IMG/VR virus record: IMGVR_UViG_3300050161_000017
Coordinates: 1-46,478 of that record
Length of the DNA stretch: 46,478 nucleotides
Direction: 5' to 3' (one strand)
Source: a virus
In this document: positions 1 through 46,478 of the stretch, in pieces
Position numbering within the stretch: position 1 is the first letter of the stretch
Layout of the letters: each line of letters begins with the position of its first letter
Position numbers and translations under genes: made by a program
The notes under the pieces: generated by a model
Database searches by the model: none
Seen by the model: the letters and a program-made list of their open reading frames with translations, nothing else
Told to the model about the DNA's origin: nothing

Positions 1-127
1 ACTGTAACGTCATACTGTTCTGCCGCAGCAAGGCATCGCCCCCTCCCTGCTGCGAATGAGAATCAATAGCAATAGGTATATCATAAGTAAATGATATCTC
101 CTCGCAATAGCATAGCCCCTGTTGATA
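1..127. repeat. Terminal overlap, copy 1; identical to 46352..46478, giving a unique length of 46351 bp
   Basis: Read directly. The window starts actgtaacgtcatactgttctgcc..., and the same string restarts at 46352 and runs to the last base. Confidence 0.95.
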
Positions 128-143
128 CCTCCTCGCAATAGCA
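98..143. repeat. Two 15-bp direct repeats CTCCTCGCAATAGCA (98-112 and 129-143), 31 bp apart; a third CAATAGCA box lies at 64-71
   Basis: Exact repeat read in the sequence, in a non-coding context. Confidence 0.85.
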
Positions 144-462
144 CATGATATGATATATCACTAAGGGCCGCCCCTCTAATGGATAGAAGAACACGCCTGC
201 CCACGTGAAAGGGGGCGCAACATCCTTGCTTTGTTAAGCAACATTCGGATAGTCTGCTCCGAGTCGCACGTAATAATCTGTCCTCTTTACGCACTAATCT
301 TACGTCTCAGCAACAATATTACGTCGATACCCCATTTCATGCAAGAATATATCAAAGTCCATCGAAACAACGCAATAAAATAACAATTGACCACCTGGGA
401 AACGGCCCTATACTGGGGACATCGAAAGCGAACCGGGGTTTTCCGGGGAAGCCTAGACAGGC

Positions 463-491
463 TTGACAAGCTTAGAAGGCGCGTCTAGTCT
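463..491 (+). promoter_or_regulatory. Putative sigma70-type early promoter P1: TTGACA, 17-nt spacer, TAGTCT
   Basis: The -35 TTGACA is at 463-468 and the -10 TAGTCT at 486-491. The context GGCTTGACAAG...GTCTAGTCT is repeated at 605-636. Confidence 0.5.
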
Positions 492-607
492 CTAAACATC
501 GCCAAACGGCCCGCTTTCGGGCTGCTTGCGACAAGGTGAGTGCAAACCCGCTAGGCGGCGTCCCTGCAATTTGCCAGCGTCCTAGCTAGGTGAGGTTAAA
601 TAGGGGC

Positions 608-636
608 TTGACAAGTCTAAACGGCAAGTCTAGTCT
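608..636 (+). promoter_or_regulatory. Putative sigma70-type early promoter P2: TTGACA, 17-nt spacer, TAGTCT
   Basis: Same architecture and flanks as P1: TTGACA at 608-613 and TAGTCT at 631-636. Confidence 0.5.
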
Positions 637-701
637 GGAAAACATAGTCAAAAACCACGGGAAACCGGACGGTTGGCGACAAATTGAGAAAGGGACTAGC
701 T

Positions 702-902
702 ATGGCTAGCAGAAATGAACGCAAGCGGCTTGCAAAAGCCCGTCACGCTGAATTGAAGTTGGCTGTTAGTGAAGCCCTTTCTTTAGAGGCTGCTAAACAG
801 GCTGAAAAGGCTGCGCGGCAAGAGGCTTTGATTGCTGTTAATCAATGGACACGCAAGGGCACACACTGCATTTGCCATCCGGGGCTTGACAAAGTAGTTT
901 AA
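702..902 (+). CDS. Hypothetical small basic helical protein (66 aa)
   Basis: ATG at 702 inside tracked ORF 684..902, with the purine-rich gagaaaggga upstream. No recognisable domain. Confidence 0.4.
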   Translation: MASRNERKRLAKARHAELKLAVSEALSLEAAKQAEKAARQEALIAVNQWTRKGTHCICHPGLDKVV

Positions 903-914
903 CGCCTCTAATCC
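886..914 (+). promoter_or_regulatory. Putative promoter P3: TTGACA, 17-nt spacer, TAATCC
   Basis: GGGGCTTGACAAAG has the same -35 context as P1 and P2. The -10 is weak. Confidence 0.35.
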
Positions 915-1297
915 TCTAATTCTGGTCGGTTAAATCACTTAGGCGGTGGCGCGCTTAAGGACGGTCTAATTGACACAATTCTGCATCAGTGAGTGCATCG
1001 CAGTGGCGGTGTGTTCATGCACCAAATCTTGTCTAAGCCTTGCGGGGCGGATACAAGGTAACGGGACGACGTGGGTGGATGATTTAGCTCTAGGGCGGTC
1101 AACCATACCTTGCAAACTGTCTTTAGGTGGGAGGTGCTGGCAAAAGCCTAACTAGCTTTGCCCATGCCCTAGAGACGCCCTATGACACGGGCGGGTTGAT
1201 AGCCTCTCTCTAGGTGATTTACTATCTAGCCTTGCTAGATGTAACACTATAGACGTGACTAACTGTGGATAACCTACACGAAACTAGGAGAACCATC

Positions 1298-1489
1298 ATG
1301 GGACGTGCATCATATCAAAATATCGACAACATCGTGATCGGCAACAAGAAGGCCGTGAGCCTTACGTTGGTCAAGAAGAACCACAAGAAAATCAAAGTGT
1401 GTGTGCCGGTTGGCGCGACATTCTCTCCTCAATCAACCACTTACAGCCTGCCAAAGCCTGTTCGTGAAACGCTCCGGCTGAAGATTTAG
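1298..1489 (+). CDS. Hypothetical protein (63 aa)
   Basis: ATG at 1298, 8 nt after AGGAG, inside tracked ORF 1265..1489. Confidence 0.5.
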   Translation: MGRASYQNIDNIVIGNKKAVSLTLVKKNHKKIKVCVPVGATFSPQSTTYSLPKPVRETLRLKI

Positions 1490-1490
1490 C

Positions 1491-1518
1491 TTGACAACAT
1501 AGGAAAACCGTGTATAAT
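1491..1518 (+). promoter_or_regulatory. Strong sigma70-type promoter P4 (TTGACA, 16-nt spacer, TATAAT) with a conserved downstream leader
   Basis: TTGACA at 1491-1496 and TATAAT at 1513-1518. A block of about 55 bp (GCTTGACAA...AAACC.TGTATAATATCCTAAAGGAG.GAGGGTGAAAAG) is repeated at 12641-12695. Confidence 0.7.
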
Positions 1519-1632
1519 ATCCTAAAGGAGTGAGGGTGAAAAGTATCGTAAGATACGAACAAAAGCTCTTCCTATCTGTAGTGTTTCACCTAGCAAGGAA
1601 GTTAGGATAACCTTACAGAAGGACTACCTATT

Positions 1633-2247
1633 ATGCCTGAAATCACCAACGCAATGATTGATGCAAAAATCATGGTTTTCACCACTGATCGCGACAAGTT
1701 GCGTGATCTGGGGCAAGAAGTTGCCATGATGATTGTTAATCATGCTGCACCAGAGGATGCTGGCCCCAACGCACAAGGGACTGGTGACTGCACTCGTGCT
1801 ATCAAGCTGTCTCAAGCTATGCCTAAGTCGTGGGCCGCACAGCTTACTTCTTGGTTGATTGCGTTTACCCCTATTCGCATCATGGGGACGAAAGTCGCCT
1901 ATGATGATGAATACAAGAAGCTGAAGATTACCCCCGAAATGTCGGCTGAAGACAAGGCTGGTGTGCGTGAAGAACGTCTGAAGTGGTGGAAGCTGGAAGA
2001 AGCTGCATTGCAGGCGTTTTACACGTTTGATGAACCTTCCCCTGTTGCCAAGGTTCTTGACCTTGCCGGTATCATAAAGTGGCTGGAACAGCAGGCCAAT
2101 TCGCTTGAAAAGAAGGCTGCTGATGGTAAGGTGTCTGAAGCTGAAATCGAGACTGCCAAGGCGGTTGCTGACCAGCTTCGCGCCATCAAGGTGCAGCACG
2201 TCGAACCGGCGAATGACGAGGGTGAGAAGCTGCTTGCCGTAGGCTAA
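1633..2247 (+). CDS. Hypothetical early protein (204 aa)
   Basis: Long ORF with ATG after gaagga. The antisense ORF 1624..2295 is treated as its shadow. Confidence 0.75.
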   Translation: MPEITNAMIDAKIMVFTTDRDKLRDLGQEVAMMIVNHAAPEDAGPNAQGTGDCTRAIKLSQAMPKSWAAQLTSWLIAFTPIRIMGTKVAYDDEYKKLKITPEMSAEDKAGVREERLKWWKLEEAALQAFYTFDEPSPVAKVLDLAGIIKWLEQQANSLEKKAADGKVSEAEIETAKAVADQLRAIKVQHVEPANDEGEKLLAVG

Positions 2248-2284
2248 TCCGCCCGTGTTAGAGGTAGAGAACAACTGACCTTCG

Positions 2285-2306
2285 AACGAGTGCAAGGCTC
2301 GTTTTT
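2285..2306 (+). terminator. Weak hairpin plus T-run after the 204-aa gene
   Basis: Stem aacgag (2285-2290) pairs with ctcgtt (2298-2303), followed by tttt. Confidence 0.3.
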
Positions 2307-2322
2307 ATCAGGAAGTAAAGTC

Positions 2323-2718
2323 ATGCGCATAACTCTGACAAGACAGCAACTAATTGACCTCAAGCCTTGTGATTTATCCGAACGCCTGAAACTGTTCGGG
2401 GTCAGGGATAAACTTACTATCAGGCAAGCCATCAAAGCAGGCGCAACGGTGTCGGATTTGTTGTGGGTAGCAGGTCGTCGCGGGCCTGAAGCCTTGCCGA
2501 GCATTGTAACTTTTGCGAGAAATGCTGCTGCTCGTGCCCCTGCTGATGCTGCTTATGCTGCTAGTTCCTCTGCTCGTGCTGCTGCTTATGCTGCTAGTTC
2601 CTCTGCTCGTGCTGCTGAGTATGCTGCTCGTTATGCAGCTCGTTATGCTTCTCGTGATGCTGCTCGTGCTGCTGAAGTTAAACAACAACTAGCCGATCTT
2701 GTTCGGTTGTTCGGCTGA
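2323..2718 (+). CDS. Alanine-rich repeat protein (131 aa) with AA(Y/R)AA(S/R) helical repeats in the C-terminal half
   Basis: ATG at 2323 after ggaag. The C-terminal half reads AAYAASSSARAAAYAASSSARAAEYAARYAARYASRDAARAAE. Confidence 0.7.
   Translation: MRITLTRQQLIDLKPCDLSERLKLFGVRDKLTIRQAIKAGATVSDLLWVAGRRGPEALPSIVTFARNAAARAPADAAYAASSSARAAAYAASSSARAAEYAARYAARYASRDAARAAEVKQQLADLVRLFG
2551..2616 (+). repeat. Perfect 33-bp tandem duplication (2 copies) inside the Ala-rich gene
   Basis: gcttatgctgctagttcctctgctcgtgctgct occurs twice back to back and encodes AYAASSSARAA twice. Confidence 0.9.
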
Positions 2719-2821
2719 AGAAGTTATCCCGTGCTCACATAAAAGCGTTTAGACTGCTTTTGTGAGGGTCGTTGCGGCTGGTGTATTAGGTATCGGTGAA
2801 CGACATTTTTAGGAATTGCAT

Positions 2822-2926
2822 ATGGCTCGGTTAGAATACTTCACCCTCCTCGCCTGCTGGTTTATTAGCTGGGCAGCGCCTTTCCTTGTCCTTTTCGCTG
2901 TTGCATTCTGTTTGGCTGCGATGTGA
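2822..2926 (+). CDS. Possible 34-aa hydrophobic membrane peptide
   Basis: ATG at 2822 after aggaa. Translation is MARLEYFTLLACWFISWAAPFLVLFAVAFCLAAM. It is below the ORF-track size cutoff. Confidence 0.3.
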   Translation: MARLEYFTLLACWFISWAAPFLVLFAVAFCLAAM

Positions 2927-2930
2927 CTTT

Positions 2931-3007
2931 GCGCCGTTAGCTCAACGGGACAGAGCAAAAGATTTCTAATCTTTAGGCTAGAGGTTCGAGTCCTCTACGG
3001 CGCACCA
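2931..3007 (+). tRNA. tRNA-Arg, anticodon UCU, with encoded CCA
   Basis: Cloverleaf folded by hand. Acceptor GCGCCGT/ACGGCGC; D stem GCTC/GAGC; anticodon stem AAAGA/TCTTT with loop TTTCTAA; T arm AGAGG-TTCGAGT-CCTCT; discriminator A plus CCA. Confidence 0.9.
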
Positions 3008-3041
3008 ACTTTTACTACAAGCCTCTAATGGAGAATATAAA

Positions 3042-3434
3042 ATGACTGATCTTACTGACTTCCAAGAAGCCGTTGCTGCTAAAGTTGCTGCCTGCAACAC
3101 CACTGTGCTGGATCGTGTCGTCGATCACTATGCAGAACAGGAAGCGTCCCGCCGTGTTCCTCTCATCCTTGAAGGGTTGAAGCAGGAAGACATCGTCCGC
3201 AAGTCTCTCGGCAAGTTCAAGCCCGATAATATGTATGATGACAAGGGCGATGTCGTCTCGACTTACTGGACGCAGGCTAGCTTGCAGGGTAAGAAGAAGG
3301 CCGAAGAAACTCTTGGAAAGTGGCAGGCTGCTCTCGGCCTTGCGATCAGTGAAAGCAACTATCAGCCCCTTGAAAAGCTCGTGAAGAGCGGCGGACAGTC
3401 AAACGGTAAGGACGCGGCCCCCGAAGCGGAGTAA
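3042..3434 (+). CDS. Hypothetical protein (130 aa)
   Basis: ATG preceded by ggaga; clean ORF with no recognised motif. Confidence 0.75.
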   Translation: MTDLTDFQEAVAAKVAACNTTVLDRVVDHYAEQEASRRVPLILEGLKQEDIVRKSLGKFKPDNMYDDKGDVVSTYWTQASLQGKKKAEETLGKWQAALGLAISESNYQPLEKLVKSGGQSNGKDAAPEAE

Positions 3435-3440
3435 TTGAAC

Positions 3441-3728
3441 ATGGAAAGCCTAGCCTCTCTCGACGGTCTTCGTGACCGCATCAACCGCGCTGTCGCTGAC
3501 AAGGTGATCGGCAAGATACTGACGACGGAGGCTAGGCACCATTTCAATCACGGTTACAAGACCGACTGCCAATGCACTGTTTGCGACTATCGTCGAATCT
3601 ATACTCTTGCGCAAAGCGGGCGAAACAACGACGGGCACAGGACTATGAGCGGTGGTTGGTTTGATATGCGCTACCACCGTAAAGAACTTAACCGCGCCTT
3701 TAAGAAAAAGGTGCTAGGAGAACAATAA
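3441..3728 (+). CDS. Hypothetical protein (95 aa) with a CxCxxC motif
   Basis: ATG at 3441, about 10 nt after GGAG, inside tracked ORF 3435..3728. Confidence 0.65.
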   Translation: MESLASLDGLRDRINRAVADKVIGKILTTEARHHFNHGYKTDCQCTVCDYRRIYTLAQSGRNNDGHRTMSGGWFDMRYHRKELNRAFKKKVLGEQ

Positions 3729-3925
3729 TGAAAGAACTTTTTATTGGCATGATTGCCGTTCTTGCCTTTTTTGCTGTAGTAAACACAGCAGGAATCGCGC
3801 TGAAGTCTTATAGATGCGGACAGCGTTGGGGCGACTACGAGCATCGTTATTCAGTTTTCGGCGGCTGTCAAGTCAAGGAAGACGATAAGTGGACACCTGA
3901 AGGTCGCGTCCTCGCTGTCCAGTAA
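3728..3925 (+). CDS. Small membrane protein (65 aa, N-terminal TM helix)
   Basis: TAATG overlap with the upstream gene. N-terminus is LFIGMIAVLAFFAVVNTAGIAL. Confidence 0.65.
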   Translation: MKELFIGMIAVLAFFAVVNTAGIALKSYRCGQRWGDYEHRYSVFGGCQVKEDDKWTPEGRVLAVQ

Positions 3926-4519
3926 TAACCCACGGTGCCTATCATCGCGGGTAGGTTAAATGTTGCGAACTCAAAGCAGCCGTGATTATTAATCAAGAGC
4001 CAGATGGGAACAGGTTCGGCAGGGTCAGGATTGACGCTACTAAATAGAGGGCTGTAAATGTGTAACTGCTAAGTGGTACTAAGACCACAACCGTAACCTT
4101 CACATTGACTTGCAAGTGCAGTAATCAAAACAGGGTGAGCTTGTGTTGGCGCACTTATACCTTAGAACCTGTAAGATTTTCCTCAGAAGATGGTGCTGAC
4201 GCGGCCCAGATCACTATAGATATTAGTTCTAAAATGTGATTTCGATCTCCTGTGTTCCTGTTTCCTTCTGGCTTTTGCTTAAGTTCCTCTTGGTCAGCAG
4301 CCTGATACTTTGAAGTGCCGGTAAGCTCGATGAATTAACCAGCATCTACGCAAACCTGAAAAAAGAGTTAACAACTCAATTGATGAGCATAGACTCAAAA
4401 ATAAGTAATGAATCGCCAGTCTATAAACGGATGATTACTAGCAGAGTCAAAGTACGGTGGTGCAACTCCACTCCAAGAGACCACTAATTAACACGCTTTT
4501 TGTCCTGTGGAGTAAGATA

Positions 4520-4702
4520 ATGCGTAGAATGTGGGTCAACCAGCCGTCCGACCTTCAAGCCCACCACAACCTTCATGGTGTAAATGTGTTGGCTGAAACA
4601 GAAACCGATCAAATTTTCCGTGTTTGGTTTCTGTCCGGGAGTATCCACAGTATGCAACTTCCTCGTGTCGCACTTAGCGAAGGGTGGACCAACAATGGCT
4701 GA
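4520..4702 (+). CDS. Hypothetical protein (60 aa), first gene of the amidoligase island
   Basis: ATG at 4520, 7 nt after GGAG. Its stop overlaps the next start (ATGGCTGA). Confidence 0.45.
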   Translation: MRRMWVNQPSDLQAHHNLHGVNVLAETETDQIFRVWFLSGSIHSMQLPRVALSEGWTNNG

Positions 4703-5042
4703 AATTGTTTATGTCTACGGCACTCTACGCCCCGGTAAACCAGGCACGATACAGATACCGGGAAAGCTTTACGATCTAGGTTGGTTCCCCGGCATCATCC
4801 TAGGCGGCGAGGGTCTCGTCACTTGCGAGAAGATCGAAGTGGAGGATTTAACCGCTGTTGACGCATACGAAGGGTATAACCCTCGGTTCACGATTGAAAG
4901 CTTGTACATCCGCCGTCCGATCTTGGATGGCTGGATTTACGAATACAACCAAGAGTTTGATCCTCAACGACTGGTCGCTTGTGGTGACTGGCTTATTTAT
5001 ACAAGACAGGAGCGCGGAAGAAATGGTGGACGTTTCGGGTAA
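4695..5042 (+). CDS. Gamma-glutamylcyclotransferase (AIG2/GGACT-like), 115 aa
   Basis: N-terminal VYVYGTLRPG and the DAYEGYNP...YIRR catalytic-Glu region typical of the GGCT fold. ATG at 4695 inside tracked ORF 4584..5042. Confidence 0.8.
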   Translation: MAEIVYVYGTLRPGKPGTIQIPGKLYDLGWFPGIILGGEGLVTCEKIEVEDLTAVDAYEGYNPRFTIESLYIRRPILDGWIYEYNQEFDPQRLVACGDWLIYTRQERGRNGGRFG

Positions 5043-6006
5043 GGCGAAAACTGCGCCGATTAAGGCACAGATTGTGTCGGATAAGGTCTTGGCAGACGCC
5101 AAGAAGAAGCTGAATGAGATGACAGCGAGCTGGGTTTACGGAGTGTGCCAAGGAACCTGCCTTGATCTTACCGGCGAGGAGATGGTCACTCCTCACACAG
5201 CCTGCCACTCTTGGGTTGGTTATGCTTATGATAAGGTGCGGCAGGAGTGGGGATGGTCAACCGAATACGTGAAGGGTGCGAAACCGTTCCTTGTGTTGTC
5301 GTGCCACAGCAAGAAACGCAGTGCGAAGATTTGCTCGGGTGAAGCCGTGGATGCAATCATACTGTGGATGGCCCGAGAATCTCCTTTCTCTCGGTTCGTG
5401 TTGAACCGTGACGACGAAGACAGCCTTCTAAACGGCGGTATAATTCTTCTGTGTGGTCCCGGCGCTTTGACACAGGCGCAGGCCATGTGGGTTTGCAAAG
5501 TTCTCCGCTACAGCGTGGAGGGCGGCAAGGCTCTTGATACATGGCTGACGCTCTACAAGGGCGGTGTGAACCCTCTTTTGGCTGTTCTTGTCTGCTCCTA
5601 CGTCCGCACTATTAAAGGTGCTACGTTTGGTTTTACCGGCGTGGAAGGACACAGCACGGTATTCAACTCCTACCCCGAGGGTGTGGCTGATGTTACGTCT
5701 CTGTTGGCGGGTAAGATCAACCCAGCAGCAACCGACACATGGGGTGTGTTCAACAACGGGACCGAGAAGAAAAGCTCCAAGAAAGTCTTACCCTCTGTCG
5801 TTATTAAAAGTTTCTGCAAGCCTTATCAGAAGGATGATGGCTGGGGTGGTAAGATAGATGGCGATGGCGCTGAGGGGCCAGAGTTCGTCAGACGTGTCCT
5901 CGAATGGCAGCGTGAAAATGAACCGGCGGGGACAACGTCCCCTCCTCCACCTCTTCCGCCCTCTCAACCAACAAGCAGCACGGTTTATCTCGAACTTGAT
6001 ATGTAG
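5023..6006 (+). CDS. Hypothetical Cys-rich protein (327 aa) with a Pro-rich C-terminus
   Basis: ATG at 5023 about 10 nt after GGAG. The upstream part of tracked ORF 4858..6006 overlaps the GGCT gene and was trimmed. No recognised domain. Confidence 0.65.
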   Translation: MVDVSGKAKTAPIKAQIVSDKVLADAKKKLNEMTASWVYGVCQGTCLDLTGEEMVTPHTACHSWVGYAYDKVRQEWGWSTEYVKGAKPFLVLSCHSKKRSAKICSGEAVDAIILWMARESPFSRFVLNRDDEDSLLNGGIILLCGPGALTQAQAMWVCKVLRYSVEGGKALDTWLTLYKGGVNPLLAVLVCSYVRTIKGATFGFTGVEGHSTVFNSYPEGVADVTSLLAGKINPAATDTWGVFNNGTEKKSSKKVLPSVVIKSFCKPYQKDDGWGGKIDGDGAEGPEFVRRVLEWQRENEPAGTTSPPPPLPPSQPTSSTVYLELDM

Positions 6007-6017
6007 GAGAATTGACT

Positions 6018-6362
6018 ATGGCGAAAGTTATTTACATTGACGAAGATTTGGTAGAGTTTGATGATAAATCCAAACTTTCTTCGGACCACGAACAAGATTG
6101 TTGTGAAAACCATTACCTCGACTTCTCAGGACTTACTATGCAGGATTTTGAGGGGCTGGATTTTGATCTTTCTTCCGATAGTTTCTTCGAGAAGGTGGAC
6201 GATTATGGTATTCGCCTCCTTCCTCTTAATAGCCACCCCGTCAGTGTTCCTGGTTATGGTTCTAACAATGGTTATTATTCAGCCAACCTGACACTGGTTC
6301 TTGAGAGGCCTGACGAGACAATCAAATTCGATATTTCTGAATGTCAAGTCATCAGCGGTTGA
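6018..6362 (+). CDS. Hypothetical acidic protein (114 aa) with an SDHEQDCCENHY motif
   Basis: ATG at 6018, 9 nt after AGGAG. Confidence 0.7.
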   Translation: MAKVIYIDEDLVEFDDKSKLSSDHEQDCCENHYLDFSGLTMQDFEGLDFDLSSDSFFEKVDDYGIRLLPLNSHPVSVPGYGSNNGYYSANLTLVLERPDETIKFDISECQVISG

Positions 6363-6375
6363 AGGAAAAGCTACG

Positions 6376-7056
6376 ATGATTACTCCTGTAGAATTGAAGC
6401 GTCTAGAGACTGACGCCGGTATCCGTGAAGCTCTTGATCTTCGTGTTTTTGTAGTTGGTGGTGGTTTCCAGTATATGAAGATGTTCTTTGACGCTGGTTT
6501 CAGGGGCGCTCGTTCTGTCGATGATGCGAACATCGTCTGTTTCACTGGTGGCGAGGATGTCGATCCTTCTTACTACAAGGAAAAGGCGTTGCCGGGAACC
6601 CATTACAACACCATGCGCGACGAATACGAAGCCGGTGTCTTCGGAGAAGCTCTTGCGCTGAAACGGCCAATGATTGGTATTTGTCGTGGGGCACAGTTCT
6701 TGAACGTGATGAACGGCGGTTCTTTGTGGCAAGACGTGAACCATCATGCCGGTCGTCAACACAGCGTCCTCGATGTGTTCACTGGCGAGACTTTCGAGGG
6801 CATGACAAGCACTCATCACCAACAGATGCGCCCTGCCGAAGAAGCAGAGATTGTGGCTGTCGCTGCTCTCTCCACCCGCAAAGAAAGTGCTTCCGAGAAG
6901 ATCGAGCGTGACGCCCCTGAGCGTGACGACATCGAAGTTCTTTGGTATCCTGATAGTTTGACGCTATGCTTCCAACCTCACCCCGAGTTCGTTCACGGAG
7001 ACTGTCGGGACTACTTCTTAGGACTCGTCGACAACTACATCCTCCCAGCGTGTTAA
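6376..7056 (+). CDS. Class-I glutamine amidotransferase / peptidase C26-like gamma-glutamyl hydrolase (226 aa)
   Basis: Nucleophile elbow MIGICRGAQFLNVMNGG and the C-terminal CFQPHPEF His/Glu motif. Confidence 0.8.
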   Translation: MITPVELKRLETDAGIREALDLRVFVVGGGFQYMKMFFDAGFRGARSVDDANIVCFTGGEDVDPSYYKEKALPGTHYNTMRDEYEAGVFGEALALKRPMIGICRGAQFLNVMNGGSLWQDVNHHAGRQHSVLDVFTGETFEGMTSTHHQQMRPAEEAEIVAVAALSTRKESASEKIERDAPERDDIEVLWYPDSLTLCFQPHPEFVHGDCRDYFLGLVDNYILPAC

Positions 7057-7066
7057 GGAGAAAATC

Positions 7067-7189
7067 ATGCAAGACTTGCTACTGATTCAGTACCTTCTTT
7101 TCTTGAAAGAAACAGAAAAGGACGAAAAAGTCCGTAATGAGAAGATTCTCAAAGCAGTTTCTGATTACTATATCGGGGAGGGTTTGTAA
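7067..7189 (+). CDS. Hypothetical 40-aa protein
   Basis: ATG at 7067, 6 nt after a perfect AAGGAG. Below the ORF-track cutoff. Confidence 0.5.
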   Translation: MQDLLLIQYLLFLKETEKDEKVRNEKILKAVSDYYIGEGL

Positions 7190-7191
7190 AT

Positions 7192-7386
7192 ATGTGTAAT
7201 CCCGGTGTCAGCCCTATGAGGACAGATGCTCAAATCGCCCAAGAAGCTCGGCACTACCTTAAAGGGTTGCTGGCTTGTGCCAACGAGCTGAGCAAACGCG
7301 GGTATGTGGTCTCTATGAGAGCAGCCTCGGAATATGCCGTGGCTTGGCCCGAAACTCTCGACTTCAAAAAGGAGGTATCTCTATAA
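7192..7386 (+). CDS. Hypothetical protein (64 aa)
   Basis: ATG after GGGGAGGG; TAATG overlap with the next gene. Confidence 0.55.
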   Translation: MCNPGVSPMRTDAQIAQEARHYLKGLLACANELSKRGYVVSMRAASEYAVAWPETLDFKKEVSL

Positions 7387-8600
7387 TGTGCGGCTTAGTA
7401 GGTATATACTCATCCAATATGCTGGCGAAGCATAAAAACGCTCTTGCTGCTATGTTGTATCTAGACACATGGCGAGGGCCAGACAGCACTGGTGTTGCCG
7501 CCATTCGTCATAACGCCGACACTGCTGTTCTTAAATCCACTGTTCCGGGTTACGAGTTCGTTGAAGGTCCGAAGCTCGACCAGCATCTCAAACTCAACGA
7601 CTTCTGCTGGATTGGTCACAACCGTTTCGGCACAGTCGGCAAGAACATCAAGACAAATGCCCATCCATTCACCATCGACGACGATGACGGTGGTTGTTTG
7701 ATTGTCGGTGCCCATAACGGCACTCTCAAAAATAAGCATGTCCTGATCGACCACGCTCAATTTGGTACAGATAGTGAAGCTCTCTACAACAACATCGCTG
7801 TCGAAGGGTTGGAAAAAACCCTCGGGAAGGTGGAAGGCGCTTGGGCGCTGACTTACTACGACCATAACGAAGAAGAGTTGCGCATCATCCGCAATAAGGA
7901 ACGACCCCTCTGCTATGCCTTTGAGGAGGGTCATAAGACCCTAATCTGGGCATCGGAGATGTGGATGATCCGGGTTGCTTGCTCTCGTTTTGACATCAAG
8001 CTCGAAGATGACAAGGTGTATTCATTCGCTGAAGATACGTTGTTTCGCTTCCCTGCTCCGATGAAGATGAATGATGTCCTAGTAATGGAACGAAAAGGGG
8101 GCATAGTCGGCAAGCAGGCTCCCACTTTTTTTCAAAACTGGAACAGGGAGCACTGGCATGGTGGGGGTCACAGGGGGAACCAAACCCCTCACACGCAAAG
8201 AACGTCGGCGCATCCGAGCAGCAGCACGAGCAGCAACGCGAGCAGCAACGCGATAGTAGCTTCGAGTACGCCATCTACGACGAACACTCTAAACAATGGC
8301 GAGAGGCAAGCTACAAAGAACGTCAATTCATCCAGCGACACCTCGAATGGGCCGCCTAACCCTGAAAATAAGGTTCGAGACATTCTCTCAGCTAAGAAGT
8401 ATAGAGGTTTTAACGGTGTTCTCCTGTCCCAAAAAGCGTTGGAAAAGCAGTTGGACGGCGGGTGTGGTTGGTGTGAGCTAGAGTGTATCACAGAGCACGA
8501 TAGATTCGCTTGGCTAGCTCCTAGCAAACCCCTCTGCCACAAGTGCCTTACTGGCCGAGAAGAACCAAGCAAGCAAGAAGCACAAGTTGTGTGTCATTAA
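7386..8600 (+). CDS. Class-II (Ntn) glutamine amidotransferase with a Ser/Thr-rich linker and C-terminal CxxC...CxxC zinc ribbon (404 aa)
   Basis: Starts MCGLVGIY (Cys2 nucleophile), then GHNRFGTVG, NAHPF, GAHNGTLKN and GTDSEAL. ATG at 7386 after AAGGAGG. C-terminus reads CGWCE...CHKC. Confidence 0.8.
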   Translation: MCGLVGIYSSNMLAKHKNALAAMLYLDTWRGPDSTGVAAIRHNADTAVLKSTVPGYEFVEGPKLDQHLKLNDFCWIGHNRFGTVGKNIKTNAHPFTIDDDDGGCLIVGAHNGTLKNKHVLIDHAQFGTDSEALYNNIAVEGLEKTLGKVEGAWALTYYDHNEEELRIIRNKERPLCYAFEEGHKTLIWASEMWMIRVACSRFDIKLEDDKVYSFAEDTLFRFPAPMKMNDVLVMERKGGIVGKQAPTFFQNWNREHWHGGGHRGNQTPHTQRTSAHPSSSTSSNASSNAIVASSTPSTTNTLNNGERQATKNVNSSSDTSNGPPNPENKVRDILSAKKYRGFNGVLLSQKALEKQLDGGCGWCELECITEHDRFAWLAPSKPLCHKCLTGREEPSKQEAQVVCH

Positions 8601-8613
8601 GAAGGAATGAATT

Positions 8614-9432
8614 ATGAAGATCACGGTAGGTTGTGACCCCGAGCTGTTCGTTACGCAGGATGGCAAGTTCCGTTCAGCTCATGGATTGATCCCCGGCACT
8701 AAGGAGAAACCTTTCAAGGTCCAGAACGGTGCTGTCCAAGTTGACGGAATGGCTCTTGAATACAATATTGACCCAGTTGATAACGCCGATGATTTTGTGT
8801 TGTACAATCAGATGGTTATGGCTCAGATGAAGGAGATGGTTCCTGACCACGAGTTTGCAATCGTCCCTTCGTGCAGGTTTAATGGCAACCACTTCCGGGC
8901 ACAGCCCGATGAGGCGAAGGAACTTGGGTGTACGCCCGATTACAACGCTTATAGCATGAGGGCTAATCCTCGTCCTGACAACAAGACAACGATGCGGACT
9001 GCTTCAGGGCACATCCACATCGGCGGCTTCCCCTCTGATAACCCTGATGGCGATGAGCACATGACTCGTTGTGCTACGCTCATCAAGCAGCTCGATTGCT
9101 ACCTCGGCCTGACCTCTCTTCTGTTCGATAAGGACACCCTACGTCGCCAGATGTACGGTGCTGCCGGTGCTTTCCGGCCCAAGCCTTACGGAGTTGAGTA
9201 TCGTGTCCTGTCGAACGCATGGTTGCTAAATGAGAACCGGATGAGGTTTGTGTTTGACCAGACGGTTCGGGCAGTCAACGACCTATTGAAAGGCATTCGT
9301 CCGGTTGACAAGATCGGTGAACAGCGTGTTATCAACACCATCAATAGAAGTGATGCTTTCTCGGCAGGGCGTTTTCTGATCTCTGCCATCCCTGACGGCG
9401 AGCAGATTGTTGCTCAAGCTAGAGCACTTTAA
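8614..9432 (+). CDS. Carboxylate-amine ligase; my best family guess is phage COOH-NH2 ligase type 2, glutamine synthetase-like (272 aa)
   Basis: N-terminal VGCDPELFV, then DGMALEYN and SGHIHIGG. The family was recognised from memory and not searched. Confidence 0.65.
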   Translation: MKITVGCDPELFVTQDGKFRSAHGLIPGTKEKPFKVQNGAVQVDGMALEYNIDPVDNADDFVLYNQMVMAQMKEMVPDHEFAIVPSCRFNGNHFRAQPDEAKELGCTPDYNAYSMRANPRPDNKTTMRTASGHIHIGGFPSDNPDGDEHMTRCATLIKQLDCYLGLTSLLFDKDTLRRQMYGAAGAFRPKPYGVEYRVLSNAWLLNENRMRFVFDQTVRAVNDLLKGIRPVDKIGEQRVINTINRSDAFSAGRFLISAIPDGEQIVAQARAL

Positions 9433-9445
9433 TAGGAGTGAGTTT

Positions 9446-10102
9446 ATGTCTCTCAAAGGTGAAGCCTACGAAACGGCGGAGGAAGTAAAGTTTCGTCTGG
9501 AAAACACTGTTGTCCTATATGATGGTGCTCCTGTTCTTATCAGTCGAGTCAATGTCCCCGAAGAAGTAGATCGTAAGGAAATCGCTCGCGTTTTCTTCTA
9601 CGAACTTCCTTATGGACGGGGTGCGGGCAACGGTAAGGAGGTTCGCAAGTACCTTTCATCGAAGAAGTTTGACTTGGCCCCTTTCAAGATGGGTTATTTC
9701 AATCACAATGGCGGGGCTACTTTCGCATCTCGCATCCCTAACCGGCAGAACAAGCAAGGCATTAACGTCAACACCTGCTCTCTAACCAACATCAGGGGTA
9801 AGCGTTCGGAGATCATTGACTTCGACATGATGGTTGCTTCGCAAGGATTCGTGGACATGGTGGCGGGAAAGTTCCCAACCTTCGCTGAAGCAGGGGAGAT
9901 GCTGGGCGACAAGGAGACCTCCTCTGTTGCTGTAAGTCGCTCGTTTGCGTTCGTGATCAACCACGATCTTGAAGCCTTGCTGCTTATTCATAAAGGTGTT
10001 AAGTGTGGCATAGCTCTGAGGGGTCAAAAAGCCCTCAATCTTCCCCCTAAATTCCACTTCCTTCGGGAAGAAGCTGAAGAATGTCGTATCCCACTGGCTT
10101 AA
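9446..10102 (+). CDS. Hypothetical protein (218 aa) between the two ligases
   Basis: ATG at 9446 after GGAG, inside tracked ORF 9407..10102. No recognised motif. Confidence 0.7.
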   Translation: MSLKGEAYETAEEVKFRLENTVVLYDGAPVLISRVNVPEEVDRKEIARVFFYELPYGRGAGNGKEVRKYLSSKKFDLAPFKMGYFNHNGGATFASRIPNRQNKQGINVNTCSLTNIRGKRSEIIDFDMMVASQGFVDMVAGKFPTFAEAGEMLGDKETSSVAVSRSFAFVINHDLEALLLIHKGVKCGIALRGQKALNLPPKFHFLREEAEECRIPLA

Positions 10103-10116
10103 AGAGAGACACTACA

Positions 10117-11268
10117 ATGACTAGGCTACAAGACTTCTTAAACTCCCCTATTCCGGGCTTGAGTCGTATGATGAAAGCACCGAAGCAGGGTGATCTGTTC
10201 GGCATCGAGCTAGAGTGCGAGGGCCGTGACGTAGATTGGGACGGTTCGGACGCCAATCTCGTGAAGGATTGGGCACCACATGCTGACGGCTCTTTGCGAA
10301 ATAACCACGGTTCTTCTTGTGAGTGGGTGTTTAACGGCCCTGCGTCTTATAAGACCTCACTTCTTCGTGTTAAGAAGTTGTTTGAGTATTTTGAGAAGCG
10401 CAAGACAAAACTTGTCTGCTCTAACAGGACTTCTACACACGTCCACTTCAACATGGGTGACAAGAATGCCTATCAGTTGGTGAATATGTTCATTCTGTTC
10501 ACTATTTTGGAAGACCTTCTTGATCGCTATTGTGGAGAAGATCGTCGTGGGAACCTGTTCTGTCTCTCTTCTCGTCACGCAGAAGAGCAAGTATCGTGGA
10601 TCAGCGATGCTGTGTTTAACAGGCAGAACTTCGGAGCATTTCGGGAAGATTTCCGATATTGTTCACTGAACCTTGCTTCGATTAACAAGTTTGGGACGGT
10701 TGAGTTCCGAGCTATGCGTGGTCTGGACACTGAGGAAGCCGTCGTTACTTGGCTGAGTATCATCAAAGAGTTCTGCGAGTATGCTTGCTATACGATGAAG
10801 AACCCCGTTGACTTGATCGAAGCAATCTCTGTCAAGACTCCTCTTGGTTTTGTCAAGGAGGTGTTCTCGAAGGACAACTCCCTGCTTCTCACTAAGGGTA
10901 TTGACGAGCATGACATCAATGCTTCCATTTATGAAGGTCTCCGGCTCGTTCAGATGATGTGCTATCGCATCGGAACCGAGTTCGATCAGGTGCGTCTTAA
11001 GGGCCGTGATTTTTGGGCATCATTCGGGGGTGATCCAGAACCGGAGTTGGACGTCGCTCCAGAACTTCTGGCAGGACTCGGCAACCCAGCCGATGGTAGG
11101 CTTCGCCGTAGGCCTGCAGGACCTCGAATCGCTAATCTTATCGATAACCCGTTAGTTGTGCTTGAGATTAGAGAGAATCAAGCACGGGCAGAGGCAGTTA
11201 TGGCTCGTCGTTATGCAGACCGCATTGCTGCTCGCTTTGAACCTATTCCTGTTGTGGAGGATTTCTGA
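10117..11268 (+). CDS. Amidoligase (Amidoligase_2-like, GS/GCS fold), about 383 aa; an alternative start is at 10081
   Basis: FGIELECEG, STHVHFN and GTVEFRAMRG motifs. The stop overlaps the next ATG (TGATG). Confidence 0.75.
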   Translation: MTRLQDFLNSPIPGLSRMMKAPKQGDLFGIELECEGRDVDWDGSDANLVKDWAPHADGSLRNNHGSSCEWVFNGPASYKTSLLRVKKLFEYFEKRKTKLVCSNRTSTHVHFNMGDKNAYQLVNMFILFTILEDLLDRYCGEDRRGNLFCLSSRHAEEQVSWISDAVFNRQNFGAFREDFRYCSLNLASINKFGTVEFRAMRGLDTEEAVVTWLSIIKEFCEYACYTMKNPVDLIEAISVKTPLGFVKEVFSKDNSLLLTKGIDEHDINASIYEGLRLVQMMCYRIGTEFDQVRLKGRDFWASFGGDPEPELDVAPELLAGLGNPADGRLRRRPAGPRIANLIDNPLVVLEIRENQARAEAVMARRYADRIAARFEPIPVVEDF

Positions 11269-12035
11269 TGACTAAATTTCGTATCTACCCATACAAGCAA
11301 GGCAGCAAGAGTGCTAAGGCTCTTGCAGAAGCTCTTGAAGGAAAGGTTCTAAAGCATGTCGGGAGTAAGTACAAGCCCAGACTTAGTGACGTCGTTGTTA
11401 ATTGGGGTTCTGCTGCTCCTCCTGTTTTGGCCCCCGCCACCACCCTCAACAAGGATGTCGCAATAGCTCAGTGCAAGCTTAAAACTTTCAAGGCTCTTGG
11501 AGCTGCCGGGGTGCGCATTCCTGACTGCTGGGAGGGCCGTGCAGCAGCGGAGAACGCCCCGGCAGAGAGTTACCCTCTAATGTGCCGAACGGTGCTTAGA
11601 GGGCATTCTGGGGCGGGTATTGTGATCGCCAACAACGCTGATGAACTCGTGGAAGCACCTCTTTACACCAAGTACGTCAAGAAGAAGGATGAGTATCGTG
11701 TCCACGTCCTCAAAGACAAAGCCTTTTTCATTCAGCGTAAGGCCCGAAAGCTTGACAACGACAATCCCGACTGGTTGGTACGAAATCTGGCCGGAGGATT
11801 TGTTTTTGTCGAAGCCCCAGCCGACGAAGTCCCGGCTGATGTCATTAATCAGGCAGTGGCCACAGTTGCTGCGCTGGCTATCGACTTCGGAGGAGTGGAC
11901 GTTATCTGGAACGAAAGAGAAGGTAAAGCCTATGTCCTTGAATGCAACACGGCCTGCGGTCTCGAAGACCGAACCGCAGACAAGTATCAGCAAGCGTTTG
12001 TTGATTTTGTCGCGGATCAGGGACGCCAAGACTAG
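11268..12035 (+). CDS. ATP-grasp ligase (RimK-like), 255 aa
   Basis: EYRVHVLKDKAFFIQRK and the C-terminal YVLECNTACGLE, typical of small ATP-grasp peptide ligases. Confidence 0.75.
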   Translation: MTKFRIYPYKQGSKSAKALAEALEGKVLKHVGSKYKPRLSDVVVNWGSAAPPVLAPATTLNKDVAIAQCKLKTFKALGAAGVRIPDCWEGRAAAENAPAESYPLMCRTVLRGHSGAGIVIANNADELVEAPLYTKYVKKKDEYRVHVLKDKAFFIQRKARKLDNDNPDWLVRNLAGGFVFVEAPADEVPADVINQAVATVAALAIDFGGVDVIWNEREGKAYVLECNTACGLEDRTADKYQQAFVDFVADQGRQD

Positions 12036-12225
12036 GCGTTACCTTGAAATAGATGACACCTGGAATAAAGGGTGCATTTTCTACGATGAAAAGCAGGCTC
12101 AGAGGGAATATTCTTGGCTGAAAGCCCACAGCGATGTTAGAGAATACATCCTCGTAGCTCAAGTAGTTAAACAAAAACCAAAGATCAGTTGTTTTGATGA
12201 TTTAGACGACACCATACCATTCTAA
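12007..12225 (+). CDS. Possible small protein ending in the SSB-like tail FDDLDDTIPF; start unresolved (TTG at 11998, 12001 or 12007, all overlapping the ATP-grasp gene)
   Basis: The frame is open from 11641. There is no ATG, GTG or TTG in frame between 12036 and 12225. The C-terminus mimics the SSB tip. Confidence 0.35.
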   Translation: MSRIRDAKTRRYLEIDDTWNKGCIFYDEKQAQREYSWLKAHSDVREYILVAQVVKQKPKISCFDDLDDTIPF

Positions 12226-12237
12226 GAGGAAGTTATC

Positions 12238-12459
12238 ATGTACGCAGTTTCGTTTAGAATACCTTATGAAGTTCTTGGGCAGAGAGCTTACGTCAATGGT
12301 TCTTTGATTAATACGACCCCTCTCAAGAAGGGTCAGTTGATTGCTGTGATTAACAAATCTCAGTCTCCTGTTGTTAAAGGATTGACGGCAGAGGTTATTG
12401 AAAGTAATAAGACTACGCGCAGTGCTTCTGAGTTCAGATGGGGCTTGTTTGATGAGTGA
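12238..12459 (+). CDS. Hypothetical protein (73 aa)
   Basis: ATG after agaggaag. Confidence 0.6.
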   Translation: MYAVSFRIPYEVLGQRAYVNGSLINTTPLKKGQLIAVINKSQSPVVKGLTAEVIESNKTTRSASEFRWGLFDE

Positions 12460-12646
12460 CCCTCATAGTGCATTAGCCGAGAAACTGTACGGCGAGATAA
12501 CCCCGACTGGAAGGATTAAAGCCAAGACAATCAACTACATGCGGTTGTACGACAGTGGGGAAATCAAAGTCGGCCAAGTGGCGGGCCAGTATCCTGCTAC
12601 AGATTTGTCAAGCCTTGAATTAAGAGTCCTTGCATTATTTGCTTGA
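12452..12646 (+). CDS. 64-aa ORF resembling the family A DNA polymerase fingers segment (motif B / O-helix)
   Basis: ATGAGTGA overlap with the upstream gene. Its SDPHSALAEKLYGEITPTGRIKAKTINYMRLYDSGEIKVGQV aligns by eye with GDPHQYNADLAGVTRVRAKTLLYAIQYGAQAGKVAQI in this phage's DNA polymerase. Confidence 0.5.
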   Translation: MSDPHSALAEKLYGEITPTGRIKAKTINYMRLYDSGEIKVGQVAGQYPATDLSSLELRVLALFA

Positions 12647-12670
12647 CAAATCTGAAAAACCCTGTATAAT
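12643..12670 (+). promoter_or_regulatory. Strong sigma70-type promoter P5 (TTGACA, 16-nt spacer, TATAAT), a near-copy of P4
   Basis: TTGACA at 12643-12648 and TATAAT at 12665-12670. It carries the same conserved leader ATCCTAAAGGAGCGAGGGTGAAAAG. Confidence 0.7.
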
Positions 12671-12733
12671 ATCCTAAAGGAGCGAGGGTGAAAAGCTCCT
12701 CCCTAGAACATGAAAGAGAAGGAGAGAAATCCT

Positions 12734-12907
12734 ATGAGAGGTAACATACAACCTCCTCCGTCTTTCCTCTCTCCTGAACTTAAACAACAGATCATGTCAC
12801 GGCAATCTTCTTGTCAACACAAATGGGAAGAGGCTTACTCGATGTGGAGCAGCCAAAACCAAGGCACTGTTTGTTTCAAGTGTGGGGCAAGTAGAGTCCC
12901 TTCTTAA
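12734..12907 (+). CDS. Hypothetical protein (57 aa) with a CxH...CxxC motif
   Basis: ATG at 12734, 7 nt after AAGGAGAG, inside tracked ORF 12710..12907. Confidence 0.5.
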   Translation: MRGNIQPPPSFLSPELKQQIMSRQSSCQHKWEEAYSMWSSQNQGTVCFKCGASRVPS

Positions 12908-12927
12908 TACATGAAAGGCAAATAAAT

Positions 12928-13224
12928 ATGCGGTGCGATATCTGTGATAAGGCACTCTCTGACACAGAGGTTGTCTTCAATAAAGAATTAGTCAATCCCG
13001 ACGGTACTGGCGGATACGAACCTTGTGCAACTTGCCTAGAAATAGCAATGGATGCTGCATTCAGTCAAGGCTTCAATCGTCCTGATGATGAGATTGCTAC
13101 TGAAGTCGGGGACGAGTTCGGTGACGGCATCGTAGAGACTCTTGATACTGATGTTTCCCTGTCTGATTATCAGGAGGGTGACGCCAGCGACATGACAAGA
13201 TACGACACTGATGACTATGATTAA
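12928..13224 (+). CDS. Zinc-ribbon protein with a highly acidic C-terminal half (98 aa)
   Basis: CDICD...CATC at the N-terminus, followed by a D/E-rich tail. Confidence 0.65.
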   Translation: MRCDICDKALSDTEVVFNKELVNPDGTGGYEPCATCLEIAMDAAFSQGFNRPDDEIATEVGDEFGDGIVETLDTDVSLSDYQEGDASDMTRYDTDDYD

Positions 13225-13227
13225 CGC

Positions 13228-13256
13228 TTGACAAAAGTTATAATCTGATGTATTAT
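13228..13256 (+). promoter_or_regulatory. Sigma70-type promoter P6 (TTGACA, 17-nt spacer, TATTAT)
   Basis: GCTTGACAAAAG context. The leader ACTCCTAAGGAG resembles those of P4 and P5. Confidence 0.6.
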
Positions 13257-13275
13257 ACTCCTAAGGAGTTAGGCC

Positions 13276-13683
13276 ATGAAGTTTGAAGATGTTGTTTACG
13301 CTAGCTATCCTACAGGTAGTCGCTACATTTGTAATCCCCCACCTCTTGATACCGATAACGACACTGTCTTTCTGGTGAACGGTTACTACGACTGGAAGCA
13401 GATGCTTCTGGATGAAGGTTGGGGGGATTGCGGAGAAGAGTACGAGAAAGGTGAAGATTTTCACGCCTATCGGAAAGGTGAGGAGAACTACATCGTCACT
13501 GAAGATGACGATTTCTATCAATCTTATGTTAAGGCTACCGAAGGTGCCAAGGCGCTCAACCTTCTCAACAAAGAAGATCGCATCAAACTCTTCATTGCTG
13601 TCAATGGTTCAGGCCGTCCGCTCAAGACCACACAGGATCGCGGAGTGTTTGAAATCTGGGATGGGAGGAATATTCCTTTTTGA
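13276..13683 (+). CDS. Hypothetical protein (135 aa); possible minimal pol-beta-type nucleotidyltransferase
   Basis: ATG after AAGGAG. TGSRYICNPPPLDTDNDTVFLV matches the loose GS-x9-DxD-hydrophobic pattern. The function call is tentative. Confidence 0.6.
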   Translation: MKFEDVVYASYPTGSRYICNPPPLDTDNDTVFLVNGYYDWKQMLLDEGWGDCGEEYEKGEDFHAYRKGEENYIVTEDDDFYQSYVKATEGAKALNLLNKEDRIKLFIAVNGSGRPLKTTQDRGVFEIWDGRNIPF

Positions 13684-15323
13684 GTAAATTCCTACGGCAC
13701 GAAGGATGCCCTTCCTGCGGATCATCCGATGGTTTAGCCATCTACGAAGACAACAAACATTGCTTTGTTTGTAATTATCATGAGGCGTCAGCCGACTACG
13801 AGGGAGATTTCGACATAGCAGATAAACACGAGGTCCGCCATGCAGCAGACCGCAACCTAACACCAGTACCGCAACAAGATCAGATCGCAATCAAGGATCG
13901 TGGCATCTCTGCTAACGCTGTGAACAAGTACAAAGTCACTGTAAACACTAACCCTGAAAGTCCTGTCAACCATGTTTATCCTTATTTCGACGAGAACGGA
14001 GCGCATGTTGCCAACAAGGTGCGTCGTAAGGGTGAGAAAGCTTTTTTCTGGGAAGGTGATGTGGGAGCAGGCCGTCTCTTTGGGCAGCAATTGTTCCCTG
14101 CGAACGGAAAAGCCATTACGGTGGTCGAAGGAGAGTGCGATGCTCTTGCGGGTTTCCAACTTACTGGTAGCAAATATCCGTGCGTGTCTGTCAAGTCCTC
14201 TTCTGAGGCCAAGAAAAACTGTGTGGATAATTTCGAGTATCTGAATAGCTTTGAAAAGATCGTAGTCTGTATGGATAACGATGAACCCGGACAGAAGGCA
14301 GCTAATCAAATTGCCCAGCTCTTTGCTCCGGGCAAGGTCCACATCCTCAAACTTAACCTTTGTAAAGACCCTAATGACTATCTTGTTAAGGGTTTGGAGA
14401 AGGAGTATGTCAACGAGTGGTTTCGTGCCCCTGCTTACATGCCTGATGGTCTTCGTCTTGGTTCTGACATGGGGCTGCTGGACGAGATTGTAAACTACAA
14501 GGAGCCGGAGTGCATCCCTTATCCTTGGGCTGGTCTTAACCAGAAGTTGTACGGTATCCGCCTTTCTGAGTTGACGTTGTTCACTGCTGATACTGGCATC
14601 GGTAAGACTACGTTTATGAAGGAAATTGAGTATGCCCTCTTGCAGAATAAAGACCTTCAAGAGAGGGGGTATGGCGTAGGTTTCCTCCATCTGGAAGAAC
14701 CTAAGCGAGAGACTCTTCTGGGGATGCTCTCTATCCACCACAACAAGCCGTATCATCTTCCTGATACGCCTAAGAGTGAGGAAGACATCCGTAAGGCTTA
14801 CAAGGAGGTTCTCGATAACAAGAGAGTAGTAGTCTATGACCATTTCGGCAGTAACGAGATTGATACCATCTTGGCTAAGATTCGTCATATGGCTGCTCTG
14901 GGATGTCGTTATATTGTGCTTGACCACTTGTCTATTATTGTATCAGATCAGTCAGGCGACGAGCGGAAGCAGCTAGATGAGATCAGTACCAAGCTCAAGT
15001 CATTGACGATGAACCTTCAGATTGCTGTCGTAGCTGTCATCCACATCAACAGACAAGGGCAGGTCCGTGGCTCTGCTGGTCCTGAACAGGTTTCTAATAA
15101 CGTCATCCGCCTGACCCGTGACAAAAAGGAAGTCGATGAATGGCGTCGTAACGTAACACAAATGGATGTCGAAAAGTGCCGTCTCTCCGGTAGGACTGGT
15201 CCGGCTTGCTGGATTTTCTACGACAACGACACGGGCCGTCTTGTTGAGTTGACACCTGACCTCGCTAAGAAGTTCCAAGAAGGTGGTTCGCTTGCAGGTG
15301 ATGAGTTTGAAGCATATAACTAA
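13680..15323 (+). CDS. Bifunctional DNA primase-helicase (T7 gp4-like), 547 aa, TTG start
   Basis: Zn finger CPSCGS...CFVC; TOPRIM VVEGECDALA and MDNDEPGQ; DnaB-type Walker A TADTGIGKTT; Walker B YIVLDHLS. Confidence 0.9.
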   Translation: MSKFLRHEGCPSCGSSDGLAIYEDNKHCFVCNYHEASADYEGDFDIADKHEVRHAADRNLTPVPQQDQIAIKDRGISANAVNKYKVTVNTNPESPVNHVYPYFDENGAHVANKVRRKGEKAFFWEGDVGAGRLFGQQLFPANGKAITVVEGECDALAGFQLTGSKYPCVSVKSSSEAKKNCVDNFEYLNSFEKIVVCMDNDEPGQKAANQIAQLFAPGKVHILKLNLCKDPNDYLVKGLEKEYVNEWFRAPAYMPDGLRLGSDMGLLDEIVNYKEPECIPYPWAGLNQKLYGIRLSELTLFTADTGIGKTTFMKEIEYALLQNKDLQERGYGVGFLHLEEPKRETLLGMLSIHHNKPYHLPDTPKSEEDIRKAYKEVLDNKRVVVYDHFGSNEIDTILAKIRHMAALGCRYIVLDHLSIIVSDQSGDERKQLDEISTKLKSLTMNLQIAVVAVIHINRQGQVRGSAGPEQVSNNVIRLTRDKKEVDEWRRNVTQMDVEKCRLSGRTGPACWIFYDNDTGRLVELTPDLAKKFQEGGSLAGDEFEAYN

Positions 15324-15333
15324 GGAAATTATT

Positions 15334-15504
15334 ATGGAAGATCGTATTCGTGAGCTTGAAGCTGCCCTAGAAAATTGCACCGGGTATATCATAAACTGTA
15401 TCGGTTCTTCTTATTGCGAGTCCTCTGATGAGGATTTCGAGTATCTAAACGAGATCGAGACTCTTCTTGGCATACCTCTGACTACTAAAAACTCTTTTTA
15501 TTAA
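15334..15504 (+). CDS. Hypothetical acidic protein (56 aa)
   Basis: ATG at 15334 after AAGGAA. Confidence 0.5.
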   Translation: MEDRIRELEAALENCTGYIINCIGSSYCESSDEDFEYLNEIETLLGIPLTTKNSFY

Positions 15505-15515
15505 GGAGACCTACG

Positions 15516-17318
15516 ATTTATCTTGATTGGGAAACGCAGGCCCAAGACGTTTACGCAGTGGACATCGAAACCGATGGTCTTGATGCAAAGACAATCTGGG
15601 TAATGTGTTGGGAAAATATCAAAACCAAAGAGACGGGGACGTGTACCACTTATGCCGAGATTAGACGATTTTTCGATGAGACTGCTGGTTCTGTTTATGT
15701 CGGCCACAATATCATCCGCTTTGATGCTCCCGTTCTTAACCGATTGGCAGGCACCAAGCTCTCTGTAAGCCAGATCATTGACACCCTTATCCTTACCACT
15801 CTCTACAGCCCGTCGATTAAAGACGGCCACTCTCTCGACGCATGGGGTACTCGGATTGGCCTTCCAAAAGGCGTATTCAATGACTGGACGCACCTCTCTG
15901 ACGAGATGATTGTGTACTGCCAACAAGATGTTTCCATCACCGCCTCACTCTTTAGGAAGATCACCAAAGTCTTGACGAAGATTGGTTTCAGCGAGAAGAC
16001 TTGTTACATCCAACACTACATCACAGCTATTGCAAGCAGACAGCAGAATAGTGGGTTCAAGTTCGATGGCCCTCGTGCTATCCTATTTTATCAACAACTT
16101 CGCAATCGTGAAGAAGAACTACAGGAGTTGATCCGTCATGCGTTTCCCGACGAGCGACGACTTGTGCGTGAACGGAATATACACACCAAGTCTGGACAAG
16201 TTACTGCACTGTATGAACGAGATCGACAGACTTACGACATCGAGATCGTGCCCAATAACAGAGGGACATATAGAGCGTTTGAGAACGTCCCTTTCAATAT
16301 TGGAAGCTCAAAGCAGAGAGTTGAAAAACTTACTGCGCTCGGATGGGTGGCTGATGAAAAGACTCCGAAAGGCTTCCCTAAACCAACAGAAAAGTCTCTG
16401 ATTAGGTTTGCAGAAGAGAGTGGTATCGAAGAAGTAGCTTTGATTACTAAGTGGATGTCTGTCAACGGACGGGCAAACATGATTAACAATTGGTTGGAGA
16501 ACTGGGATGAAGCGACCGGCTGTATTCACGGTAAGTTATTTGTTGCGGACACTCTTCGTTTCCGGCATCAAGCACCTAACACAGCTAACATCCCAGCCGT
16601 TAGAGTTGATAAAAGAGGACTTGTCCTTCTGGGAGAAGAGGGATATTATACTTATGAAGCTAGAGATTTGTGGACCGCAAGGCCGGGTCGTGTACTCATC
16701 GGAACTGATGCGGCAGGGCTTGAACTTAGAATGCTTGCCCACTATCTCAACCGCCCTGAGTTCACAGAACAGGTAGTCAATGGTGATCCTCACCAGTACA
16801 ATGCGGACTTGGCTGGTGTTACTAGGGTAAGGGCCAAGACCTTACTCTATGCCATTCAATACGGTGCTCAAGCCGGTAAGGTTGCCCAGATCATTGAAGG
16901 AACTCGTGAAGAGGGTGCGATGATGAGAGAGCAGTTCCTAGCTAGACTGGGTATCAAAGGAGTCATGGAAGATGCAATGCGTGAGCAAGAATCGGGCAGG
17001 GTCTGGTTGGTGGACGGGGCTGGAGTGGTTTGCCCCTCTCCGCACGCCGCACTCAACTACAAGCTTCAAGGTGGTGGTGCCCGAGTCATGGGCTTAGCTT
17101 GGATCTTGTTAGAGAAAGAGATTAGACGAAAAGGTCTCGATAGTTTCTCCGTAGGCAACATCCATGATGAAATGCAGTACGACGTAGCTCCGGGAGATGC
17201 TGAAGAGCATGGCAGGATAGCAGTTCAAGCTATTCGAGATGCCGGAGAAGAACTGAATCTGAATGTACCGCTAGATGGTACTTCTAAATCTGGCCTTACA
17301 TGGAGTGAAACTCATTGA
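15516..17318 (+). CDS. Family A DNA polymerase with 3'-5' exonuclease domain; the start is either ATT 15516 (proposed) or GTG 15558 (tracked)
   Basis: Exo I VDIETDGL, Exo II GHNIIRFD, Exo III YCQQDV. Motif A GTDAAGLELRMLAH, motif B RAKTLLYAIQYG, motif C NIHDEMQYD. Confidence 0.9.
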   Translation: MYLDWETQAQDVYAVDIETDGLDAKTIWVMCWENIKTKETGTCTTYAEIRRFFDETAGSVYVGHNIIRFDAPVLNRLAGTKLSVSQIIDTLILTTLYSPSIKDGHSLDAWGTRIGLPKGVFNDWTHLSDEMIVYCQQDVSITASLFRKITKVLTKIGFSEKTCYIQHYITAIASRQQNSGFKFDGPRAILFYQQLRNREEELQELIRHAFPDERRLVRERNIHTKSGQVTALYERDRQTYDIEIVPNNRGTYRAFENVPFNIGSSKQRVEKLTALGWVADEKTPKGFPKPTEKSLIRFAEESGIEEVALITKWMSVNGRANMINNWLENWDEATGCIHGKLFVADTLRFRHQAPNTANIPAVRVDKRGLVLLGEEGYYTYEARDLWTARPGRVLIGTDAAGLELRMLAHYLNRPEFTEQVVNGDPHQYNADLAGVTRVRAKTLLYAIQYGAQAGKVAQIIEGTREEGAMMREQFLARLGIKGVMEDAMREQESGRVWLVDGAGVVCPSPHAALNYKLQGGGARVMGLAWILLEKEIRRKGLDSFSVGNIHDEMQYDVAPGDAEEHGRIAVQAIRDAGEELNLNVPLDGTSKSGLTWSETH

Positions 17319-17320
17319 AG

Positions 17321-17707
17321 ATGTTCCGAGAAGACAGAGATCACAGAAACAAACGTACAAGAGATTGGCACCGCAATAATCCTAAGCAAAGCTATTTGTT
17401 AGCTGCTAAGAAAAGAGCAGCAACTGCTGGCCTACCTTTTGACTTAACTGAAGAGGACATTATTTTCCCCGAAGTGTGTCCTGCCTTAGGCATCCCTGTT
17501 GCTTTAGAACAAATAGATGGACCTAGGCGACGAACAGATAATACACCTTCGCTAGACAGGATAATCCCTGAATTAGGTTATGTTAAAGGGAACGTAGCGA
17601 TGATCTCTTGGAGAGCTAACCGGCTTAAAAGCGATGCGAAATTGTTTGAACTTGAAAAACTCCTAGCTTATATGAAAGACCGTAAAATGAAAGCGTGGGT
17701 ATTGTAA
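17321..17707 (+). CDS. HNH endonuclease (128 aa)
   Basis: SLDRIIPELGYVKGNVAMISWRANRLK, a typical HNH/HNN core. Confidence 0.75.
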   Translation: MFREDRDHRNKRTRDWHRNNPKQSYLLAAKKRAATAGLPFDLTEEDIIFPEVCPALGIPVALEQIDGPRRRTDNTPSLDRIIPELGYVKGNVAMISWRANRLKSDAKLFELEKLLAYMKDRKMKAWVL

Positions 17708-18261
17708 TGTCTGGACGAACTTGGGTCTATGCTGACCCCCACTTTTACCACGAAGGCGTAACGAGGTTTCTTAGACCTGACGGGTCTAAACTAAGACCTT
17801 GGGATAATGCCGATGAGATGTCCTCGTGGATGATCGACGAGTACAACAAGCTCGTACATCCCGACGACAGGGTTTACATCCTTGGTGACGTAGCTATGAA
17901 TAGGGGGGCACTAGACCGCTCTCTGCCCCGTCTAATGGGTCGTAAGGTGCTGGTTAAAGGCAACCATGACATTGACAAACTCTCTTACTACAGCCAGTAT
18001 TTCGATGACATCAGGGCTTATGTGGTGAAAAAGGGTTTCATCATGTCACACATCCCAATCCACCCCGGCTCACTATCTAGGTGGAAGCTTAACATCCACG
18101 GCCACACTCACGCTAATATCGTGACTAGAGAGGAAGTAACACCGGGGATATTTCCTAATATTCTACTAAGCGACCCCCGCTATATCTGTGCTTCTGTTGA
18201 GCACACCGACTTCAAACCTATCCTTCTGGATCGGCTACTTGAGAAAGGGGGTCTTAAGTGA
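17707..18261 (+). CDS. Calcineurin-like metallophosphoesterase (184 aa)
   Basis: DPHFYH, ILGDV, GNHD and GHTH motifs; TAATG overlap with the upstream gene. Confidence 0.8.
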   Translation: MSGRTWVYADPHFYHEGVTRFLRPDGSKLRPWDNADEMSSWMIDEYNKLVHPDDRVYILGDVAMNRGALDRSLPRLMGRKVLVKGNHDIDKLSYYSQYFDDIRAYVVKKGFIMSHIPIHPGSLSRWKLNIHGHTHANIVTREEVTPGIFPNILLSDPRYICASVEHTDFKPILLDRLLEKGGLK

Positions 18262-18309
18262 GCGAGCACGGACATTGCCCCAACTGTGTGGTAGATAACG
18301 AAAATAGTG

Positions 18310-18337
18310 CTTGACTTTCTCATTCAATGTGTTATAA
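18310..18337 (+). promoter_or_regulatory. Sigma70-type promoter P7 with extended -10 (TTGACT, 16-nt spacer, TGtTATAAT)
   Basis: TTGACT at 18310-18315 and TATAAT at 18332-18337. The downstream ATGGGTATAAGGTAAGG closely matches the late promoter at 45893-45921. Confidence 0.65.
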
Positions 18338-18545
18338 TATGGGTATAAGGTAAGGAGATTGAGCCTATGACACTCAAACAGCTTAGTGACTCAGCTAACA
18401 GCAAGCTCTCCCCTTATTGACACTCTACGCTTATAACGGGCCGGGACTTACCCAGCCGGGCGCACTAAGAGTTCGGACTGCGTAGCGGGAAGGGGTGCCG
18501 AGGGACACTACGTCTTTTCCCTCACTTAACCTAAAAGGAAATTAG

Positions 18546-19052
18546 ATGCAAATTCGTGGTAAAGCATACTGGACCAAGCTGGATAAGCCTGTCGCCAACT
18601 ACAACAAGACTAAGAAGATTCTGAAAGACGGGCAGCCCGACGGTTGGGGAGATGAATGGTCTGTCGAGGTCGCAAACCTCACTGCTGACACGAAGAAGGC
18701 TCTCAAGAAAGAGGGTCTGCTCGGTCTAGTCAAGAATAAGCTTGATGAACGTGAAGACTTCATTACGTTCCGTCTATCTACTGAGAAGCGCGACGGCAGT
18801 GCCAACGATGCTCCAAAGGTAGTAGATGAGCAGGAGAAGGAGTGGGGTTGGGCTGAGCGTGGTAAGATCGGTAACGGCTCTGACATCGCAGTCAAATTCA
18901 ATGTCTGGAAAAACCCCGGTAACTCTAAAGCTTCGGCTTTCATCGTAGCTGTCAAGGTTCTTGAACACATCCCTTACGAGACAAAGGAAAGTGACACCGA
19001 CTATGAAGACCCCGATAACTGGGGTAATCTGGACGATGAAATTCCTTTCTGA
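18546..19052 (+). CDS. Single-stranded DNA-binding protein (T7 gp2.5-like), 168 aa
   Basis: N-terminal GKAYWTKLDKP resembles the gp2.5 N-terminus. Acidic C-terminal tail ends NLDDEIPF. ATG after AAAGGAA. Confidence 0.65.
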   Translation: MQIRGKAYWTKLDKPVANYNKTKKILKDGQPDGWGDEWSVEVANLTADTKKALKKEGLLGLVKNKLDEREDFITFRLSTEKRDGSANDAPKVVDEQEKEWGWAERGKIGNGSDIAVKFNVWKNPGNSKASAFIVAVKVLEHIPYETKESDTDYEDPDNWGNLDDEIPF

Positions 19053-19261
19053 TAAACTAGGTGCTCTTACAGATAAGGGTTAAATGGTGTCCGGGACATG
19101 CGGCCTAGGTTGGGAATGCCTGTAAGCAGGGCTAGGGATAGGATGAGTGCTGTTGTGAGCACCTACCCGACACAGCGTGAAAGTCGTCTGTATTGCAGCA
19201 GAAGAGGTGTGCTATAGAGCACCCCAGACGGTGAGAGGCCGTCACTTTTAGGAGATTATAT

Positions 19262-19636
19262 ATGGAAATTTGGAAAGAAGTTCCTTCCGTTTTCCCTCTT
19301 GAAGCGTCTTCACTTGGACGTGTAAGATCGAAACCGTACTTATCCCCTATGCCTAATGGTGGTTTCAGGGTTGTTGTTCTTAATCCGCAAAAAGGGTCAC
19401 AAGCTAGGCCGAGAAGAAATTCTAAACACATCCGTCTGCATCTTTCTTTTAAGAAAAAGACTTATAAGATGCACCAACTTGTGGCTGAAGCATTTCTTGG
19501 GCCTAGGCCAGAAGGGTATGTAGTTTATCATATAGATGAAGATGCTATGAACAACAAGTCCGATAACTTAAAATATACAACGAGAGCTGAGAATTGTAAC
19601 AGTCCTAAGTATTTAGAATATCTTAGAAGTCGTTAA
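19262..19636 (+). CDS. Free-standing HNH homing endonuclease (124 aa)
   Basis: N-terminal WKEV...SSLGRVRS (NUMOD4-like), then HQLVAEAF...VVYHIDEDAMNNKSDNL. Confidence 0.75.
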   Translation: MEIWKEVPSVFPLEASSLGRVRSKPYLSPMPNGGFRVVVLNPQKGSQARPRRNSKHIRLHLSFKKKTYKMHQLVAEAFLGPRPEGYVVYHIDEDAMNNKSDNLKYTTRAENCNSPKYLEYLRSR

Positions 19637-19659
19637 ATACACCATTTTAAGGAGGCGAC

Positions 19660-19896
19660 ATGGCCAGTTACGTTATGATTGCTAAAGTTGACCAGATTGT
19701 GACCCGAGAAGTTCAACTTCTAGTTGTTGCTGGTTCAGAAGAGGAGGCTGAAGATAAGGCTCGCCAAGCCCTTCAAATGTTTCCTAAGCCTGTTACTGTC
19801 GAAGGTGTTCAAAAGATGGTGGTGAATAAGGCGAACTACTGGATACCAAAGAGTGTAGACTTCACTAGTATTAAAGAGGAGAAGGCAGTTGCTTAA
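19660..19896 (+). CDS. Hypothetical protein (78 aa)
   Basis: ATG 5 nt after TAAGGAGG. Confidence 0.65.
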   Translation: MASYVMIAKVDQIVTREVQLLVVAGSEEEAEDKARQALQMFPKPVTVEGVQKMVVNKANYWIPKSVDFTSIKEEKAVA

Positions 19897-20731
19897 AACA
19901 ATTGATACACTCGTTGCCGATATTTACTCTATGTTCGATGGAGAACATTTTCCACACGATCCGCAAGAGTTTGTAAAGTTTGGTAAGAATGTAGAAGAAC
20001 TATTCCATGATCGTTTCAACTCGGTTCGTGGTAAGCCCACTCTTCGTATGTCTAACATAGGACGACCCGATCGGCAGCTTTGGTATGACATCAACGGAGA
20101 AGGTGAGAAAGAGAAGCTCCTCCCAGCAACCTTCATTAAGTTCGCTTATGGTGACATAATCGAGCAAATGATTTTGTTGTACGCTAAAATGGCAGGCCAC
20201 ACGGTAGAGCAGGAGCAAGCAGAAGTAGAGGTCGATGGCATTAAAGGCCATATCGACGCAGTGATTGATGGGGTTCTAGTCGATGTCAAAAGCGCCAGTA
20301 CATTTTCCTTCGCAAAGTTTGAGAGCGGCGACCTCTTCCTCCCCGGCAACGACCCTTTCGGATATGTTGCTCAACTTGCCGGATACATTGAAGCGGTTAA
20401 TCCCGGCGGACGTGGTGGCTTTCTTGCTGTCGATAAAACCCTTGGAAAAATCTGTTTCTGTGAAATCCCCCGAGACATACTACAGCAGTACGCCGTCCGC
20501 GAACGTATCGCACACATCAAGGCCGTCATAGCAAGTCCTGATCTACCCCCTCGTTGTTATCCTGATGTGCCTGACGGCAAGAGCGGTAACATGAAGCTCG
20601 GGACAGGTTGTAGCTACTGTCCCCATAAATTCAATTGTTGGGATCAGTTGAAAACATATATTTACAGCACAGGCCCCCGATACCTGACTAGGGTGGTTAA
20701 AGAACCCCGAGTAGAAAGTTGGGACCATTGA
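19889..20731 (+). CDS. PD-(D/E)XK nuclease with a Cas4/RecB-like Cys cluster (280 aa), TTG start
   Basis: GHIDAV...LVDVKS core and the C-terminal CSYCPHKFNC (CX2CX5C). Confidence 0.7.
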   Translation: MLKTIDTLVADIYSMFDGEHFPHDPQEFVKFGKNVEELFHDRFNSVRGKPTLRMSNIGRPDRQLWYDINGEGEKEKLLPATFIKFAYGDIIEQMILLYAKMAGHTVEQEQAEVEVDGIKGHIDAVIDGVLVDVKSASTFSFAKFESGDLFLPGNDPFGYVAQLAGYIEAVNPGGRGGFLAVDKTLGKICFCEIPRDILQQYAVRERIAHIKAVIASPDLPPRCYPDVPDGKSGNMKLGTGCSYCPHKFNCWDQLKTYIYSTGPRYLTRVVKEPRVESWDH

Positions 20732-21048
20732 GCAGGGCTTCGCATCTCAGAACTAAGTATGGTATAACAGAAGACCAGTACTTATCCTTACTAGAGGGTC
20801 AAGACGGTCTTTGCTTTGTTTGTTCTAGGTCACACGACCAATTCAAGACACGTCTCTGTGTCGATCATAACCATAAGACGGGCGAGATTAGGGGGCTTCT
20901 ATGCCCCTACTGTAATCACCGTCTTATTGGTAGACATACCAACCCAGACCTTCTCCGCCGAATGGCAGACTACCTTGAGAAGACGACGGGTTGGTTCGTG
21001 CCGATTAAGAAGAAAGCCAATAAAATCTCTACTAAAAAGAAAGCCTAA
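20719..21048 (+). CDS. Recombination endonuclease VII (Holliday junction resolvase), 109 aa
   Basis: CFVC...CVDHNHKTGEIRGLLCPYCNHRLIG is the endonuclease VII signature. Confidence 0.8.
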   Translation: MGPLSRASHLRTKYGITEDQYLSLLEGQDGLCFVCSRSHDQFKTRLCVDHNHKTGEIRGLLCPYCNHRLIGRHTNPDLLRRMADYLEKTTGWFVPIKKKANKISTKKKA

Positions 21049-21076
21049 GATATGGAACATATCGCTATTACTGGCA

Positions 21077-21457
21077 TTGAACATCTCACTATTATCACTG
21101 TTCTTGTGGTCCTTGCCTGCGGCCTCGCAGGTCTCGCGCTCCGGTCTGACGACCGCAGACGTTAATTGTATCAGACGTGTAGTCTACGCAGAAGCTAGAG
21201 GAGAGAGTCATGAAGGTCAGCGAGCAGTTGCTCATGTCATTATCAATAGATCAATACAACGCAGGAAGAGCGTGTGCGAGGTTATCACCGAAAGAGGTCA
21301 GTTTGTACAAGGACGACCTCCGGCATCTTTTAATGTCGTCATTGGTATTAGTGACCCAACTCACGGAGCGACTTACTTCAGGACAAGAGACGCCCCACGA
21401 TGGGGAAGGCTCCGAAGATACACAAGGATAGGTGGACATACGTTTTATGGTAGATAA
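21077..21457 (+). CDS. SleB-type cell-wall hydrolase with an N-terminal hydrophobic segment; start uncertain (TTG 21077, 21104 or 21113)
   Basis: IRRVVYAEARGESHEGQRAVAHVIINR...GQF matches the SleB/Hydrolase_2 core. There is no in-frame ATG after the endonuclease VII gene. Confidence 0.6.
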   Translation: MNISLLSLFLWSLPAASQVSRSGLTTADVNCIRRVVYAEARGESHEGQRAVAHVIINRSIQRRKSVCEVITERGQFVQGRPPASFNVVIGISDPTHGATYFRTRDAPRWGRLRRYTRIGGHTFYGR

Positions 21458-21596
21458 TCTATACAAAGAATTGGCTTATGATATTTTCGCCAATACTGCT
21501 ACTGATCTAGCTCAGGCTGAGAATATTGTAGACTGGTTGAAGAATGAAAATCTCCTTGACCACGACTCTTTGAAAGAATATTATGAATATGAATAA
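21447..21596 (+). CDS. Possible 49-aa acidic protein
   Basis: ATG at 21447; overlaps both neighbours; below the ORF-track cutoff. Confidence 0.3.
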   Translation: MVDNLYKELAYDIFANTATDLAQAENIVDWLKNENLLDHDSLKEYYEYE

Positions 21597-22305
21597 TAAA
21601 ATTCTAGTCTTGGATATCGAGACTAAGCCAGCACAGGCGTACATTTGGCGGGCCTACGGCGAACAGAATATTGGTGTTGAACAAATCATTGATGCAGGAG
21701 GCACCATCTGTGTCGGACTGAAGTGGTTAGGAGATCGAGAGACTTCCCTATATTCAGAGTGGGAACATGGTAAGCATGAGATGCTGAGACATGTCCACGC
21801 CGCTATGAGTGAGGCCGAGGCAGTCATCACTTACAATGGAGATAAATTCGATCTTCCGAAACTGCAAGGTGAGTTCCTCCTAGCAGGGTTGGGTCCGACC
21901 CCACCTGTAACAAGTATTGATGTCGTCAAAGCCGTAAGGAAGTTCGGCTTCTTTGTCAATCGTCTTGCATTCATTGGTCCTTTCCTTGGCGTTGGTGCGA
22001 AGATCAAGCATGAAGGCTTCGATCTGTGGGTTAAGGTTATGGACGGCAATCAACCAGCTAGAAATAGAATGTCCCGCTACTGTAAGCAGGATGTCAAGCT
22101 GCTTGAGAAGCTCTATATGAAGGTTCGTCCTTTCATCAAGGATCACCCCCACATGGGTAACGTCAGAGGCCATGAGTGTGGTGCTTGTGGTAGTAAGCAA
22201 GTCCAGAGCCGAGGCTACAGAAGGACTAAGGCATTCCGCATTCAGCGGCTACAGTGCCAGACGTGCGGATCATGGGCCGCTGGTAAGCGTGAGAAAGTGG
22301 GCTAA
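21583..22305 (+). CDS. DnaQ/RNase H-fold 3'-5' exonuclease with a C-terminal zinc ribbon (240 aa)
   Basis: LVLDIETKP, ITYNGDKFDLP and YCKQDV, followed by CGACG...CQTCG. Confidence 0.75.
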   Translation: MNMNNKILVLDIETKPAQAYIWRAYGEQNIGVEQIIDAGGTICVGLKWLGDRETSLYSEWEHGKHEMLRHVHAAMSEAEAVITYNGDKFDLPKLQGEFLLAGLGPTPPVTSIDVVKAVRKFGFFVNRLAFIGPFLGVGAKIKHEGFDLWVKVMDGNQPARNRMSRYCKQDVKLLEKLYMKVRPFIKDHPHMGNVRGHECGACGSKQVQSRGYRRTKAFRIQRLQCQTCGSWAAGKREKVG

Positions 22306-22308
22306 CAA

Positions 22309-22482
22309 ATGAATATGGAGGAGTTCGATCAGGACGCCATCCGAGATAGGCTCGAAGGTTGGGAGCTGGTGGAGTTCCTCCAAATCCCTATTGAAACCAT
22401 TCTCAATGCCGCGCTTGAGTTTGATTGGATTAACGAAGAGAATGTCGAGGATGTTCTTGAACTAGCAGGACTACGGAGATGA
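22309..22482 (+). CDS. Hypothetical acidic protein (57 aa)
   Basis: ATG at 22309; ATGA overlap with the next gene. Confidence 0.45.
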   Translation: MNMEEFDQDAIRDRLEGWELVEFLQIPIETILNAALEFDWINEENVEDVLELAGLRR

Positions 22483-22832
22483 CAGAAGAGTTTACCAAAG
22501 ATGATCCGACGAAAATTGGAACGGGCGCTATCAAGTATGACGGCGGTAAGCCCGGAGTATGGCGCGGCGTTATCAATTACTTCCCTCGTGCTCTTTGGGC
22601 TGTTGGTGAGATCTCAACCTTCGGTGCAAACAAGTATGCGTGGAGTGGTTGGGAGGGCGTCGAGGACGGGTTTGCTCGTTACAAAGACGCTCAGTTCCGT
22701 CATGCACTGAAACAAGCGATGGGTGAAGCCACCGACCCTGACAGCGAGCTTGAACATCTTGCTCACGAAGCATGGGGGGCGCTTGCCACCCTTGAACTTC
22801 ACCTCCGAAAAAGGAACAATTATGAAGATTAA
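22479..22832 (+). CDS. Conserved phage protein (117 aa); possible dNTP pyrophosphohydrolase-associated domain (DUF5664-like)
   Basis: KYDGGKP, FGANKY, RHALK and EHLAHEAW motifs recalled from a phage family. Tentative. Confidence 0.55.
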   Translation: MTEEFTKDDPTKIGTGAIKYDGGKPGVWRGVINYFPRALWAVGEISTFGANKYAWSGWEGVEDGFARYKDAQFRHALKQAMGEATDPDSELEHLAHEAWGALATLELHLRKRNNYED

Positions 22833-23052
22833 GAAGATGACTGACGAACAGGCGCTAGCTAAGTTCATCGAGTTCCTCGAAACTCGTATCTCTATTACTA
22901 CAGGTTTTGCTCAGACAGAAGAAGGCGGTGACTTTACCCATCAGTTCCTTCGCATTCGTTGTGGTGAACTAGAGGTTGTAAGCCAGCCGGAAGTGCTTGA
23001 CATACCTCTTAGAACGGTATCAGCAAGCGAATTGGGGGTCACAGTCAACTAA
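22822..23052 (+). CDS. Hypothetical protein (76 aa)
   Basis: ATG at 22822 after aaaggaa, inside tracked ORF 22723..23052. Confidence 0.55.
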   Translation: MKIKKMTDEQALAKFIEFLETRISITTGFAQTEEGGDFTHQFLRIRCGELEVVSQPEVLDIPLRTVSASELGVTVN

Positions 23053-23699
23053 TGCAGGCCTATTATGTAGCTCATATGGGCAGTGATTTAATGGTTGCAA
23101 ATGCTGCTAGAGTTTCTTTTAACAAAGAAAGTAGTTATGAGGAGAGTGGTGATCTCCCTGTGAGCGATGCCAAACTCATCAAGTACCTAGCAGAGCACAA
23201 CCATTGGACCCCTTTCGCCCATCCGCAGATCACCCTGCGTATCAAAGCCCCTGTCTTTGTTAGAACTCAGTTGTTCAAACACAAGGTTGGGTTCACCGAG
23301 AACGAGGTAAGTCGTCGATACATTGACGATGAGCCTGAGTTCTTTTTCCCTGTGTTCAGGCAGCGTCCTGACAACGGGATGAAGCAAGGCAGCAGAGACG
23401 AGTTTCCGGCTAACCTAGAGCACTGCGAGGCAATTCTATTGAGTGCCCATGCAATCGCTCTTAAGGCGTACAAGATGCTTCTCGCAGAGAACGTCGCCCC
23501 TGAACAGGCCCGTATGGTCCTGCCTCAGAGCATGTACACTGAATGGTACTGGACAGGTTCTCTTGCTGCCTTTGCTCGTATGTGTAAGCAGCGTCTAGAC
23601 CCCCATGCTCAAGCAGAGACTCGTGAGCTGGTTCTTAAGATTTCTACCATTATTGAACCTTTGTTCCCCGTCAGTTGGAGTGTACTTGTTGGAAAATAA
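23052..23699 (+). CDS. thyX: Flavin-dependent thymidylate synthase ThyX-like (215 aa) with a divergent signature
   Basis: FKHKVGFTENEVSRRY sits where the ThyX motif RHRxxSxxxxSxRY is expected. Downstream PEQARMVLPQS is typical of ThyX. Confidence 0.7.
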   Translation: MQAYYVAHMGSDLMVANAARVSFNKESSYEESGDLPVSDAKLIKYLAEHNHWTPFAHPQITLRIKAPVFVRTQLFKHKVGFTENEVSRRYIDDEPEFFFPVFRQRPDNGMKQGSRDEFPANLEHCEAILLSAHAIALKAYKMLLAENVAPEQARMVLPQSMYTEWYWTGSLAAFARMCKQRLDPHAQAETRELVLKISTIIEPLFPVSWSVLVGK

Positions 23700-25626
23700 A
23701 AACCCATTCGCCTCGCCCTATCAGGAAGTCATTTATAAAAGCAGGTACGCTCGCTGGCTTGTCGAGGAGAACCGACGAGAAGATTGGTCAGAGACGGTAA
23801 ATCGTCTAGTAGAGTATTACTCCAACTCTATTAATACTGGTGAAAAATCACGCAATAGGATGTCTTCTGGCGAAGAAGGTGAACTTTATGATGCCATTTA
23901 TAACCTTGAAGTCATGCCTAGCATGAGAGCTTTGATGACCGCAGGCCCGGCCCTTGATCGGTGCCATGTCCCTGCTTATAACTGTGCCTACTTATCTGTT
24001 GACAGTCTCCGATCATTTGACGAGACGATGTACATCTTGATGTGCGGAACAGGTGTGGGCTTTAGCGTAGAGGATGAATATGTCAAACAACTCCCCAGAA
24101 TTGCCGAGTCTTTTGAGCGAACAGAGACTTGTATTGCCGTGGCTGATAGTAAAGAGGGATGGGCCAGAGCCTTCCGAGAACTTGTCTCCCTACTTACTGC
24201 TGGTCAGCTCCCCCGATGGGATTGTTCTAGAGTTCGACCTGCCGGAGAACGCCTCAAAACATTTGGGGGACGTGCTAGCGGACCAGAACCTCTGGAAGAC
24301 CTTTTTCACTTCACTACTCGACTCTTTCAGGGGGCCGCAGGTCGCCGCCTAACCACTCTTGAATGCCACGATCTTATGTGTAAGATTGCGGACATCGTAG
24401 TTGTTGGTGGTGTTCGTCGCTCCGCTATGATCTCTCTGTCCGATGTAACAGACGACAGAATGAGAGTAGCAAAGACAGGTGAGTGGTGGAACGTAGCAGG
24501 GCATCGTCGTCTAGCAAACAACAGCGCAGTATACAATAACAGGAAGCCCGACACTGATCTGTTTATGAAAGAATGGAAGGCTTTGTATGACAGCAAATCC
24601 GGTGAACGAGGACTTTTTAGTCGGTATGCTTGCCAGAAGATTGCAGCACGAAATGGGAGACGCAATCCAGAGTTTGACTTCGGTACAAATCCATGCTCTG
24701 AAATTATCCTACGCCCCTTCCAATTCTGCAACCTCACTGAAATTGTTGTACGAGCTAGTGATGACCTTGAGAGCCTCAAGAGAAAAGCTAGAGTCGCTTC
24801 TATCCTCGGAACAATTCAAAGCACTTTCACAGACTTCAAATACCTGAGGAAAGTGTGGAGAGATCAGTGCGAGGAGGAGCGGCTGCTTGGTGTATCGTTG
24901 ACAGGTATTTGCGATAATCTCGAAGTGCTGTCTGATGAGAATATGAGGATCATTCGTGATGAGGTTGTTTCTACGAACAAGGAGTGGGCGGCACGACTGG
25001 GTATTAACCAATCCACTGCTACTACTTGCGTTAAGCCCTCTGGGACTGTTAGCCAGTTGGTTGATAGTGCTTCTGGTCTCCACGCTCGTCATAGTGATTT
25101 TTATCTGCGCACAATTCGTGCGGATAACAAAGACCCTCTCACAGAGTTTCTCAAGGCTTCGGGGGTATATAGCGAAGCTGATGTAATGTCCCCCCACAAT
25201 ACTACAGTGTTTTACTTTGCAATCAAGTCCCCGAATAATGCTGTCACTCGCGACAAGCAGACTGCAATTGAAGCACTAGAATTGTGGGCTAAGCTGCAAG
25301 AGCATTGGTGTGAGCATAAACCTTCAGCAACAATCAATGTCAGAGAAGACGAGTGGATGGACGTAGGTGCTTGGGTGTATCGTAACTTCGATACTCTTTC
25401 TGGTGTTTCATTCCTTCCTCACGACGGAGGTAGCTACAAGCAAGCACCTTACCAAGAGGTGACAGAGAAGCAATACAACGAATGGCTTGAAATCCATCCG
25501 GCCCCTTCATTCGACTGGAACGACTTGCGAAACTTTGAACACGAAGACCACACTACAGGCTCACAAGAGCTTTCGTGTACGGGCGGTGTGTGTGAGGTAG
25601 TTTCGGTTGGCCGTGTAAGCGACTAA
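23686..25626 (+). CDS. nrdJ: Ribonucleotide reductase, probably class II (adenosylcobalamin-dependent), about 646 aa; TTG start at 23686 or 23689
   Basis: TNPCSEI and FCNLTEI active-site motifs. It is a single large subunit with no NrdB-like partner. C-terminus has CTGGVC. GGAG lies at 23677-23680. Confidence 0.8.
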   Translation: MLENKNPFASPYQEVIYKSRYARWLVEENRREDWSETVNRLVEYYSNSINTGEKSRNRMSSGEEGELYDAIYNLEVMPSMRALMTAGPALDRCHVPAYNCAYLSVDSLRSFDETMYILMCGTGVGFSVEDEYVKQLPRIAESFERTETCIAVADSKEGWARAFRELVSLLTAGQLPRWDCSRVRPAGERLKTFGGRASGPEPLEDLFHFTTRLFQGAAGRRLTTLECHDLMCKIADIVVVGGVRRSAMISLSDVTDDRMRVAKTGEWWNVAGHRRLANNSAVYNNRKPDTDLFMKEWKALYDSKSGERGLFSRYACQKIAARNGRRNPEFDFGTNPCSEIILRPFQFCNLTEIVVRASDDLESLKRKARVASILGTIQSTFTDFKYLRKVWRDQCEEERLLGVSLTGICDNLEVLSDENMRIIRDEVVSTNKEWAARLGINQSTATTCVKPSGTVSQLVDSASGLHARHSDFYLRTIRADNKDPLTEFLKASGVYSEADVMSPHNTTVFYFAIKSPNNAVTRDKQTAIEALELWAKLQEHWCEHKPSATINVREDEWMDVGAWVYRNFDTLSGVSFLPHDGGSYKQAPYQEVTEKQYNEWLEIHPAPSFDWNDLRNFEHEDHTTGSQELSCTGGVCEVVSVGRVSD

Positions 25627-25637
25627 CAGTAGATACA

Positions 25638-25685
25638 AAAAAACCCGCTAGAAGTTCCTGCGAAGGTTCCTCTAGCGGGTTTTTT
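25638..25685. terminator. Bidirectional rho-independent terminator between the convergent plus and minus modules
   Basis: A7, then a 9-bp stem cccgctaga (25645-25653) / tctagcggg (25672-25680) with an inner 3-bp stem and GCGA loop, then T5. Confidence 0.8.
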
Positions 25686-25686
25686 A

Positions 25687-25890
25687 TTAACTTACTTCTG
25701 GGCTGGTATGGGCGTAAGCCATCAAACCACCGCCCGTGATTAGGACGATTGCCTGACCGAGCTGACCAATAGTGTCAGCAAGATCGGGTTTACCTACGAT
25801 GACAGCCACACCGGCTGCACCTGCGTAGGTAGAGGGTTCTTTAACTCGCGCCAAAAGCCATGCCAAAATCTTCTTCAGCTTAACAGTCAT
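25687..25890 (-). CDS. Small membrane protein (67 aa), putative holin-like, last gene of the late operon
   Basis: Hydrophobic segments; position next to the endolysin. Confidence 0.5.
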   Translation of the reverse strand: MTVKLKKILAWLLARVKEPSTYAGAAGVAVIVGKPDLADTIGQLGQAIVLITGGGLMAYAHTSPEVS

Positions 25891-25908
25891 ACTTAATACC
25901 TTGTTATT

Positions 25909-26346
25909 CTAGAGTTGAGTTGCAACATCAAATGAAGGACAACCCTTCATCCACTCATCGGGGGTGATCTTACCATCCCCGTTCTTATCCGGCGACCAAT
26001 CACGGTGCCCCATGACCTTAATGCCGGGGTATTTCACTTTGTACTCTGCTACCAGTTCACGAAGAGCTTTCTTCTGATCCTCGGTTCTAGTATCTTTGAC
26101 AGTCTTACCGTCTTTAGCTACACCACCGACATAGCAAATACCGATGTTATCTGTGTTGTGTTTACCAACATGAGCACCACGGGTGGTATCAGGCAATCCT
26201 CTGACTTTGTTCCCGTTGAGTTCGATAACCCAATGATACGAAGTCTGCCCGAACTTAGCCCTATCCCATTCGTTGATAGAGGCTGCTTTCACATCTCTGC
26301 CTTCGGGAGTAGCAGCACAGTGAATGGTTAGGAATTTAACAGTCAT
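25909..26346 (-). CDS. N-acetylmuramoyl-L-alanine amidase endolysin (T7 lysozyme / PGRP fold), 145 aa
   Basis: LTIHCAATPEG, GHRDW and GCPSFDV, equivalent to the Zn ligands His/His/Cys of T7 lysozyme. Confidence 0.85.
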   Translation of the reverse strand: MTVKFLTIHCAATPEGRDVKAASINEWDRAKFGQTSYHWVIELNGNKVRGLPDTTRGAHVGKHNTDNIGICYVGGVAKDGKTVKDTRTEDQKKALRELVAEYKVKYPGIKVMGHRDWSPDKNGDGKITPDEWMKGCPSFDVATQL

Positions 26347-26576
26347 TAGTTAGCTTTCAACCATGAGATGAATTGAACAATAAATCCTACAATACCTGTC
26401 CCGAGAAGAGTGGATGCTAGCCAGAATGCACCGATGCCCTTGTTCCTCATATCAAGAAGCTCATCTAATTTATCGTTGATGACTGCTTGTTGTCGCTGAA
26501 CTTCGGCTACTCGGACTTCCAGAGCCATGATCCTTTCCCCTTGGGCGATATTACTGTAGGTAGTGGGATTGACCAT
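26346..26576 (-). CDS. Coiled-coil protein with a C-terminal TM helix (76 aa), lysis-associated (holin- or spanin-like)
   Basis: GAFWLASTLLGTGIVGFIVQFISWL; TAATG overlap with the amidase gene. Confidence 0.55.
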   Translation of the reverse strand: MVNPTTYSNIAQGERIMALEVRVAEVQRQQAVINDKLDELLDMRNKGIGAFWLASTLLGTGIVGFIVQFISWLKAN

Positions 26577-26611
26577 GCGTCTTCTTTCTGTCTTGGTAGG
26601 TTAGTGAGTAT

Positions 26612-29600
26612 TTAAGGTGCGTAGGCATCGGGGAAAAGGTCTTCTCTGGCATAAGCTCTCATATCCCGCTCGACTTTCTCTATTCTTCTTACCCGTTCTT
26701 CAGCAGGCAAAGAAGCCCACTCTTGTGTCACCACAAGCTCAGATAAGTGCTCATAAATATACTGACCAGAAAGTTCCTGATACGCCAGAACCTGTTCTCT
26801 TGACGCATCAATTCTTCGCAAATCCCCTTTATCGACTGGGGATGGTAGTTGGCCCAGTCTTGCCAGCTCCACTACTACCGGATCGGAGATAGTAGGGCTT
26901 GCTGTTACCCTGCTAAGGCCATCAGGGCCAATGACTTCATCCTTATTAAGAGGACTACCAAGGGCGTTGACTTGTTGCGGAAGGTCTTCGCTTTGGAACC
27001 AAGTCTTTTTGACTTGATCCAGCACTCTTCTTGTGAACGAACCGTCTCCTCGTAGATCGACCTGCCTTGTGTCTCCTGTCGTAGCATCCGCAACATCTCT
27101 TACTGCGGCAGGGGTTACGAAGGACGCAGTCATATCTGCCAGAGTCCTAGTTACCCTGTTATTGCTTTGGTGGGTATTCTCAAAAAGATCAGCTATAGTA
27201 GTCATAGATTGCGCCCAACTATTTTTAGCAAAGATTTCTAAGAAACTCCCTACAGCCTTCCCCGCTTCTTCGTCGAAGCTCCCACCTTCGTTTCGTCTTT
27301 CATGGAGAGTTGCCATGAGAGAGATTGGGGCAGCGATAGGGTCTAGACCTTTGTAAGAAATGTAAGTCCCGTCATCAGTCCTGTAAGAGTTAGGCCTCCA
27401 CCCGGTCAGTTTGAGCTTCTCCCTTTCAGCAGGGTCTTGTGGACCCTCACCAGTGATACGGCCTGATGTAAGTAGTGGTGCGACTAGCAGAGTAGCCGCC
27501 GACCCTAATGCCATATTGGTCAAAGCTCTTTGACGATCAATACCCCCCCTAAACACTCCTCCTACGTTCATAGGAAGGGCTAGGATAGTGTACGACCTCA
27601 AACCCTCACTTATGAGGTTCTGGGTAGTGTTCGCAAAAGGTAGCAATTGTTGGACAGCCCACTTGAACAGTTCCTTATGTTTTCGGTGAAGAGGAACTGT
27701 GTGGAAGTTCTCGGTACGTCTTGTTATATTATTAAGGTACCTACCAACAGCATTAGAGTCTTGAAACCGCATCCTTGCGGAGTGCTCTTCAGACCCGACT
27801 TTGATTTGATAAGGAGCATCCTCTTCGAGAAGTTGGACAATCCTCTTAGCACGAGCCTCACTCACAGCCTTCCTTTGCTCAGGAGTCATTCCGCGACTTG
27901 TTTTCAAACCCTCTTGGTTCGCAACAGCTTCGGCCCTAGCAGTGGCCTCTTTGAGATTAGTCACCCGCGACTGGTTGACCAGCTCTTGAACCCTTGCAGT
28001 ATGGGCATCACCAACCAACCCCTCTTTCGAGGCATAAGCCATAGCTCTAGCAGTTCTCTCCTGCCGAAGCAGAACAGTGTCAAAGAACTCGTCAACAGCC
28101 GCCATCATCTTGCGAGGGATTTCCCACCGCATAGCTTTTTGGCCTCCACGACTTATTGTCTGAAGAGCAGAGTTATCTCTAGGCTGCCCAGTCCTGAACC
28201 CGCTGACTGCTGCTATTACCGCCTCTCTCAGAGTCCCACTGGGGTCGGGTAGGAGAGAAGCAACAGAGCCTCTGTAAGTTAGCTTAGCCTTACCGGCATT
28301 AGAAGGGAAGAGCCTGTCAAGAACAGGGGAGAGAGCTTTATCTAGTGTGATACCTACAGGATCGGCAACTTTCTTAATCACTGAATTTGTATAACCAGCA
28401 ATGTTATATGCCTGAGTTCTCAACGAGGATAGCATACCGTTAAGACGGACACTCGTTGCAATATCAAGAATATCCCTACCCCTCGAGTCGGTGACAATCT
28501 TGGCCATTGCTGCCGGGTCGTCTCTATAAAGATTAGCAAGTCTTTGCAGTGCCGCCAACCTACGGGGGCTTTTACCAGCTTCGTCTACGAGGGTAACAAA
28601 CTCTCTGGCAACAGAAGGGGATAGACCTTCACCACCCCTAGCCATGTTAAGGGCACGGCCTGTCTCTCCGAGGTTTTCCGACGTAGTCCCAGCTACGTCT
28701 TCTAGCTGATGACGCAGATCGTGAGAGATTGCTCCTGTTTCAGCAAACTCAGATAAGACATCAGTCCCGACTTCTTGGGTTAGAGCAAGCCCTCTGGCGA
28801 TTACAGGAGAGATGTCTCCGATACTGCCGTCTTCACCGTAAGTCTCACGGGTCAGTCCGGTCTCTTCTCCGAGCCTAGTAGTCTCTGCCCTAGGGACAGT
28901 TTTACTGGGCAGGGATACACCAGAAACTTCTAAGGCATCAGAAGCTTGGGGCTGGGCTACATTACCGGGACCGAAAGACCCCGAAACAGACTCTGCATCA
29001 GGGACGGTCTCTAGGGTAGTGACAGAAGGTCGTTGTGGGCCAGCCTCTCTTAGACGCGCCGCCGCAGCCGTGACTTCATCTACGCTACTAAAATGACTTT
29101 GAGTAAGACCACGTTCAGAGAGCAAGGCTAGGTCTTGATCTAGTTGGCTCAACTGGGCAGGTTCTGTAGGAATAGCTCCTTCTACATTACCGTCCCTTCC
29201 TGACATCCACCTGAAGACATGGGGGGCGCTTCGGATTAAACCCTCAAAACCACCCTGAACGGCAACCCCTGTCACGCCTGCCATAAAGGTTTGAGAAGGA
29301 TCATAACCCTCTCTGGCCCCGTAAGAGGTGTCCACGCCCTGAGACACACCATCTGCTAGGGCATTAGCCCCGGCCCCAATAGCGGCCCTACCAAGAAAGG
29401 TTTCGGCACCGGCAAGCGGGATGGCGTCTACAAGAGAGAGGCCGCCGATGGCGTTACCTAGGAATCTTGTGACAGGGTTAGGGTCTGCCGCATTAGCTAC
29501 TGAGGTGTCATGATCTCGCATATCCTTGATACGTTGACCAATCAAGCTGTCAGCGGTAGCCTCTACCTCTTCCTCTGACATAAAAGGATATGCTTCCCGG

Positions 29601-30295
29601 ATGTCGTCTTTGTCGACACCACCAACACCTAAGTCGAAGACATCTGCAATAGGGGCAAGAATAGCACCATTGAGGCTGTTCGAAAGTCCTTCTGCCAACG
29701 AACTTCCAAGCCCTGTAGCATGATCTACATCTTCGGTAGCAATATGCTGAGGACCAAGCAACTCTCTTGCATAATCCCTCCCTCTTGCATATGTAACAGA
29801 GTGGTCTGCATAGTCAGGGTGCGTGGCCATATAAGCACGATACGCCTCAGTCTCTTGAATATAATCCGCACTATCGCGGGGGTCTTTATTAAAACCCCTC
29901 TCCTGTAGCCAACTATTAATAGCAGCAGGTGATACAGATGTATCGTGGACTAGACGGTCGATCTCAACCTCATCTGAAGCAGAGAGTTGCGGGGCGTCTT
30001 GTGTGCCGTCATTAATACCCTGCCGCATTTCCGTAACAATATTATTAGGAACTCCACCTGCCGGAAGGTTTTGTCGTCTGTCGGCAGATTCCTCAGGAGC
30101 ATCAGGGAGAATCTCCACGACAGGACGCCGACCGCTTGGGCTAATTAAAGCATCTCTAGAGATAGAGGAGGGGGATAGGTCGGGGAAATCACCCCTCAAC
30201 CGCTCTTGCACCTGCTCAGGAGTCGTTTCATCAGGGACGTCGTCATAGATATGAGACGATCCGTCATCAAATTGAACTGTAATACTCCGGGGCAT
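26612..30295 (-). CDS. Large virion protein (1227 aa), putative internal/ejection protein
   Basis: Size and its position after the smaller ejection-type proteins. No catalytic motif recognised. Confidence 0.8.
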   Translation of the reverse strand: MPRSITVQFDDGSSHIYDDVPDETTPEQVQERLRGDFPDLSPSSISRDALISPSGRRPVVEILPDAPEESADRRQNLPAGGVPNNIVTEMRQGINDGTQDAPQLSASDEVEIDRLVHDTSVSPAAINSWLQERGFNKDPRDSADYIQETEAYRAYMATHPDYADHSVTYARGRDYARELLGPQHIATEDVDHATGLGSSLAEGLSNSLNGAILAPIADVFDLGVGGVDKDDIREAYPFMSEEEVEATADSLIGQRIKDMRDHDTSVANAADPNPVTRFLGNAIGGLSLVDAIPLAGAETFLGRAAIGAGANALADGVSQGVDTSYGAREGYDPSQTFMAGVTGVAVQGGFEGLIRSAPHVFRWMSGRDGNVEGAIPTEPAQLSQLDQDLALLSERGLTQSHFSSVDEVTAAAARLREAGPQRPSVTTLETVPDAESVSGSFGPGNVAQPQASDALEVSGVSLPSKTVPRAETTRLGEETGLTRETYGEDGSIGDISPVIARGLALTQEVGTDVLSEFAETGAISHDLRHQLEDVAGTTSENLGETGRALNMARGGEGLSPSVAREFVTLVDEAGKSPRRLAALQRLANLYRDDPAAMAKIVTDSRGRDILDIATSVRLNGMLSSLRTQAYNIAGYTNSVIKKVADPVGITLDKALSPVLDRLFPSNAGKAKLTYRGSVASLLPDPSGTLREAVIAAVSGFRTGQPRDNSALQTISRGGQKAMRWEIPRKMMAAVDEFFDTVLLRQERTARAMAYASKEGLVGDAHTARVQELVNQSRVTNLKEATARAEAVANQEGLKTSRGMTPEQRKAVSEARAKRIVQLLEEDAPYQIKVGSEEHSARMRFQDSNAVGRYLNNITRRTENFHTVPLHRKHKELFKWAVQQLLPFANTTQNLISEGLRSYTILALPMNVGGVFRGGIDRQRALTNMALGSAATLLVAPLLTSGRITGEGPQDPAEREKLKLTGWRPNSYRTDDGTYISYKGLDPIAAPISLMATLHERRNEGGSFDEEAGKAVGSFLEIFAKNSWAQSMTTIADLFENTHQSNNRVTRTLADMTASFVTPAAVRDVADATTGDTRQVDLRGDGSFTRRVLDQVKKTWFQSEDLPQQVNALGSPLNKDEVIGPDGLSRVTASPTISDPVVVELARLGQLPSPVDKGDLRRIDASREQVLAYQELSGQYIYEHLSELVVTQEWASLPAEERVRRIEKVERDMRAYAREDLFPDAYAP

Positions 30296-30298
30296 TAG

Positions 30299-31273
30299 TT
30301 ACCATCCTGATATTGTTGGTCTTCGTGTGGGTCTAGGTGTGGGTGGAGTACGGGAGTTTCCAGCAGACCTAGATGAAGTAGATCGTGCCCGCCGATCCGC
30401 ACGGGACTGCTCTCTGTTAGACTGGGCGGTTGCGCTTCTCTCTCTGGCATCAGCTCTCGAAGCATCTCTATCTTCCTCGGACGCTAGATGTGCTCGACGA
30501 GATTCGTCTAGCGAAGCAGCCCTAGATTTAGCAGAAAGGTCTTGTCCACGAGCAGTCGTAGAGATTCGATCACCGGCTAGTCGCTGTGTTCGTTGCATAC
30601 TTAGAGGTACATTAGCGTCCATAAAAGCTTGAATAGCGATGGGGTCGTAAGTTTCAGGCAACTCAGAGCTGAGATCAGTCTTCTGTTTCCGGGCTGCTAG
30701 AAGAGCCTGCGCACGAACTTGTGGCCAGTTCTGTTGGCGCTTCTCTTCGTCCCAATCAACCATAGACCCAACCATAGATGCAGCATAGCCACGAGTTCTT
30801 TGATCTACAGCTTGCTGGGCAAGTCCGATGCGAGCATCCCGAGCTTCGGCAGTGCTCTCTTGTTGAGCCTGTAGCCGCTGATTATCAATGTATTGGTTAC
30901 GCAAATCACGACCAGCTTCGGGGTTGATGCTTTCCAGCCGTCTGATAGCAGAGAGGGGGTCAGTGTCAAATCCTTCTGTAGCCGCCGCCTCTCTTCTATG
31001 CTCTTGAGCAGGGCCGTACATGGCAGGCATGTGCATCCTAGTAAGCAAGAAATCTCCTAACGTGCCTAGGATGTCTCGTGCAACGCCTGCAACACCTGTA
31101 TGGCGTCGATCACGTTCGACGTAGTCTCCATTATCCTCAAGAGACTGGGAGGGTGCCATAGGACCAGCAGACCCGCTCATAGCTGTGTTAAGATCAATTC
31201 TATGCTCTTGAGGTAGAACCCCTCTGTTTGAGGGGATATGAAACATAGAGGTAGTAGGTGCAGTAAGGTCCAT
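30299..31273 (-). CDS. Putative internal virion/ejection protein (324 aa) with an Arg/Ser-rich C-terminus
   Basis: Position in the operon and its composition. Confidence 0.7.
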   Translation of the reverse strand: MDLTAPTTSMFHIPSNRGVLPQEHRIDLNTAMSGSAGPMAPSQSLEDNGDYVERDRRHTGVAGVARDILGTLGDFLLTRMHMPAMYGPAQEHRREAAATEGFDTDPLSAIRRLESINPEAGRDLRNQYIDNQRLQAQQESTAEARDARIGLAQQAVDQRTRGYAASMVGSMVDWDEEKRQQNWPQVRAQALLAARKQKTDLSSELPETYDPIAIQAFMDANVPLSMQRTQRLAGDRISTTARGQDLSAKSRAASLDESRRAHLASEEDRDASRADARERSATAQSNREQSRADRRARSTSSRSAGNSRTPPTPRPTRRPTISGW

Positions 31274-31278
31274 AAGTA

Positions 31279-31764
31279 TTACCCAAGTTTGAAGTCCGTA
31301 CTCTTACCCGAGGAAGTGCCCGAGGAAGTACCTTGAGACGTAGTAGTCCCACCAGCACCGGCCAAAACCTGCCCGGCTTGCAGACCTGTGTTCGAAAGAC
31401 CAGTCAGGTTCGCCAAATACGAATTAAGGAAATTACTAGCAAGTCCGCTGCTATATTGAGCAATTCCTTTCAATGCCGACCCAGAGCCTAGAAGACCTCT
31501 CGCGGCATTACTCCCCGTGATCCCTTTAATACCCTCGTCTTTCACAAAATTATAACCAGAGCTATTTCTAAAATTATCAAAAGCGCTGGTCTGGCCAGCA
31601 GCACCATTCAGACCGAGCAAATTAGAAATAGCGGATGAACCCGCCCCGACATTACTGACTTGACCCCCGAGAGAGCTTTGCAAAAAAGGGTAGGCTTGAT
31701 TAACCGTACTGCTGGTCTGTTGCGAAGAGTCCTGAGAACTCTGTTTGCTTGAACCGAAACCCAT
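31279..31764 (-). CDS. Gly/Ser-rich virion protein (161 aa)
   Basis: Low-complexity G/S/N-rich sequence typical of podovirus internal proteins; position. Confidence 0.65.
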   Translation of the reverse strand: MGFGSSKQSSQDSSQQTSSTVNQAYPFLQSSLGGQVSNVGAGSSAISNLLGLNGAAGQTSAFDNFRNSSGYNFVKDEGIKGITGSNAARGLLGSGSALKGIAQYSSGLASNFLNSYLANLTGLSNTGLQAGQVLAGAGGTTTSQGTSSGTSSGKSTDFKLG

Positions 31765-31775
31765 CTCAAAAATCC

Positions 31776-32051
31776 TTACATAAACAATTTAGCAATTTCA
31801 GAGATGGCAGACGGACCACCACCCGAGGCTAGTTTTGTGTTGTGAGTCAACATTTCTGAAAAGTCTGGTCGTCTCGGAGCAGGCATCGCCATCGTCTGCC
31901 CACCAGAGGGTTCGGGGTTGTTGTGAGAGAACAACGATTGCATCAAACCCCCTGCAATAGGGTATTTATCTGCAAAATAATCCCCGATAGACGAGCTGGT
32001 ATCGGTAGTAGGTTGGGGGCTACCCCCGGCGACGATATTAGATAGACCCAT
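31776..32051 (-). CDS. Hypothetical virion-module protein (91 aa)
   Basis: Tightly packed in the late operon. Confidence 0.6.
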   Translation of the reverse strand: MGLSNIVAGGSPQPTTDTSSSIGDYFADKYPIAGGLMQSLFSHNNPEPSGGQTMAMPAPRRPDFSEMLTHNTKLASGGGPSAISEIAKLFM

Positions 32052-32444
32052 TTACGGCCTCCTCGTTGAGTAGAACATTTCACAGAGACCATTTTCAGTC
32101 TCTACTTCACCAAGCGATTTGAAACCGACTTGTCGGATAAGCCATTTGGCTTTTCTGTTATTGATTTCAATTAAACCTACTGCTATACGGACTGGACAGA
32201 CCCTGCAAAACTCTTCGAACATATCCTTTGTCAACTGGATAGCCTCCCTTCCTCGGGCGGCGTCGAAACAGAAGTGAACCCAGTACGTTCCGGGGCTTTT
32301 GTACTCCCCGAATGCGATGTTGTCGCCTTCCATCAGAGCATAGTTCTCTTCTTTAGCAAACCAGTCTTCTACGTCAAACGTAAAATACTGAGGATACTTA
32401 TCAGCCACTCTCCTGCACTCAGCAGGGTCTGTCAATCTTCTCAT
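32052..32444 (-). CDS. Possible GNAT-fold acetyltransferase (130 aa)
   Basis: WVHFCFDAARGREAIQLTKDMFEEF...NNRKAKWLIRQVGFKSLG resembles the GNAT beta4-alpha3 and beta5-alpha4 regions. Tentative. Confidence 0.5.
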   Translation of the reverse strand: MRRLTDPAECRRVADKYPQYFTFDVEDWFAKEENYALMEGDNIAFGEYKSPGTYWVHFCFDAARGREAIQLTKDMFEEFCRVCPVRIAVGLIEINNRKAKWLIRQVGFKSLGEVETENGLCEMFYSTRRP

Positions 32445-34862
32445 TTAAGCCGCCAAAGAACCCGCTGCATCCGTAGCTGATCTCAAAAACCTATCACTGT
32501 CATATCTGACAATAGAGGGTTTAAGATTAGAAAGCGCTTCGCCTTGGATATTAAAATCACCACCAATGGCGTTTACAAAGATGCTGGCTCTGGTTCCACC
32601 AGTAGTAGTCCCGGTAGCACCTGAGGGGGTAGTCGCCCCTGTCATCAGGTGGTTATTAGTGATGACCTGATCGGTGTCAGGTGTGCCGCCCCATGTCAAA
32701 GTCGGCATGATGTTATTTGCGATCAAGCAGTAACTTCCGGGGTTATAACCTTGGTCTGCCCTCAAGACGACACCCTGAGACGACCACGAATTATGCGCTA
32801 CGACTAGATGACTTGTATTGCCGGGACCAAACTGAGAGAGAAGTCCATCAGTAGAGACATTATCAAAGGCGTTATTCAAGATAAGAATATCTCTCATATT
32901 AACCGTGTAGGCGTTTAAGAAGATGTCCTGACAGCTCGAATTAATAACTGTATTACTGGCAATAATCAAATTCTCTTGCGCCGTACTAGCATCTCTCATC
33001 TGATACCAGTCGGGGTGTAGCCCTAGATTAGTGACCAGAGTGACAATAACTGATTTGGCGTTAGTCGCAGAAAACGCACCACCACCGCTACCAACAACAC
33101 CAAGACAAGCAGCCTGACGGCTGTTGTTAAGAAGAGTGGCGCTCCAACCTGTATTCGTATTAATCCACGTCACTACGTTTTGAACGGTATAGTTTGTATT
33201 CGTTAGGTAAGCCGCGTTGTCATAGTTGACTGTGAACGTACCTACGGAAGAGCCGTTTTGCTTCAAAGTTACGACTCGTGTATCACCAACCCCACCAGAA
33301 ACCTCAATCGTCGCCGTCGTAGCCGCGCCCGCATAAGTAACCGTCATCGCAGAGAGGTCGTTGGTAAAACCTGCCGAGGTCAAATTTGTGGTCATAGTGT
33401 CAATGACGCAGAAACTGTCGCTGAACAAGTCGCTGGTCATATTAGTAAACGTGCCGCCTCTTACCAGACTGCAAGTCGTAGCGGCATATGAGAGATTACT
33501 AAAAGCACACTCAGTAATCCAAGGGTTCTCACGCCACAGATTTGAGATGTTAGGGGTGCTGCCCCTGTAAAGAGCATATTGCCCCCCAGAGTTGGTTACG
33601 TTTATCCCATCCAACCAGAGGCGGGCACCCGCTTCCGTGTAAAATCCTGTGGTATTCACGAAGTCAAACGTGATATTAGGCCCTTGGAAGTGCAAAGCAA
33701 AAACAGACGGTCTCAAAGTGGCATTGACACCATCGCCCGCGTAGGTTGTCAGGTTTTTAATAACTACAGGTACAGTAGCTGTGACATGAACCCAGTTGTT
33801 GTTTACAACGTAATTGAATGACGGGGTGATAAGATCGTAAGGACCACCACCTGTCATAGTTACGATGGGGTTTTCCTTAGCCTGTGTCCTAAGATAGTCA
33901 AATGCAGCAGAAAGACTTTGATACCGAGTCCCTGCAATCACAGAGAGAGTGCTGTTGACTTCGATTGTGGCATCATAGAGGGTGGCTTGTGGGCTGAACT
34001 GGAAGGGGCCAATGACACGAGACTGCATTGCAGCATCTCTAGGAACAGCCCGGAAATATACCCGACCATGTCCTGAAAGACCGGAAGGTTTCTTGAGAGT
34101 AACCCAGTAACCGAAACGGGTCTGTTCTATCCCTCTAGCGTCAGTATAAGTGTAATACTGGGGGTCTTTCAGACTGATGGGGTTATTGTTTTCAAAATAA
34201 ACATCTACCCGACGCAACCCCATTGTGTTGAGGAACGAACCGGAGTCATTCGCCCCAGCTACGACACCTACTACAAGCGTATCAGTAAATCGCTGGTTAG
34301 GGGGGACAATCAAGCGAAGCGCCGGTTTAGCCGTAGTCCTCGTAGGATCAGTCGGCTCTGCAGTGGAGAACCCGCTGCCCGCAGTTCCGGTCCACAGAGG
34401 TCCGGGGGATAGGTTAGTAGGTGTGTAAGGGAACAACGCTTGTACCTCCGTTAAGTAATCAGCAGCTTCAGCAGCAGCAGCTTCAGCCCGATTGGCTGCA
34501 TTGGTGTAGTCTGCCCCGGCTACGGCTTTGATAGCTACAATATCATTTGAGATTATATTAAGCTGAGAAGCCAAATCAGACGCCATAGCGACAGGGAGTG
34601 GGTCTAGGTCGATGACGTTACCGTTTGTGTAGGTATCCCGACGACGGTACGCAATAGAGCTTGACAGGAAGACCTTCGGCATCAAACCACCGACAGCAAC
34701 TGTCAGGGGGTTGGGGAGAGGAGTCGTCAGCGCCACATCGGCCCAGATGGGGGCTAGGTTAGTAGTCCCAGAGTAGTAGAAGGTGATAACACCCCCGGTA
34801 GCTGCGCCCGTCGGAGACAGGAGCCGGTCGTTACCGAAGAAGTGAGGGATACCTACAGTCAT
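32445..34862 (-). CDS. Tailspike / tail fibre protein (805 aa), probably with a beta-helix body
   Basis: Size; Ala-rich coiled neck AEAAAAEAADYL; long N/T/G-rich repeat-like body. Confidence 0.75.
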   Translation of the reverse strand: MTVGIPHFFGNDRLLSPTGAATGGVITFYYSGTTNLAPIWADVALTTPLPNPLTVAVGGLMPKVFLSSSIAYRRRDTYTNGNVIDLDPLPVAMASDLASQLNIISNDIVAIKAVAGADYTNAANRAEAAAAEAADYLTEVQALFPYTPTNLSPGPLWTGTAGSGFSTAEPTDPTRTTAKPALRLIVPPNQRFTDTLVVGVVAGANDSGSFLNTMGLRRVDVYFENNNPISLKDPQYYTYTDARGIEQTRFGYWVTLKKPSGLSGHGRVYFRAVPRDAAMQSRVIGPFQFSPQATLYDATIEVNSTLSVIAGTRYQSLSAAFDYLRTQAKENPIVTMTGGGPYDLITPSFNYVVNNNWVHVTATVPVVIKNLTTYAGDGVNATLRPSVFALHFQGPNITFDFVNTTGFYTEAGARLWLDGINVTNSGGQYALYRGSTPNISNLWRENPWITECAFSNLSYAATTCSLVRGGTFTNMTSDLFSDSFCVIDTMTTNLTSAGFTNDLSAMTVTYAGAATTATIEVSGGVGDTRVVTLKQNGSSVGTFTVNYDNAAYLTNTNYTVQNVVTWINTNTGWSATLLNNSRQAACLGVVGSGGGAFSATNAKSVIVTLVTNLGLHPDWYQMRDASTAQENLIIASNTVINSSCQDIFLNAYTVNMRDILILNNAFDNVSTDGLLSQFGPGNTSHLVVAHNSWSSQGVVLRADQGYNPGSYCLIANNIMPTLTWGGTPDTDQVITNNHLMTGATTPSGATGTTTGGTRASIFVNAIGGDFNIQGEALSNLKPSIVRYDSDRFLRSATDAAGSLAA

Positions 34863-34871
34863 TGTTGATCC

Positions 34872-35465
34872 TTAATACTGAATACTGCCGATACCGCTAA
34901 CCCCGACGTAATATCCGTCCAAGGCAAGTCCAAGGGCTATAGGGGTTGTAGCAGAGCCGACAAGGTGCCTATCACCATTCTGTGCCGCCGTTAGTTGATT
35001 TGTTGTAACCACGTAAGTCACCGCACCGCCAGCTCTAGATGGTTGGTCGTAGTAAATATAGTAGGTTGTAGAGTAGGCAAGCCCGGCCACAGACCCACCC
35101 GCTACTGAAACACTTACACCGTCACCATACAATCTAGTATGTGCTGAAATGCTTATAGAGGCCGAAGCCCCTGCATCTGATGCTACGATTGAAATACCTG
35201 TCACACCACTATTAGTTAATGACGCTAATGCGGCGGCTTCAGCAGCAGCAGTGTTTGCGACCGCTGCTGCATCTGCTGCGACTGCTGCTGCTGCTGAGGC
35301 ATCTGCTGCTGCTGCATTAATAGTAACCAGAGCGGCTTGAATCTCGGGCAATGCGAGAATTTCGTTAATATTTATTTCGATCTGGGACATTGCCTGATCC
35401 CAGTAGCGCTCAAAGAGTTGCGGCTGGTCTTTCCAGCCAAGAGGAAGGCGCGGGAGTTTAATCAT
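34872..35465 (-). CDS. Tail protein (197 aa) with an Ala-rich coiled segment
   Basis: ATG at 35465 overlaps the upstream stop (AATGATTAA). Starts MIKLPRLPLGWKDQPQLFERYWDQ. Confidence 0.65.
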   Translation of the reverse strand: MIKLPRLPLGWKDQPQLFERYWDQAMSQIEININEILALPEIQAALVTINAAAADASAAAAVAADAAAVANTAAAEAAALASLTNSGVTGISIVASDAGASASISISAHTRLYGDGVSVSVAGGSVAGLAYSTTYYIYYDQPSRAGGAVTYVVTTNQLTAAQNGDRHLVGSATTPIALGLALDGYYVGVSGIGSIQY

Positions 35466-36831
35466 TAAATGTAGCCCCATCAAACCTAAACGATTGGATT
35501 TCACTAAACCTAATCTCGATAAACCTACCGGGACGGTTAATACGGCCTAACGACCTAAACCCTACATAGGTGTCATAAAGACCTTGAGAACCAACCGATC
35601 CTTGTACATAATCAGACCAAGTATGACCACCATCGTCAGACCACCGGACCTCAATCACCGGATAAACTAAGTAAGAGTTAGAGAATCCATAATTGAGAAA
35701 GAGGTGGATATTATTACAGATGATAGAGTTAGTGCTGATATTTGGGATAAAACCGCTTACTTCACAAACAAGATAATCTACACCCGTGTCTACACTGTCA
35801 TAAGACAGCTTATACACCTGACCGTCGAAATTAGTAATACAATAAACAGCATCTTCGATGTGAATACCTGACACTGCGTTCCATGTATCTTTTAGATAAG
35901 TAGACCACCTATACCACAACCCTGTAGTTAGGTCATATACAAGCGTAGCCACTTCGGTTGAGAGGACGTAGAAGTCATGACGATTGGTCCTGAAAGACCA
36001 TGCCGTAAAAGTCGAAGAACGCTTCAAGACTTCTTCAATAGATTCATTACTGATTTTAGAAGGTACACCTTGGGCGAGGATAACCTCTTTACTTGGCGTA
36101 ACCCAAACAAGACAAGGTAAGGAATCTTTCAGTGTTCTCACTACTGAGTGCTTATCGACACAACCTGTCTGGTAAGCTCTCCCGGAGATGCGGACAAAAG
36201 GAGCGTTGACATCTCCAGAGTCTACAAACACCTCCGCCGTAGATTGGCCGAGTATCCAAAGCTCGTCACCGACCGACATTACGCTGACGATGTCATCCGG
36301 GTTTCGTTCAGCCGATGCAAAAGACAGAGGATCGATTGTAGACTCTCCGGGGAGAATCCAATAGAATTTATTAGTCCCGCTGCTGCCTATGATGAAATAG
36401 TTGTCAAGGCTGGTAACATCTGTCACTGTTTGTTCGTCTGGAATCTCAACCACTAGCAAAGTCACTCCGTCGTACAAGAAAAGCCCTCCGTCACCTACTA
36501 CAGCAATACCATAAATGGTCGATGCAAAGGTGCAGAAATCAGTGCCGGGGATTTCCCCCAGAACTTCATAACTTGTTAGGTCGGGTGTAAGCCTGCAAAG
36601 GCTTTGACCGGCTACAACATAAATCGTAGTGACGCCGCCTTGAGCTTGATACCAAATACCTCTTAGGGCATTGCCTAAATCCAGAAAAGAGGCTAGAGTA
36701 GGTCTTGGGATATACGAAAGACCTGAGAGGCTAAGAGGGTTTTGAACAGAGTACATATTACTGAGCCTAACCCTCGATATGTTCTCTGAAAGAGATTCAA
36801 AATCTTGGTCAGTAAAATTGATTACAGGCAT
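35458..36831 (-). CDS. Tail hub protein, P22 gp10-like by position and size (457 aa)
   Basis: Gene order adaptor, then hub. The N-terminal pattern is reminiscent of P22 gp10. Confidence 0.6.
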   Translation of the reverse strand: MPVINFTDQDFESLSENISRVRLSNMYSVQNPLSLSGLSYIPRPTLASFLDLGNALRGIWYQAQGGVTTIYVVAGQSLCRLTPDLTSYEVLGEIPGTDFCTFASTIYGIAVVGDGGLFLYDGVTLLVVEIPDEQTVTDVTSLDNYFIIGSSGTNKFYWILPGESTIDPLSFASAERNPDDIVSVMSVGDELWILGQSTAEVFVDSGDVNAPFVRISGRAYQTGCVDKHSVVRTLKDSLPCLVWVTPSKEVILAQGVPSKISNESIEEVLKRSSTFTAWSFRTNRHDFYVLSTEVATLVYDLTTGLWYRWSTYLKDTWNAVSGIHIEDAVYCITNFDGQVYKLSYDSVDTGVDYLVCEVSGFIPNISTNSIICNNIHLFLNYGFSNSYLVYPVIEVRWSDDGGHTWSDYVQGSVGSQGLYDTYVGFRSLGRINRPGRFIEIRFSEIQSFRFDGATFND

Positions 36832-36837
36832 CGGTGC

Positions 36838-37557
36838 TTACCTTCTGGAAAATCCGCTATAACCTGATCCCGACAACCACACCAAACCAATCTCACTCAG
36901 TTGCTCACTTTTCTGTGCATAACGAGAACGAAAAAGATTGCGTTGTCTACGAAAGTTCAACATAGATTGATCGTCTACCGACGCCCCGTTACGTGGGTTT
37001 AGCCGAAGTGCGAGACCAATAACAAACATGTCCTCAAACTCTGTAGGAAACGGGAAAGTGTCCTCCAAAGTTAAATCTGTCACAAGCATCCACGAACCAA
37101 TATCAGCTCTATAGAACCACTCTTTATTAATATAATCAGTTGAAAGGACTGCTGATGTTGCAGAGTCGATTTGTCTTCCATTACCTTTAATAGTTAGGGG
37201 GAAGACACTGAAATTCCCAGATACATCTACAATTGCAACACGAGACCCGTCCTCTGGCTCAGGGTTCAGGTTAATAGTAGTGGATGCTGTGAGATTGGCG
37301 ACAAGGCGGGCGTTCAAAGGGACATAGTAAGGTGTGGTGAAATCAAAGACGAAAGGAAGATCGTCCGAAATTACGTTGTTATCACCTATCGAGTAGGATT
37401 GGAGCTTCTCCCCTACTTCATTGCCGAAAACCGACCTAACGAAACGATTCAAAAGTCGGAGGGCTTCATCCTGCTCATTTGCTGTTGGTGATTGAGTGAT
37501 GGGGATAAGGTTCGCTTCTCGAAAAGCGTCCTTGATAATTTCAGAAACAAGAGCCAT
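36838..37557 (-). CDS. Head-to-tail adaptor / head-completion protein (239 aa)
   Basis: ATG at 37557, 6 nt after AAGGA; position between the coat module and the hub gene. Confidence 0.6.
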   Translation of the reverse strand: MALVSEIIKDAFREANLIPITQSPTANEQDEALRLLNRFVRSVFGNEVGEKLQSYSIGDNNVISDDLPFVFDFTTPYYVPLNARLVANLTASTTINLNPEPEDGSRVAIVDVSGNFSVFPLTIKGNGRQIDSATSAVLSTDYINKEWFYRADIGSWMLVTDLTLEDTFPFPTEFEDMFVIGLALRLNPRNGASVDDQSMLNFRRQRNLFRSRYAQKSEQLSEIGLVWLSGSGYSGFSRR

Positions 37558-37573
37558 CAACAATCCTTATAAA

Positions 37574-37840
37574 TTAAACAGCGAGAGTGCCCGCAGCGCC
37601 AGCGCCAGTTACGATAGTGCCGCCTCTTGACCCAATGAAAAATGGGAGGTCATACCAAGTACCAGCTACGCCAGTAAAAGAAACCACCTGCGTCAGGACG
37701 CCTTGATCGTTATATCCGCTGATAGTAAACGTGCCTGCACCTGTACAGAATAAACCACCAATCGAGGGTGTGTTGATCGGTGCTGTCGCGCTAGCCACAA
37801 CCGGAAGAGGTTGGAACTGCGGACGAGTATGGTAGGACAT
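37574..37840 (-). CDS. Hypothetical small structural protein (88 aa)
   Basis: Gly/Thr-rich ORF directly downstream of the coat gene. Confidence 0.55.
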   Translation of the reverse strand: MSYHTRPQFQPLPVVASATAPINTPSIGGLFCTGAGTFTISGYNDQGVLTQVVSFTGVAGTWYDLPFFIGSRGGTIVTGAGAAGTLAV

Positions 37841-37852
37841 AGGAAACCTTTC

Positions 37853-37898
37853 GAGAAAAAGAAACCCCTCCCGTAGTAATTAAACCAGAGGGGAGGGG
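37853..37898 (-). terminator. Rho-independent terminator/attenuator just after the major capsid gene
   Basis: On the minus strand: CCCCTCCC, an 18-nt loop, GGGAGGGG, then TTTCTTTTTC. Confidence 0.55.
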
Positions 37899-37911
37899 CG
37901 TATTAGAGAGG

Positions 37912-39231
37912 TTAACCGTTCAGGCGGATAATCCGACGCCGATCACGGACGTTAGCCGTCAAAGCAACGTCAAACCGGACACGGTGATCGCCGGTAGCAA
38001 ACGCCGAGTCACGCCACATCCGGATGCTGAGAGGCACCTTAGTCAGCGACTTGCGCGATGCCTGACCAGTTGCCGGGGTGATGAGATCAACAGTGTTGAC
38101 AACAATCGCCTCCTTCTGGATGATGGCACGAGCACGAACCTGCGAGCTAGCGGCGGTGTTGAACGTAATCAAAGCAGCAGCACCGGGGATCGAGTCCACA
38201 GTAGCGTTAGCTGTGTTGACGTTAGCGTCCGAAGCGACACCACCAGTAGCAACCACAGCGGGCACAATCATGGCAGGGAAGACACGCATAGCGGCGATAA
38301 CACCAGCAGCAGCAGTGTAGTTACCGATCACTCGGAACTGCTGCTGACGACCGAGCGAAGCACCCAGACGGTTATCCCATGCGTTGACACCTGCAACGAC
38401 AAAGGTTTCGCCATCGTTGACGGTTTCTGTACCAACACCAACCGTGACGTTAATCGCCTGCGACATGTACTGACCCGGAGCTGCCGAGACCGACACCGCC
38501 GAGTAATTGACATGCTGGTTAGCAGCATTCATCTTGATGTTAGCACCCGAAGCCGCACGAGTACCCGAGGTCAGCGTGGGGAGCTGTTGGGTAAACGCAG
38601 TCGGAATACCAGCAACCGTGCCGTCAAAACCCTTACGATAGATACCGTCACCGATACCCTCAAGAGAGGCGTTATTACTGACGATTACGCTACCAAGAGC
38701 CTGCTTATCCGCATACGACAAGATCGAACGAAGATCGGCGTCATCGACACCCTCTTCTTTCAGGCGAGTATATGCCGACGCTACGTTGTCGTAGGTCGAG
38801 ATGTTGTTACCCGGAGTACCAACCCAGTTGTTAGAAGCAAGTACGGCAGTACGCAGAACGTAAGCATCAATCTTCTCTGCAAGGTTCAGGGCGGCATTCT
38901 TAATTGCCACACTTTCTCTTGCATCCCCGATGTCACGCACCTTCTGCCAATCACCATAACCCATCGAGGTGCCGAACACCTGATTGACCGTGAACTGTTC
39001 AGAACCGTAAATCATGTCCTGCACACCCGTGGTGAGGTCTGCTACCCCTGAGCTGGTCTGCGTAACCGCAAAGCGGGGACCGACCTGCTCAGAAATCTGG
39101 AGACGATTTCGGTCTTCAAATTCGCCATCATACTGCTTCCACGACACAAGGTCTGCACAAGCGAGGTTATTCTGGAAGATAGCAGCAAACGCGTTAAGGA
39201 CGAGTTTAGATTGATCGACTACAATAGCCAT
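37912..39231 (-). CDS. Major capsid protein (439 aa), P22 coat-like by size and position
   Basis: Follows the scaffold gene and is followed by a terminator. The antisense ORF 37984..39051 is treated as a shadow. Confidence 0.8.
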   Translation of the reverse strand: MAIVVDQSKLVLNAFAAIFQNNLACADLVSWKQYDGEFEDRNRLQISEQVGPRFAVTQTSSGVADLTTGVQDMIYGSEQFTVNQVFGTSMGYGDWQKVRDIGDARESVAIKNAALNLAEKIDAYVLRTAVLASNNWVGTPGNNISTYDNVASAYTRLKEEGVDDADLRSILSYADKQALGSVIVSNNASLEGIGDGIYRKGFDGTVAGIPTAFTQQLPTLTSGTRAASGANIKMNAANQHVNYSAVSVSAAPGQYMSQAINVTVGVGTETVNDGETFVVAGVNAWDNRLGASLGRQQQFRVIGNYTAAAGVIAAMRVFPAMIVPAVVATGGVASDANVNTANATVDSIPGAAALITFNTAASSQVRARAIIQKEAIVVNTVDLITPATGQASRKSLTKVPLSIRMWRDSAFATGDHRVRFDVALTANVRDRRRIIRLNG

Positions 39232-39256
39232 TTAGTTATATCCTTTGAAATAAAAT

Positions 39257-40225
39257 TTACCTCTCCTTCTTCGGCCAGAAGATACTGGCGAAGTCGTCGA
39301 GATTGTCAGTATCTGGGCTTACCGCCACACGGGTCTTTGAACCTTTGTTGACCTGTGGAGGAGGCGGAGCTTTCGATACCTTCGGATCGGATTTACGAGT
39401 CTGACCTTTGAACATTGCGTTGATCTCACCAAGCGCCAAAGTGGCGTTCAGTGGTCCGAGTTTAACAAACTTCTGAGCCTCGTCGAGGTTGTTTGCAAAA
39501 TAGTACAACACATCAGGACCATGCTCTAGTGATTTAATCGTTTGCACGAGATAGTCACTGTATTGAGGTTCTAGCCCATCGAAGGCGCTTTCAAGCCCTA
39601 GCGTCTTCTCGAGAAAGTCTTCATGCTGTTCCAAAACCGGGGTGAGTCGTTCGGCCCACTGGTTCTGAATATCTGCACGAGCTTGTTCGAGTTGTTGACG
39701 CTGAAGATTTTCAGCAGCTTCTTGTTCTTTCTTAGCCCACCCTGTATCTATGGTATGTCGCGCCATATCGCGGATGTACTGGGGATCATAAAGACCAAGA
39801 GGATACTTATCGGAACCGTCTTCGTTCCTTGCATCCGGGTCTGGTCCGGTATCCGGTACAGTAATAGAGAGTGTTTTGTCAGGCTCGTCCTGCTTATGCT
39901 GTGCAATCTTTAGTGCCTCAAGGGCACGTTCGGCTTCACGAGCACGAGCAGTTAGTTCGTTGATCCTTTCTTGAACACGGCTGACTTTCTTCGGTTTCTC
40001 GACAGGTTTAGTATCAGAGTCGTCGTCCCCGTCGGGAGCCTCATCCTCTACATCTTCCTGTTCACCACCGGAAACATCTTCGTCTTCACTGACGGGTTCA
40101 ACTTCGACAGGTTCGACCGTTTCCTCGTCTTTAACCTGCGCCTTGCCTCCGAACAAATCAGAAAAAGCATCAAGATCATCCGTATTCGGATCAACAAAGG
40201 TCGTATCATTAGGTTCATTAGACAT
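39257..40225 (-). CDS. Scaffolding protein (322 aa)
   Basis: Acidic N-terminus and a long helical, charged body, between the portal and coat genes. Confidence 0.7.
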   Translation of the reverse strand: MSNEPNDTTFVDPNTDDLDAFSDLFGGKAQVKDEETVEPVEVEPVSEDEDVSGGEQEDVEDEAPDGDDDSDTKPVEKPKKVSRVQERINELTARAREAERALEALKIAQHKQDEPDKTLSITVPDTGPDPDARNEDGSDKYPLGLYDPQYIRDMARHTIDTGWAKKEQEAAENLQRQQLEQARADIQNQWAERLTPVLEQHEDFLEKTLGLESAFDGLEPQYSDYLVQTIKSLEHGPDVLYYFANNLDEAQKFVKLGPLNATLALGEINAMFKGQTRKSDPKVSKAPPPPQVNKGSKTRVAVSPDTDNLDDFASIFWPKKER

Positions 40226-40320
40226 AGCTAATTTTGCGGTCCTTTAACCGTTGCTGCTTTTATTTGCGAGGTGGCGAGAGAGGAGCGGCAGAACCTCCCT
40301 CGGCTCGATGTAGTGCCCGC

Positions 40321-42441
40321 TTAAACTGCGGGTGTAGGTGTGGCAGCGGCTTGCTCAGCAACTCCTTGCTGTCGTTCAGCCATCTGCTTATCATGCTCGT
40401 GTGCATCAACTTCCATGTTCGCCTTAGATAGTTTCAAACCTCCTTCGAGGATGGCTTGAATATCTGATCGCTGTGAAAGTTCTGCATCGACTTGGTTATC
40501 AGACAGAGCACGAATACGCTGCGTCTCTGCGTTATAAACATCAATGACCAGCTTCTTAAGATCAATTTCCTTGTCAATCTTAAGCTGTTGATTCTCTTGT
40601 GCTAGAGCCTGCATCTCCATCTGCATTTGCTGGATTTGTGGATCAGGACCAGTCTGTTCATCAGGATCGAGGAACTGTTGGGGGATGGTCTTCTTGAGAC
40701 GCTCAGCAAGGTCATCAGCACCGGGCCAGTCTTGGGCCTTAGCTACGAGGTCGCCAGCAACTTGAAGAAGCTGAGGCCATACTTGGACCGCATCCATCAT
40801 CGCCTGAGCAGCCTCAACCCTACGAGTCGAATAGCTAGCACCAGTAGATAGCGCAACGTCATAACGGCCAACAGAAAGATCAGGAGACCTAGGATCGTTA
40901 GGATCGTTAATCTTCAAGAACTTGAGCTTCTCATCTTCCCCGATAATACGGACAATACGAGTACCGTCGTAGATTTGACTAATAAGCTGGTTCATGACGT
41001 CCCCGGCTTCGAGGACAGCGGCATTACCATTGTCGTAGTAAGTAATTGCAGCGATGTCGCCTTCACGTTGGCGAGCGTTAATAGCCCGACCACTTGTCTC
41101 ATTGGATTTAATACCCAACGAAGCATCGTGAATGCCGGTGACATCCTTCATGTCTTGGACGTTAGCTTCTGCCTCCTGATGGAGGGCGGCTTGCCACTTA
41201 GGAGGATCAAGCCGTTGGATGTTTTGGCCAATAATGGCCTCATCCGATACCTTGATCAGAGGATCGCGGGTAAGGTGGGCCTTTCTCAACTCATCTTCGT
41301 AACCCTCAACCGCACTTTCAGTTGCAATCCACTGTGCCTTAGGTGCATAACCCAACTGCTCAGCAGCGACACTCCGATGAAAGTTCCTCAGCCGAGCCGA
41401 GTCCTTCATAAATCGGACAATACCGTAACGAACACGACTACCGGCAAGATTGACTACCCGACCACTCATACGAACGATAGGAAGTCTATTCAAGCGGTAT
41501 TCATAAGGGCCAGACAAGATGTCGAAGCCAGTAACAAGGTGCATTTGAGCGTAAGTGCAGGGAGCCATGCGGGTCTTAGTGACACCGCCGTGCTTGGTGA
41601 TTAGATCATCAAGATTGTCCTCAATGAACCGAACAGAGCCGTCTTCAAACAAAGCAAGAAATCGTTGACGATCAATAAGACGCCAGTATTCTGTTACTCT
41701 AACACCTTCAGCCTCAATCCACCGAGTATTAACCATCTGGTTATAGGCTCTTGTGCCAAGTTCCGATGGTTTGCTGTTAGGCCACTTACGCTCAAAGTCC
41801 TTAGTAGGGATCAAGTCGTCGACAAAACAATGACGAGCATCTCGTCCTGTCGGATCAACGCTCGTTCTATCCCAGATTACGCTTAGTGAGTCTTCGATAG
41901 GCCGGACGAAAATGTCTTGATCGAATACATCGTCCTTTGCGTACTCGACAGCAACTCGGAAAGCGCCATCACCGCACTGGACTGCGCTCTCAAAAGTCGT
42001 ATCATAGACACGATCAGCACGAGACTGCGTTTCGATAGAGCGGATCAAATCTGCCCGGACATCTGCGAGGTCTTTATCACCCTCCTCTGAGGGGAGAACC
42101 TTGACACCTCTTTTATTCTCTCTCCAATCCCCTACGAGCTGGGCGATGAACTGGGGCACAGAGTTGATAACAAGACAAGGAAGACCCGCACGATCTGCAA
42201 GAACTACAGGCTCCCACTGTTCGCCGGCAGTAAATCTCTTATCCTCTAGAGCTTCGTCACGGTTATCACTGTCGAAATCGAAATCGAGATCATACTCTTC
42301 ACGCATGTCTTGGAGGAAAGCTTCTTTCGACTCGAAACCTTCGGGCACATAAGAAGCGGGAGAAGGAGTGGTGTCGAAGTTCAAGGTATTCAACTCGACC
42401 CCTTCACCCTCCTTGATTTTAGGTTTGCTATTAGCAGTCAT
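40321..42441 (-). CDS. Portal protein (706 aa) with a long C-terminal helical extension
   Basis: Size, its position after the terminase genes, and a glutamine-rich helical C-terminus as in P22-type portals. Confidence 0.8.
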   Translation of the reverse strand: MTANSKPKIKEGEGVELNTLNFDTTPSPASYVPEGFESKEAFLQDMREEYDLDFDFDSDNRDEALEDKRFTAGEQWEPVVLADRAGLPCLVINSVPQFIAQLVGDWRENKRGVKVLPSEEGDKDLADVRADLIRSIETQSRADRVYDTTFESAVQCGDGAFRVAVEYAKDDVFDQDIFVRPIEDSLSVIWDRTSVDPTGRDARHCFVDDLIPTKDFERKWPNSKPSELGTRAYNQMVNTRWIEAEGVRVTEYWRLIDRQRFLALFEDGSVRFIEDNLDDLITKHGGVTKTRMAPCTYAQMHLVTGFDILSGPYEYRLNRLPIVRMSGRVVNLAGSRVRYGIVRFMKDSARLRNFHRSVAAEQLGYAPKAQWIATESAVEGYEDELRKAHLTRDPLIKVSDEAIIGQNIQRLDPPKWQAALHQEAEANVQDMKDVTGIHDASLGIKSNETSGRAINARQREGDIAAITYYDNGNAAVLEAGDVMNQLISQIYDGTRIVRIIGEDEKLKFLKINDPNDPRSPDLSVGRYDVALSTGASYSTRRVEAAQAMMDAVQVWPQLLQVAGDLVAKAQDWPGADDLAERLKKTIPQQFLDPDEQTGPDPQIQQMQMEMQALAQENQQLKIDKEIDLKKLVIDVYNAETQRIRALSDNQVDAELSQRSDIQAILEGGLKLSKANMEVDAHEHDKQMAERQQGVAEQAAATPTPAV

Positions 42442-42531
42442 TTATTCGCTTCCTAAGTTCTGCGTACCGTTGTCAAAAGCAATAAAGCTGAAGCACGAAG
42501 CATTGTTCGACGACATTTTTATAGAGAATCA

Positions 42532-43524
42532 TTAATCTGCATCTCCTGAGGTAAAGGTTGTCGCACTAGCTATTCGCCGAACACGGAAGTAAGTGCCGGC
42601 TTTCAAGGTAGCGGCAGCAGCGGTATCGAGTGCGACAGAAGGTATAATAGTTCCGGCAGTAGTCAGCAGGAAATGGCCTATCACAAATGCCACAAGGCCA
42701 GTACCCGTACTCCCGGTCGTCAAAACCATTGTGGCAGCGCCTGAGGCTGCCGAACCGCTCCTAGCGCCGGTATTGAGCGGGGTGTTATTGTCGAAACCAA
42801 TTGATTCTAAGAGCGCCCCACTTACTACGGCAGTACCGGCCCCTAACATATCAATCGAAGCATTGCCAGTGGTAGCACTCATACCCGTCATATAAAGCCG
42901 GGCCACGACTTCATAAAGCCCTTCGGGGAGTGTCAGGCGACCATTAGCGGTCTGATCAAATATCTTCTGCAAAGCTGTGGTGCTGGCAAGTGTGCGGTCT
43001 GCGTTCTGGTAGATGAAACTGTCGGTGGATGATCCTCCTGCTGGTGTAGCCCACGCCCCGTCGGCGCGTAGGAAATTAGAAGAACCTCCGCCAGATGCGG
43101 GCGCCAACCCTTTCAGACCGGATGTAAATGTGCTTAACAGCGTCGTGGCTTGAGACCCTGTCAGGTCTTCAGGAGTACCTGTAGCGTCGGTCAGCCTGCC
43201 TTTGAAGGTAGCAGTAGCTACATCAGCCAGCTTATTATTCGTGATCACCCCGGCATCAACCGCCCAGACCGTCCCGCTAGAGGATACTGTTAAGTCACCT
43301 TTATCTCCATCAGAGATGCCGCCCGCGATTAGCCCATCTAGCTTAACTTTATCTGCCGCCGACATAGTCCCTGCCACAGAAGTAGTGGCGGCGGGCACTG
43401 TTACCGCAGAAGCAATTTGAGAGACTGTAGCAGAGCGAAGAACGCCCCCGGCCACGACAGGGAGGATGTCGGAGCCGGTGATACTTACTGCAACTGGCAG
43501 ATCAGATATCGTAGAGTCTGTCAC
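42532..43524 (-). CDS. Tail-fibre-like protein (330 aa), GTG start, located between the terminase and portal genes
   Basis: ISDLPVAVSITGSDILPVV, GTMSAADKVKLDG and SNFLRADGAWATP are typical fibre N-terminal repeat motifs. Confidence 0.65.
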   Translation of the reverse strand: MTDSTISDLPVAVSITGSDILPVVAGGVLRSATVSQIASAVTVPAATTSVAGTMSAADKVKLDGLIAGGISDGDKGDLTVSSSGTVWAVDAGVITNNKLADVATATFKGRLTDATGTPEDLTGSQATTLLSTFTSGLKGLAPASGGGSSNFLRADGAWATPAGGSSTDSFIYQNADRTLASTTALQKIFDQTANGRLTLPEGLYEVVARLYMTGMSATTGNASIDMLGAGTAVVSGALLESIGFDNNTPLNTGARSGSAASGAATMVLTTGSTGTGLVAFVIGHFLLTTAGTIIPSVALDTAAAATLKAGTYFRVRRIASATTFTSGDAD

Positions 43525-43537
43525 ATCAAAATTCCTA

Positions 43538-43708
43538 TTATTCTAGAATAAGCTTACTGACTCCGTCTTCTTGTAAGAAGTAGCCACCAGTCTCTGTAAG
43601 CAGAAAAGAGATAACACTAGGGGCAGTCATTTTAAGACTGGGCCAGTACAGAAGCTCTTGAAAGGAGCCTACTCTTACTGATTTAAGATAGTTGTGATAA
43701 GGGTTCAT
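43538..43708 (-). CDS. Possible 56-aa protein
   Basis: ATG lies immediately after the TerL stop (TAGATG). Ends TETGGYFLQEDGVSKLILE. Below the ORF-track cutoff. Confidence 0.4.
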   Translation of the reverse strand: MNPYHNYLKSVRVGSFQELLYWPSLKMTAPSVISFLLTETGGYFLQEDGVSKLILE

Positions 43709-45118
43709 CTAACCAGACATCCAACTGTTGCGATTGCTTGAGTTAGGGGCGATCCAAGGTTTAGAGTTAGGGGGTCGACCCATAGCCTCTTGAGATTTCT
43801 TTTCAGAACGGCGTCGGCCTGTCAACTTGTCAAAGAGTTCTGTCAAACCCCAGACGAGGGCATCGACACGGTCAGGAGACCCCATCCCGTTTCCACGGAT
43901 GTTATCAACACTGAATGTACACATTTGATCTTCTAGTTTGTCGAAACGTCCGACATGACAGACTCTGTTTTGTTCATAAAGAGACGAGATAGGCTCGGCT
44001 CGGATGTACTTACCTCTGCTGGCGTGAACCAGTTTAGGGATCAGACTCCGATCAACGGCCTTGATGACTGAAGACACCATTTCACCGCCTTGATTCTTCT
44101 CGGCTACAATTTTATCTGCATCCCACTTCCTATAGAGAGCAACGGCTTTCCTAGCCCATTCCTCAGGAGAACCTCTCAGCGATCCGTCTTCTAGGATGTA
44201 ACCTCTTGCGTATCCGTCCTTGTCACGAGCAAGACCAACGACGACAATCCCTGTTTCGTCGCTCTTCTCCTCACTGCTTGCAGCAGGGTCAACAGCAACG
44301 ATTACTCGTTCCATGTCGAGAGGCGCTTCGCTGACTCGGTTCAAGTCGATGTTTGATCGCTGCCAGAGAGCACCCGGAATGTCATCAAGAATCTCAGCTT
44401 CAAGCTCCTGACGACCCAGCCTAGTACCTTCGTACTCTTCTGCAATCTTCTTAAGGAACGGGGCTGCTAGGTTGCCTGCGTTATCGTAGGTTCGACCTTT
44501 AGTGACGACAGTGTCTTTATCGTTTAGAATTTTCTTGATAAGATCAAGTGGACGAGGAGTCGTCGTAATAACCTGCTGAGGTTTTTCACCTAGACGCAGC
44601 CCCATTTGAACCTGATCCCACGTCTGCTGCATGTACTTCCATTTAGCGATCTCGTCGCACCACGCGAAGTGGTGTTGAGGACCTCTCAACTGGTCAGGTT
44701 CTGTGGCATTATAAGTTTCAGCGATAGAGCCGTTAGGCCAGACGAGCTGTCTGTTAGTCGGGTAATAAGTAGGCATAAAGTCAGGAGAAGAGATGGCAAG
44801 AATACCACTCTCTCCATCAACCATAACCTTTCTACAGTCGGCTGCTGTCTCACCTACAAGTGCAATTCTGCACCCCGGAAACTCCTTAGCCTGTTTGCGA
44901 ACCCATTCAGCTCCGCAGCGTGTCTTACCGAACCCACGACCAGCCAACAGCAACCAAGTAATCCAATCACCCTCAGGTGCTAGCTGGTTAGGTCTTGCCC
45001 AGAAGGGCCAGTGCCACTTCAAAGCAGCTTTCTGTTCTGGTGTCAGTTTGTCTAATTCAACCCTCCGAAGTTCCTCGTCGAGAGAGGCGAGCAATTGAGC
45101 TGGTGAAATCTGCGACAT
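43709..45118 (-). CDS. terL: Terminase large subunit (469 aa), GTA/headful-type
   Basis: WPFWARPNQLAPEGDW..LLLAGRGFGKTRCGAEWV (Walker A) and FAWCDE (Walker B). MSQISPAQLL was chosen as the start inside tracked ORF 43709..45223. Confidence 0.85.
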   Translation of the reverse strand: MSQISPAQLLASLDEELRRVELDKLTPEQKAALKWHWPFWARPNQLAPEGDWITWLLLAGRGFGKTRCGAEWVRKQAKEFPGCRIALVGETAADCRKVMVDGESGILAISSPDFMPTYYPTNRQLVWPNGSIAETYNATEPDQLRGPQHHFAWCDEIAKWKYMQQTWDQVQMGLRLGEKPQQVITTTPRPLDLIKKILNDKDTVVTKGRTYDNAGNLAAPFLKKIAEEYEGTRLGRQELEAEILDDIPGALWQRSNIDLNRVSEAPLDMERVIVAVDPAASSEEKSDETGIVVVGLARDKDGYARGYILEDGSLRGSPEEWARKAVALYRKWDADKIVAEKNQGGEMVSSVIKAVDRSLIPKLVHASRGKYIRAEPISSLYEQNRVCHVGRFDKLEDQMCTFSVDNIRGNGMGSPDRVDALVWGLTELFDKLTGRRRSEKKSQEAMGRPPNSKPWIAPNSSNRNSWMSG

Positions 45119-45614
45119 CTTCTTTGATCTTCTGTTCCATACGGATAGCTTCACCATCCGGCCCGCTGATTTCAGTGCGATCAACGAACATACCGAGGTG
45201 CTTAGCGAGAAGCTCATAACCACGCAAGAGAGCGTTGAGATTATTATTTTCTTCTGCTAAAAGGATAGTTCTTTGGATACCTCTCAGCACGAAGTCCTTG
45301 GTCACGTCAGTACCCTTGGATCGTTCAGCTCGTAGTCCGTCAATTGCAATTCTTACTGCTTGATTCTCCATCAACTGGAATGCTACCTGCTTGGCATTTT
45401 TAACAGAATAACCAGCTCTGAGAGCTGCCTGAGTAGCATTCAAATCTTTGAGATATTCCTCACAGAAGACCTTCTGACGATCTGACAAAGAGTCGATGAC
45501 GGCTTGGACATCACCAGTCTCGATAGCCCTCAAAGACTTTTGAGAAATAGTCTGTCGTTTTGCTTTCTGGAGAGCAAGGATTGGGTTAGTATGGATAGGC
45601 AAGTTTTTATTCAT
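45057..45614 (-). CDS. terS: Terminase small subunit (185 aa)
   Basis: RQKVFCEEYLKDLNATQAALRAGYSVKNAKQVAFQLMENQAV is typical of Terminase_2-type small subunits. Confidence 0.8.
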   Translation of the reverse strand: MNKNLPIHTNPILALQKAKRQTISQKSLRAIETGDVQAVIDSLSDRQKVFCEEYLKDLNATQAALRAGYSVKNAKQVAFQLMENQAVRIAIDGLRAERSKGTDVTKDFVLRGIQRTILLAEENNNLNALLRGYELLAKHLGMFVDRTEISGPDGEAIRMEQKIKEDVADFTSSIARLSRRGTSEG

Positions 45615-45871
45615 AGTTTCCTAGCCTTTAGGTTAGGTCTGATTAGTCTAGCTCTGTTGGTGTTTGCGCTATAGGACAACAAATAAGAAGGGTTTGGGTT
45701 ACGATCTTTGGATCTTTCTTCTGCTGTCATGTTATCTCTTCTAGCACCCTCTGGTGTTAAGTTCTCATCCTGATCGAGATGGCCTCGCTGTTTCAGGACA
45801 GTCACAGCAGCCCTCCTAGAACCCATCTGATAGGTCAACCTATCAATTAATTGATTTCTACCAGAAAACAT
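45611..45871 (-). CDS. Hypothetical protein (86 aa), first gene of the late operon
   Basis: The tracked ATG at 45892 directly abuts the -10 box, so the second ATG (45871) is preferred. ATGA overlap with terS. Confidence 0.5.
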   Translation of the reverse strand: MFSGRNQLIDRLTYQMGSRRAAVTVLKQRGHLDQDENLTPEGARRDNMTAEERSKDRNPNPSYLLSYSANTNRARLIRPNLKARKL

Positions 45872-45892
45872 AGCACCATACCTTATACGCAT

Positions 45893-45921
45893 ATTATACC
45901 ACTATTTTATGAGTTTGTCAA
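45893..45921 (-). promoter_or_regulatory. Consensus sigma70 promoter for the minus-strand late operon (TTGACA, 17-nt spacer, TATAAT)
   Basis: The minus strand reads GCTTGACAAACTCATAAAATAGTGGTATAATATGCGTATAAGGTA. Confidence 0.75.
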
Positions 45922-45955
45922 GCGAAATCTTCAAAAAGGGCAACAAAAAAATAAC

Positions 45956-45984
45956 TTGACAATTCCTCATTTCTGTGATACCCT
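45956..45984 (+). promoter_or_regulatory. Possible divergent plus-strand promoter (TTGACA, 17-nt spacer, TACCCT)
   Basis: Perfect -35 in the AACTTGACAA context, but a weak -10. Confidence 0.3.
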
Positions 45985-45989
45985 ATCTT

Positions 45990-46082
45990 AAGAAAGAGAA
46001 TATATATAGAATCTATAGAGAATTAGAGATAGGATAAGAGATAGAATGAGAGAGAATAAGTTTATAAGATAGTGATAGAGTT
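45990..46082 (+). repeat. C-depleted purine/AT-rich tract with reiterated ATAGA/GATAG/AGAGA motifs
   Basis: About 92 nt contain a single C on the plus strand: agaaagagaatatatatagaatctatagagaattagagataggataagagatagaatgagagagaataag... Confidence 0.8.
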
Positions 46083-46342
46083 CTAGGTTGGATTTTCTCC
46101 CCATACCTGTGGCTGTAGGCGACCTCTGGGAGCCTCACTTGTTGTCAACCCTCTAGAAGCCCCAGGAAGGCACCTTAGAGCGCGAAGACAGAGGAGGGTG
46201 GTGGGTGTGTAGCGGAGACGGGGAAGAGAGGCCTCTACGGGCCTTAAATCAGGTCAACCTAATCTGAATTTTTTATTTCACACTTGAGTCGGCCTATAAT
46301 GCAGGGAGACACCAAACAATTTCACCGCCCCCCCCCTCGCCA

Positions 46343-46363
46343 TGTAACGTCACTGTAACGTCA
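46343..46363. repeat. Tandem TGTAACGTCA, 2 copies with 11-bp period, at the junction; preceded by a C9 run at 46328-46336
   Basis: Read directly: catgtaacgtcactgtaacgtcatactg. Confidence 0.85.
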
Positions 46364-46478
46364 TACTGTTCTGCCGCAGCAAGGCATCGCCCCCTCCCTG
46401 CTGCGAATGAGAATCAATAGCAATAGGTATATCATAAGTAAATGATATCTCCTCGCAATAGCATAGCCCCTGTTGATA
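46352..46478. repeat. Terminal overlap, copy 2 (identical to 1..127)
   Basis: See copy 1. Confidence 0.95.

Follow-up and report, generated by a model that had tools for sequence, protein, structure and literature searches.

The window analysed here, the whole 46,478-nucleotide stretch of the virus record IMGVR_UViG_3300050161_000017, carries at positions 4695-12035 a divergent copy (at most 55% identity) of the widespread podophage "amidoligase cassette". We propose, at a probability of about one half, that the cassette encodes an early, self-contained cytoplasmic pathway in which a gamma-glutamyl-type amide conjugate is built, and afterwards trimmed, on a soluble acceptor bearing an amine or carboxylate. 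Eleven co-directional and closely packed ORFs span the locus:

4695-5042, + strand: AIG2/GGACT-type gamma-glutamyl(amine) cyclotransferase (GGCT), 115 aa; by Pfam GGACT
5023-6006, + strand: protein of unknown fold, translationally coupled to GGCT (20-nt overlap), 327 aa; by gene call and metagenomic homologues
6018-6362, + strand: DUF7448-like acidic protein, variable passenger, 114 aa; by a marginal Pfam match
6376-7056, + strand: class-I glutamine amidotransferase / peptidase C26 (gamma-glutamyl hydrolase type), 226 aa; by Pfam and PHROG
7067-7189, + strand: variable passenger, 40 aa; by gene caller
7192-7386, + strand: variable passenger, 64 aa; by gene caller
7386-8600, + strand: class-II (Ntn) glutamine amidotransferase domain (GAT-II), low-complexity linker and C-terminal four-Cys zinc ribbon, 404 aa; by Pfam GATase_6 and PHROG
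8614-9432, + strand: phiEco32-type COOH-NH2 ligase (glutamine synthetase (GS)-like carboxylate-amine ligase), 272 aa; by Pfam PF14395 and PHROG
9446-10102, + strand: conserved protein X, without enzyme-like motif, between the two GS-like ligases, 218 aa; by phrog_11055
10117-11268, + strand: Amidoligase_2 (second GS-like carboxylate-amine ligase) with a disordered C-terminal tail, 383 aa; by Pfam PF12224 and PHROG
11268-12035, + strand: RimK-like ATP-grasp ligase, 255 aa; by PHROG and a profile match to RimK structures

Each of the eleven ORFs has an ATG start codon preceded by a Shine-Dalgarno sequence of the GGAG/AGGA type, and the intergenic spacing ranges from -20 to +14 nt. The junction strings ATGGCTGA (4695-4702), TAATG (7384-7388) and TGATG (11266-11270) are in place, confirming the tight run with coupled junctions noticed in the preliminary description. 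In near-identical public contigs, an independent gene caller gives the same eleven genes at equal lengths. The cassette had been drawn from 4520 to 12225; it is real, but its supported limits are 4695 and 12035. The ORF at 4520-4702, skipped by the gene caller and without a homologue in relatives, is therefore unsupported, and position 12225 belongs to an alternative-frame ORF overlapping the ATP-grasp gene. The strong promoter described at 12643 is real, matching the sigma-70 consensus at 12/12 positions. The upstream "ORF-poor gap" (3926-4519) contains a structured RNA some 520 nt long, which is backed by covariation and has no Rfam entry.

The cassette is found in Zobellviridae (CW02, PA11) and in LUZ24-like, phiEco32-like and RIO-1-like podophages, with a gene order largely in common. 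It lies just upstream of the primase-helicase gene in CW02, KZY1, PA11, UFV-P2 and phiEco32, and the same largely shared order upstream of primase-helicase was identified in 51 further contigs. Comparison across phage genomes bore out the co-occurrence of the core genes: among 24 well-flanked loci (4 kb or more of sequence to either side), the COOH-NH2 ligase is present in 24, GAT-II in 23, the ATP-grasp ligase in 23, Amidoligase_2 in 22 and the class-I amidotransferase in 20. GGCT was detected in 8 of the 24, a count made with an HMM that has low sensitivity for this small protein. The GAT-II gene usually adjoins one of the two GS-like ligases. The run is thus not the discrete accessory island that it had been taken for; it is a conserved podophage block beside the primase-helicase gene, and in base composition it does not stand out from the rest of the genome (G+C 0.503 in the cassette, close to 0.486 in the whole window).

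All six enzyme-family assignments hold, with Pfam or PHROG support and motifs conserved in 13-61 homologues, and the catalytic residues named beforehand (Cys2 of GAT-II, Cys/His/Glu of the class-I amidotransferase and Glu of GGCT) are present and conserved. The COOH-NH2 ligase matches PF14395 (3e-9) and PHROG (8.9e-83), shares 55% identity with its PA11 counterpart and has tblastn matches in 319 of 50,697 phage records. [quoted passage not shown] The homologue alignments retain D-P-E, HxH and E-Y-R in the former and ExE(xE), HxH and E-F-R in the latter, the ExE/HxH/ExR sets being conserved in at least 56 of 61 and at least 41 of 42 homologues, respectively. The ATP-grasp ligase matches PHROG at 1.1e-72, falls just under the Pfam ATP-grasp_3 cut-off (21.5 vs 23.2 bits) and far under the NCBIfam RimK cut-off. 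A profile of six phage homologues finds the RimK structures 5zct and 4iwx as its best solved relatives (7.6e-10), and the enzyme's ExR, D and ExN motifs (E/R/D/E/N residues) are kept in 36 of 37 homologues.

GGCT clears the Pfam GGACT cut-off (5.4e-10), has E. coli YtfP as its best solved relative (4.3e-6) and retains the Y-G motif and catalytic Glu in 13/13 homologues. Its gene stands at the cassette front in this clade, whereas it lies behind the ATP-grasp gene in CW02, UFV-P2 and phiEco32. The class-I enzyme matches Peptidase_C26 (4.6e-21) and PHROG (1.4e-46), with Lin1909 and 7d4r ("probable glutamine amidotransferase") as best solved relatives; its Cys and its H-P-E motif are each found in 35 of 36 homologues. 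The top NCBIfam match, gamma-glutamyl-CDP-amidate hydrolase (4.4e-8), is far under the equivalog cut-off. GAT-II matches GATase_6 (3.4e-14) and PHROG (1.2e-62), and in NCBIfam it aligns only with the N-terminal domain in each of GlmS, PurF and AsnB, a synthase domain being absent. It begins with MCG, the Cys being conserved in 41 of 47 homologues, and a C-terminal CxxC...CxxC pair is kept in most of them. This conserved pair, a predicted zinc ribbon, is new in this analysis.

At least five ORFs had been described as lacking a domain; they prove to be of different kinds, with 9446-10102 and 5023-6006 being conserved components. Protein X matches phrog_11055 (function unknown, 3.2e-19) and nothing in Pfam. 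A whole-library HMM search (E <= 1e-3) found 3,908 protein clusters, and every one of the best 150 is a standalone protein, roughly 100-270 aa long. In most loci, X lies between the COOH-NH2 ligase and Amidoligase_2, and where it is detected it is almost always so placed. Its counterpart by position in phiEco32, gp85, can be aligned with it from end to end (hhalign E = 0.009), and both carry the P-x-R-Q-x-x-x-G motif. Structure prediction gave a model of pLDDT 88.3 with no significant match in the PDB, the top hits being EF-P/eIF5A beta-barrels (E = 0.036, TM 0.22). The protein has a pI of 8.7, and Arg, Ser, Gln and Gly, none of them an acid-base catalyst, make up its invariant residues. The invariant residues, standalone matches and inter-ligase position suggest a partner rather than an enzyme. 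That X is a frequent cassette partner without enzyme-like features is new here.

The 327-aa protein has no match in Pfam, PHROG, NCBIfam or PADLOC and has 86 metagenomic homologues. Its matches in BFVD are uncharacterised proteins of CW02 (4.3e-8), CVT22 and GAP52, and its invariant residues include C61-H62, N128, D131, K159, R162, E166, H210 and D272-G-W-G. The overlap with the GGCT gene, at 17-32 nt, is retained in six further clade contigs. Also new is that this GGCT-coupled ORF yields a confident AlphaFold2 prediction (pLDDT 88.7, pTM 0.86) without a fold match in the PDB (best E = 1.7). The remaining three ORFs, 6018-6362, 7067-7189 and 7192-7386, are variable passengers outside the core and are absent from close relatives. 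The first matches DUF7448 marginally (8.7e-6; 26.5 bits vs a cut-off of 27) and does not occur in L059 or L060, both close relatives; the other two have neither a family match nor a homologue in relatives.

The cassette proteins are all soluble, and since transmembrane segments and signal-like N-termini are lacking throughout, the pathway is placed in the cytoplasm. An early role is likewise suggested by analogy, because a homologous cassette in PSA-HP1 is "expressed immediately" after infection (PMC7082346).

The build-and-trim logic of the preliminary description is consistent with each enzyme's closest characterised relatives, and the chemistry may run as follows. The two GS-fold ligases would each convert a carboxylate to an acyl-phosphate and then couple an amine or ammonia, with protein X holding them together or presenting the substrate. 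The Ntn amidotransferase, which lacks its own synthase domain, would dock through its zinc ribbon and either pass glutamine-derived ammonia to a ligase or hydrolyse a gamma-glutamyl amide. The RimK-like enzyme could attach another amino acid, with glutamate the likeliest, and the C26 hydrolase and GGCT with its coupled 327-aa protein would take the gamma-glutamyl group off or recycle it.

Characterised GS-fold ligases (GlnA, GshA, PuuA and PafA) activate the gamma-carboxylate of glutamate, and in butirosin synthesis an ATP-grasp ligase and a GGCT (BtrJ/BtrG) form a gamma-glutamyl protect-and-deprotect pair. PDB searches found no sequence relative of either GS-like ligase, and as neither has a solved or characterised one, gamma-glutamyl specificity would be an extrapolation from the fold. 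The trimming enzymes point to the same theme, as judged from their nearest characterised relatives, which act on soluble gamma-glutamyl amides: the C26 enzyme resembles gamma-glutamyl-CDP-amidate hydrolase and gamma-glutamyl-GABA hydrolase, and GGCT is a member of the GGACT/YtfP family. A small amine, a peptide or a nucleotide-linked precursor could serve as the acceptor; phage DNA probably does not. A macromolecular target would fit as well as a soluble acceptor: the conserved non-enzymatic partner X and the GAT-II zinc ribbon suit it equally, and RimK, to which the ATP-grasp enzyme is most closely related, is a protein-modifying enzyme. For the soluble-conjugate pathway, the trimming half may not be universal, given the GGCT count above. 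Also counting against this pathway, LUZ24-like and phiEco32-like cassettes (UFV-P2 and phiEco32 loci) lack the class-I amidotransferase that is present here.

The preliminary description was correct in linking the cassette to the phiEco32-type neighbourhoods of a 2009 amidoligase survey. Since then it has been reported on several occasions, and passages in PMC5498523 and PMC11945000, both citing Hardies 2013, refer to a "seven-gene peptidoglycan modification cassette". As the cassette has been noted in many tailed phages and literature searches found no report of a biochemical product or target, in line with the preliminary description, the puzzle of its product is real but not new. Collectively, the shared gene order, the co-occurrence and the matching genus counts are evidence that the cassette is selected as a unit.

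The six enzyme-family assignments made in the preliminary description hold in profile searches, five of them above the curated Pfam cut-offs and the ATP-grasp protein through PHROG and a RimK profile.

Enzymes of the cassette with their profile matches (E-values; bit scores against the curated cut-offs)
4695–5042 (+), gamma-glutamylcyclotransferase-like protein (GGCT): Pfam GGACT, 5.4e-10
6376–7056 (+), GATase1/C26: Pfam Peptidase_C26, 4.6e-21, 76 vs 20.5 bits
7386–8600 (+), GAT-II: Pfam GATase_6, 3.4e-14
8614–9432 (+), COOH-NH2 ligase: Pfam COOH-NH2_lig (PF14395), 3e-9, 36.9 vs 25 bits; PHROG 8.9e-83
10117–11268 (+), Amidoligase_2: Pfam Amidoligase_2 (PF12224), 1.9e-7, 31.7 vs 22 bits; PHROG 7e-50
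11268–12035 (+), ATP-grasp: slightly under the Pfam cut-off; phrog_2599, 1.1e-72

The two ligases of glutamine synthetase-like (GS-like) type lie in the same operon, with the second 685 nt downstream of the first. PHROG matches of the enzymes other than the ATP-grasp protein range from 1.4e-46 to 8.9e-83, with the exception of GGCT (2.6e-6). A six-sequence profile of the ATP-grasp protein matched RimK structures at 7.6e-10. The catalytic residues, which the preliminary description had named as a test of these assignments, are present and conserved across 13–61 homologues from diverse contigs. Every cassette protein lacks a transmembrane segment and a signal-like N-terminus. NCBIfam models found no synthase domain attached to GAT-II, which in most homologues carries a four-Cys zinc ribbon at its C-terminus, following a variable linker. 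Assignment to named subfamilies is a different matter. The ATP-grasp protein scores 23.6 bits against the 143.4 bits of TIGR00768 (RimK alpha-L-glutamate ligase), and it is RimK-like in fold and motifs only. In NCBIfam, the C26 protein stays at 17.6 against 266 bits for the PuuD equivalog and at 33.4 against 250 bits for that of gamma-glutamyl-CDP-amidate hydrolase, and neither GS-like ligase has an equivalog. The PADLOC defence-system models gave no match to ten cassette proteins at E ≤ 0.01.

The cassette was described as tightly packed, and its layout bears this out: eleven ORFs with ATG starts occupy 4695–12035, each preceded by a Shine-Dalgarno-like sequence and separated from its neighbor by −20 to +14 nt, and the three quoted junction strings are all in their places. 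Independent gene calls on near-identical public contigs return the same eleven products. The borders of the run had been drawn too wide. The ORF at 4520–4702 is missing from the independent gene calls and has no homologue in relatives, and position 12225 is the end of an overlapping ORF in an alternative frame, the cassette itself ending at 12035. A 202-nt gap, a small ORF and then the promoter at 12643 follow on the 3′ side; this promoter, already noted as strong, matches the sigma-70 consensus perfectly (12/12).

Features of the window outside the cassette
2931–3007 (+), single tRNA-Arg gene, anticodon TCT, early region
12643–12670 (+), host-type sigma-70 promoter, 12/12
12928–13224 (+), Zn-ribbon acidic protein
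13228–13256 (+), host-type sigma-70 promoter, 11/12
13680–15323 (plus arm), primase-helicase
15558–17318 (plus arm), PolA
19262–19636 (+), HNH/NUMOD4 homing-endonuclease-type gene
19889–20731 (+), Cas4-domain exonuclease
20816–21457, cell-wall hydrolase
22479–22832 (+), MazZ-like dATP/dGTP diphosphohydrolase N-terminal domain (PF18909, 2.2e-21)
23052–23699 (+), ThyX
23605–25626 (+), class-II ribonucleotide reductase (RNR)

The window is an essentially complete podophage genome of ~46.5 kb. Its plus arm carries the tRNA-Arg, early genes, the cassette, primase-helicase, PolA, nucleases, ThyX and the class-II RNR, and its minus arm the terminase, portal, scaffold, major head, head-closure and internal virion proteins. 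Both near-perfect promoters lie within 600 nt of each other, downstream of the cassette and upstream of the primase-helicase. The Zn-ribbon acidic protein, downstream of the promoter at 12643, has an N-terminal four-Cys zinc ribbon (C-x-I-C ... E-P-C-x-x-C) and a highly acidic, variable C-terminal tail. It has no family match and has homologues in five of the compared loci (L016, L019, L020, L059 and L060); several contigs with the cassette keep it in the interval from the ATP-grasp gene to the primase-helicase. We considered it as a LysW-like carrier and rejected it, as its C-terminus is not conserved. The homing-endonuclease-type gene and the Cas4-domain exonuclease both belong to the replication arm. 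The MazZ-like domain, ThyX and the RNR form a nucleotide-metabolism trio; a 2-aminoadenine genome is not indicated, since no PurZ-like gene was seen. Megablast of the cassette region against 50,697 phage records found no nucleotide-level relative, and a single-protein scan of IMG/VR found no near-identical phage. The polymerase of the window reaches no more than 37% identity with the polymerases of isolated phages, and about 100 metagenomic relatives were found on contigs of 44–51 kb.

The run had been taken for a discrete accessory island. It is instead a conserved cassette, shared with isolated phages and situated upstream of the primase-helicase. Salinivibrio phage CW02, the oyster-virome phage KZY1 and Pseudomonas phage PA11, all Zobellviridae, have the same genes in the same order directly upstream of the primase-helicase, and UFV-P2 (LUZ24-like) and phiEco32 have the same set with GAT-II shifted behind the second ligase. 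Local tblastn identities are 31–55% for the COOH-NH2 ligase (55% in PA11), 32–44% for the ATP-grasp protein and 27–31% for Amidoligase_2, and protein identity to any isolated phage lies between 23 and 55%. The window presents the gene families of the phage amidoligase cassette known from phiEco32, LUZ24/PaP3/tf/UFV-P2, PA11/TC6, CW02 and RIO-1/PSA-HP1 (Iyer et al. 2009; Hardies et al. 2013; Duhaime et al. 2017): COOH-NH2 ligase, Amidoligase_2, GAT-II, RimK-like ATP-grasp and GGCT, and, as in the Zobellviridae cassettes, GATase1 too. The core of a ligase, a small protein of no known function and a second ligase, as well as the site just upstream of the primase-helicase, are common to all of them. 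The window differs in having GGCT at the front, coupled to a 327-aa protein of novel fold, and in its additional passenger ORFs (one DUF7448-like and two small ones). CW02, PA11 and KZY1 also have a phage sigma-factor gene between primase-helicase and polymerase, whereas none was seen in the window.

Among the 50,697 phage records, 319 have the COOH-NH2 ligase and 298 have Amidoligase_2, with matching genus distributions. A scan of the GTDB genome collection with a profile of the COOH-NH2 ligase returned 51 loci (L008–L058), every one of which is on a phage-like contig or a short fragment, and no chromosomal or cellular context was recognisable among them. Most of the loci are short fragments or MAG contigs of roughly 45–55 kb, many of the longer contigs measure 42–56 kb, and the 51 matches are filed under Patescibacteria, Saccharibacteria, Cyanobacteria, a Woesearchaeota MAG and other phyla. 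Most likely, these contigs are phage genomes mis-binned into MAGs, and host assignment by MAG binning is unreliable. Iterated HMMs over all loci recovered a core string of ligase, X (the 218-aa protein at 9446–10102) and ligase, with GAT-II directly before the first ligase or after the second. Some variant contigs have two paralogous COOH-NH2 ligases and some a second copy of GAT-II (variant loci L052, L055 and L058; L028, L029, L033, L051 and L057).

Occurrence of cassette members in the 24 loci flanked by at least 4 kb on each side (simple ORF finder and home-made HMMs)
COOH-NH2 ligase: 24/24
GAT-II: 23/24
ATP-grasp: 23/24
Amidoligase_2: 22/24
GATase1: 20/24
Primase-helicase: 19/24
X: at least 15/24
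GGCT: at least 8/24

Since X and GGCT are short and divergent, their counts are to be read as minima.

Three features of the cassette are new to the parts list, namely that X belongs to a huge dark family, that the product of ORF 5023 (5023–6006) is coupled to GGCT and has a novel fold, and that the zinc ribbon of GAT-II is conserved. X is a frequent cassette member, and a whole-library profile search of metagenomes matched 3,908 clusters (distinct at 50% identity) at E ≤ 1e-3 and 2,091 at E ≤ 1e-10; the best 150 of the 3,908 are all standalone proteins of roughly 100–270 aa. Its positional equivalent in phiEco32, gp85, aligns end to end in hhalign at E = 0.009, and the motif P-x-R-Q-x-x-x-G is found in both. 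The AlphaFold2 model of X (pLDDT 88.3) has no significant Foldseek match in the PDB, the best being EF-P/eIF5A beta-barrels (E = 0.036, TM 0.22). The invariant residues of X are Arg, Ser, Gln and Gly, which suggests a role in binding or as a scaffold rather than in catalysis; its C-terminus is a conserved R-I-P-x-A. In the loci where X was not detected, Amidoligase_2 has an N-terminal extension of 100–280 aa, heterogeneous and in some cases Cys-rich, in which HMM, BLAST and hhalign found no X-like signal.

ORF 5023 overlaps the GGCT gene by 20 nt in the window and by 17–32 nt in six further contigs of the clade. Its AlphaFold2 model (pLDDT 88.7) has no Foldseek match in the PDB (best E = 1.7). 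Its matches in BFVD are uncharacterised proteins from CW02, CVT22 and the phiEco32-like phage GAP52, a family link that comes from this fold search only; with hhalign, the ~300-aa proteins encoded upstream of the ligase by phiEco32 (gp87) and UFV-P2 (gp20) showed no resemblance to it. The invariant Cys-His, Asn/Asp, Lys, Arg, Glu and His residues suggest that the protein is an enzyme. Profile searches of the PDB sequences with the ORFs of no recognised family returned nothing. The passengers, i.e. the DUF7448-like ORF (6018–6362) and the small ORFs at 7067–7189 and 7192–7386, are missing in close relatives.

Beyond family membership, all that we say about function is what we infer from these data. 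They describe a cytoplasmic set under strong co-selection, consisting of three ATP-dependent amide-bond formers, two proteins of glutamine-amidase fold, one of gamma-glutamylamine cyclotransferase fold and two partner proteins whose models have no significant match in the PDB. Characterised GS-fold ligases activate the gamma-carboxylate of glutamate, and a standalone Ntn amidotransferase is either an ammonia donor or, as in EgtC, a cleaver of gamma-glutamyl amides. The nearest named relatives of the C26 protein in NCBIfam hydrolyse gamma-glutamyl-CDP-amidate and gamma-glutamyl-GABA, and GGCT is a member of the GGACT/YtfP group. The common denominator of the cassette would be gamma-glutamyl amide chemistry, with the ligase–X–ligase unit as the synthetic core and the zinc ribbon as the possible tether of GAT-II to it. 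Because the GS-fold, C26, GGCT and Ntn relatives share this chemistry, we favour a pathway that builds and trims a gamma-glutamyl-type conjugate on a soluble acceptor, at a probability of about 0.5. Two characterised systems offer partial precedents. PuuA/PuuD and the Campylobacter gamma-glutamyl-CDP-amidate hydrolase step pair a GS-fold gamma-glutamyl-amide ligase with a C26-fold hydrolase, a pairing that the window would repeat; its C26 protein matches both hydrolase families far below their equivalog cut-offs. The phage ligases, however, have no detectable sequence relationship to PuuA/GlnA, and the cassette goes beyond these systems by two further ligases and an Ntn amidotransferase. In butirosin biosynthesis, the ATP-grasp ligase BtrJ is combined with the AIG2/GGCT-fold cyclotransferase BtrG, which later takes off the gamma-glutamyl group. 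The window may use the same combination by analogy, although the cassette has neither an acyl-carrier protein nor aminoglycoside genes.

The reading closest to the literature is remodelling of the peptidoglycan stem peptide, in which the ligases would make unusual amide bonds of a phage-directed peptide on cytoplasmic precursors while the amidotransferases and GGCT amidate or degrade the host version, so that superinfection is blocked or the wall is readied for lysis. Peptidoglycan itself has a gamma-glutamyl bond, and its stem peptides are amidated by glutamine-dependent enzymes (MurT/GatD and AsnB-type), which by analogy may count in favour. The cytoplasmic nature of all cassette proteins is compatible with action on UDP-MurNAc-peptide, and the window carries a cell-wall hydrolase (20816–21457). 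A seven-gene "peptidoglycan modification cassette" has been named in RIO-1-like podoviruses and listed for phiEco32, 7-11, PA11, tf, MR299-2, LUZ24, PaP3 and CW02 (PMC5498523), and the LUZ24-like phage U17 bears the same label (PMC11945000); both papers trace the idea to Iyer et al. 2009 and Hardies et al. 2013. Experiments on such an action were not found in the literature. The ligases are outside the Mur-ligase and Ddl families, Ddl structures align with no more than the C-terminal ATP-grasp core, at 1e-4 or weaker against 7.6e-10 for RimK, and the cassette has no UDP-sugar-binding or membrane component. Cassette contigs are binned with Gram-negatives, Clostridia, Actinobacteria, Saccharibacteria and Cyanobacteria, whose wall chemistries differ widely, which is weak evidence. 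An amidoligase and a GATase are reported in a Poseidoniales virus, and a GlmS-type glutaminase, two ATP-grasp proteins and GGCT in a nanohaloarchaeal virus; archaea lack murein, and the host predictions are again weak evidence. The absence of Mur and Ddl relatives, the spread of host walls and the reports of some of these families in viruses assigned to archaea together weigh weakly against a role in peptidoglycan, which we consider unlikely.

A protein of the host or the phage may instead be the target, to which the ligases would add glutamate or a tag of gamma-glutamyl or peptide type, with X as a substrate adaptor or modified carrier and the amidases de-tagging or recycling, in analogy to RimK acting on ribosomal protein S6, PafA–Pup and LysX–LysW. 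RimK, the poly-glutamate ligase of S6, is the best solved relative of the ATP-grasp protein and has the ExR, D and ExN motifs in common with it, and in NCBIfam the scores of ATP-grasp peptide maturases are close to that of RimK. The window protein is nevertheless shorter (255 aa) and embedded with GS-like ligases, which RimK is not, and its 23.6 bits are to be set against the RimK family cut-off of 143. Pupylation relies on two paralogous GS-fold enzymes, PafA and Dop, which act on a glutamate gamma-carboxylate, and GGACT cleaves free gamma-glutamyl-epsilon-lysine; by analogy, both could speak for tagging. X, conserved and without invariant residues of catalytic type, has a model that weakly resembles the EF-P/eIF5A beta-barrels, and EF-P and eIF5A bear unusual amide-type modifications, but this similarity is not significant (E = 0.036, TM 0.22). 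The zinc ribbon of GAT-II could dock on a protein. On the other hand, no small protein of Pup or LysW type that ends in a conserved Glu/Gln (GGQ/GGE or EDWGE-like) is present: the small ORFs of the cassette, which relatives do not conserve, terminate in GEGL and EVSL, and X in R-I-P-x-A. The ORFs scanned revealed neither a proteasome nor an AAA partner. MurT/GatD, in which a ligase with a standalone class-I glutaminase amidates a carboxylate, invites a similar comparison, but the cassette has neither a Pup-like tag nor a Mur-ligase domain, and the likeness to pupylation and MurT/GatD is one of logic, not of family. Protein tagging is unlikely in our estimate. We hold equally tentative the wider proposition that the cassette is a phage covalent conjugation system rather than a metabolite pathway. 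In such a system, GS-fold and RimK-like ligases, with X as adaptor or carrier, could tag a host or phage macromolecule early in infection, the tag being edited or recycled by the Ntn, C26 and GGCT enzymes. If true, it would be a viral counterpart of pupylation or RimK-type glutamylation, serving host takeover or defence evasion.

Hypermodification of DNA or nucleotides, by which the ligases and amidotransferases would put an amino-acid-type group on a base to evade restriction, is improbable. The cassette always adjoins replication genes, the window has ThyX, a class-II RNR and the MazZ-like dATP/dGTP diphosphohydrolase domain, and the observation by Lee et al. 2021 (PMC8989533) that viral contigs associate amidoligase and glutamine-amidotransferase Pfam domains with genes for thymidine hypermodification points the same way. 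Against it, a 5-hmdU kinase, aGPT-Pplase, dUMP hydroxymethylase, DpdA or PurZ-like protein was not found among those plus-arm ORFs that were scanned with Pfam. In addition, 11 of 16 restriction enzymes cleave the DNA of U17, a LUZ24-like phage that bears the cassette (PMC11945000), and the papers searched report no modification for phiEco32, LUZ24, PA11 or CW02. Auxiliary nitrogen or glutathione metabolism, boosting host nitrogen assimilation or the gamma-glutamyl cycle during infection, is barely credible: the fold set superficially resembles that cycle and such a role was proposed for a Planctomycetes phage with amidoligase, GATase, 'glutathione synthase' and GGCT (PMC10945688), but this proposal is based on annotation and growth correlation only, the ligase families are essentially phage-restricted (51/51 genome-collection matches lack cellular metabolic context) and without an NCBIfam equivalog, and strictly lytic phages with short infection cycles retain the cassette.

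That no product or role is known, as stated in the preliminary description, agrees with the literature, in which we found annotation-level mentions only and no biochemical product, target or mutant phenotype. Other papers speculate on secondary metabolites, superinfection immunity and nitrogen metabolism. The cassette genes of PSA-HP1 are "expressed immediately" (PMC7082346), the only report of immediate-early expression.

The region upstream of the cassette, previously described as an ORF-poor gap, is not empty and contains a structured RNA. It aligns to the gene-free gaps of six other distinct contigs of the clade (a seventh locus, L061, duplicates L059 and is not counted).

Positions of the upstream RNA in the window and in the six clade contigs
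Window: 3985–4500 (+)
L059: 1615–2165
L060: 650–1230
L062: 2364–3396
L063: 1890–2722
L064: to 3093
L065: 2742–3244

The RNA lies ~1 kb downstream of the tRNA-Arg gene and measures ~520 nt in the window and up to ~1 kb in relatives, with blocks of 30–50 nt that are 100% identical between genomes whose proteins are only ~75% identical. Its 5′ domain has 52 pairs, made up of a closing helix of 23 bp and the helices nested within it, and 94.6% of cells are paired. Compensatory changes are found in 30 of the 52 pairs, against 15.2 ± 2.4 in shuffles (0/500 reach 30) and 4–8 in slid controls. The plus strand is the RNA strand, because two G-U pairs are invariant and a third is nearly so. In the 3′ domain, a covarying hairpin bears a loop of 15 nt that hardly varies (GYCAGUCUAUAAACG); a T-arm-like hairpin, GUGG-UGCAACU-CCAC, comes next and shows compensatory variants. 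Rfam gave no match at E ≤ 1 for the window or at E ≤ 0.5 for three relatives, and ARAGORN found no tRNA or tmRNA in the region. A covariance model of the 3′ domain and nhmmer detected the RNA in the clade of the window only, not in other cassette-bearing lineages, and we therefore rejected the idea that it generally belongs to the cassette. The RNA may represent a large new ncRNA of phages, and its novelty arguably exceeds that of the cassette.

Collectively, the window copy is a divergent example of a known phage system that a specialist would recognise at once, and the additions to its parts list refine the overall picture but leave it unchanged. The window opens no new route to the product of the cassette but provides a sharper parts list, and cultured phages, LUZ24, PA11 and phiEco32 among them, are better suited to the question. 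The cassette is a considerable investment for a lytic phage, with eleven ORFs taking up ~7.3 kb of a 46-kb genome (roughly 16%). Eight of the eleven are conserved across the clade of the window, and the cassette is retained across phage families at only 23–55% protein identity. Carriers of the signature ligase include Pseudomonas and E. coli phages studied for therapy, and more than 15 years after the first prediction we found no report of a product, target or phenotype. Solving the cassette would assign a function to two GS-like ligase families lacking a solved structure and to two more families, modelled confidently but resembling no known fold, and it could reveal a new chemistry of early host takeover.

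Follow-up and report, generated by a model that had tools for sequence, protein, structure and literature searches.

A candidate overprinted mini-protein with an SSB-type C-terminal tip beside an ATP-grasp ligase gene of an uncultured phage

The window, which here means the whole stretch of 46,478 nucleotides that was analysed, corresponds to a complete phage record of IMG/VR (46,478 bp) that carries direct terminal repeats. The source phage is uncultured and represented by this metagenomic record. Its genes are read from the plus strand up to approximately 25.6 kb, comprising the early and replication genes, and from the minus strand beyond that point. An island of ligase genes at 4.5-12 kb lies upstream of the replication genes, and the region of interest starts within the last of these ligases. 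A Cas4-like exonuclease is encoded further on, at 19889-20731. The main genes, each with the basis of its assignment, are as follows.

8614-9432, plus strand: COOH-NH2 ligase (profile search)
9407-10102, plus strand: phrog_11055 protein (profile search)
10081-11268, plus strand: amidoligase (profile search)
11268-12035, plus strand: RimK/R2K-like ATP-grasp ligase (phrog_2599 at 1e-72; weak matches to ATP-grasp_3 and R2K_2)
11932-12225, plus strand: proposed full mini-protein gene (97 codons plus TAA, +1 frame relative to the ATP-grasp gene; open frame, codon usage, homologues)
13680-15323, plus strand: T7-type primase-helicase (profile search)
15558-17318, plus strand: Pol A polymerase (profile search)
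18546-19052, plus strand: predicted phage SSB of 168 aa, T7 gp2.5/Enc34 type (Foldseek of the model)

The reading frame behind the ATP-grasp gene

The ATP-grasp ligase gene ends with a TAG at 12033-12035, and the last 34 codons of this gene are also read in the +1 frame. The stop codon is followed by a spacer (12036-12237) that is unusually long for the genome of this phage. Re-reading the sequence confirmed that no stop interrupts frame 1 between 11626 and the TAA at 12223-12225 and that its product would end in ...KPKISCFDDLDDTIPF, with FDDLDDTIPF directly abutting the stop codon. A walk through the codons likewise confirmed that 12036-12222 contains no in-frame ATG, GTG or TTG.

Several lines of evidence argue for translation of this frame. 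Over 12037-12222, frame 1 had a log-likelihood by codon usage of 0.196 per codon, compared to 0.28 ± 0.10 for in-frame windows, and none of the off-frame windows scored as high. Downstream of the ligase stop, the differences between the window and the related locus L006 number 14, 11 and 33 at codon positions 1, 2 and 3, respectively; pN in frame 1 is 0.19, with synonymous sites saturated. Frame 1 is the sole sense frame free of stops across six related loci. A gene on the opposite strand was considered as well and ruled out, as not a single antisense frame is open in all loci. Because codon usage, third-position bias, a stop-free frame in six loci and homologues found by HMMER all agree, we conclude that the frame-1 ORF is, as judged from its sequence, a genuine small protein-coding gene kept by purifying selection. 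The expectation that homologous phages keep both the frame and an IPF-type terminus held completely for the frame (6/6 loci) and only in part for the terminus, since the tip ends exactly in [ILVM]-P-[FWY] in 12 of the 22 family members.

Candidate start codons

The locus had originally been described as an ORF with no start codon of its own, for which the TTGs at 11998, 12001 and 12007 were the sole candidates. This description has to be corrected: an in-frame ATG is present at 11932, within the ATP-grasp gene and 34 codons before its end, and the puzzle of the missing start codon dissolves once it is noticed. The gene beginning at this ATG would overlap the ligase gene by 104 nt (11932-12035). 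The elements relevant for initiation are the following.

11918-11924, plus strand: Shine-Dalgarno-like AGAAGGT, made by Glu-Gly-Lys codons of the ligase
11998-12009, plus strand: alternative TTG starts 11998, 12001 and 12007, none with a Shine-Dalgarno (SD) sequence

The ATG falls within the codons for Tyr and Val in the KAYVLE motif of the ligase, with GAAGG (11919-11923) located 8 nt upstream. Its calculated duplex with the anti-SD at the 16S 3′ end (−6.4 kcal/mol) equals the mean of 19 confident starts of this phage, a value to be read against the ~12% of background start triplets that reach −6 or lower. Equivalent embedded starts preceded by an SD sequence were detected in L005 (ATG, −9.7 kcal/mol), L010 (ATG, −5.7 kcal/mol) and L006 (TTG, −5.7 kcal/mol). 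In L005 and L010 the embedded start is the only canonical one before the last ~28 codons, and in all three loci frame 1 closes upstream of it, at a distance of 9 codons in L005 and L006 and of 9 or more in L010. When the synonymous codons of the ligase were shuffled, the +1 frame stayed open and had a start at this site with P = 0.15-0.22 per genome; the combination is found in 4/4 overlapping genomes. In ligases without an overlapping partner (the functional copy of L009, L003, L004, L012, L013 and L015), the +1 frame is closed or the start absent. The gene-caller starts of P0010, P0013, P0020 and P0044 also fall inside the ligase gene.

Conservation within the overlap has to be interpreted with some caution. 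Frame 1 (RLLILSRIRDAKTRR vs RLLILSRVKDEEFRR) shows higher conservation than the ligase frame across the final ~12 codons of the ligase, and the identity of synonymous codons in the ligase, ~0.33 over columns 81-240 of the alignment, reaches 0.57-0.69 in its last ~50 columns. This rise at the 3′ end is not specific, since synonymous conservation peaks a second time at ligase codons ~41-80, a stretch with no known overlap. Moreover, part of the conservation of the SD sequence and the ATG is forced by the ligase, because both derive from conserved ligase residues (EGK and AYV). Taking these points together, ATG 11932 is the start codon that we consider probable in the window phage.

The same protein might instead start at TTG 11998 or 12001, giving products of 75 or 74 aa, by termination-reinitiation: ribosomes finishing the ATP-grasp gene would re-initiate at a TTG some 35 nt upstream of the ligase stop and would not need an SD sequence. 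The resulting N-termini, MLILSR... or MILSR..., resemble those of homologues (MLISRV, MWIISRI, MPMRFVILSRV), many of which begin 3-9 residues before the SR motif; the residues upstream of the first β-strand are predicted to be disordered, and in L006 TTGs are located at 4800 and 4809, that is, 5-14 nt before its ligase stop. The TTGs of the window are indeed present, as originally reported, and also lack an obvious ribosome-binding site, their SD duplexes amounting to 0.1 to −0.2 kcal/mol. A start at this position is, however, not family-wide, as L005, L009 and L010 have no start codon there, and N-terminal extensions of 15-22 residues are normal in the family (L015, P0005). We therefore regard initiation at TTG 11998 or 12001 as the less likely start, though a serious alternative. 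The third TTG, 12007, is the start of the 72-aa form of the mini-protein deposited as database entry P0001. As the AlphaFold model places the first β-strand at SKRLLILSRI, a start at 12007 would cut the fold, and the 72-aa form probably truncates this strand.

Protein family, predicted fold and the SSB-type tip

Related loci were located via the primase-helicase, with the exception of L015, which was obtained by scanning viral contigs with P0025. Homologues at the same place were found in L006 (67% identity, tail DDLDDDISF), in L005 and L009 (43% identity each, tails DLDDDIPF and DLDDEIPF, respectively) and in L010 (32% identity, tail LDDDVI). A HMMER search of 1.8 billion representatives yielded 22 further proteins of 59-102 aa with E < 1e-3; an additional match within a 4,676-aa protein was spurious. 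Their alignment gives the core pattern SR[IV].D...R..LE..D.W.....F..E..A.QE..WL..H...REY.LVA, followed by a short variable linker and then D.LDD.IPF. The conserved core residues are R35, D42, W44, A56, W62, L63, R70 and E71.

Members of the family are not easily found. The 72-aa form matched no Pfam or PHROGs family at E ≤ 0.01, and no real match emerged when the 63-aa part, P0016 and P0021 were compared by tblastn with 50,697 genomes of phage isolates. A word-indexed protein search returned the query alone when started from the mini-protein and eight proteins when started from the family alignment. Scanning viral contigs with P0016, P0021, P0009, P0013 and P0020 and metagenome contigs with P0009 and P0025 revealed no loci, L015 being the one locus from the P0025 scan of viral contigs. 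These phage mini-proteins form a new, rare and unnamed family, which on the basis of the sequence searches appears so far to be known from metagenomes only.

AlphaFold2, run on an alignment of 22 sequences, gave a model of the 97-aa protein with a mean pLDDT of 80, in which a compact core is flanked by two segments predicted to be disordered (residues 1-19 and 81-97). The predicted parts downstream of the leader are listed below.

11989-12171, plus strand: folded core, residues 20-80 (AlphaFold2 pLDDT 91-96)
12172-12222, plus strand: disordered C-terminal tail (pLDDT 53-58, below 50 at residues 86-89)
12196-12222, plus strand: SSB-type tip DDLDDTIPF (family consensus D-x-L-D-D-x-I-P-F)

The core follows the order β (20-29), α (32-37), β (45-50), α (53-66), β (70-79). 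In the model, the ~19 disordered N-terminal residues look like a consequence of the overlap and not like a part with a function. Comparison of the model with known structures was not informative: Foldseek against the PDB gave weak generic α/β matches (best E 0.32), a fold search of BFVD retrieved uncharacterised phage proteins alone (E ≥ 5e-3), VIA-align in wide mode reached a best Z of 4.5 with no informative match, and the best ESM Atlas score was 0.78. Neither Foldseek nor VIA-align matched the three-strand, two-helix α/β unit to an OB fold or an SSB. Across the family, the core carries net charges between −5 and +4, which give no hint of a ligand. A basic nucleic-acid-binding core was therefore rejected, and a conserved nucleic-acid-binding surface is unlikely because the charge varies to this extent.

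Bacterial genome maintenance uses the C-terminal tip of SSB as its central docking handle, which recruits polymerase, helicase and repair enzymes and is pursued as an antibacterial target. Proteins interacting with SSB bind it via the terminal phenylalanine and its carboxylate, and the E. coli SSB ends in MDFDDDIPF. In the tail of the mini-protein family, only L, D, D, I, P and F are conserved. The tip is not always complete or terminal, as illustrated by L010 (...LDDDVI), L015 (...LNDVI) and P0006 (...IPFNLRS).

A second SSB-like tail, NLDDEIPF at 19029-19049, had also been pointed out in the window, and it does end the 168-aa protein encoded by 18546-19052. Sequence searches of Pfam, PHROGs and the PDB gave no name for this protein, which was identified by the fold search alone: Foldseek matched its model to the Enc34 SSB (5odj, E 2e-6) and to T7 gp2.5 (1je5, E 1e-4), both with probability 1.0. 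In addition, its ESM Atlas neighbours carry phage ssDNA-binding families, and the LDD[DE]IPF tail is kept among its homologues. By its predicted fold, the protein is a T7 gp2.5/Enc34-type SSB.

Three ORFs ending in IPF were observed in the window compared to 0.14 expected (P about 4e-4). All three are located on the plus strand in the replication region, the third (13276-13683) just before the primase-helicase gene. Recent copying of the SSB tail onto the mini-protein was considered and rejected. Since the two tips use different codons, their match is kept at the protein level and does not stem from a recent copy. The central proposal of the original prediction, a small translated protein whose tip matches the tail of the phage's own SSB, is thus supported by the homologue family, by the signature of purifying selection and by the modelled gp2.5/Enc34 fold.

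The neighbouring ligase and possible roles of the tip

The mini-protein gene follows the ATP-grasp gene in 6/6 readable loci, directly in five and beyond an HNH gene in L009, and the two genes overlap in four of the six. This adjacency bears on the idea that the mini-protein is an acceptor substrate or dedicated partner of the RimK/R2K-like enzyme and the remaining ligases in the island, by which amino acids would be attached to its acidic tail. R2K ATP-grasps have been predicted to modify proteins in phage-host conflicts (PMC4431377), and the N-termini of four further proteins (P0002, P0010, P0013 and P0020) resemble a +1-frame reading of the ligase 3′ end. Nevertheless, the six loci are syntenic relatives, so their adjacency may simply be inherited gene order, and six others (L002-L004, L008, L012 and L013) carry the ligase without a mini-protein gene. 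The terminus, furthermore, is ...IPF and not a Glu-Glu acceptor of the S6 type, the conserved core of Ser/Thr/Lys plus Asp/Glu typical of graspetides is absent, and a simpler explanation is at hand in the phage SSB, which carries the same tip. The earlier suggestion of a ligase substrate thus retains the adjacency in its favour and loses ground on the chemistry of the terminus and on the ligase-only phages; overall, we consider it improbable.

It had also been proposed that frame 1 is reached by a +1 frame change and encodes a C-terminal extension of the ligase. Frame 1 is indeed continuous with the ligase gene, and no canonical start follows the ligase stop. Two of the relatives, however, contradict this proposal. 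In L009, the ligase is followed by an inserted HNH-type gene of 133 aa; the ORF comes behind it, preceded by 84 nt that duplicate the ligase 3′ end, and is provided with a new SD sequence, AAAGGAGA (−8.7 kcal/mol), and a GTG or ATG. In L015 there is no overlap, and the gene starts 16 nt past the ligase stop with AAGGTAAG-N5-ATG and a leader of 15 residues. The ligase C-terminus, in addition, aligns fully with homologues lacking any extension, and a reading of the overlap by eye revealed no shift-prone motif. A programmed frameshift is accordingly very improbable. Hardly any more credible is an artefact, be it a spacer that is not translated and stays open by chance, or an indel in the assembly that hides a normal start such as ATG 12053 or 12086 in another frame: the spacer is long and one lost base would bring either ATG into frame, but the independent assemblies L005, L006, L009 and L010 share the frame relation and have no start past the ligase stop, the frame carries a strong third-position bias and the mark of purifying selection, the folded core begins upstream of 12036, and an Rfam search of 11800-12400 matched no family and returned nothing meaningful.

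On balance, we favour the reading that the locus encodes an overprinted 97-aa mini-protein, starting at ATG 11932, whose SSB-type tip docks where SSB tails dock. Translation would begin inside the 3′ end of the ligase gene in the +1 frame, with the Shine-Dalgarno sequence supplied by the ligase's own Glu-Gly-Lys codons. The product would consist of a disordered leader of ~19 residues, a β-α-β-α-β core and a disordered acidic tail ending in ...DDLDDTIPF. This tip would dock into pockets for SSB tails on the phage polymerase, the primase-helicase or host SSB-interacting proteins, and the docked mini-protein would either compete with SSB tails or deliver its core domain to these sites. It is from the tip alone that we infer a function of the mini-protein, including a docking role towards phage or host targets. 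The original suggestion of a decoy competing for tip-binding proteins is compatible with the evidence and would be its most economical reading.

More tentatively, and with doubts of our own, the mini-proteins could be viewed as a family of free-standing SSB-tip decoys or adaptors, for which the persistent coupling to a RimK-like ligase could mean that the island enzymatically edits ...IPF C-termini, either those of the mini-proteins or those of SSBs. If true, such a decoy or adaptor would shut host repair, restart or defence proteins off SSB or give the phage replisome a new client, and editing of ...IPF C-termini would rewire the SSB interaction hub in a novel manner. The tip family would also provide a ready-made probe for the SSB interaction network and may indicate a tactic of phage take-over or counter-defence.

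Our literature search revealed no phage mimic or decoy of the SSB tip and no natural non-SSB mini-protein carrying one. With the bacterial SSB C-terminus (...DDDIPF), the putative tip shares an acidic run followed by I-P-F at a free C-terminus on a segment predicted to be disordered, as well as a hydrophobic residue at −7 (L in the mini-protein, F in E. coli). It differs in being attached to a 60-residue domain, modelled as β-α-β-α-β and not as an OB fold, by a very short linker (~8-17 residues), and there is no sign of DNA binding. Another parallel is offered by the DUF669 SSBs of prophages, which end in DDDIPF and for which an engagement of host partners has been proposed (PMC13687109). Both are proteins of mobile elements in which a non-canonical fold is combined with a bacterial SSB tip, presumably for SSB partners; the DUF669 proteins bind ssDNA, in contrast to the mini-protein, which gives no sign of doing so.

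With respect to its position in the genome, the gene resembles λ Rz1 within Rz and the MS2 lysis gene that starts in the coat gene: its proposed start and SD sequence likewise lie inside the gene before it, out of frame by +1, and the shared stretch would be used in either frame. Here, however, the overlap is confined to the N-terminal ~34 codons, an apparently disordered leader, and the family includes a non-overlapping homologue (L015). The locus would represent a clean example of overprinting, with a start and a ribosome-binding site borrowed from conserved catalytic-motif codons of the ligase, for which L009 (insertion plus duplicated remnant) and L015 (non-overlapping form) provide natural controls.

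A further comparison is with T7, in which the acidic tails of gp2.5-type SSBs and of the gp4 helicase bind the polymerase and helicase of the phage. The tails of the T7 proteins end in ...DF and not in IPF. The phage analysed here encodes a primase-helicase resembling that of T7, a Pol A polymerase and a predicted gp2.5/Enc34-type SSB, and the LDDEIPF tail of its SSB and the tail of the mini-protein represent one motif. The mini-protein itself appears to be neither an SSB nor a helicase, and in this respect, as in its terminus, it differs from gp2.5 and gp4 with their acidic tails. SSB tails of the T7 type have been implicated in binding polymerase and primase-helicase (PMC5686142). As a separate observation, the primase-helicase of the relative L004 ends in ...GAIPF.

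Insertion at the ligase/mini-gene junction

The relative L009 carries two additional elements between the ATP-grasp ligase gene and the mini-gene, the small overlapping ORF encoding the SSB-type tip:

L009:3767-4168, HNH-type endonuclease gene, 133 aa
L009:4169-4252, duplicate of the ligase 3′ end, 84 nt, directly after the HNH-type gene, both frames intact

In L009, the C-terminus of the functional ligase copy has diverged (NRSAEKYREVLQNYIDNV). The whole segment (L009:3767-4252) resembles the insertion of a homing endonuclease under the constraint that the overlapped leader, the N-terminal mini-gene stretch shared with the ligase, be kept.

Within the ATP-grasp gene, synonymous-codon identity among the window, L006, L005 and L010 was also raised at window 11388-11507 (codons ~41-80; 0.70-0.73 versus about 0.33 elsewhere). 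Possible causes are recombination, RNA structure or a further embedded element.

C-termini of replication-region proteins

The IPF tip was found on two further replication-region proteins:

window 13276-13683, 135-aa protein, phrog_15166, C-terminus ...GRNIPF
L004:4315-6111, primase-helicase of a more distant relative, C-terminus ...KGAIPF

The stop of the phrog_15166 gene overlaps the primase-helicase start. Its homologue in L009 ends in ...IEAIPF, and those in L005 (...READF) and L015 (...WIDMF) are without IPF; judged from these sequences, the aromatic C-terminus is variable within the family. The helicase of the window and its close relatives terminates in ...GDEFEAYN. The IPF tag seems to move between replisome proteins within this phage group.

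Nucleases and predicted promoters

The Pol A gene (window 15558-17318) matches phrog_17, and its N-terminus additionally matches the exonuclease-subunit family phrog_403. Two further proteins are encoded nearby:

window 17315-17707, endonuclease VII / HNH-like protein, 130 aa
window 21583-22305, separate 240-aa protein, strong phrog_403 match (1e-65), 4 kb downstream of the Pol A gene

Because phrog_403 is matched twice, the phage may possess two 3′-5′ exonuclease modules. For the 130-aa protein, weak PHROG hits (E 5e-6 and 9e-3) to Srd anti-sigma and sigma-70 decoy families were also obtained.

Two near-perfect sigma-70 promoters were predicted, flanking the zinc-ribbon/acidic protein gene (window 12928-13224):

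window 12643-12670, TTGACA-16-TATAAT, 12/12
window 13228-13256, TTGACA-17-TATTAT, 11/12

In L015, TTGACA...TATAAT lies directly 3′ of the mini-gene.

Follow-up and report, generated by a model that had tools for sequence, protein, structure and literature searches.

The window analysed here, a complete 46,478-bp virus record with direct terminal repeats, carries at positions 12452..12646 of the plus strand a gene of 64 codons plus TGA (P0001) whose predicted product is a free-standing piece of the fingers of bacterial-type DNA polymerase I (Pol I), with the polymerase motifs in the order B then A. This mini-protein is selectively maintained, belongs to an apparently undescribed family of small proteins, and is patchily distributed among related phages. 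We tentatively propose, with a probability of roughly 0.45, that it presents the surface with which Pol I binds dNTP/triphosphate, whether to hold a ligand or to act as a decoy, in host takeover or counter-defence. A preliminary description of the window had quoted the same 64-aa ORF, which translation confirmed, and had likened it to the fingers O-helix; that description was largely borne out, but it lacked the C-terminal motif A and hence the permuted order, the family, and the patchy distribution.

The DNA of the window is only distantly related to that of Vibrio and Photobacterium podophages that share its ATP-grasp gene. As Vibrio is infected by the closest isolated phages, the host is probably a marine gammaproteobacterium. 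Three homologues of P0001 with 73–75% identity were found in a collection of 5.8 billion proteins and correspond to the same locus in Logan contigs L002–L005, and a fourth (P0006; 64% identity by tblastn) lies in contig L006. The orthologues in L002, L004, L005, and L006 (64–75% identity) are syntenic with the window gene, and the frame is intact in all five loci. When the genes were aligned by codon, the differences at codon positions 1/2/3 were 14/12/33 between the window and L005 and 2/2/19 between L002 and L005. The dN/dS ratio across the window and its four syntenic relatives was 0.02–0.075 (Nei–Gojobori), with synonymous sites near saturation between the window and the other loci (pS 0.74–0.91). 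This pattern of substitution indicates that the mini gene is a real, translated gene under strong purifying selection. It occurs once in the window genome, and its ATG overlaps the stop codon of an upstream 73-aa ORF (ATGAGTGA). Its codon index (0.581) is an outlier compared with 64-codon windows of the large genes (0.738 +/- 0.048) and is comparably low to that of a mobile HNH gene (0.607). A pseudogene or decaying remnant was rejected on the basis of the dN/dS values and the intact frame in five loci. The preliminary description offered two origins: a leftover of a polymerase that was displaced or foreign, or a mini-protein that has been retained. Purifying selection and the existence of similar small proteins show the latter to be right; of the former, the decaying remnant falls away, and a foreign origin stands, insofar as the resident polymerase is a much more distant match to the sequence than bacterial-type Pol I is.

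Residues 3–45 of the mini-protein (the B module; 12458..12586, plus strand) correspond to helices N, O, and O1 of the family A polymerase (Pol A) fingers, that is, to the region of motif B, according to PF00476, the HMM alignment with Klenow, and an AF2 model. P0001 alone matched PF00476 with an E-value of 1.2e-3, residues 3–41 falling on profile positions 185–227 (the motif B region), and matched PHROG 17 with 1.5e-4. Its relatives matched the same PF00476 positions with E-values of 8e-6 to 3e-4, and PF00476 was matched by 23 of 24 family members, the best at 6e-11. A family profile built from these 24 small proteins (alignment A2) identified full-length bacterial Pol I in a database of 5.8 billion sequences (E 2.4e-9) and aligned with bacterial Pol I at 1.4e-12 in hhalign. 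The same profile matched Klenow at 1.7e-9, followed by Bst and Taq, and T7 polymerase was absent from its PDB matches at E 0.01 or better. The motif B likeness first noticed by eye is therefore statistically real (1.2e-3 for P0001 against PF00476 and 1.4e-12 for the family profile against Pol I). P0001 is a homologue of the Pol A fingers (N–O–O1), with significant sequence similarity and the same local fold, but not a family A polymerase as a whole domain, since it scored 18.3 bits against the PF00476 curated cut-off of 34.3 and covered only positions 185–227 of 381.

In the HMM alignment, H5, R21, K25, Y29, and Y33 of P0001 align with H734, R754, K758, F762, and Y766 of Klenow, the numbering of which was checked against the chain numbering. 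These Klenow residues have a dNTP-binding role: in the Taq and T7 ternary complexes, the His of helix N and the Arg and Lys of helix O contact the triphosphate. The two aromatics of helix O stack on the incoming base and on the template. Across the 24 members, which share 33–75% identity, H5, A9, and K25 are invariant, D3, L12, G14, A24, N28, and P48 are nearly invariant, and most members retain R21, Y29, and Y33. A review (PMC10520511) covers what the O-helix, F710, Y714, and the steric-gate Glu do.

The AF2 model of P0001, which was built from the family alignment and may lean on memorised polymerase structures, had a pLDDT of 90.5 and contained helices at residues 4–13, 18–32, 37–44, and 55–63. 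Model residues 1–49 superposed on Klenow 730–782, Taq 635–687, and Bst 678–730 at 1.3–2.8 A. The leading Foldseek, VIA-align, and Atlas matches were all family A polymerase fingers (47–49 residues, 1.1–2.8 A), with VIA Z values of up to 6.0, modest because the segment is short, so the earlier term "O-helix mimic" is fair as a description of the sequence and the predicted fold. The motif A helix was not sequentially aligned, as expected for a permuted element. A homodimer prediction gave a score of 0.01, which counts neither for nor against self-association.

The C-terminal residues 49–63 (ATDLSSLELRVLALF; the A module, 12596..12640, plus strand) correspond to motif A of Pol A, which here comes after motif B. 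This assignment was obtained with BLASTP, a module profile, and a pattern. BLASTP of P0001 against the resident polymerase placed residues 49–63 (TDLSSLELRVLALF) on GTDAAGLELRMLAHY, the motif A of that enzyme, and did not recover the motif B alignment. When an A-module profile made from 13 small proteins was run against a 947-aa Pol I, motif A was the one best-scoring site (E 0.008), 12 residues ahead of that protein's own motif B match, and in the resident polymerase, too, the best-scoring site was motif A (E 0.016). The motif-A pattern occurred in 13 small proteins and in 15 of 18 Pol I sequences, and the six-frame translations of the window and the loci (255,378 residues) contained it nowhere else. 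The motif A piece alone, which is too short for such a search, gave no match in Pfam. When P0001 was rotated so that its C-terminal 18 residues came first, the Pfam alignment spanned profile positions 157–227, including motif A, but the score was not raised (18.9 and 25.4 bits), a result that is suggestive and not decisive. Motif B (aa 21–34) thus precedes motif A (aa 51–61), in a departure from the A–B–C order; motif C (HDE) is absent, the protein ending at residue 64. Given this order of motifs, the mini-protein is, at the level of sequence, a circular permutation of a Pol I segment.

Both the order and the complement of modules vary in the family. The longer proteins P0010 and P0028 contain B, then TGRxxSxPxMQ, then A; in Pol I, the TGRxxSxPxMQ motif lies ahead of motif A. 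The natural order is seen in P0017 (TGR, A, B) and in P0018 (A, B), in which the motif A Asp is replaced by N, and many members contain only B and end in GxYPLKG. The Asp, Glu, and Arg of motif A are kept in the subfamily of P0001. Because the Asp is not present in every member and B-only forms exist, a full metal and dNTP site is not a family-wide property. The permuted forms may have arisen by tandem duplication of a TGR–A–B segment followed by trimming.

The resident family A DNA polymerase (15516..17318, plus strand; assigned from Pfam and the start of a relative) served as the comparison partner and is not the source of the mini gene. It is complete, as had been described, covering PF00476 positions 22–381 of 381 (E 5e-29) and possessing motifs A, B, and C. 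The alignment of the mini-protein with this polymerase that had been drawn by eye falls where it was placed (residues 423–456, about 16782–16883) but is weak: the family profile reached only E 3.6e-3 in hhalign and 7–9 bits in hmmsearch on this polymerase and its relatives. No similarity between the mini gene and the polymerase gene was detected with blastn, and the codon-aligned identities were 21/42 in motif B and 27/42 in motif A, so the earlier statements that the nucleotide sequences are dissimilar and that the gene is not a recent internal duplication both hold, the weak profile score pointing the same way. A copy of the resident polymerase was rejected as a candidate on the same blastn and E 3.6e-3 results. 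The weak profile score, the absence of T7 polymerase from the matches, and the lack of nucleotide similarity together indicate that the mini-protein is derived from a bacterial-type Pol I sequence and not from the polymerase 3 kb downstream. The idea that it is one part of a split polymerase was also rejected, given that the resident enzyme has its own motifs A, B, and C and the mini gene is present in one copy. The 3-kb proximity of the two genes appears to be incidental, since the mini gene is missing from close relatives whose polymerase is almost the same.

Two observations concern the polymerase gene itself. P0067, a 599-aa polymerase with 85% identity to that of the window, starts MYLDWETQ... 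where the window reads ATT (IYLDWETQ...) at 15516, which places the N-terminus at 15516 and not at the GTG at 15558, with either an ATT start or a start-codon variant. Directly after the polymerase gene, at 17315–17707, lies an HNH-like ORF of low codon adaptation (0.607). Its homologues occur at shifting positions in other contigs (L002 11861–12169, immediately upstream of the polymerase; L004 4305–4577, minus strand; and L013 9381–9521), as would be expected of a free-standing homing endonuclease that is mobile in the vicinity of the polymerase gene.

An exhaustive profile search of 1.84 billion cluster representatives yielded 35 matches at E 1e-3 or better, of which about 30 were proteins of 48–162 residues with the architectures B only, B–A, B–TGR–A, natural A–B, and natural TGR–A–B. 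P0009 (619 aa, 11 repeats) was set aside as a spurious, repeat-driven match, and other long multi-stretch matches were also left out of the family. The ESM Atlas clusters contain 59–109 such small proteins, automatically named as polymerase family, of which 10–25% reach PF00476. The mini-protein has a conserved tail of its own, GE[IV]xxG[RK]xxGxYP. There is no model for these mini-proteins in Pfam or PHROGs, and no description of them was found in the open-access literature searched. Family A polymerases rank with the most thoroughly studied enzymes, yet a recent reclassification of them dropped sequences of fewer than 350 residues (PMC10201439), and a family of free fingertips would go unnoticed in surveys that discard sequences below about this length. 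Among 50,697 isolated phage genomes (INPHARED), tblastn with P0001 and P0011 revealed no clear member of the family, and peptide-pattern searches found no relatives in IMG/VR, GTDB genomes, or JGI metagenome contigs. The mini-proteins therefore appear to constitute an unnamed, undescribed family; the permuted, stand-alone architecture is what appears new, the module being well known. In Yersinia phage PYps3T, an 81-aa ORF overlapping the polymerase stop (gp46; L009 6992–7237) resembled residues 30–63 of the mini-protein with a tblastn E-value of 0.02, a likeness that was unconfirmed by hhalign (probability 5.7%).

The mini gene lies at the end of a cassette of amidoligase genes. The last enzyme of this cassette is an R2K/RimK-like ATP-grasp ligase (11268..12035, plus strand), assigned by synteny and by Pfam matches to ATP-grasp_3 and R2K_2, both of which are under the curated cut-offs. 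The 73-aa ORF (12238..12459, plus strand), identified by ORF reading and by a homologue with 43% identity in L016, comes next, its stop overlapping the mini gene start by 8 nt. A small inserted ORF separates the ATP-grasp and mini genes in the window, L002, and L004; in L005 and L006, the 73-aa ORF is absent, and the mini gene directly follows the ATP-grasp gene, with stop and start overlapping. Each of the five loci in the window's clade has the ATP-grasp gene ahead of the mini gene, but as these represent one lineage, this synteny is not independent evidence. Downstream, a sigma-70 promoter (12643..12670, plus strand; TTGACA, 16 nt, TATAAT) matches the consensus at 12 of 12 positions, and its -35 hexamer takes in the TGA of the mini gene. 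The sequence TTGACAA[AG]TCTG...TATAAT is conserved in L002, L004, L005, L006, L013, L015, and L016, and the -35 hexamer overlaps the stop of the preceding gene each time, whether this is the mini gene (five loci) or the homologue of the 73-aa ORF (L016, 2687–2908). With its TGA inside the -35 hexamer, the mini gene closes the amidoligase-cassette operon directly before the promoter of the replication module.

Relatives of the polymerase number in the thousands, and the three with long contigs that were examined all have the same cassette and promoter and lack the mini gene: L013 (polymerase 85% and primase–helicase 92% identical to those of the window), L015 (77% and 88%), and L016 (73% and 84%). 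In contrast, the more distant L002 (66% and 70.5%), also with the same cassette and promoter, has a mini-protein with 74% identity to that of the window, although its ATP-grasp protein is only 59% identical; where present, the mini gene is thus better conserved than its neighbours. Its absence from closer relatives and presence in L002 show a patchy distribution and imply that it is dispensable for both the replisome and the cassette. The mini gene is therefore accessory. The small ORFs that occupy the space from the ATP-grasp gene to the promoter differ from one relative to the next. The distant family members (L007, L008, and L010–L012) lie in dense arrays of small phage genes and have no shared neighbour. 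Neither a polymerase nor an amidoligase cassette was in view on their contigs, which are short, so linked partners may be located farther off. An obligate linkage to the ATP-grasp ligase was not observed, the cassette occurring without the gene (L013, L015, and L016) and the family without the cassette. In L013, an 89-aa ORF at 2412–2681 has its own ATG, ends in DLDDDIPF, and is homologous to the window frame at 11998–12225, which ends in FDDLDDTIPF; given this ATG, the SSB-tip-like ORF of the window is probably a real gene.

As motif C, the palm, and the thumb are absent, the mini-protein cannot polymerise. Selection on the dNTP face across 33–75% identity, together with patchy, accessory behaviour, suggests that this face is used on its own. 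In the reading that we tentatively prefer, the mini-protein would be expressed from the operon that ends just ahead of the replication-module promoter and would act alone, early in infection, presenting the nucleotide-binding face of Pol I. It may bind a nucleotide-like ligand (a triphosphate, pyrophosphate, or a signalling nucleotide), or it may, as a decoy, occupy a host factor that recognises the active-site face of Pol I; its role would then be in host takeover or counter-defence, as is typical of patchy small phage genes. This mechanism is read from conserved residues, and the same residues could serve folding or protein docking. A broader version, which we regard as fairly unlikely, is that phages have repeatedly reduced and permuted the Pol I fingertip into a free nucleotide sponge or active-site decoy of 50–140 residues that counters nucleotide-triphosphate-based or Pol A-sensing defence.

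The mini-protein might instead interfere with host Pol I or a Pol I-dependent process, as dominant-negative fingers docking on the palm or on the DNA substrate. Phage polymerases are far less similar to the family than bacterial Pol I is, the family's motif A, D[YF]SxLELRVLA, hardly differs from DYSQIELRVLA, the consensus in Pol I, and the phage of the window has a polymerase of its own and could spare Pol I. Even so, we consider such interference unlikely, because a free 64-aa fragment must compete with the tethered fingers of the enzyme, and because the contigs L007, L008, and L010–L012 have no phage polymerase in view and their phages may need host replication. The position of the mini gene just upstream of the replication module, and the weakly similar ORF after the polymerase gene of PYps3T (tblastn E 0.02), would fit an accessory factor or regulator of the phage replisome, acting on the polymerase or the primase–helicase. 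We find this improbable: relatives with polymerase and primase–helicase identities of 85% and 92% lack the gene, the resident polymerase gives next to no score with the family profile, the PYps3T likeness is unconfirmed (hhalign probability 5.7%), and the gene would be transcribed with the upstream cassette and not from the replication promoter.

The cassette itself suggests a further role, as a substrate, specificity adaptor, or immunity partner of the RimK/R2K-type ATP-grasp ligase and amidoligases, given that the mini gene comes after the ATP-grasp gene in five of five clade loci, directly and with overlap in L005 and L006. The single lineage behind these loci weakens the argument, L013, L015, and L016 have the cassette without the mini gene, and the distant members have no cassette nearby. 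Moreover, the mini-protein ends in LALFA or LALFS, and the known RimK substrate has an acidic C-terminus, so we find this connection equally improbable. Least of all do the data fit a neutral remnant left by a polymerase since displaced, or a duplicate that arose within the genome from the resident one. The sequence is indeed polymerase-derived, and the polymerase gene in this phage group is flanked by mobile HNH genes, but the dN/dS of 0.02–0.075, the intact frame in five loci, conservation exceeding that of the neighbours, the lack of nucleotide likeness to the resident polymerase, and a wide family of stand-alone proteins make this very improbable, and the saturated synonymous sites (pS 0.74–0.91) argue against recent recombinant copies.

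Compared with the bacterial Pol I enzymes (Klenow, Taq, and Bst; PF00476), the mini-protein is like their fingers and motif A in homologous sequence and predicted local fold, sharing the residues equivalent to H734, R754, K758, F/Y762, and Y766 and, in motif A, D705, E710, and R712. It differs from them in having 64 residues, with no motif C, palm sheet, thumb, or exonuclease, in carrying motif A after motif B, in an FG...VT loop that is 4–5 residues shorter, in its own conserved tail, and in scoring under the Pfam cut-off. Split polymerases of phages, such as the family A polymerase of T7-like cyanophages, which is divided into exo and pol parts (PMC10201439), offer a parallel in that a separately translated ORF carries polymerase A motifs, and HNH genes lie beside the polymerase here. 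Unlike these, the mini-protein is permuted, is not derived from the resident polymerase, and is dispensed with by close relatives; the resident polymerase being complete, there is nothing for it to complement. DNA polymerase swapping in Caudoviricetes has been described (PMC11348598), and a term search of that study turned up no retained polymerase mini-fragments. The mini gene resembles the leftovers of such swaps in being polymerase-related and foreign to the resident polymerase, but it is selected and not decaying. Small phage proteins that act by mimicry or sequestration include the DNA mimic Ocr (PMC7261183) and nucleotide "sponge" proteins (PMC13728456). Like them, the mini-protein is small, patchy, situated among small phage genes, and strongly conserved where present, and it would display a host macromolecule surface; the analogy is functional only, since it has no sequence or fold relationship to them.

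The mini-proteins have kept the nucleotide-gripping residues and lost everything that catalysis needs, and both motif orders occur, so the family represents a natural experiment in circular permutation and domain reduction. If they are nucleotide binders or decoys, they would be a new kind of small phage effector, and protein engineering might profit from them as minimal, foldable modules that bind dNTPs; the sponge or decoy reading, if true, would add a counter-defence class exapted from a replication enzyme. If host Pol I is poisoned, this would be a new mechanism of host takeover. For annotation, such ORFs should be labelled neither "DNA polymerase" nor pseudogene.

The 3' end of the mini gene also carries features at the nucleic acid level. 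A blastn self-match revealed a perfect 14-bp inverted repeat running from the motif A codons to the -35 hexamer (12600..12654, plus strand; arms 12600–12613 and 12641–12654). As RNA, it would form a hairpin of -23 kcal/mol (z -5.7), the second arm of which contains the -35 TTGACA. The hairpin is specific to the window genome, not being formed in L002, L004, L005, or L006, and could be an operon-end hairpin or an operator. A cause of the conserved C-terminus at the DNA or RNA level, such as an UP element or a hairpin, was rejected because the synonymous sites vary; it is also opposed by the genome-specific occurrence of the hairpin and by the recurrence of motif A in unrelated contexts. Past the promoter, a second hairpin lies in the 5' leader at 12679–12699, in which GGAGC (12679–12683, part of AAGGAG) pairs with GCTCC (12695–12699); similar sequence is present in L002 and L005, and the structure may mask a Shine–Dalgarno-like sequence.
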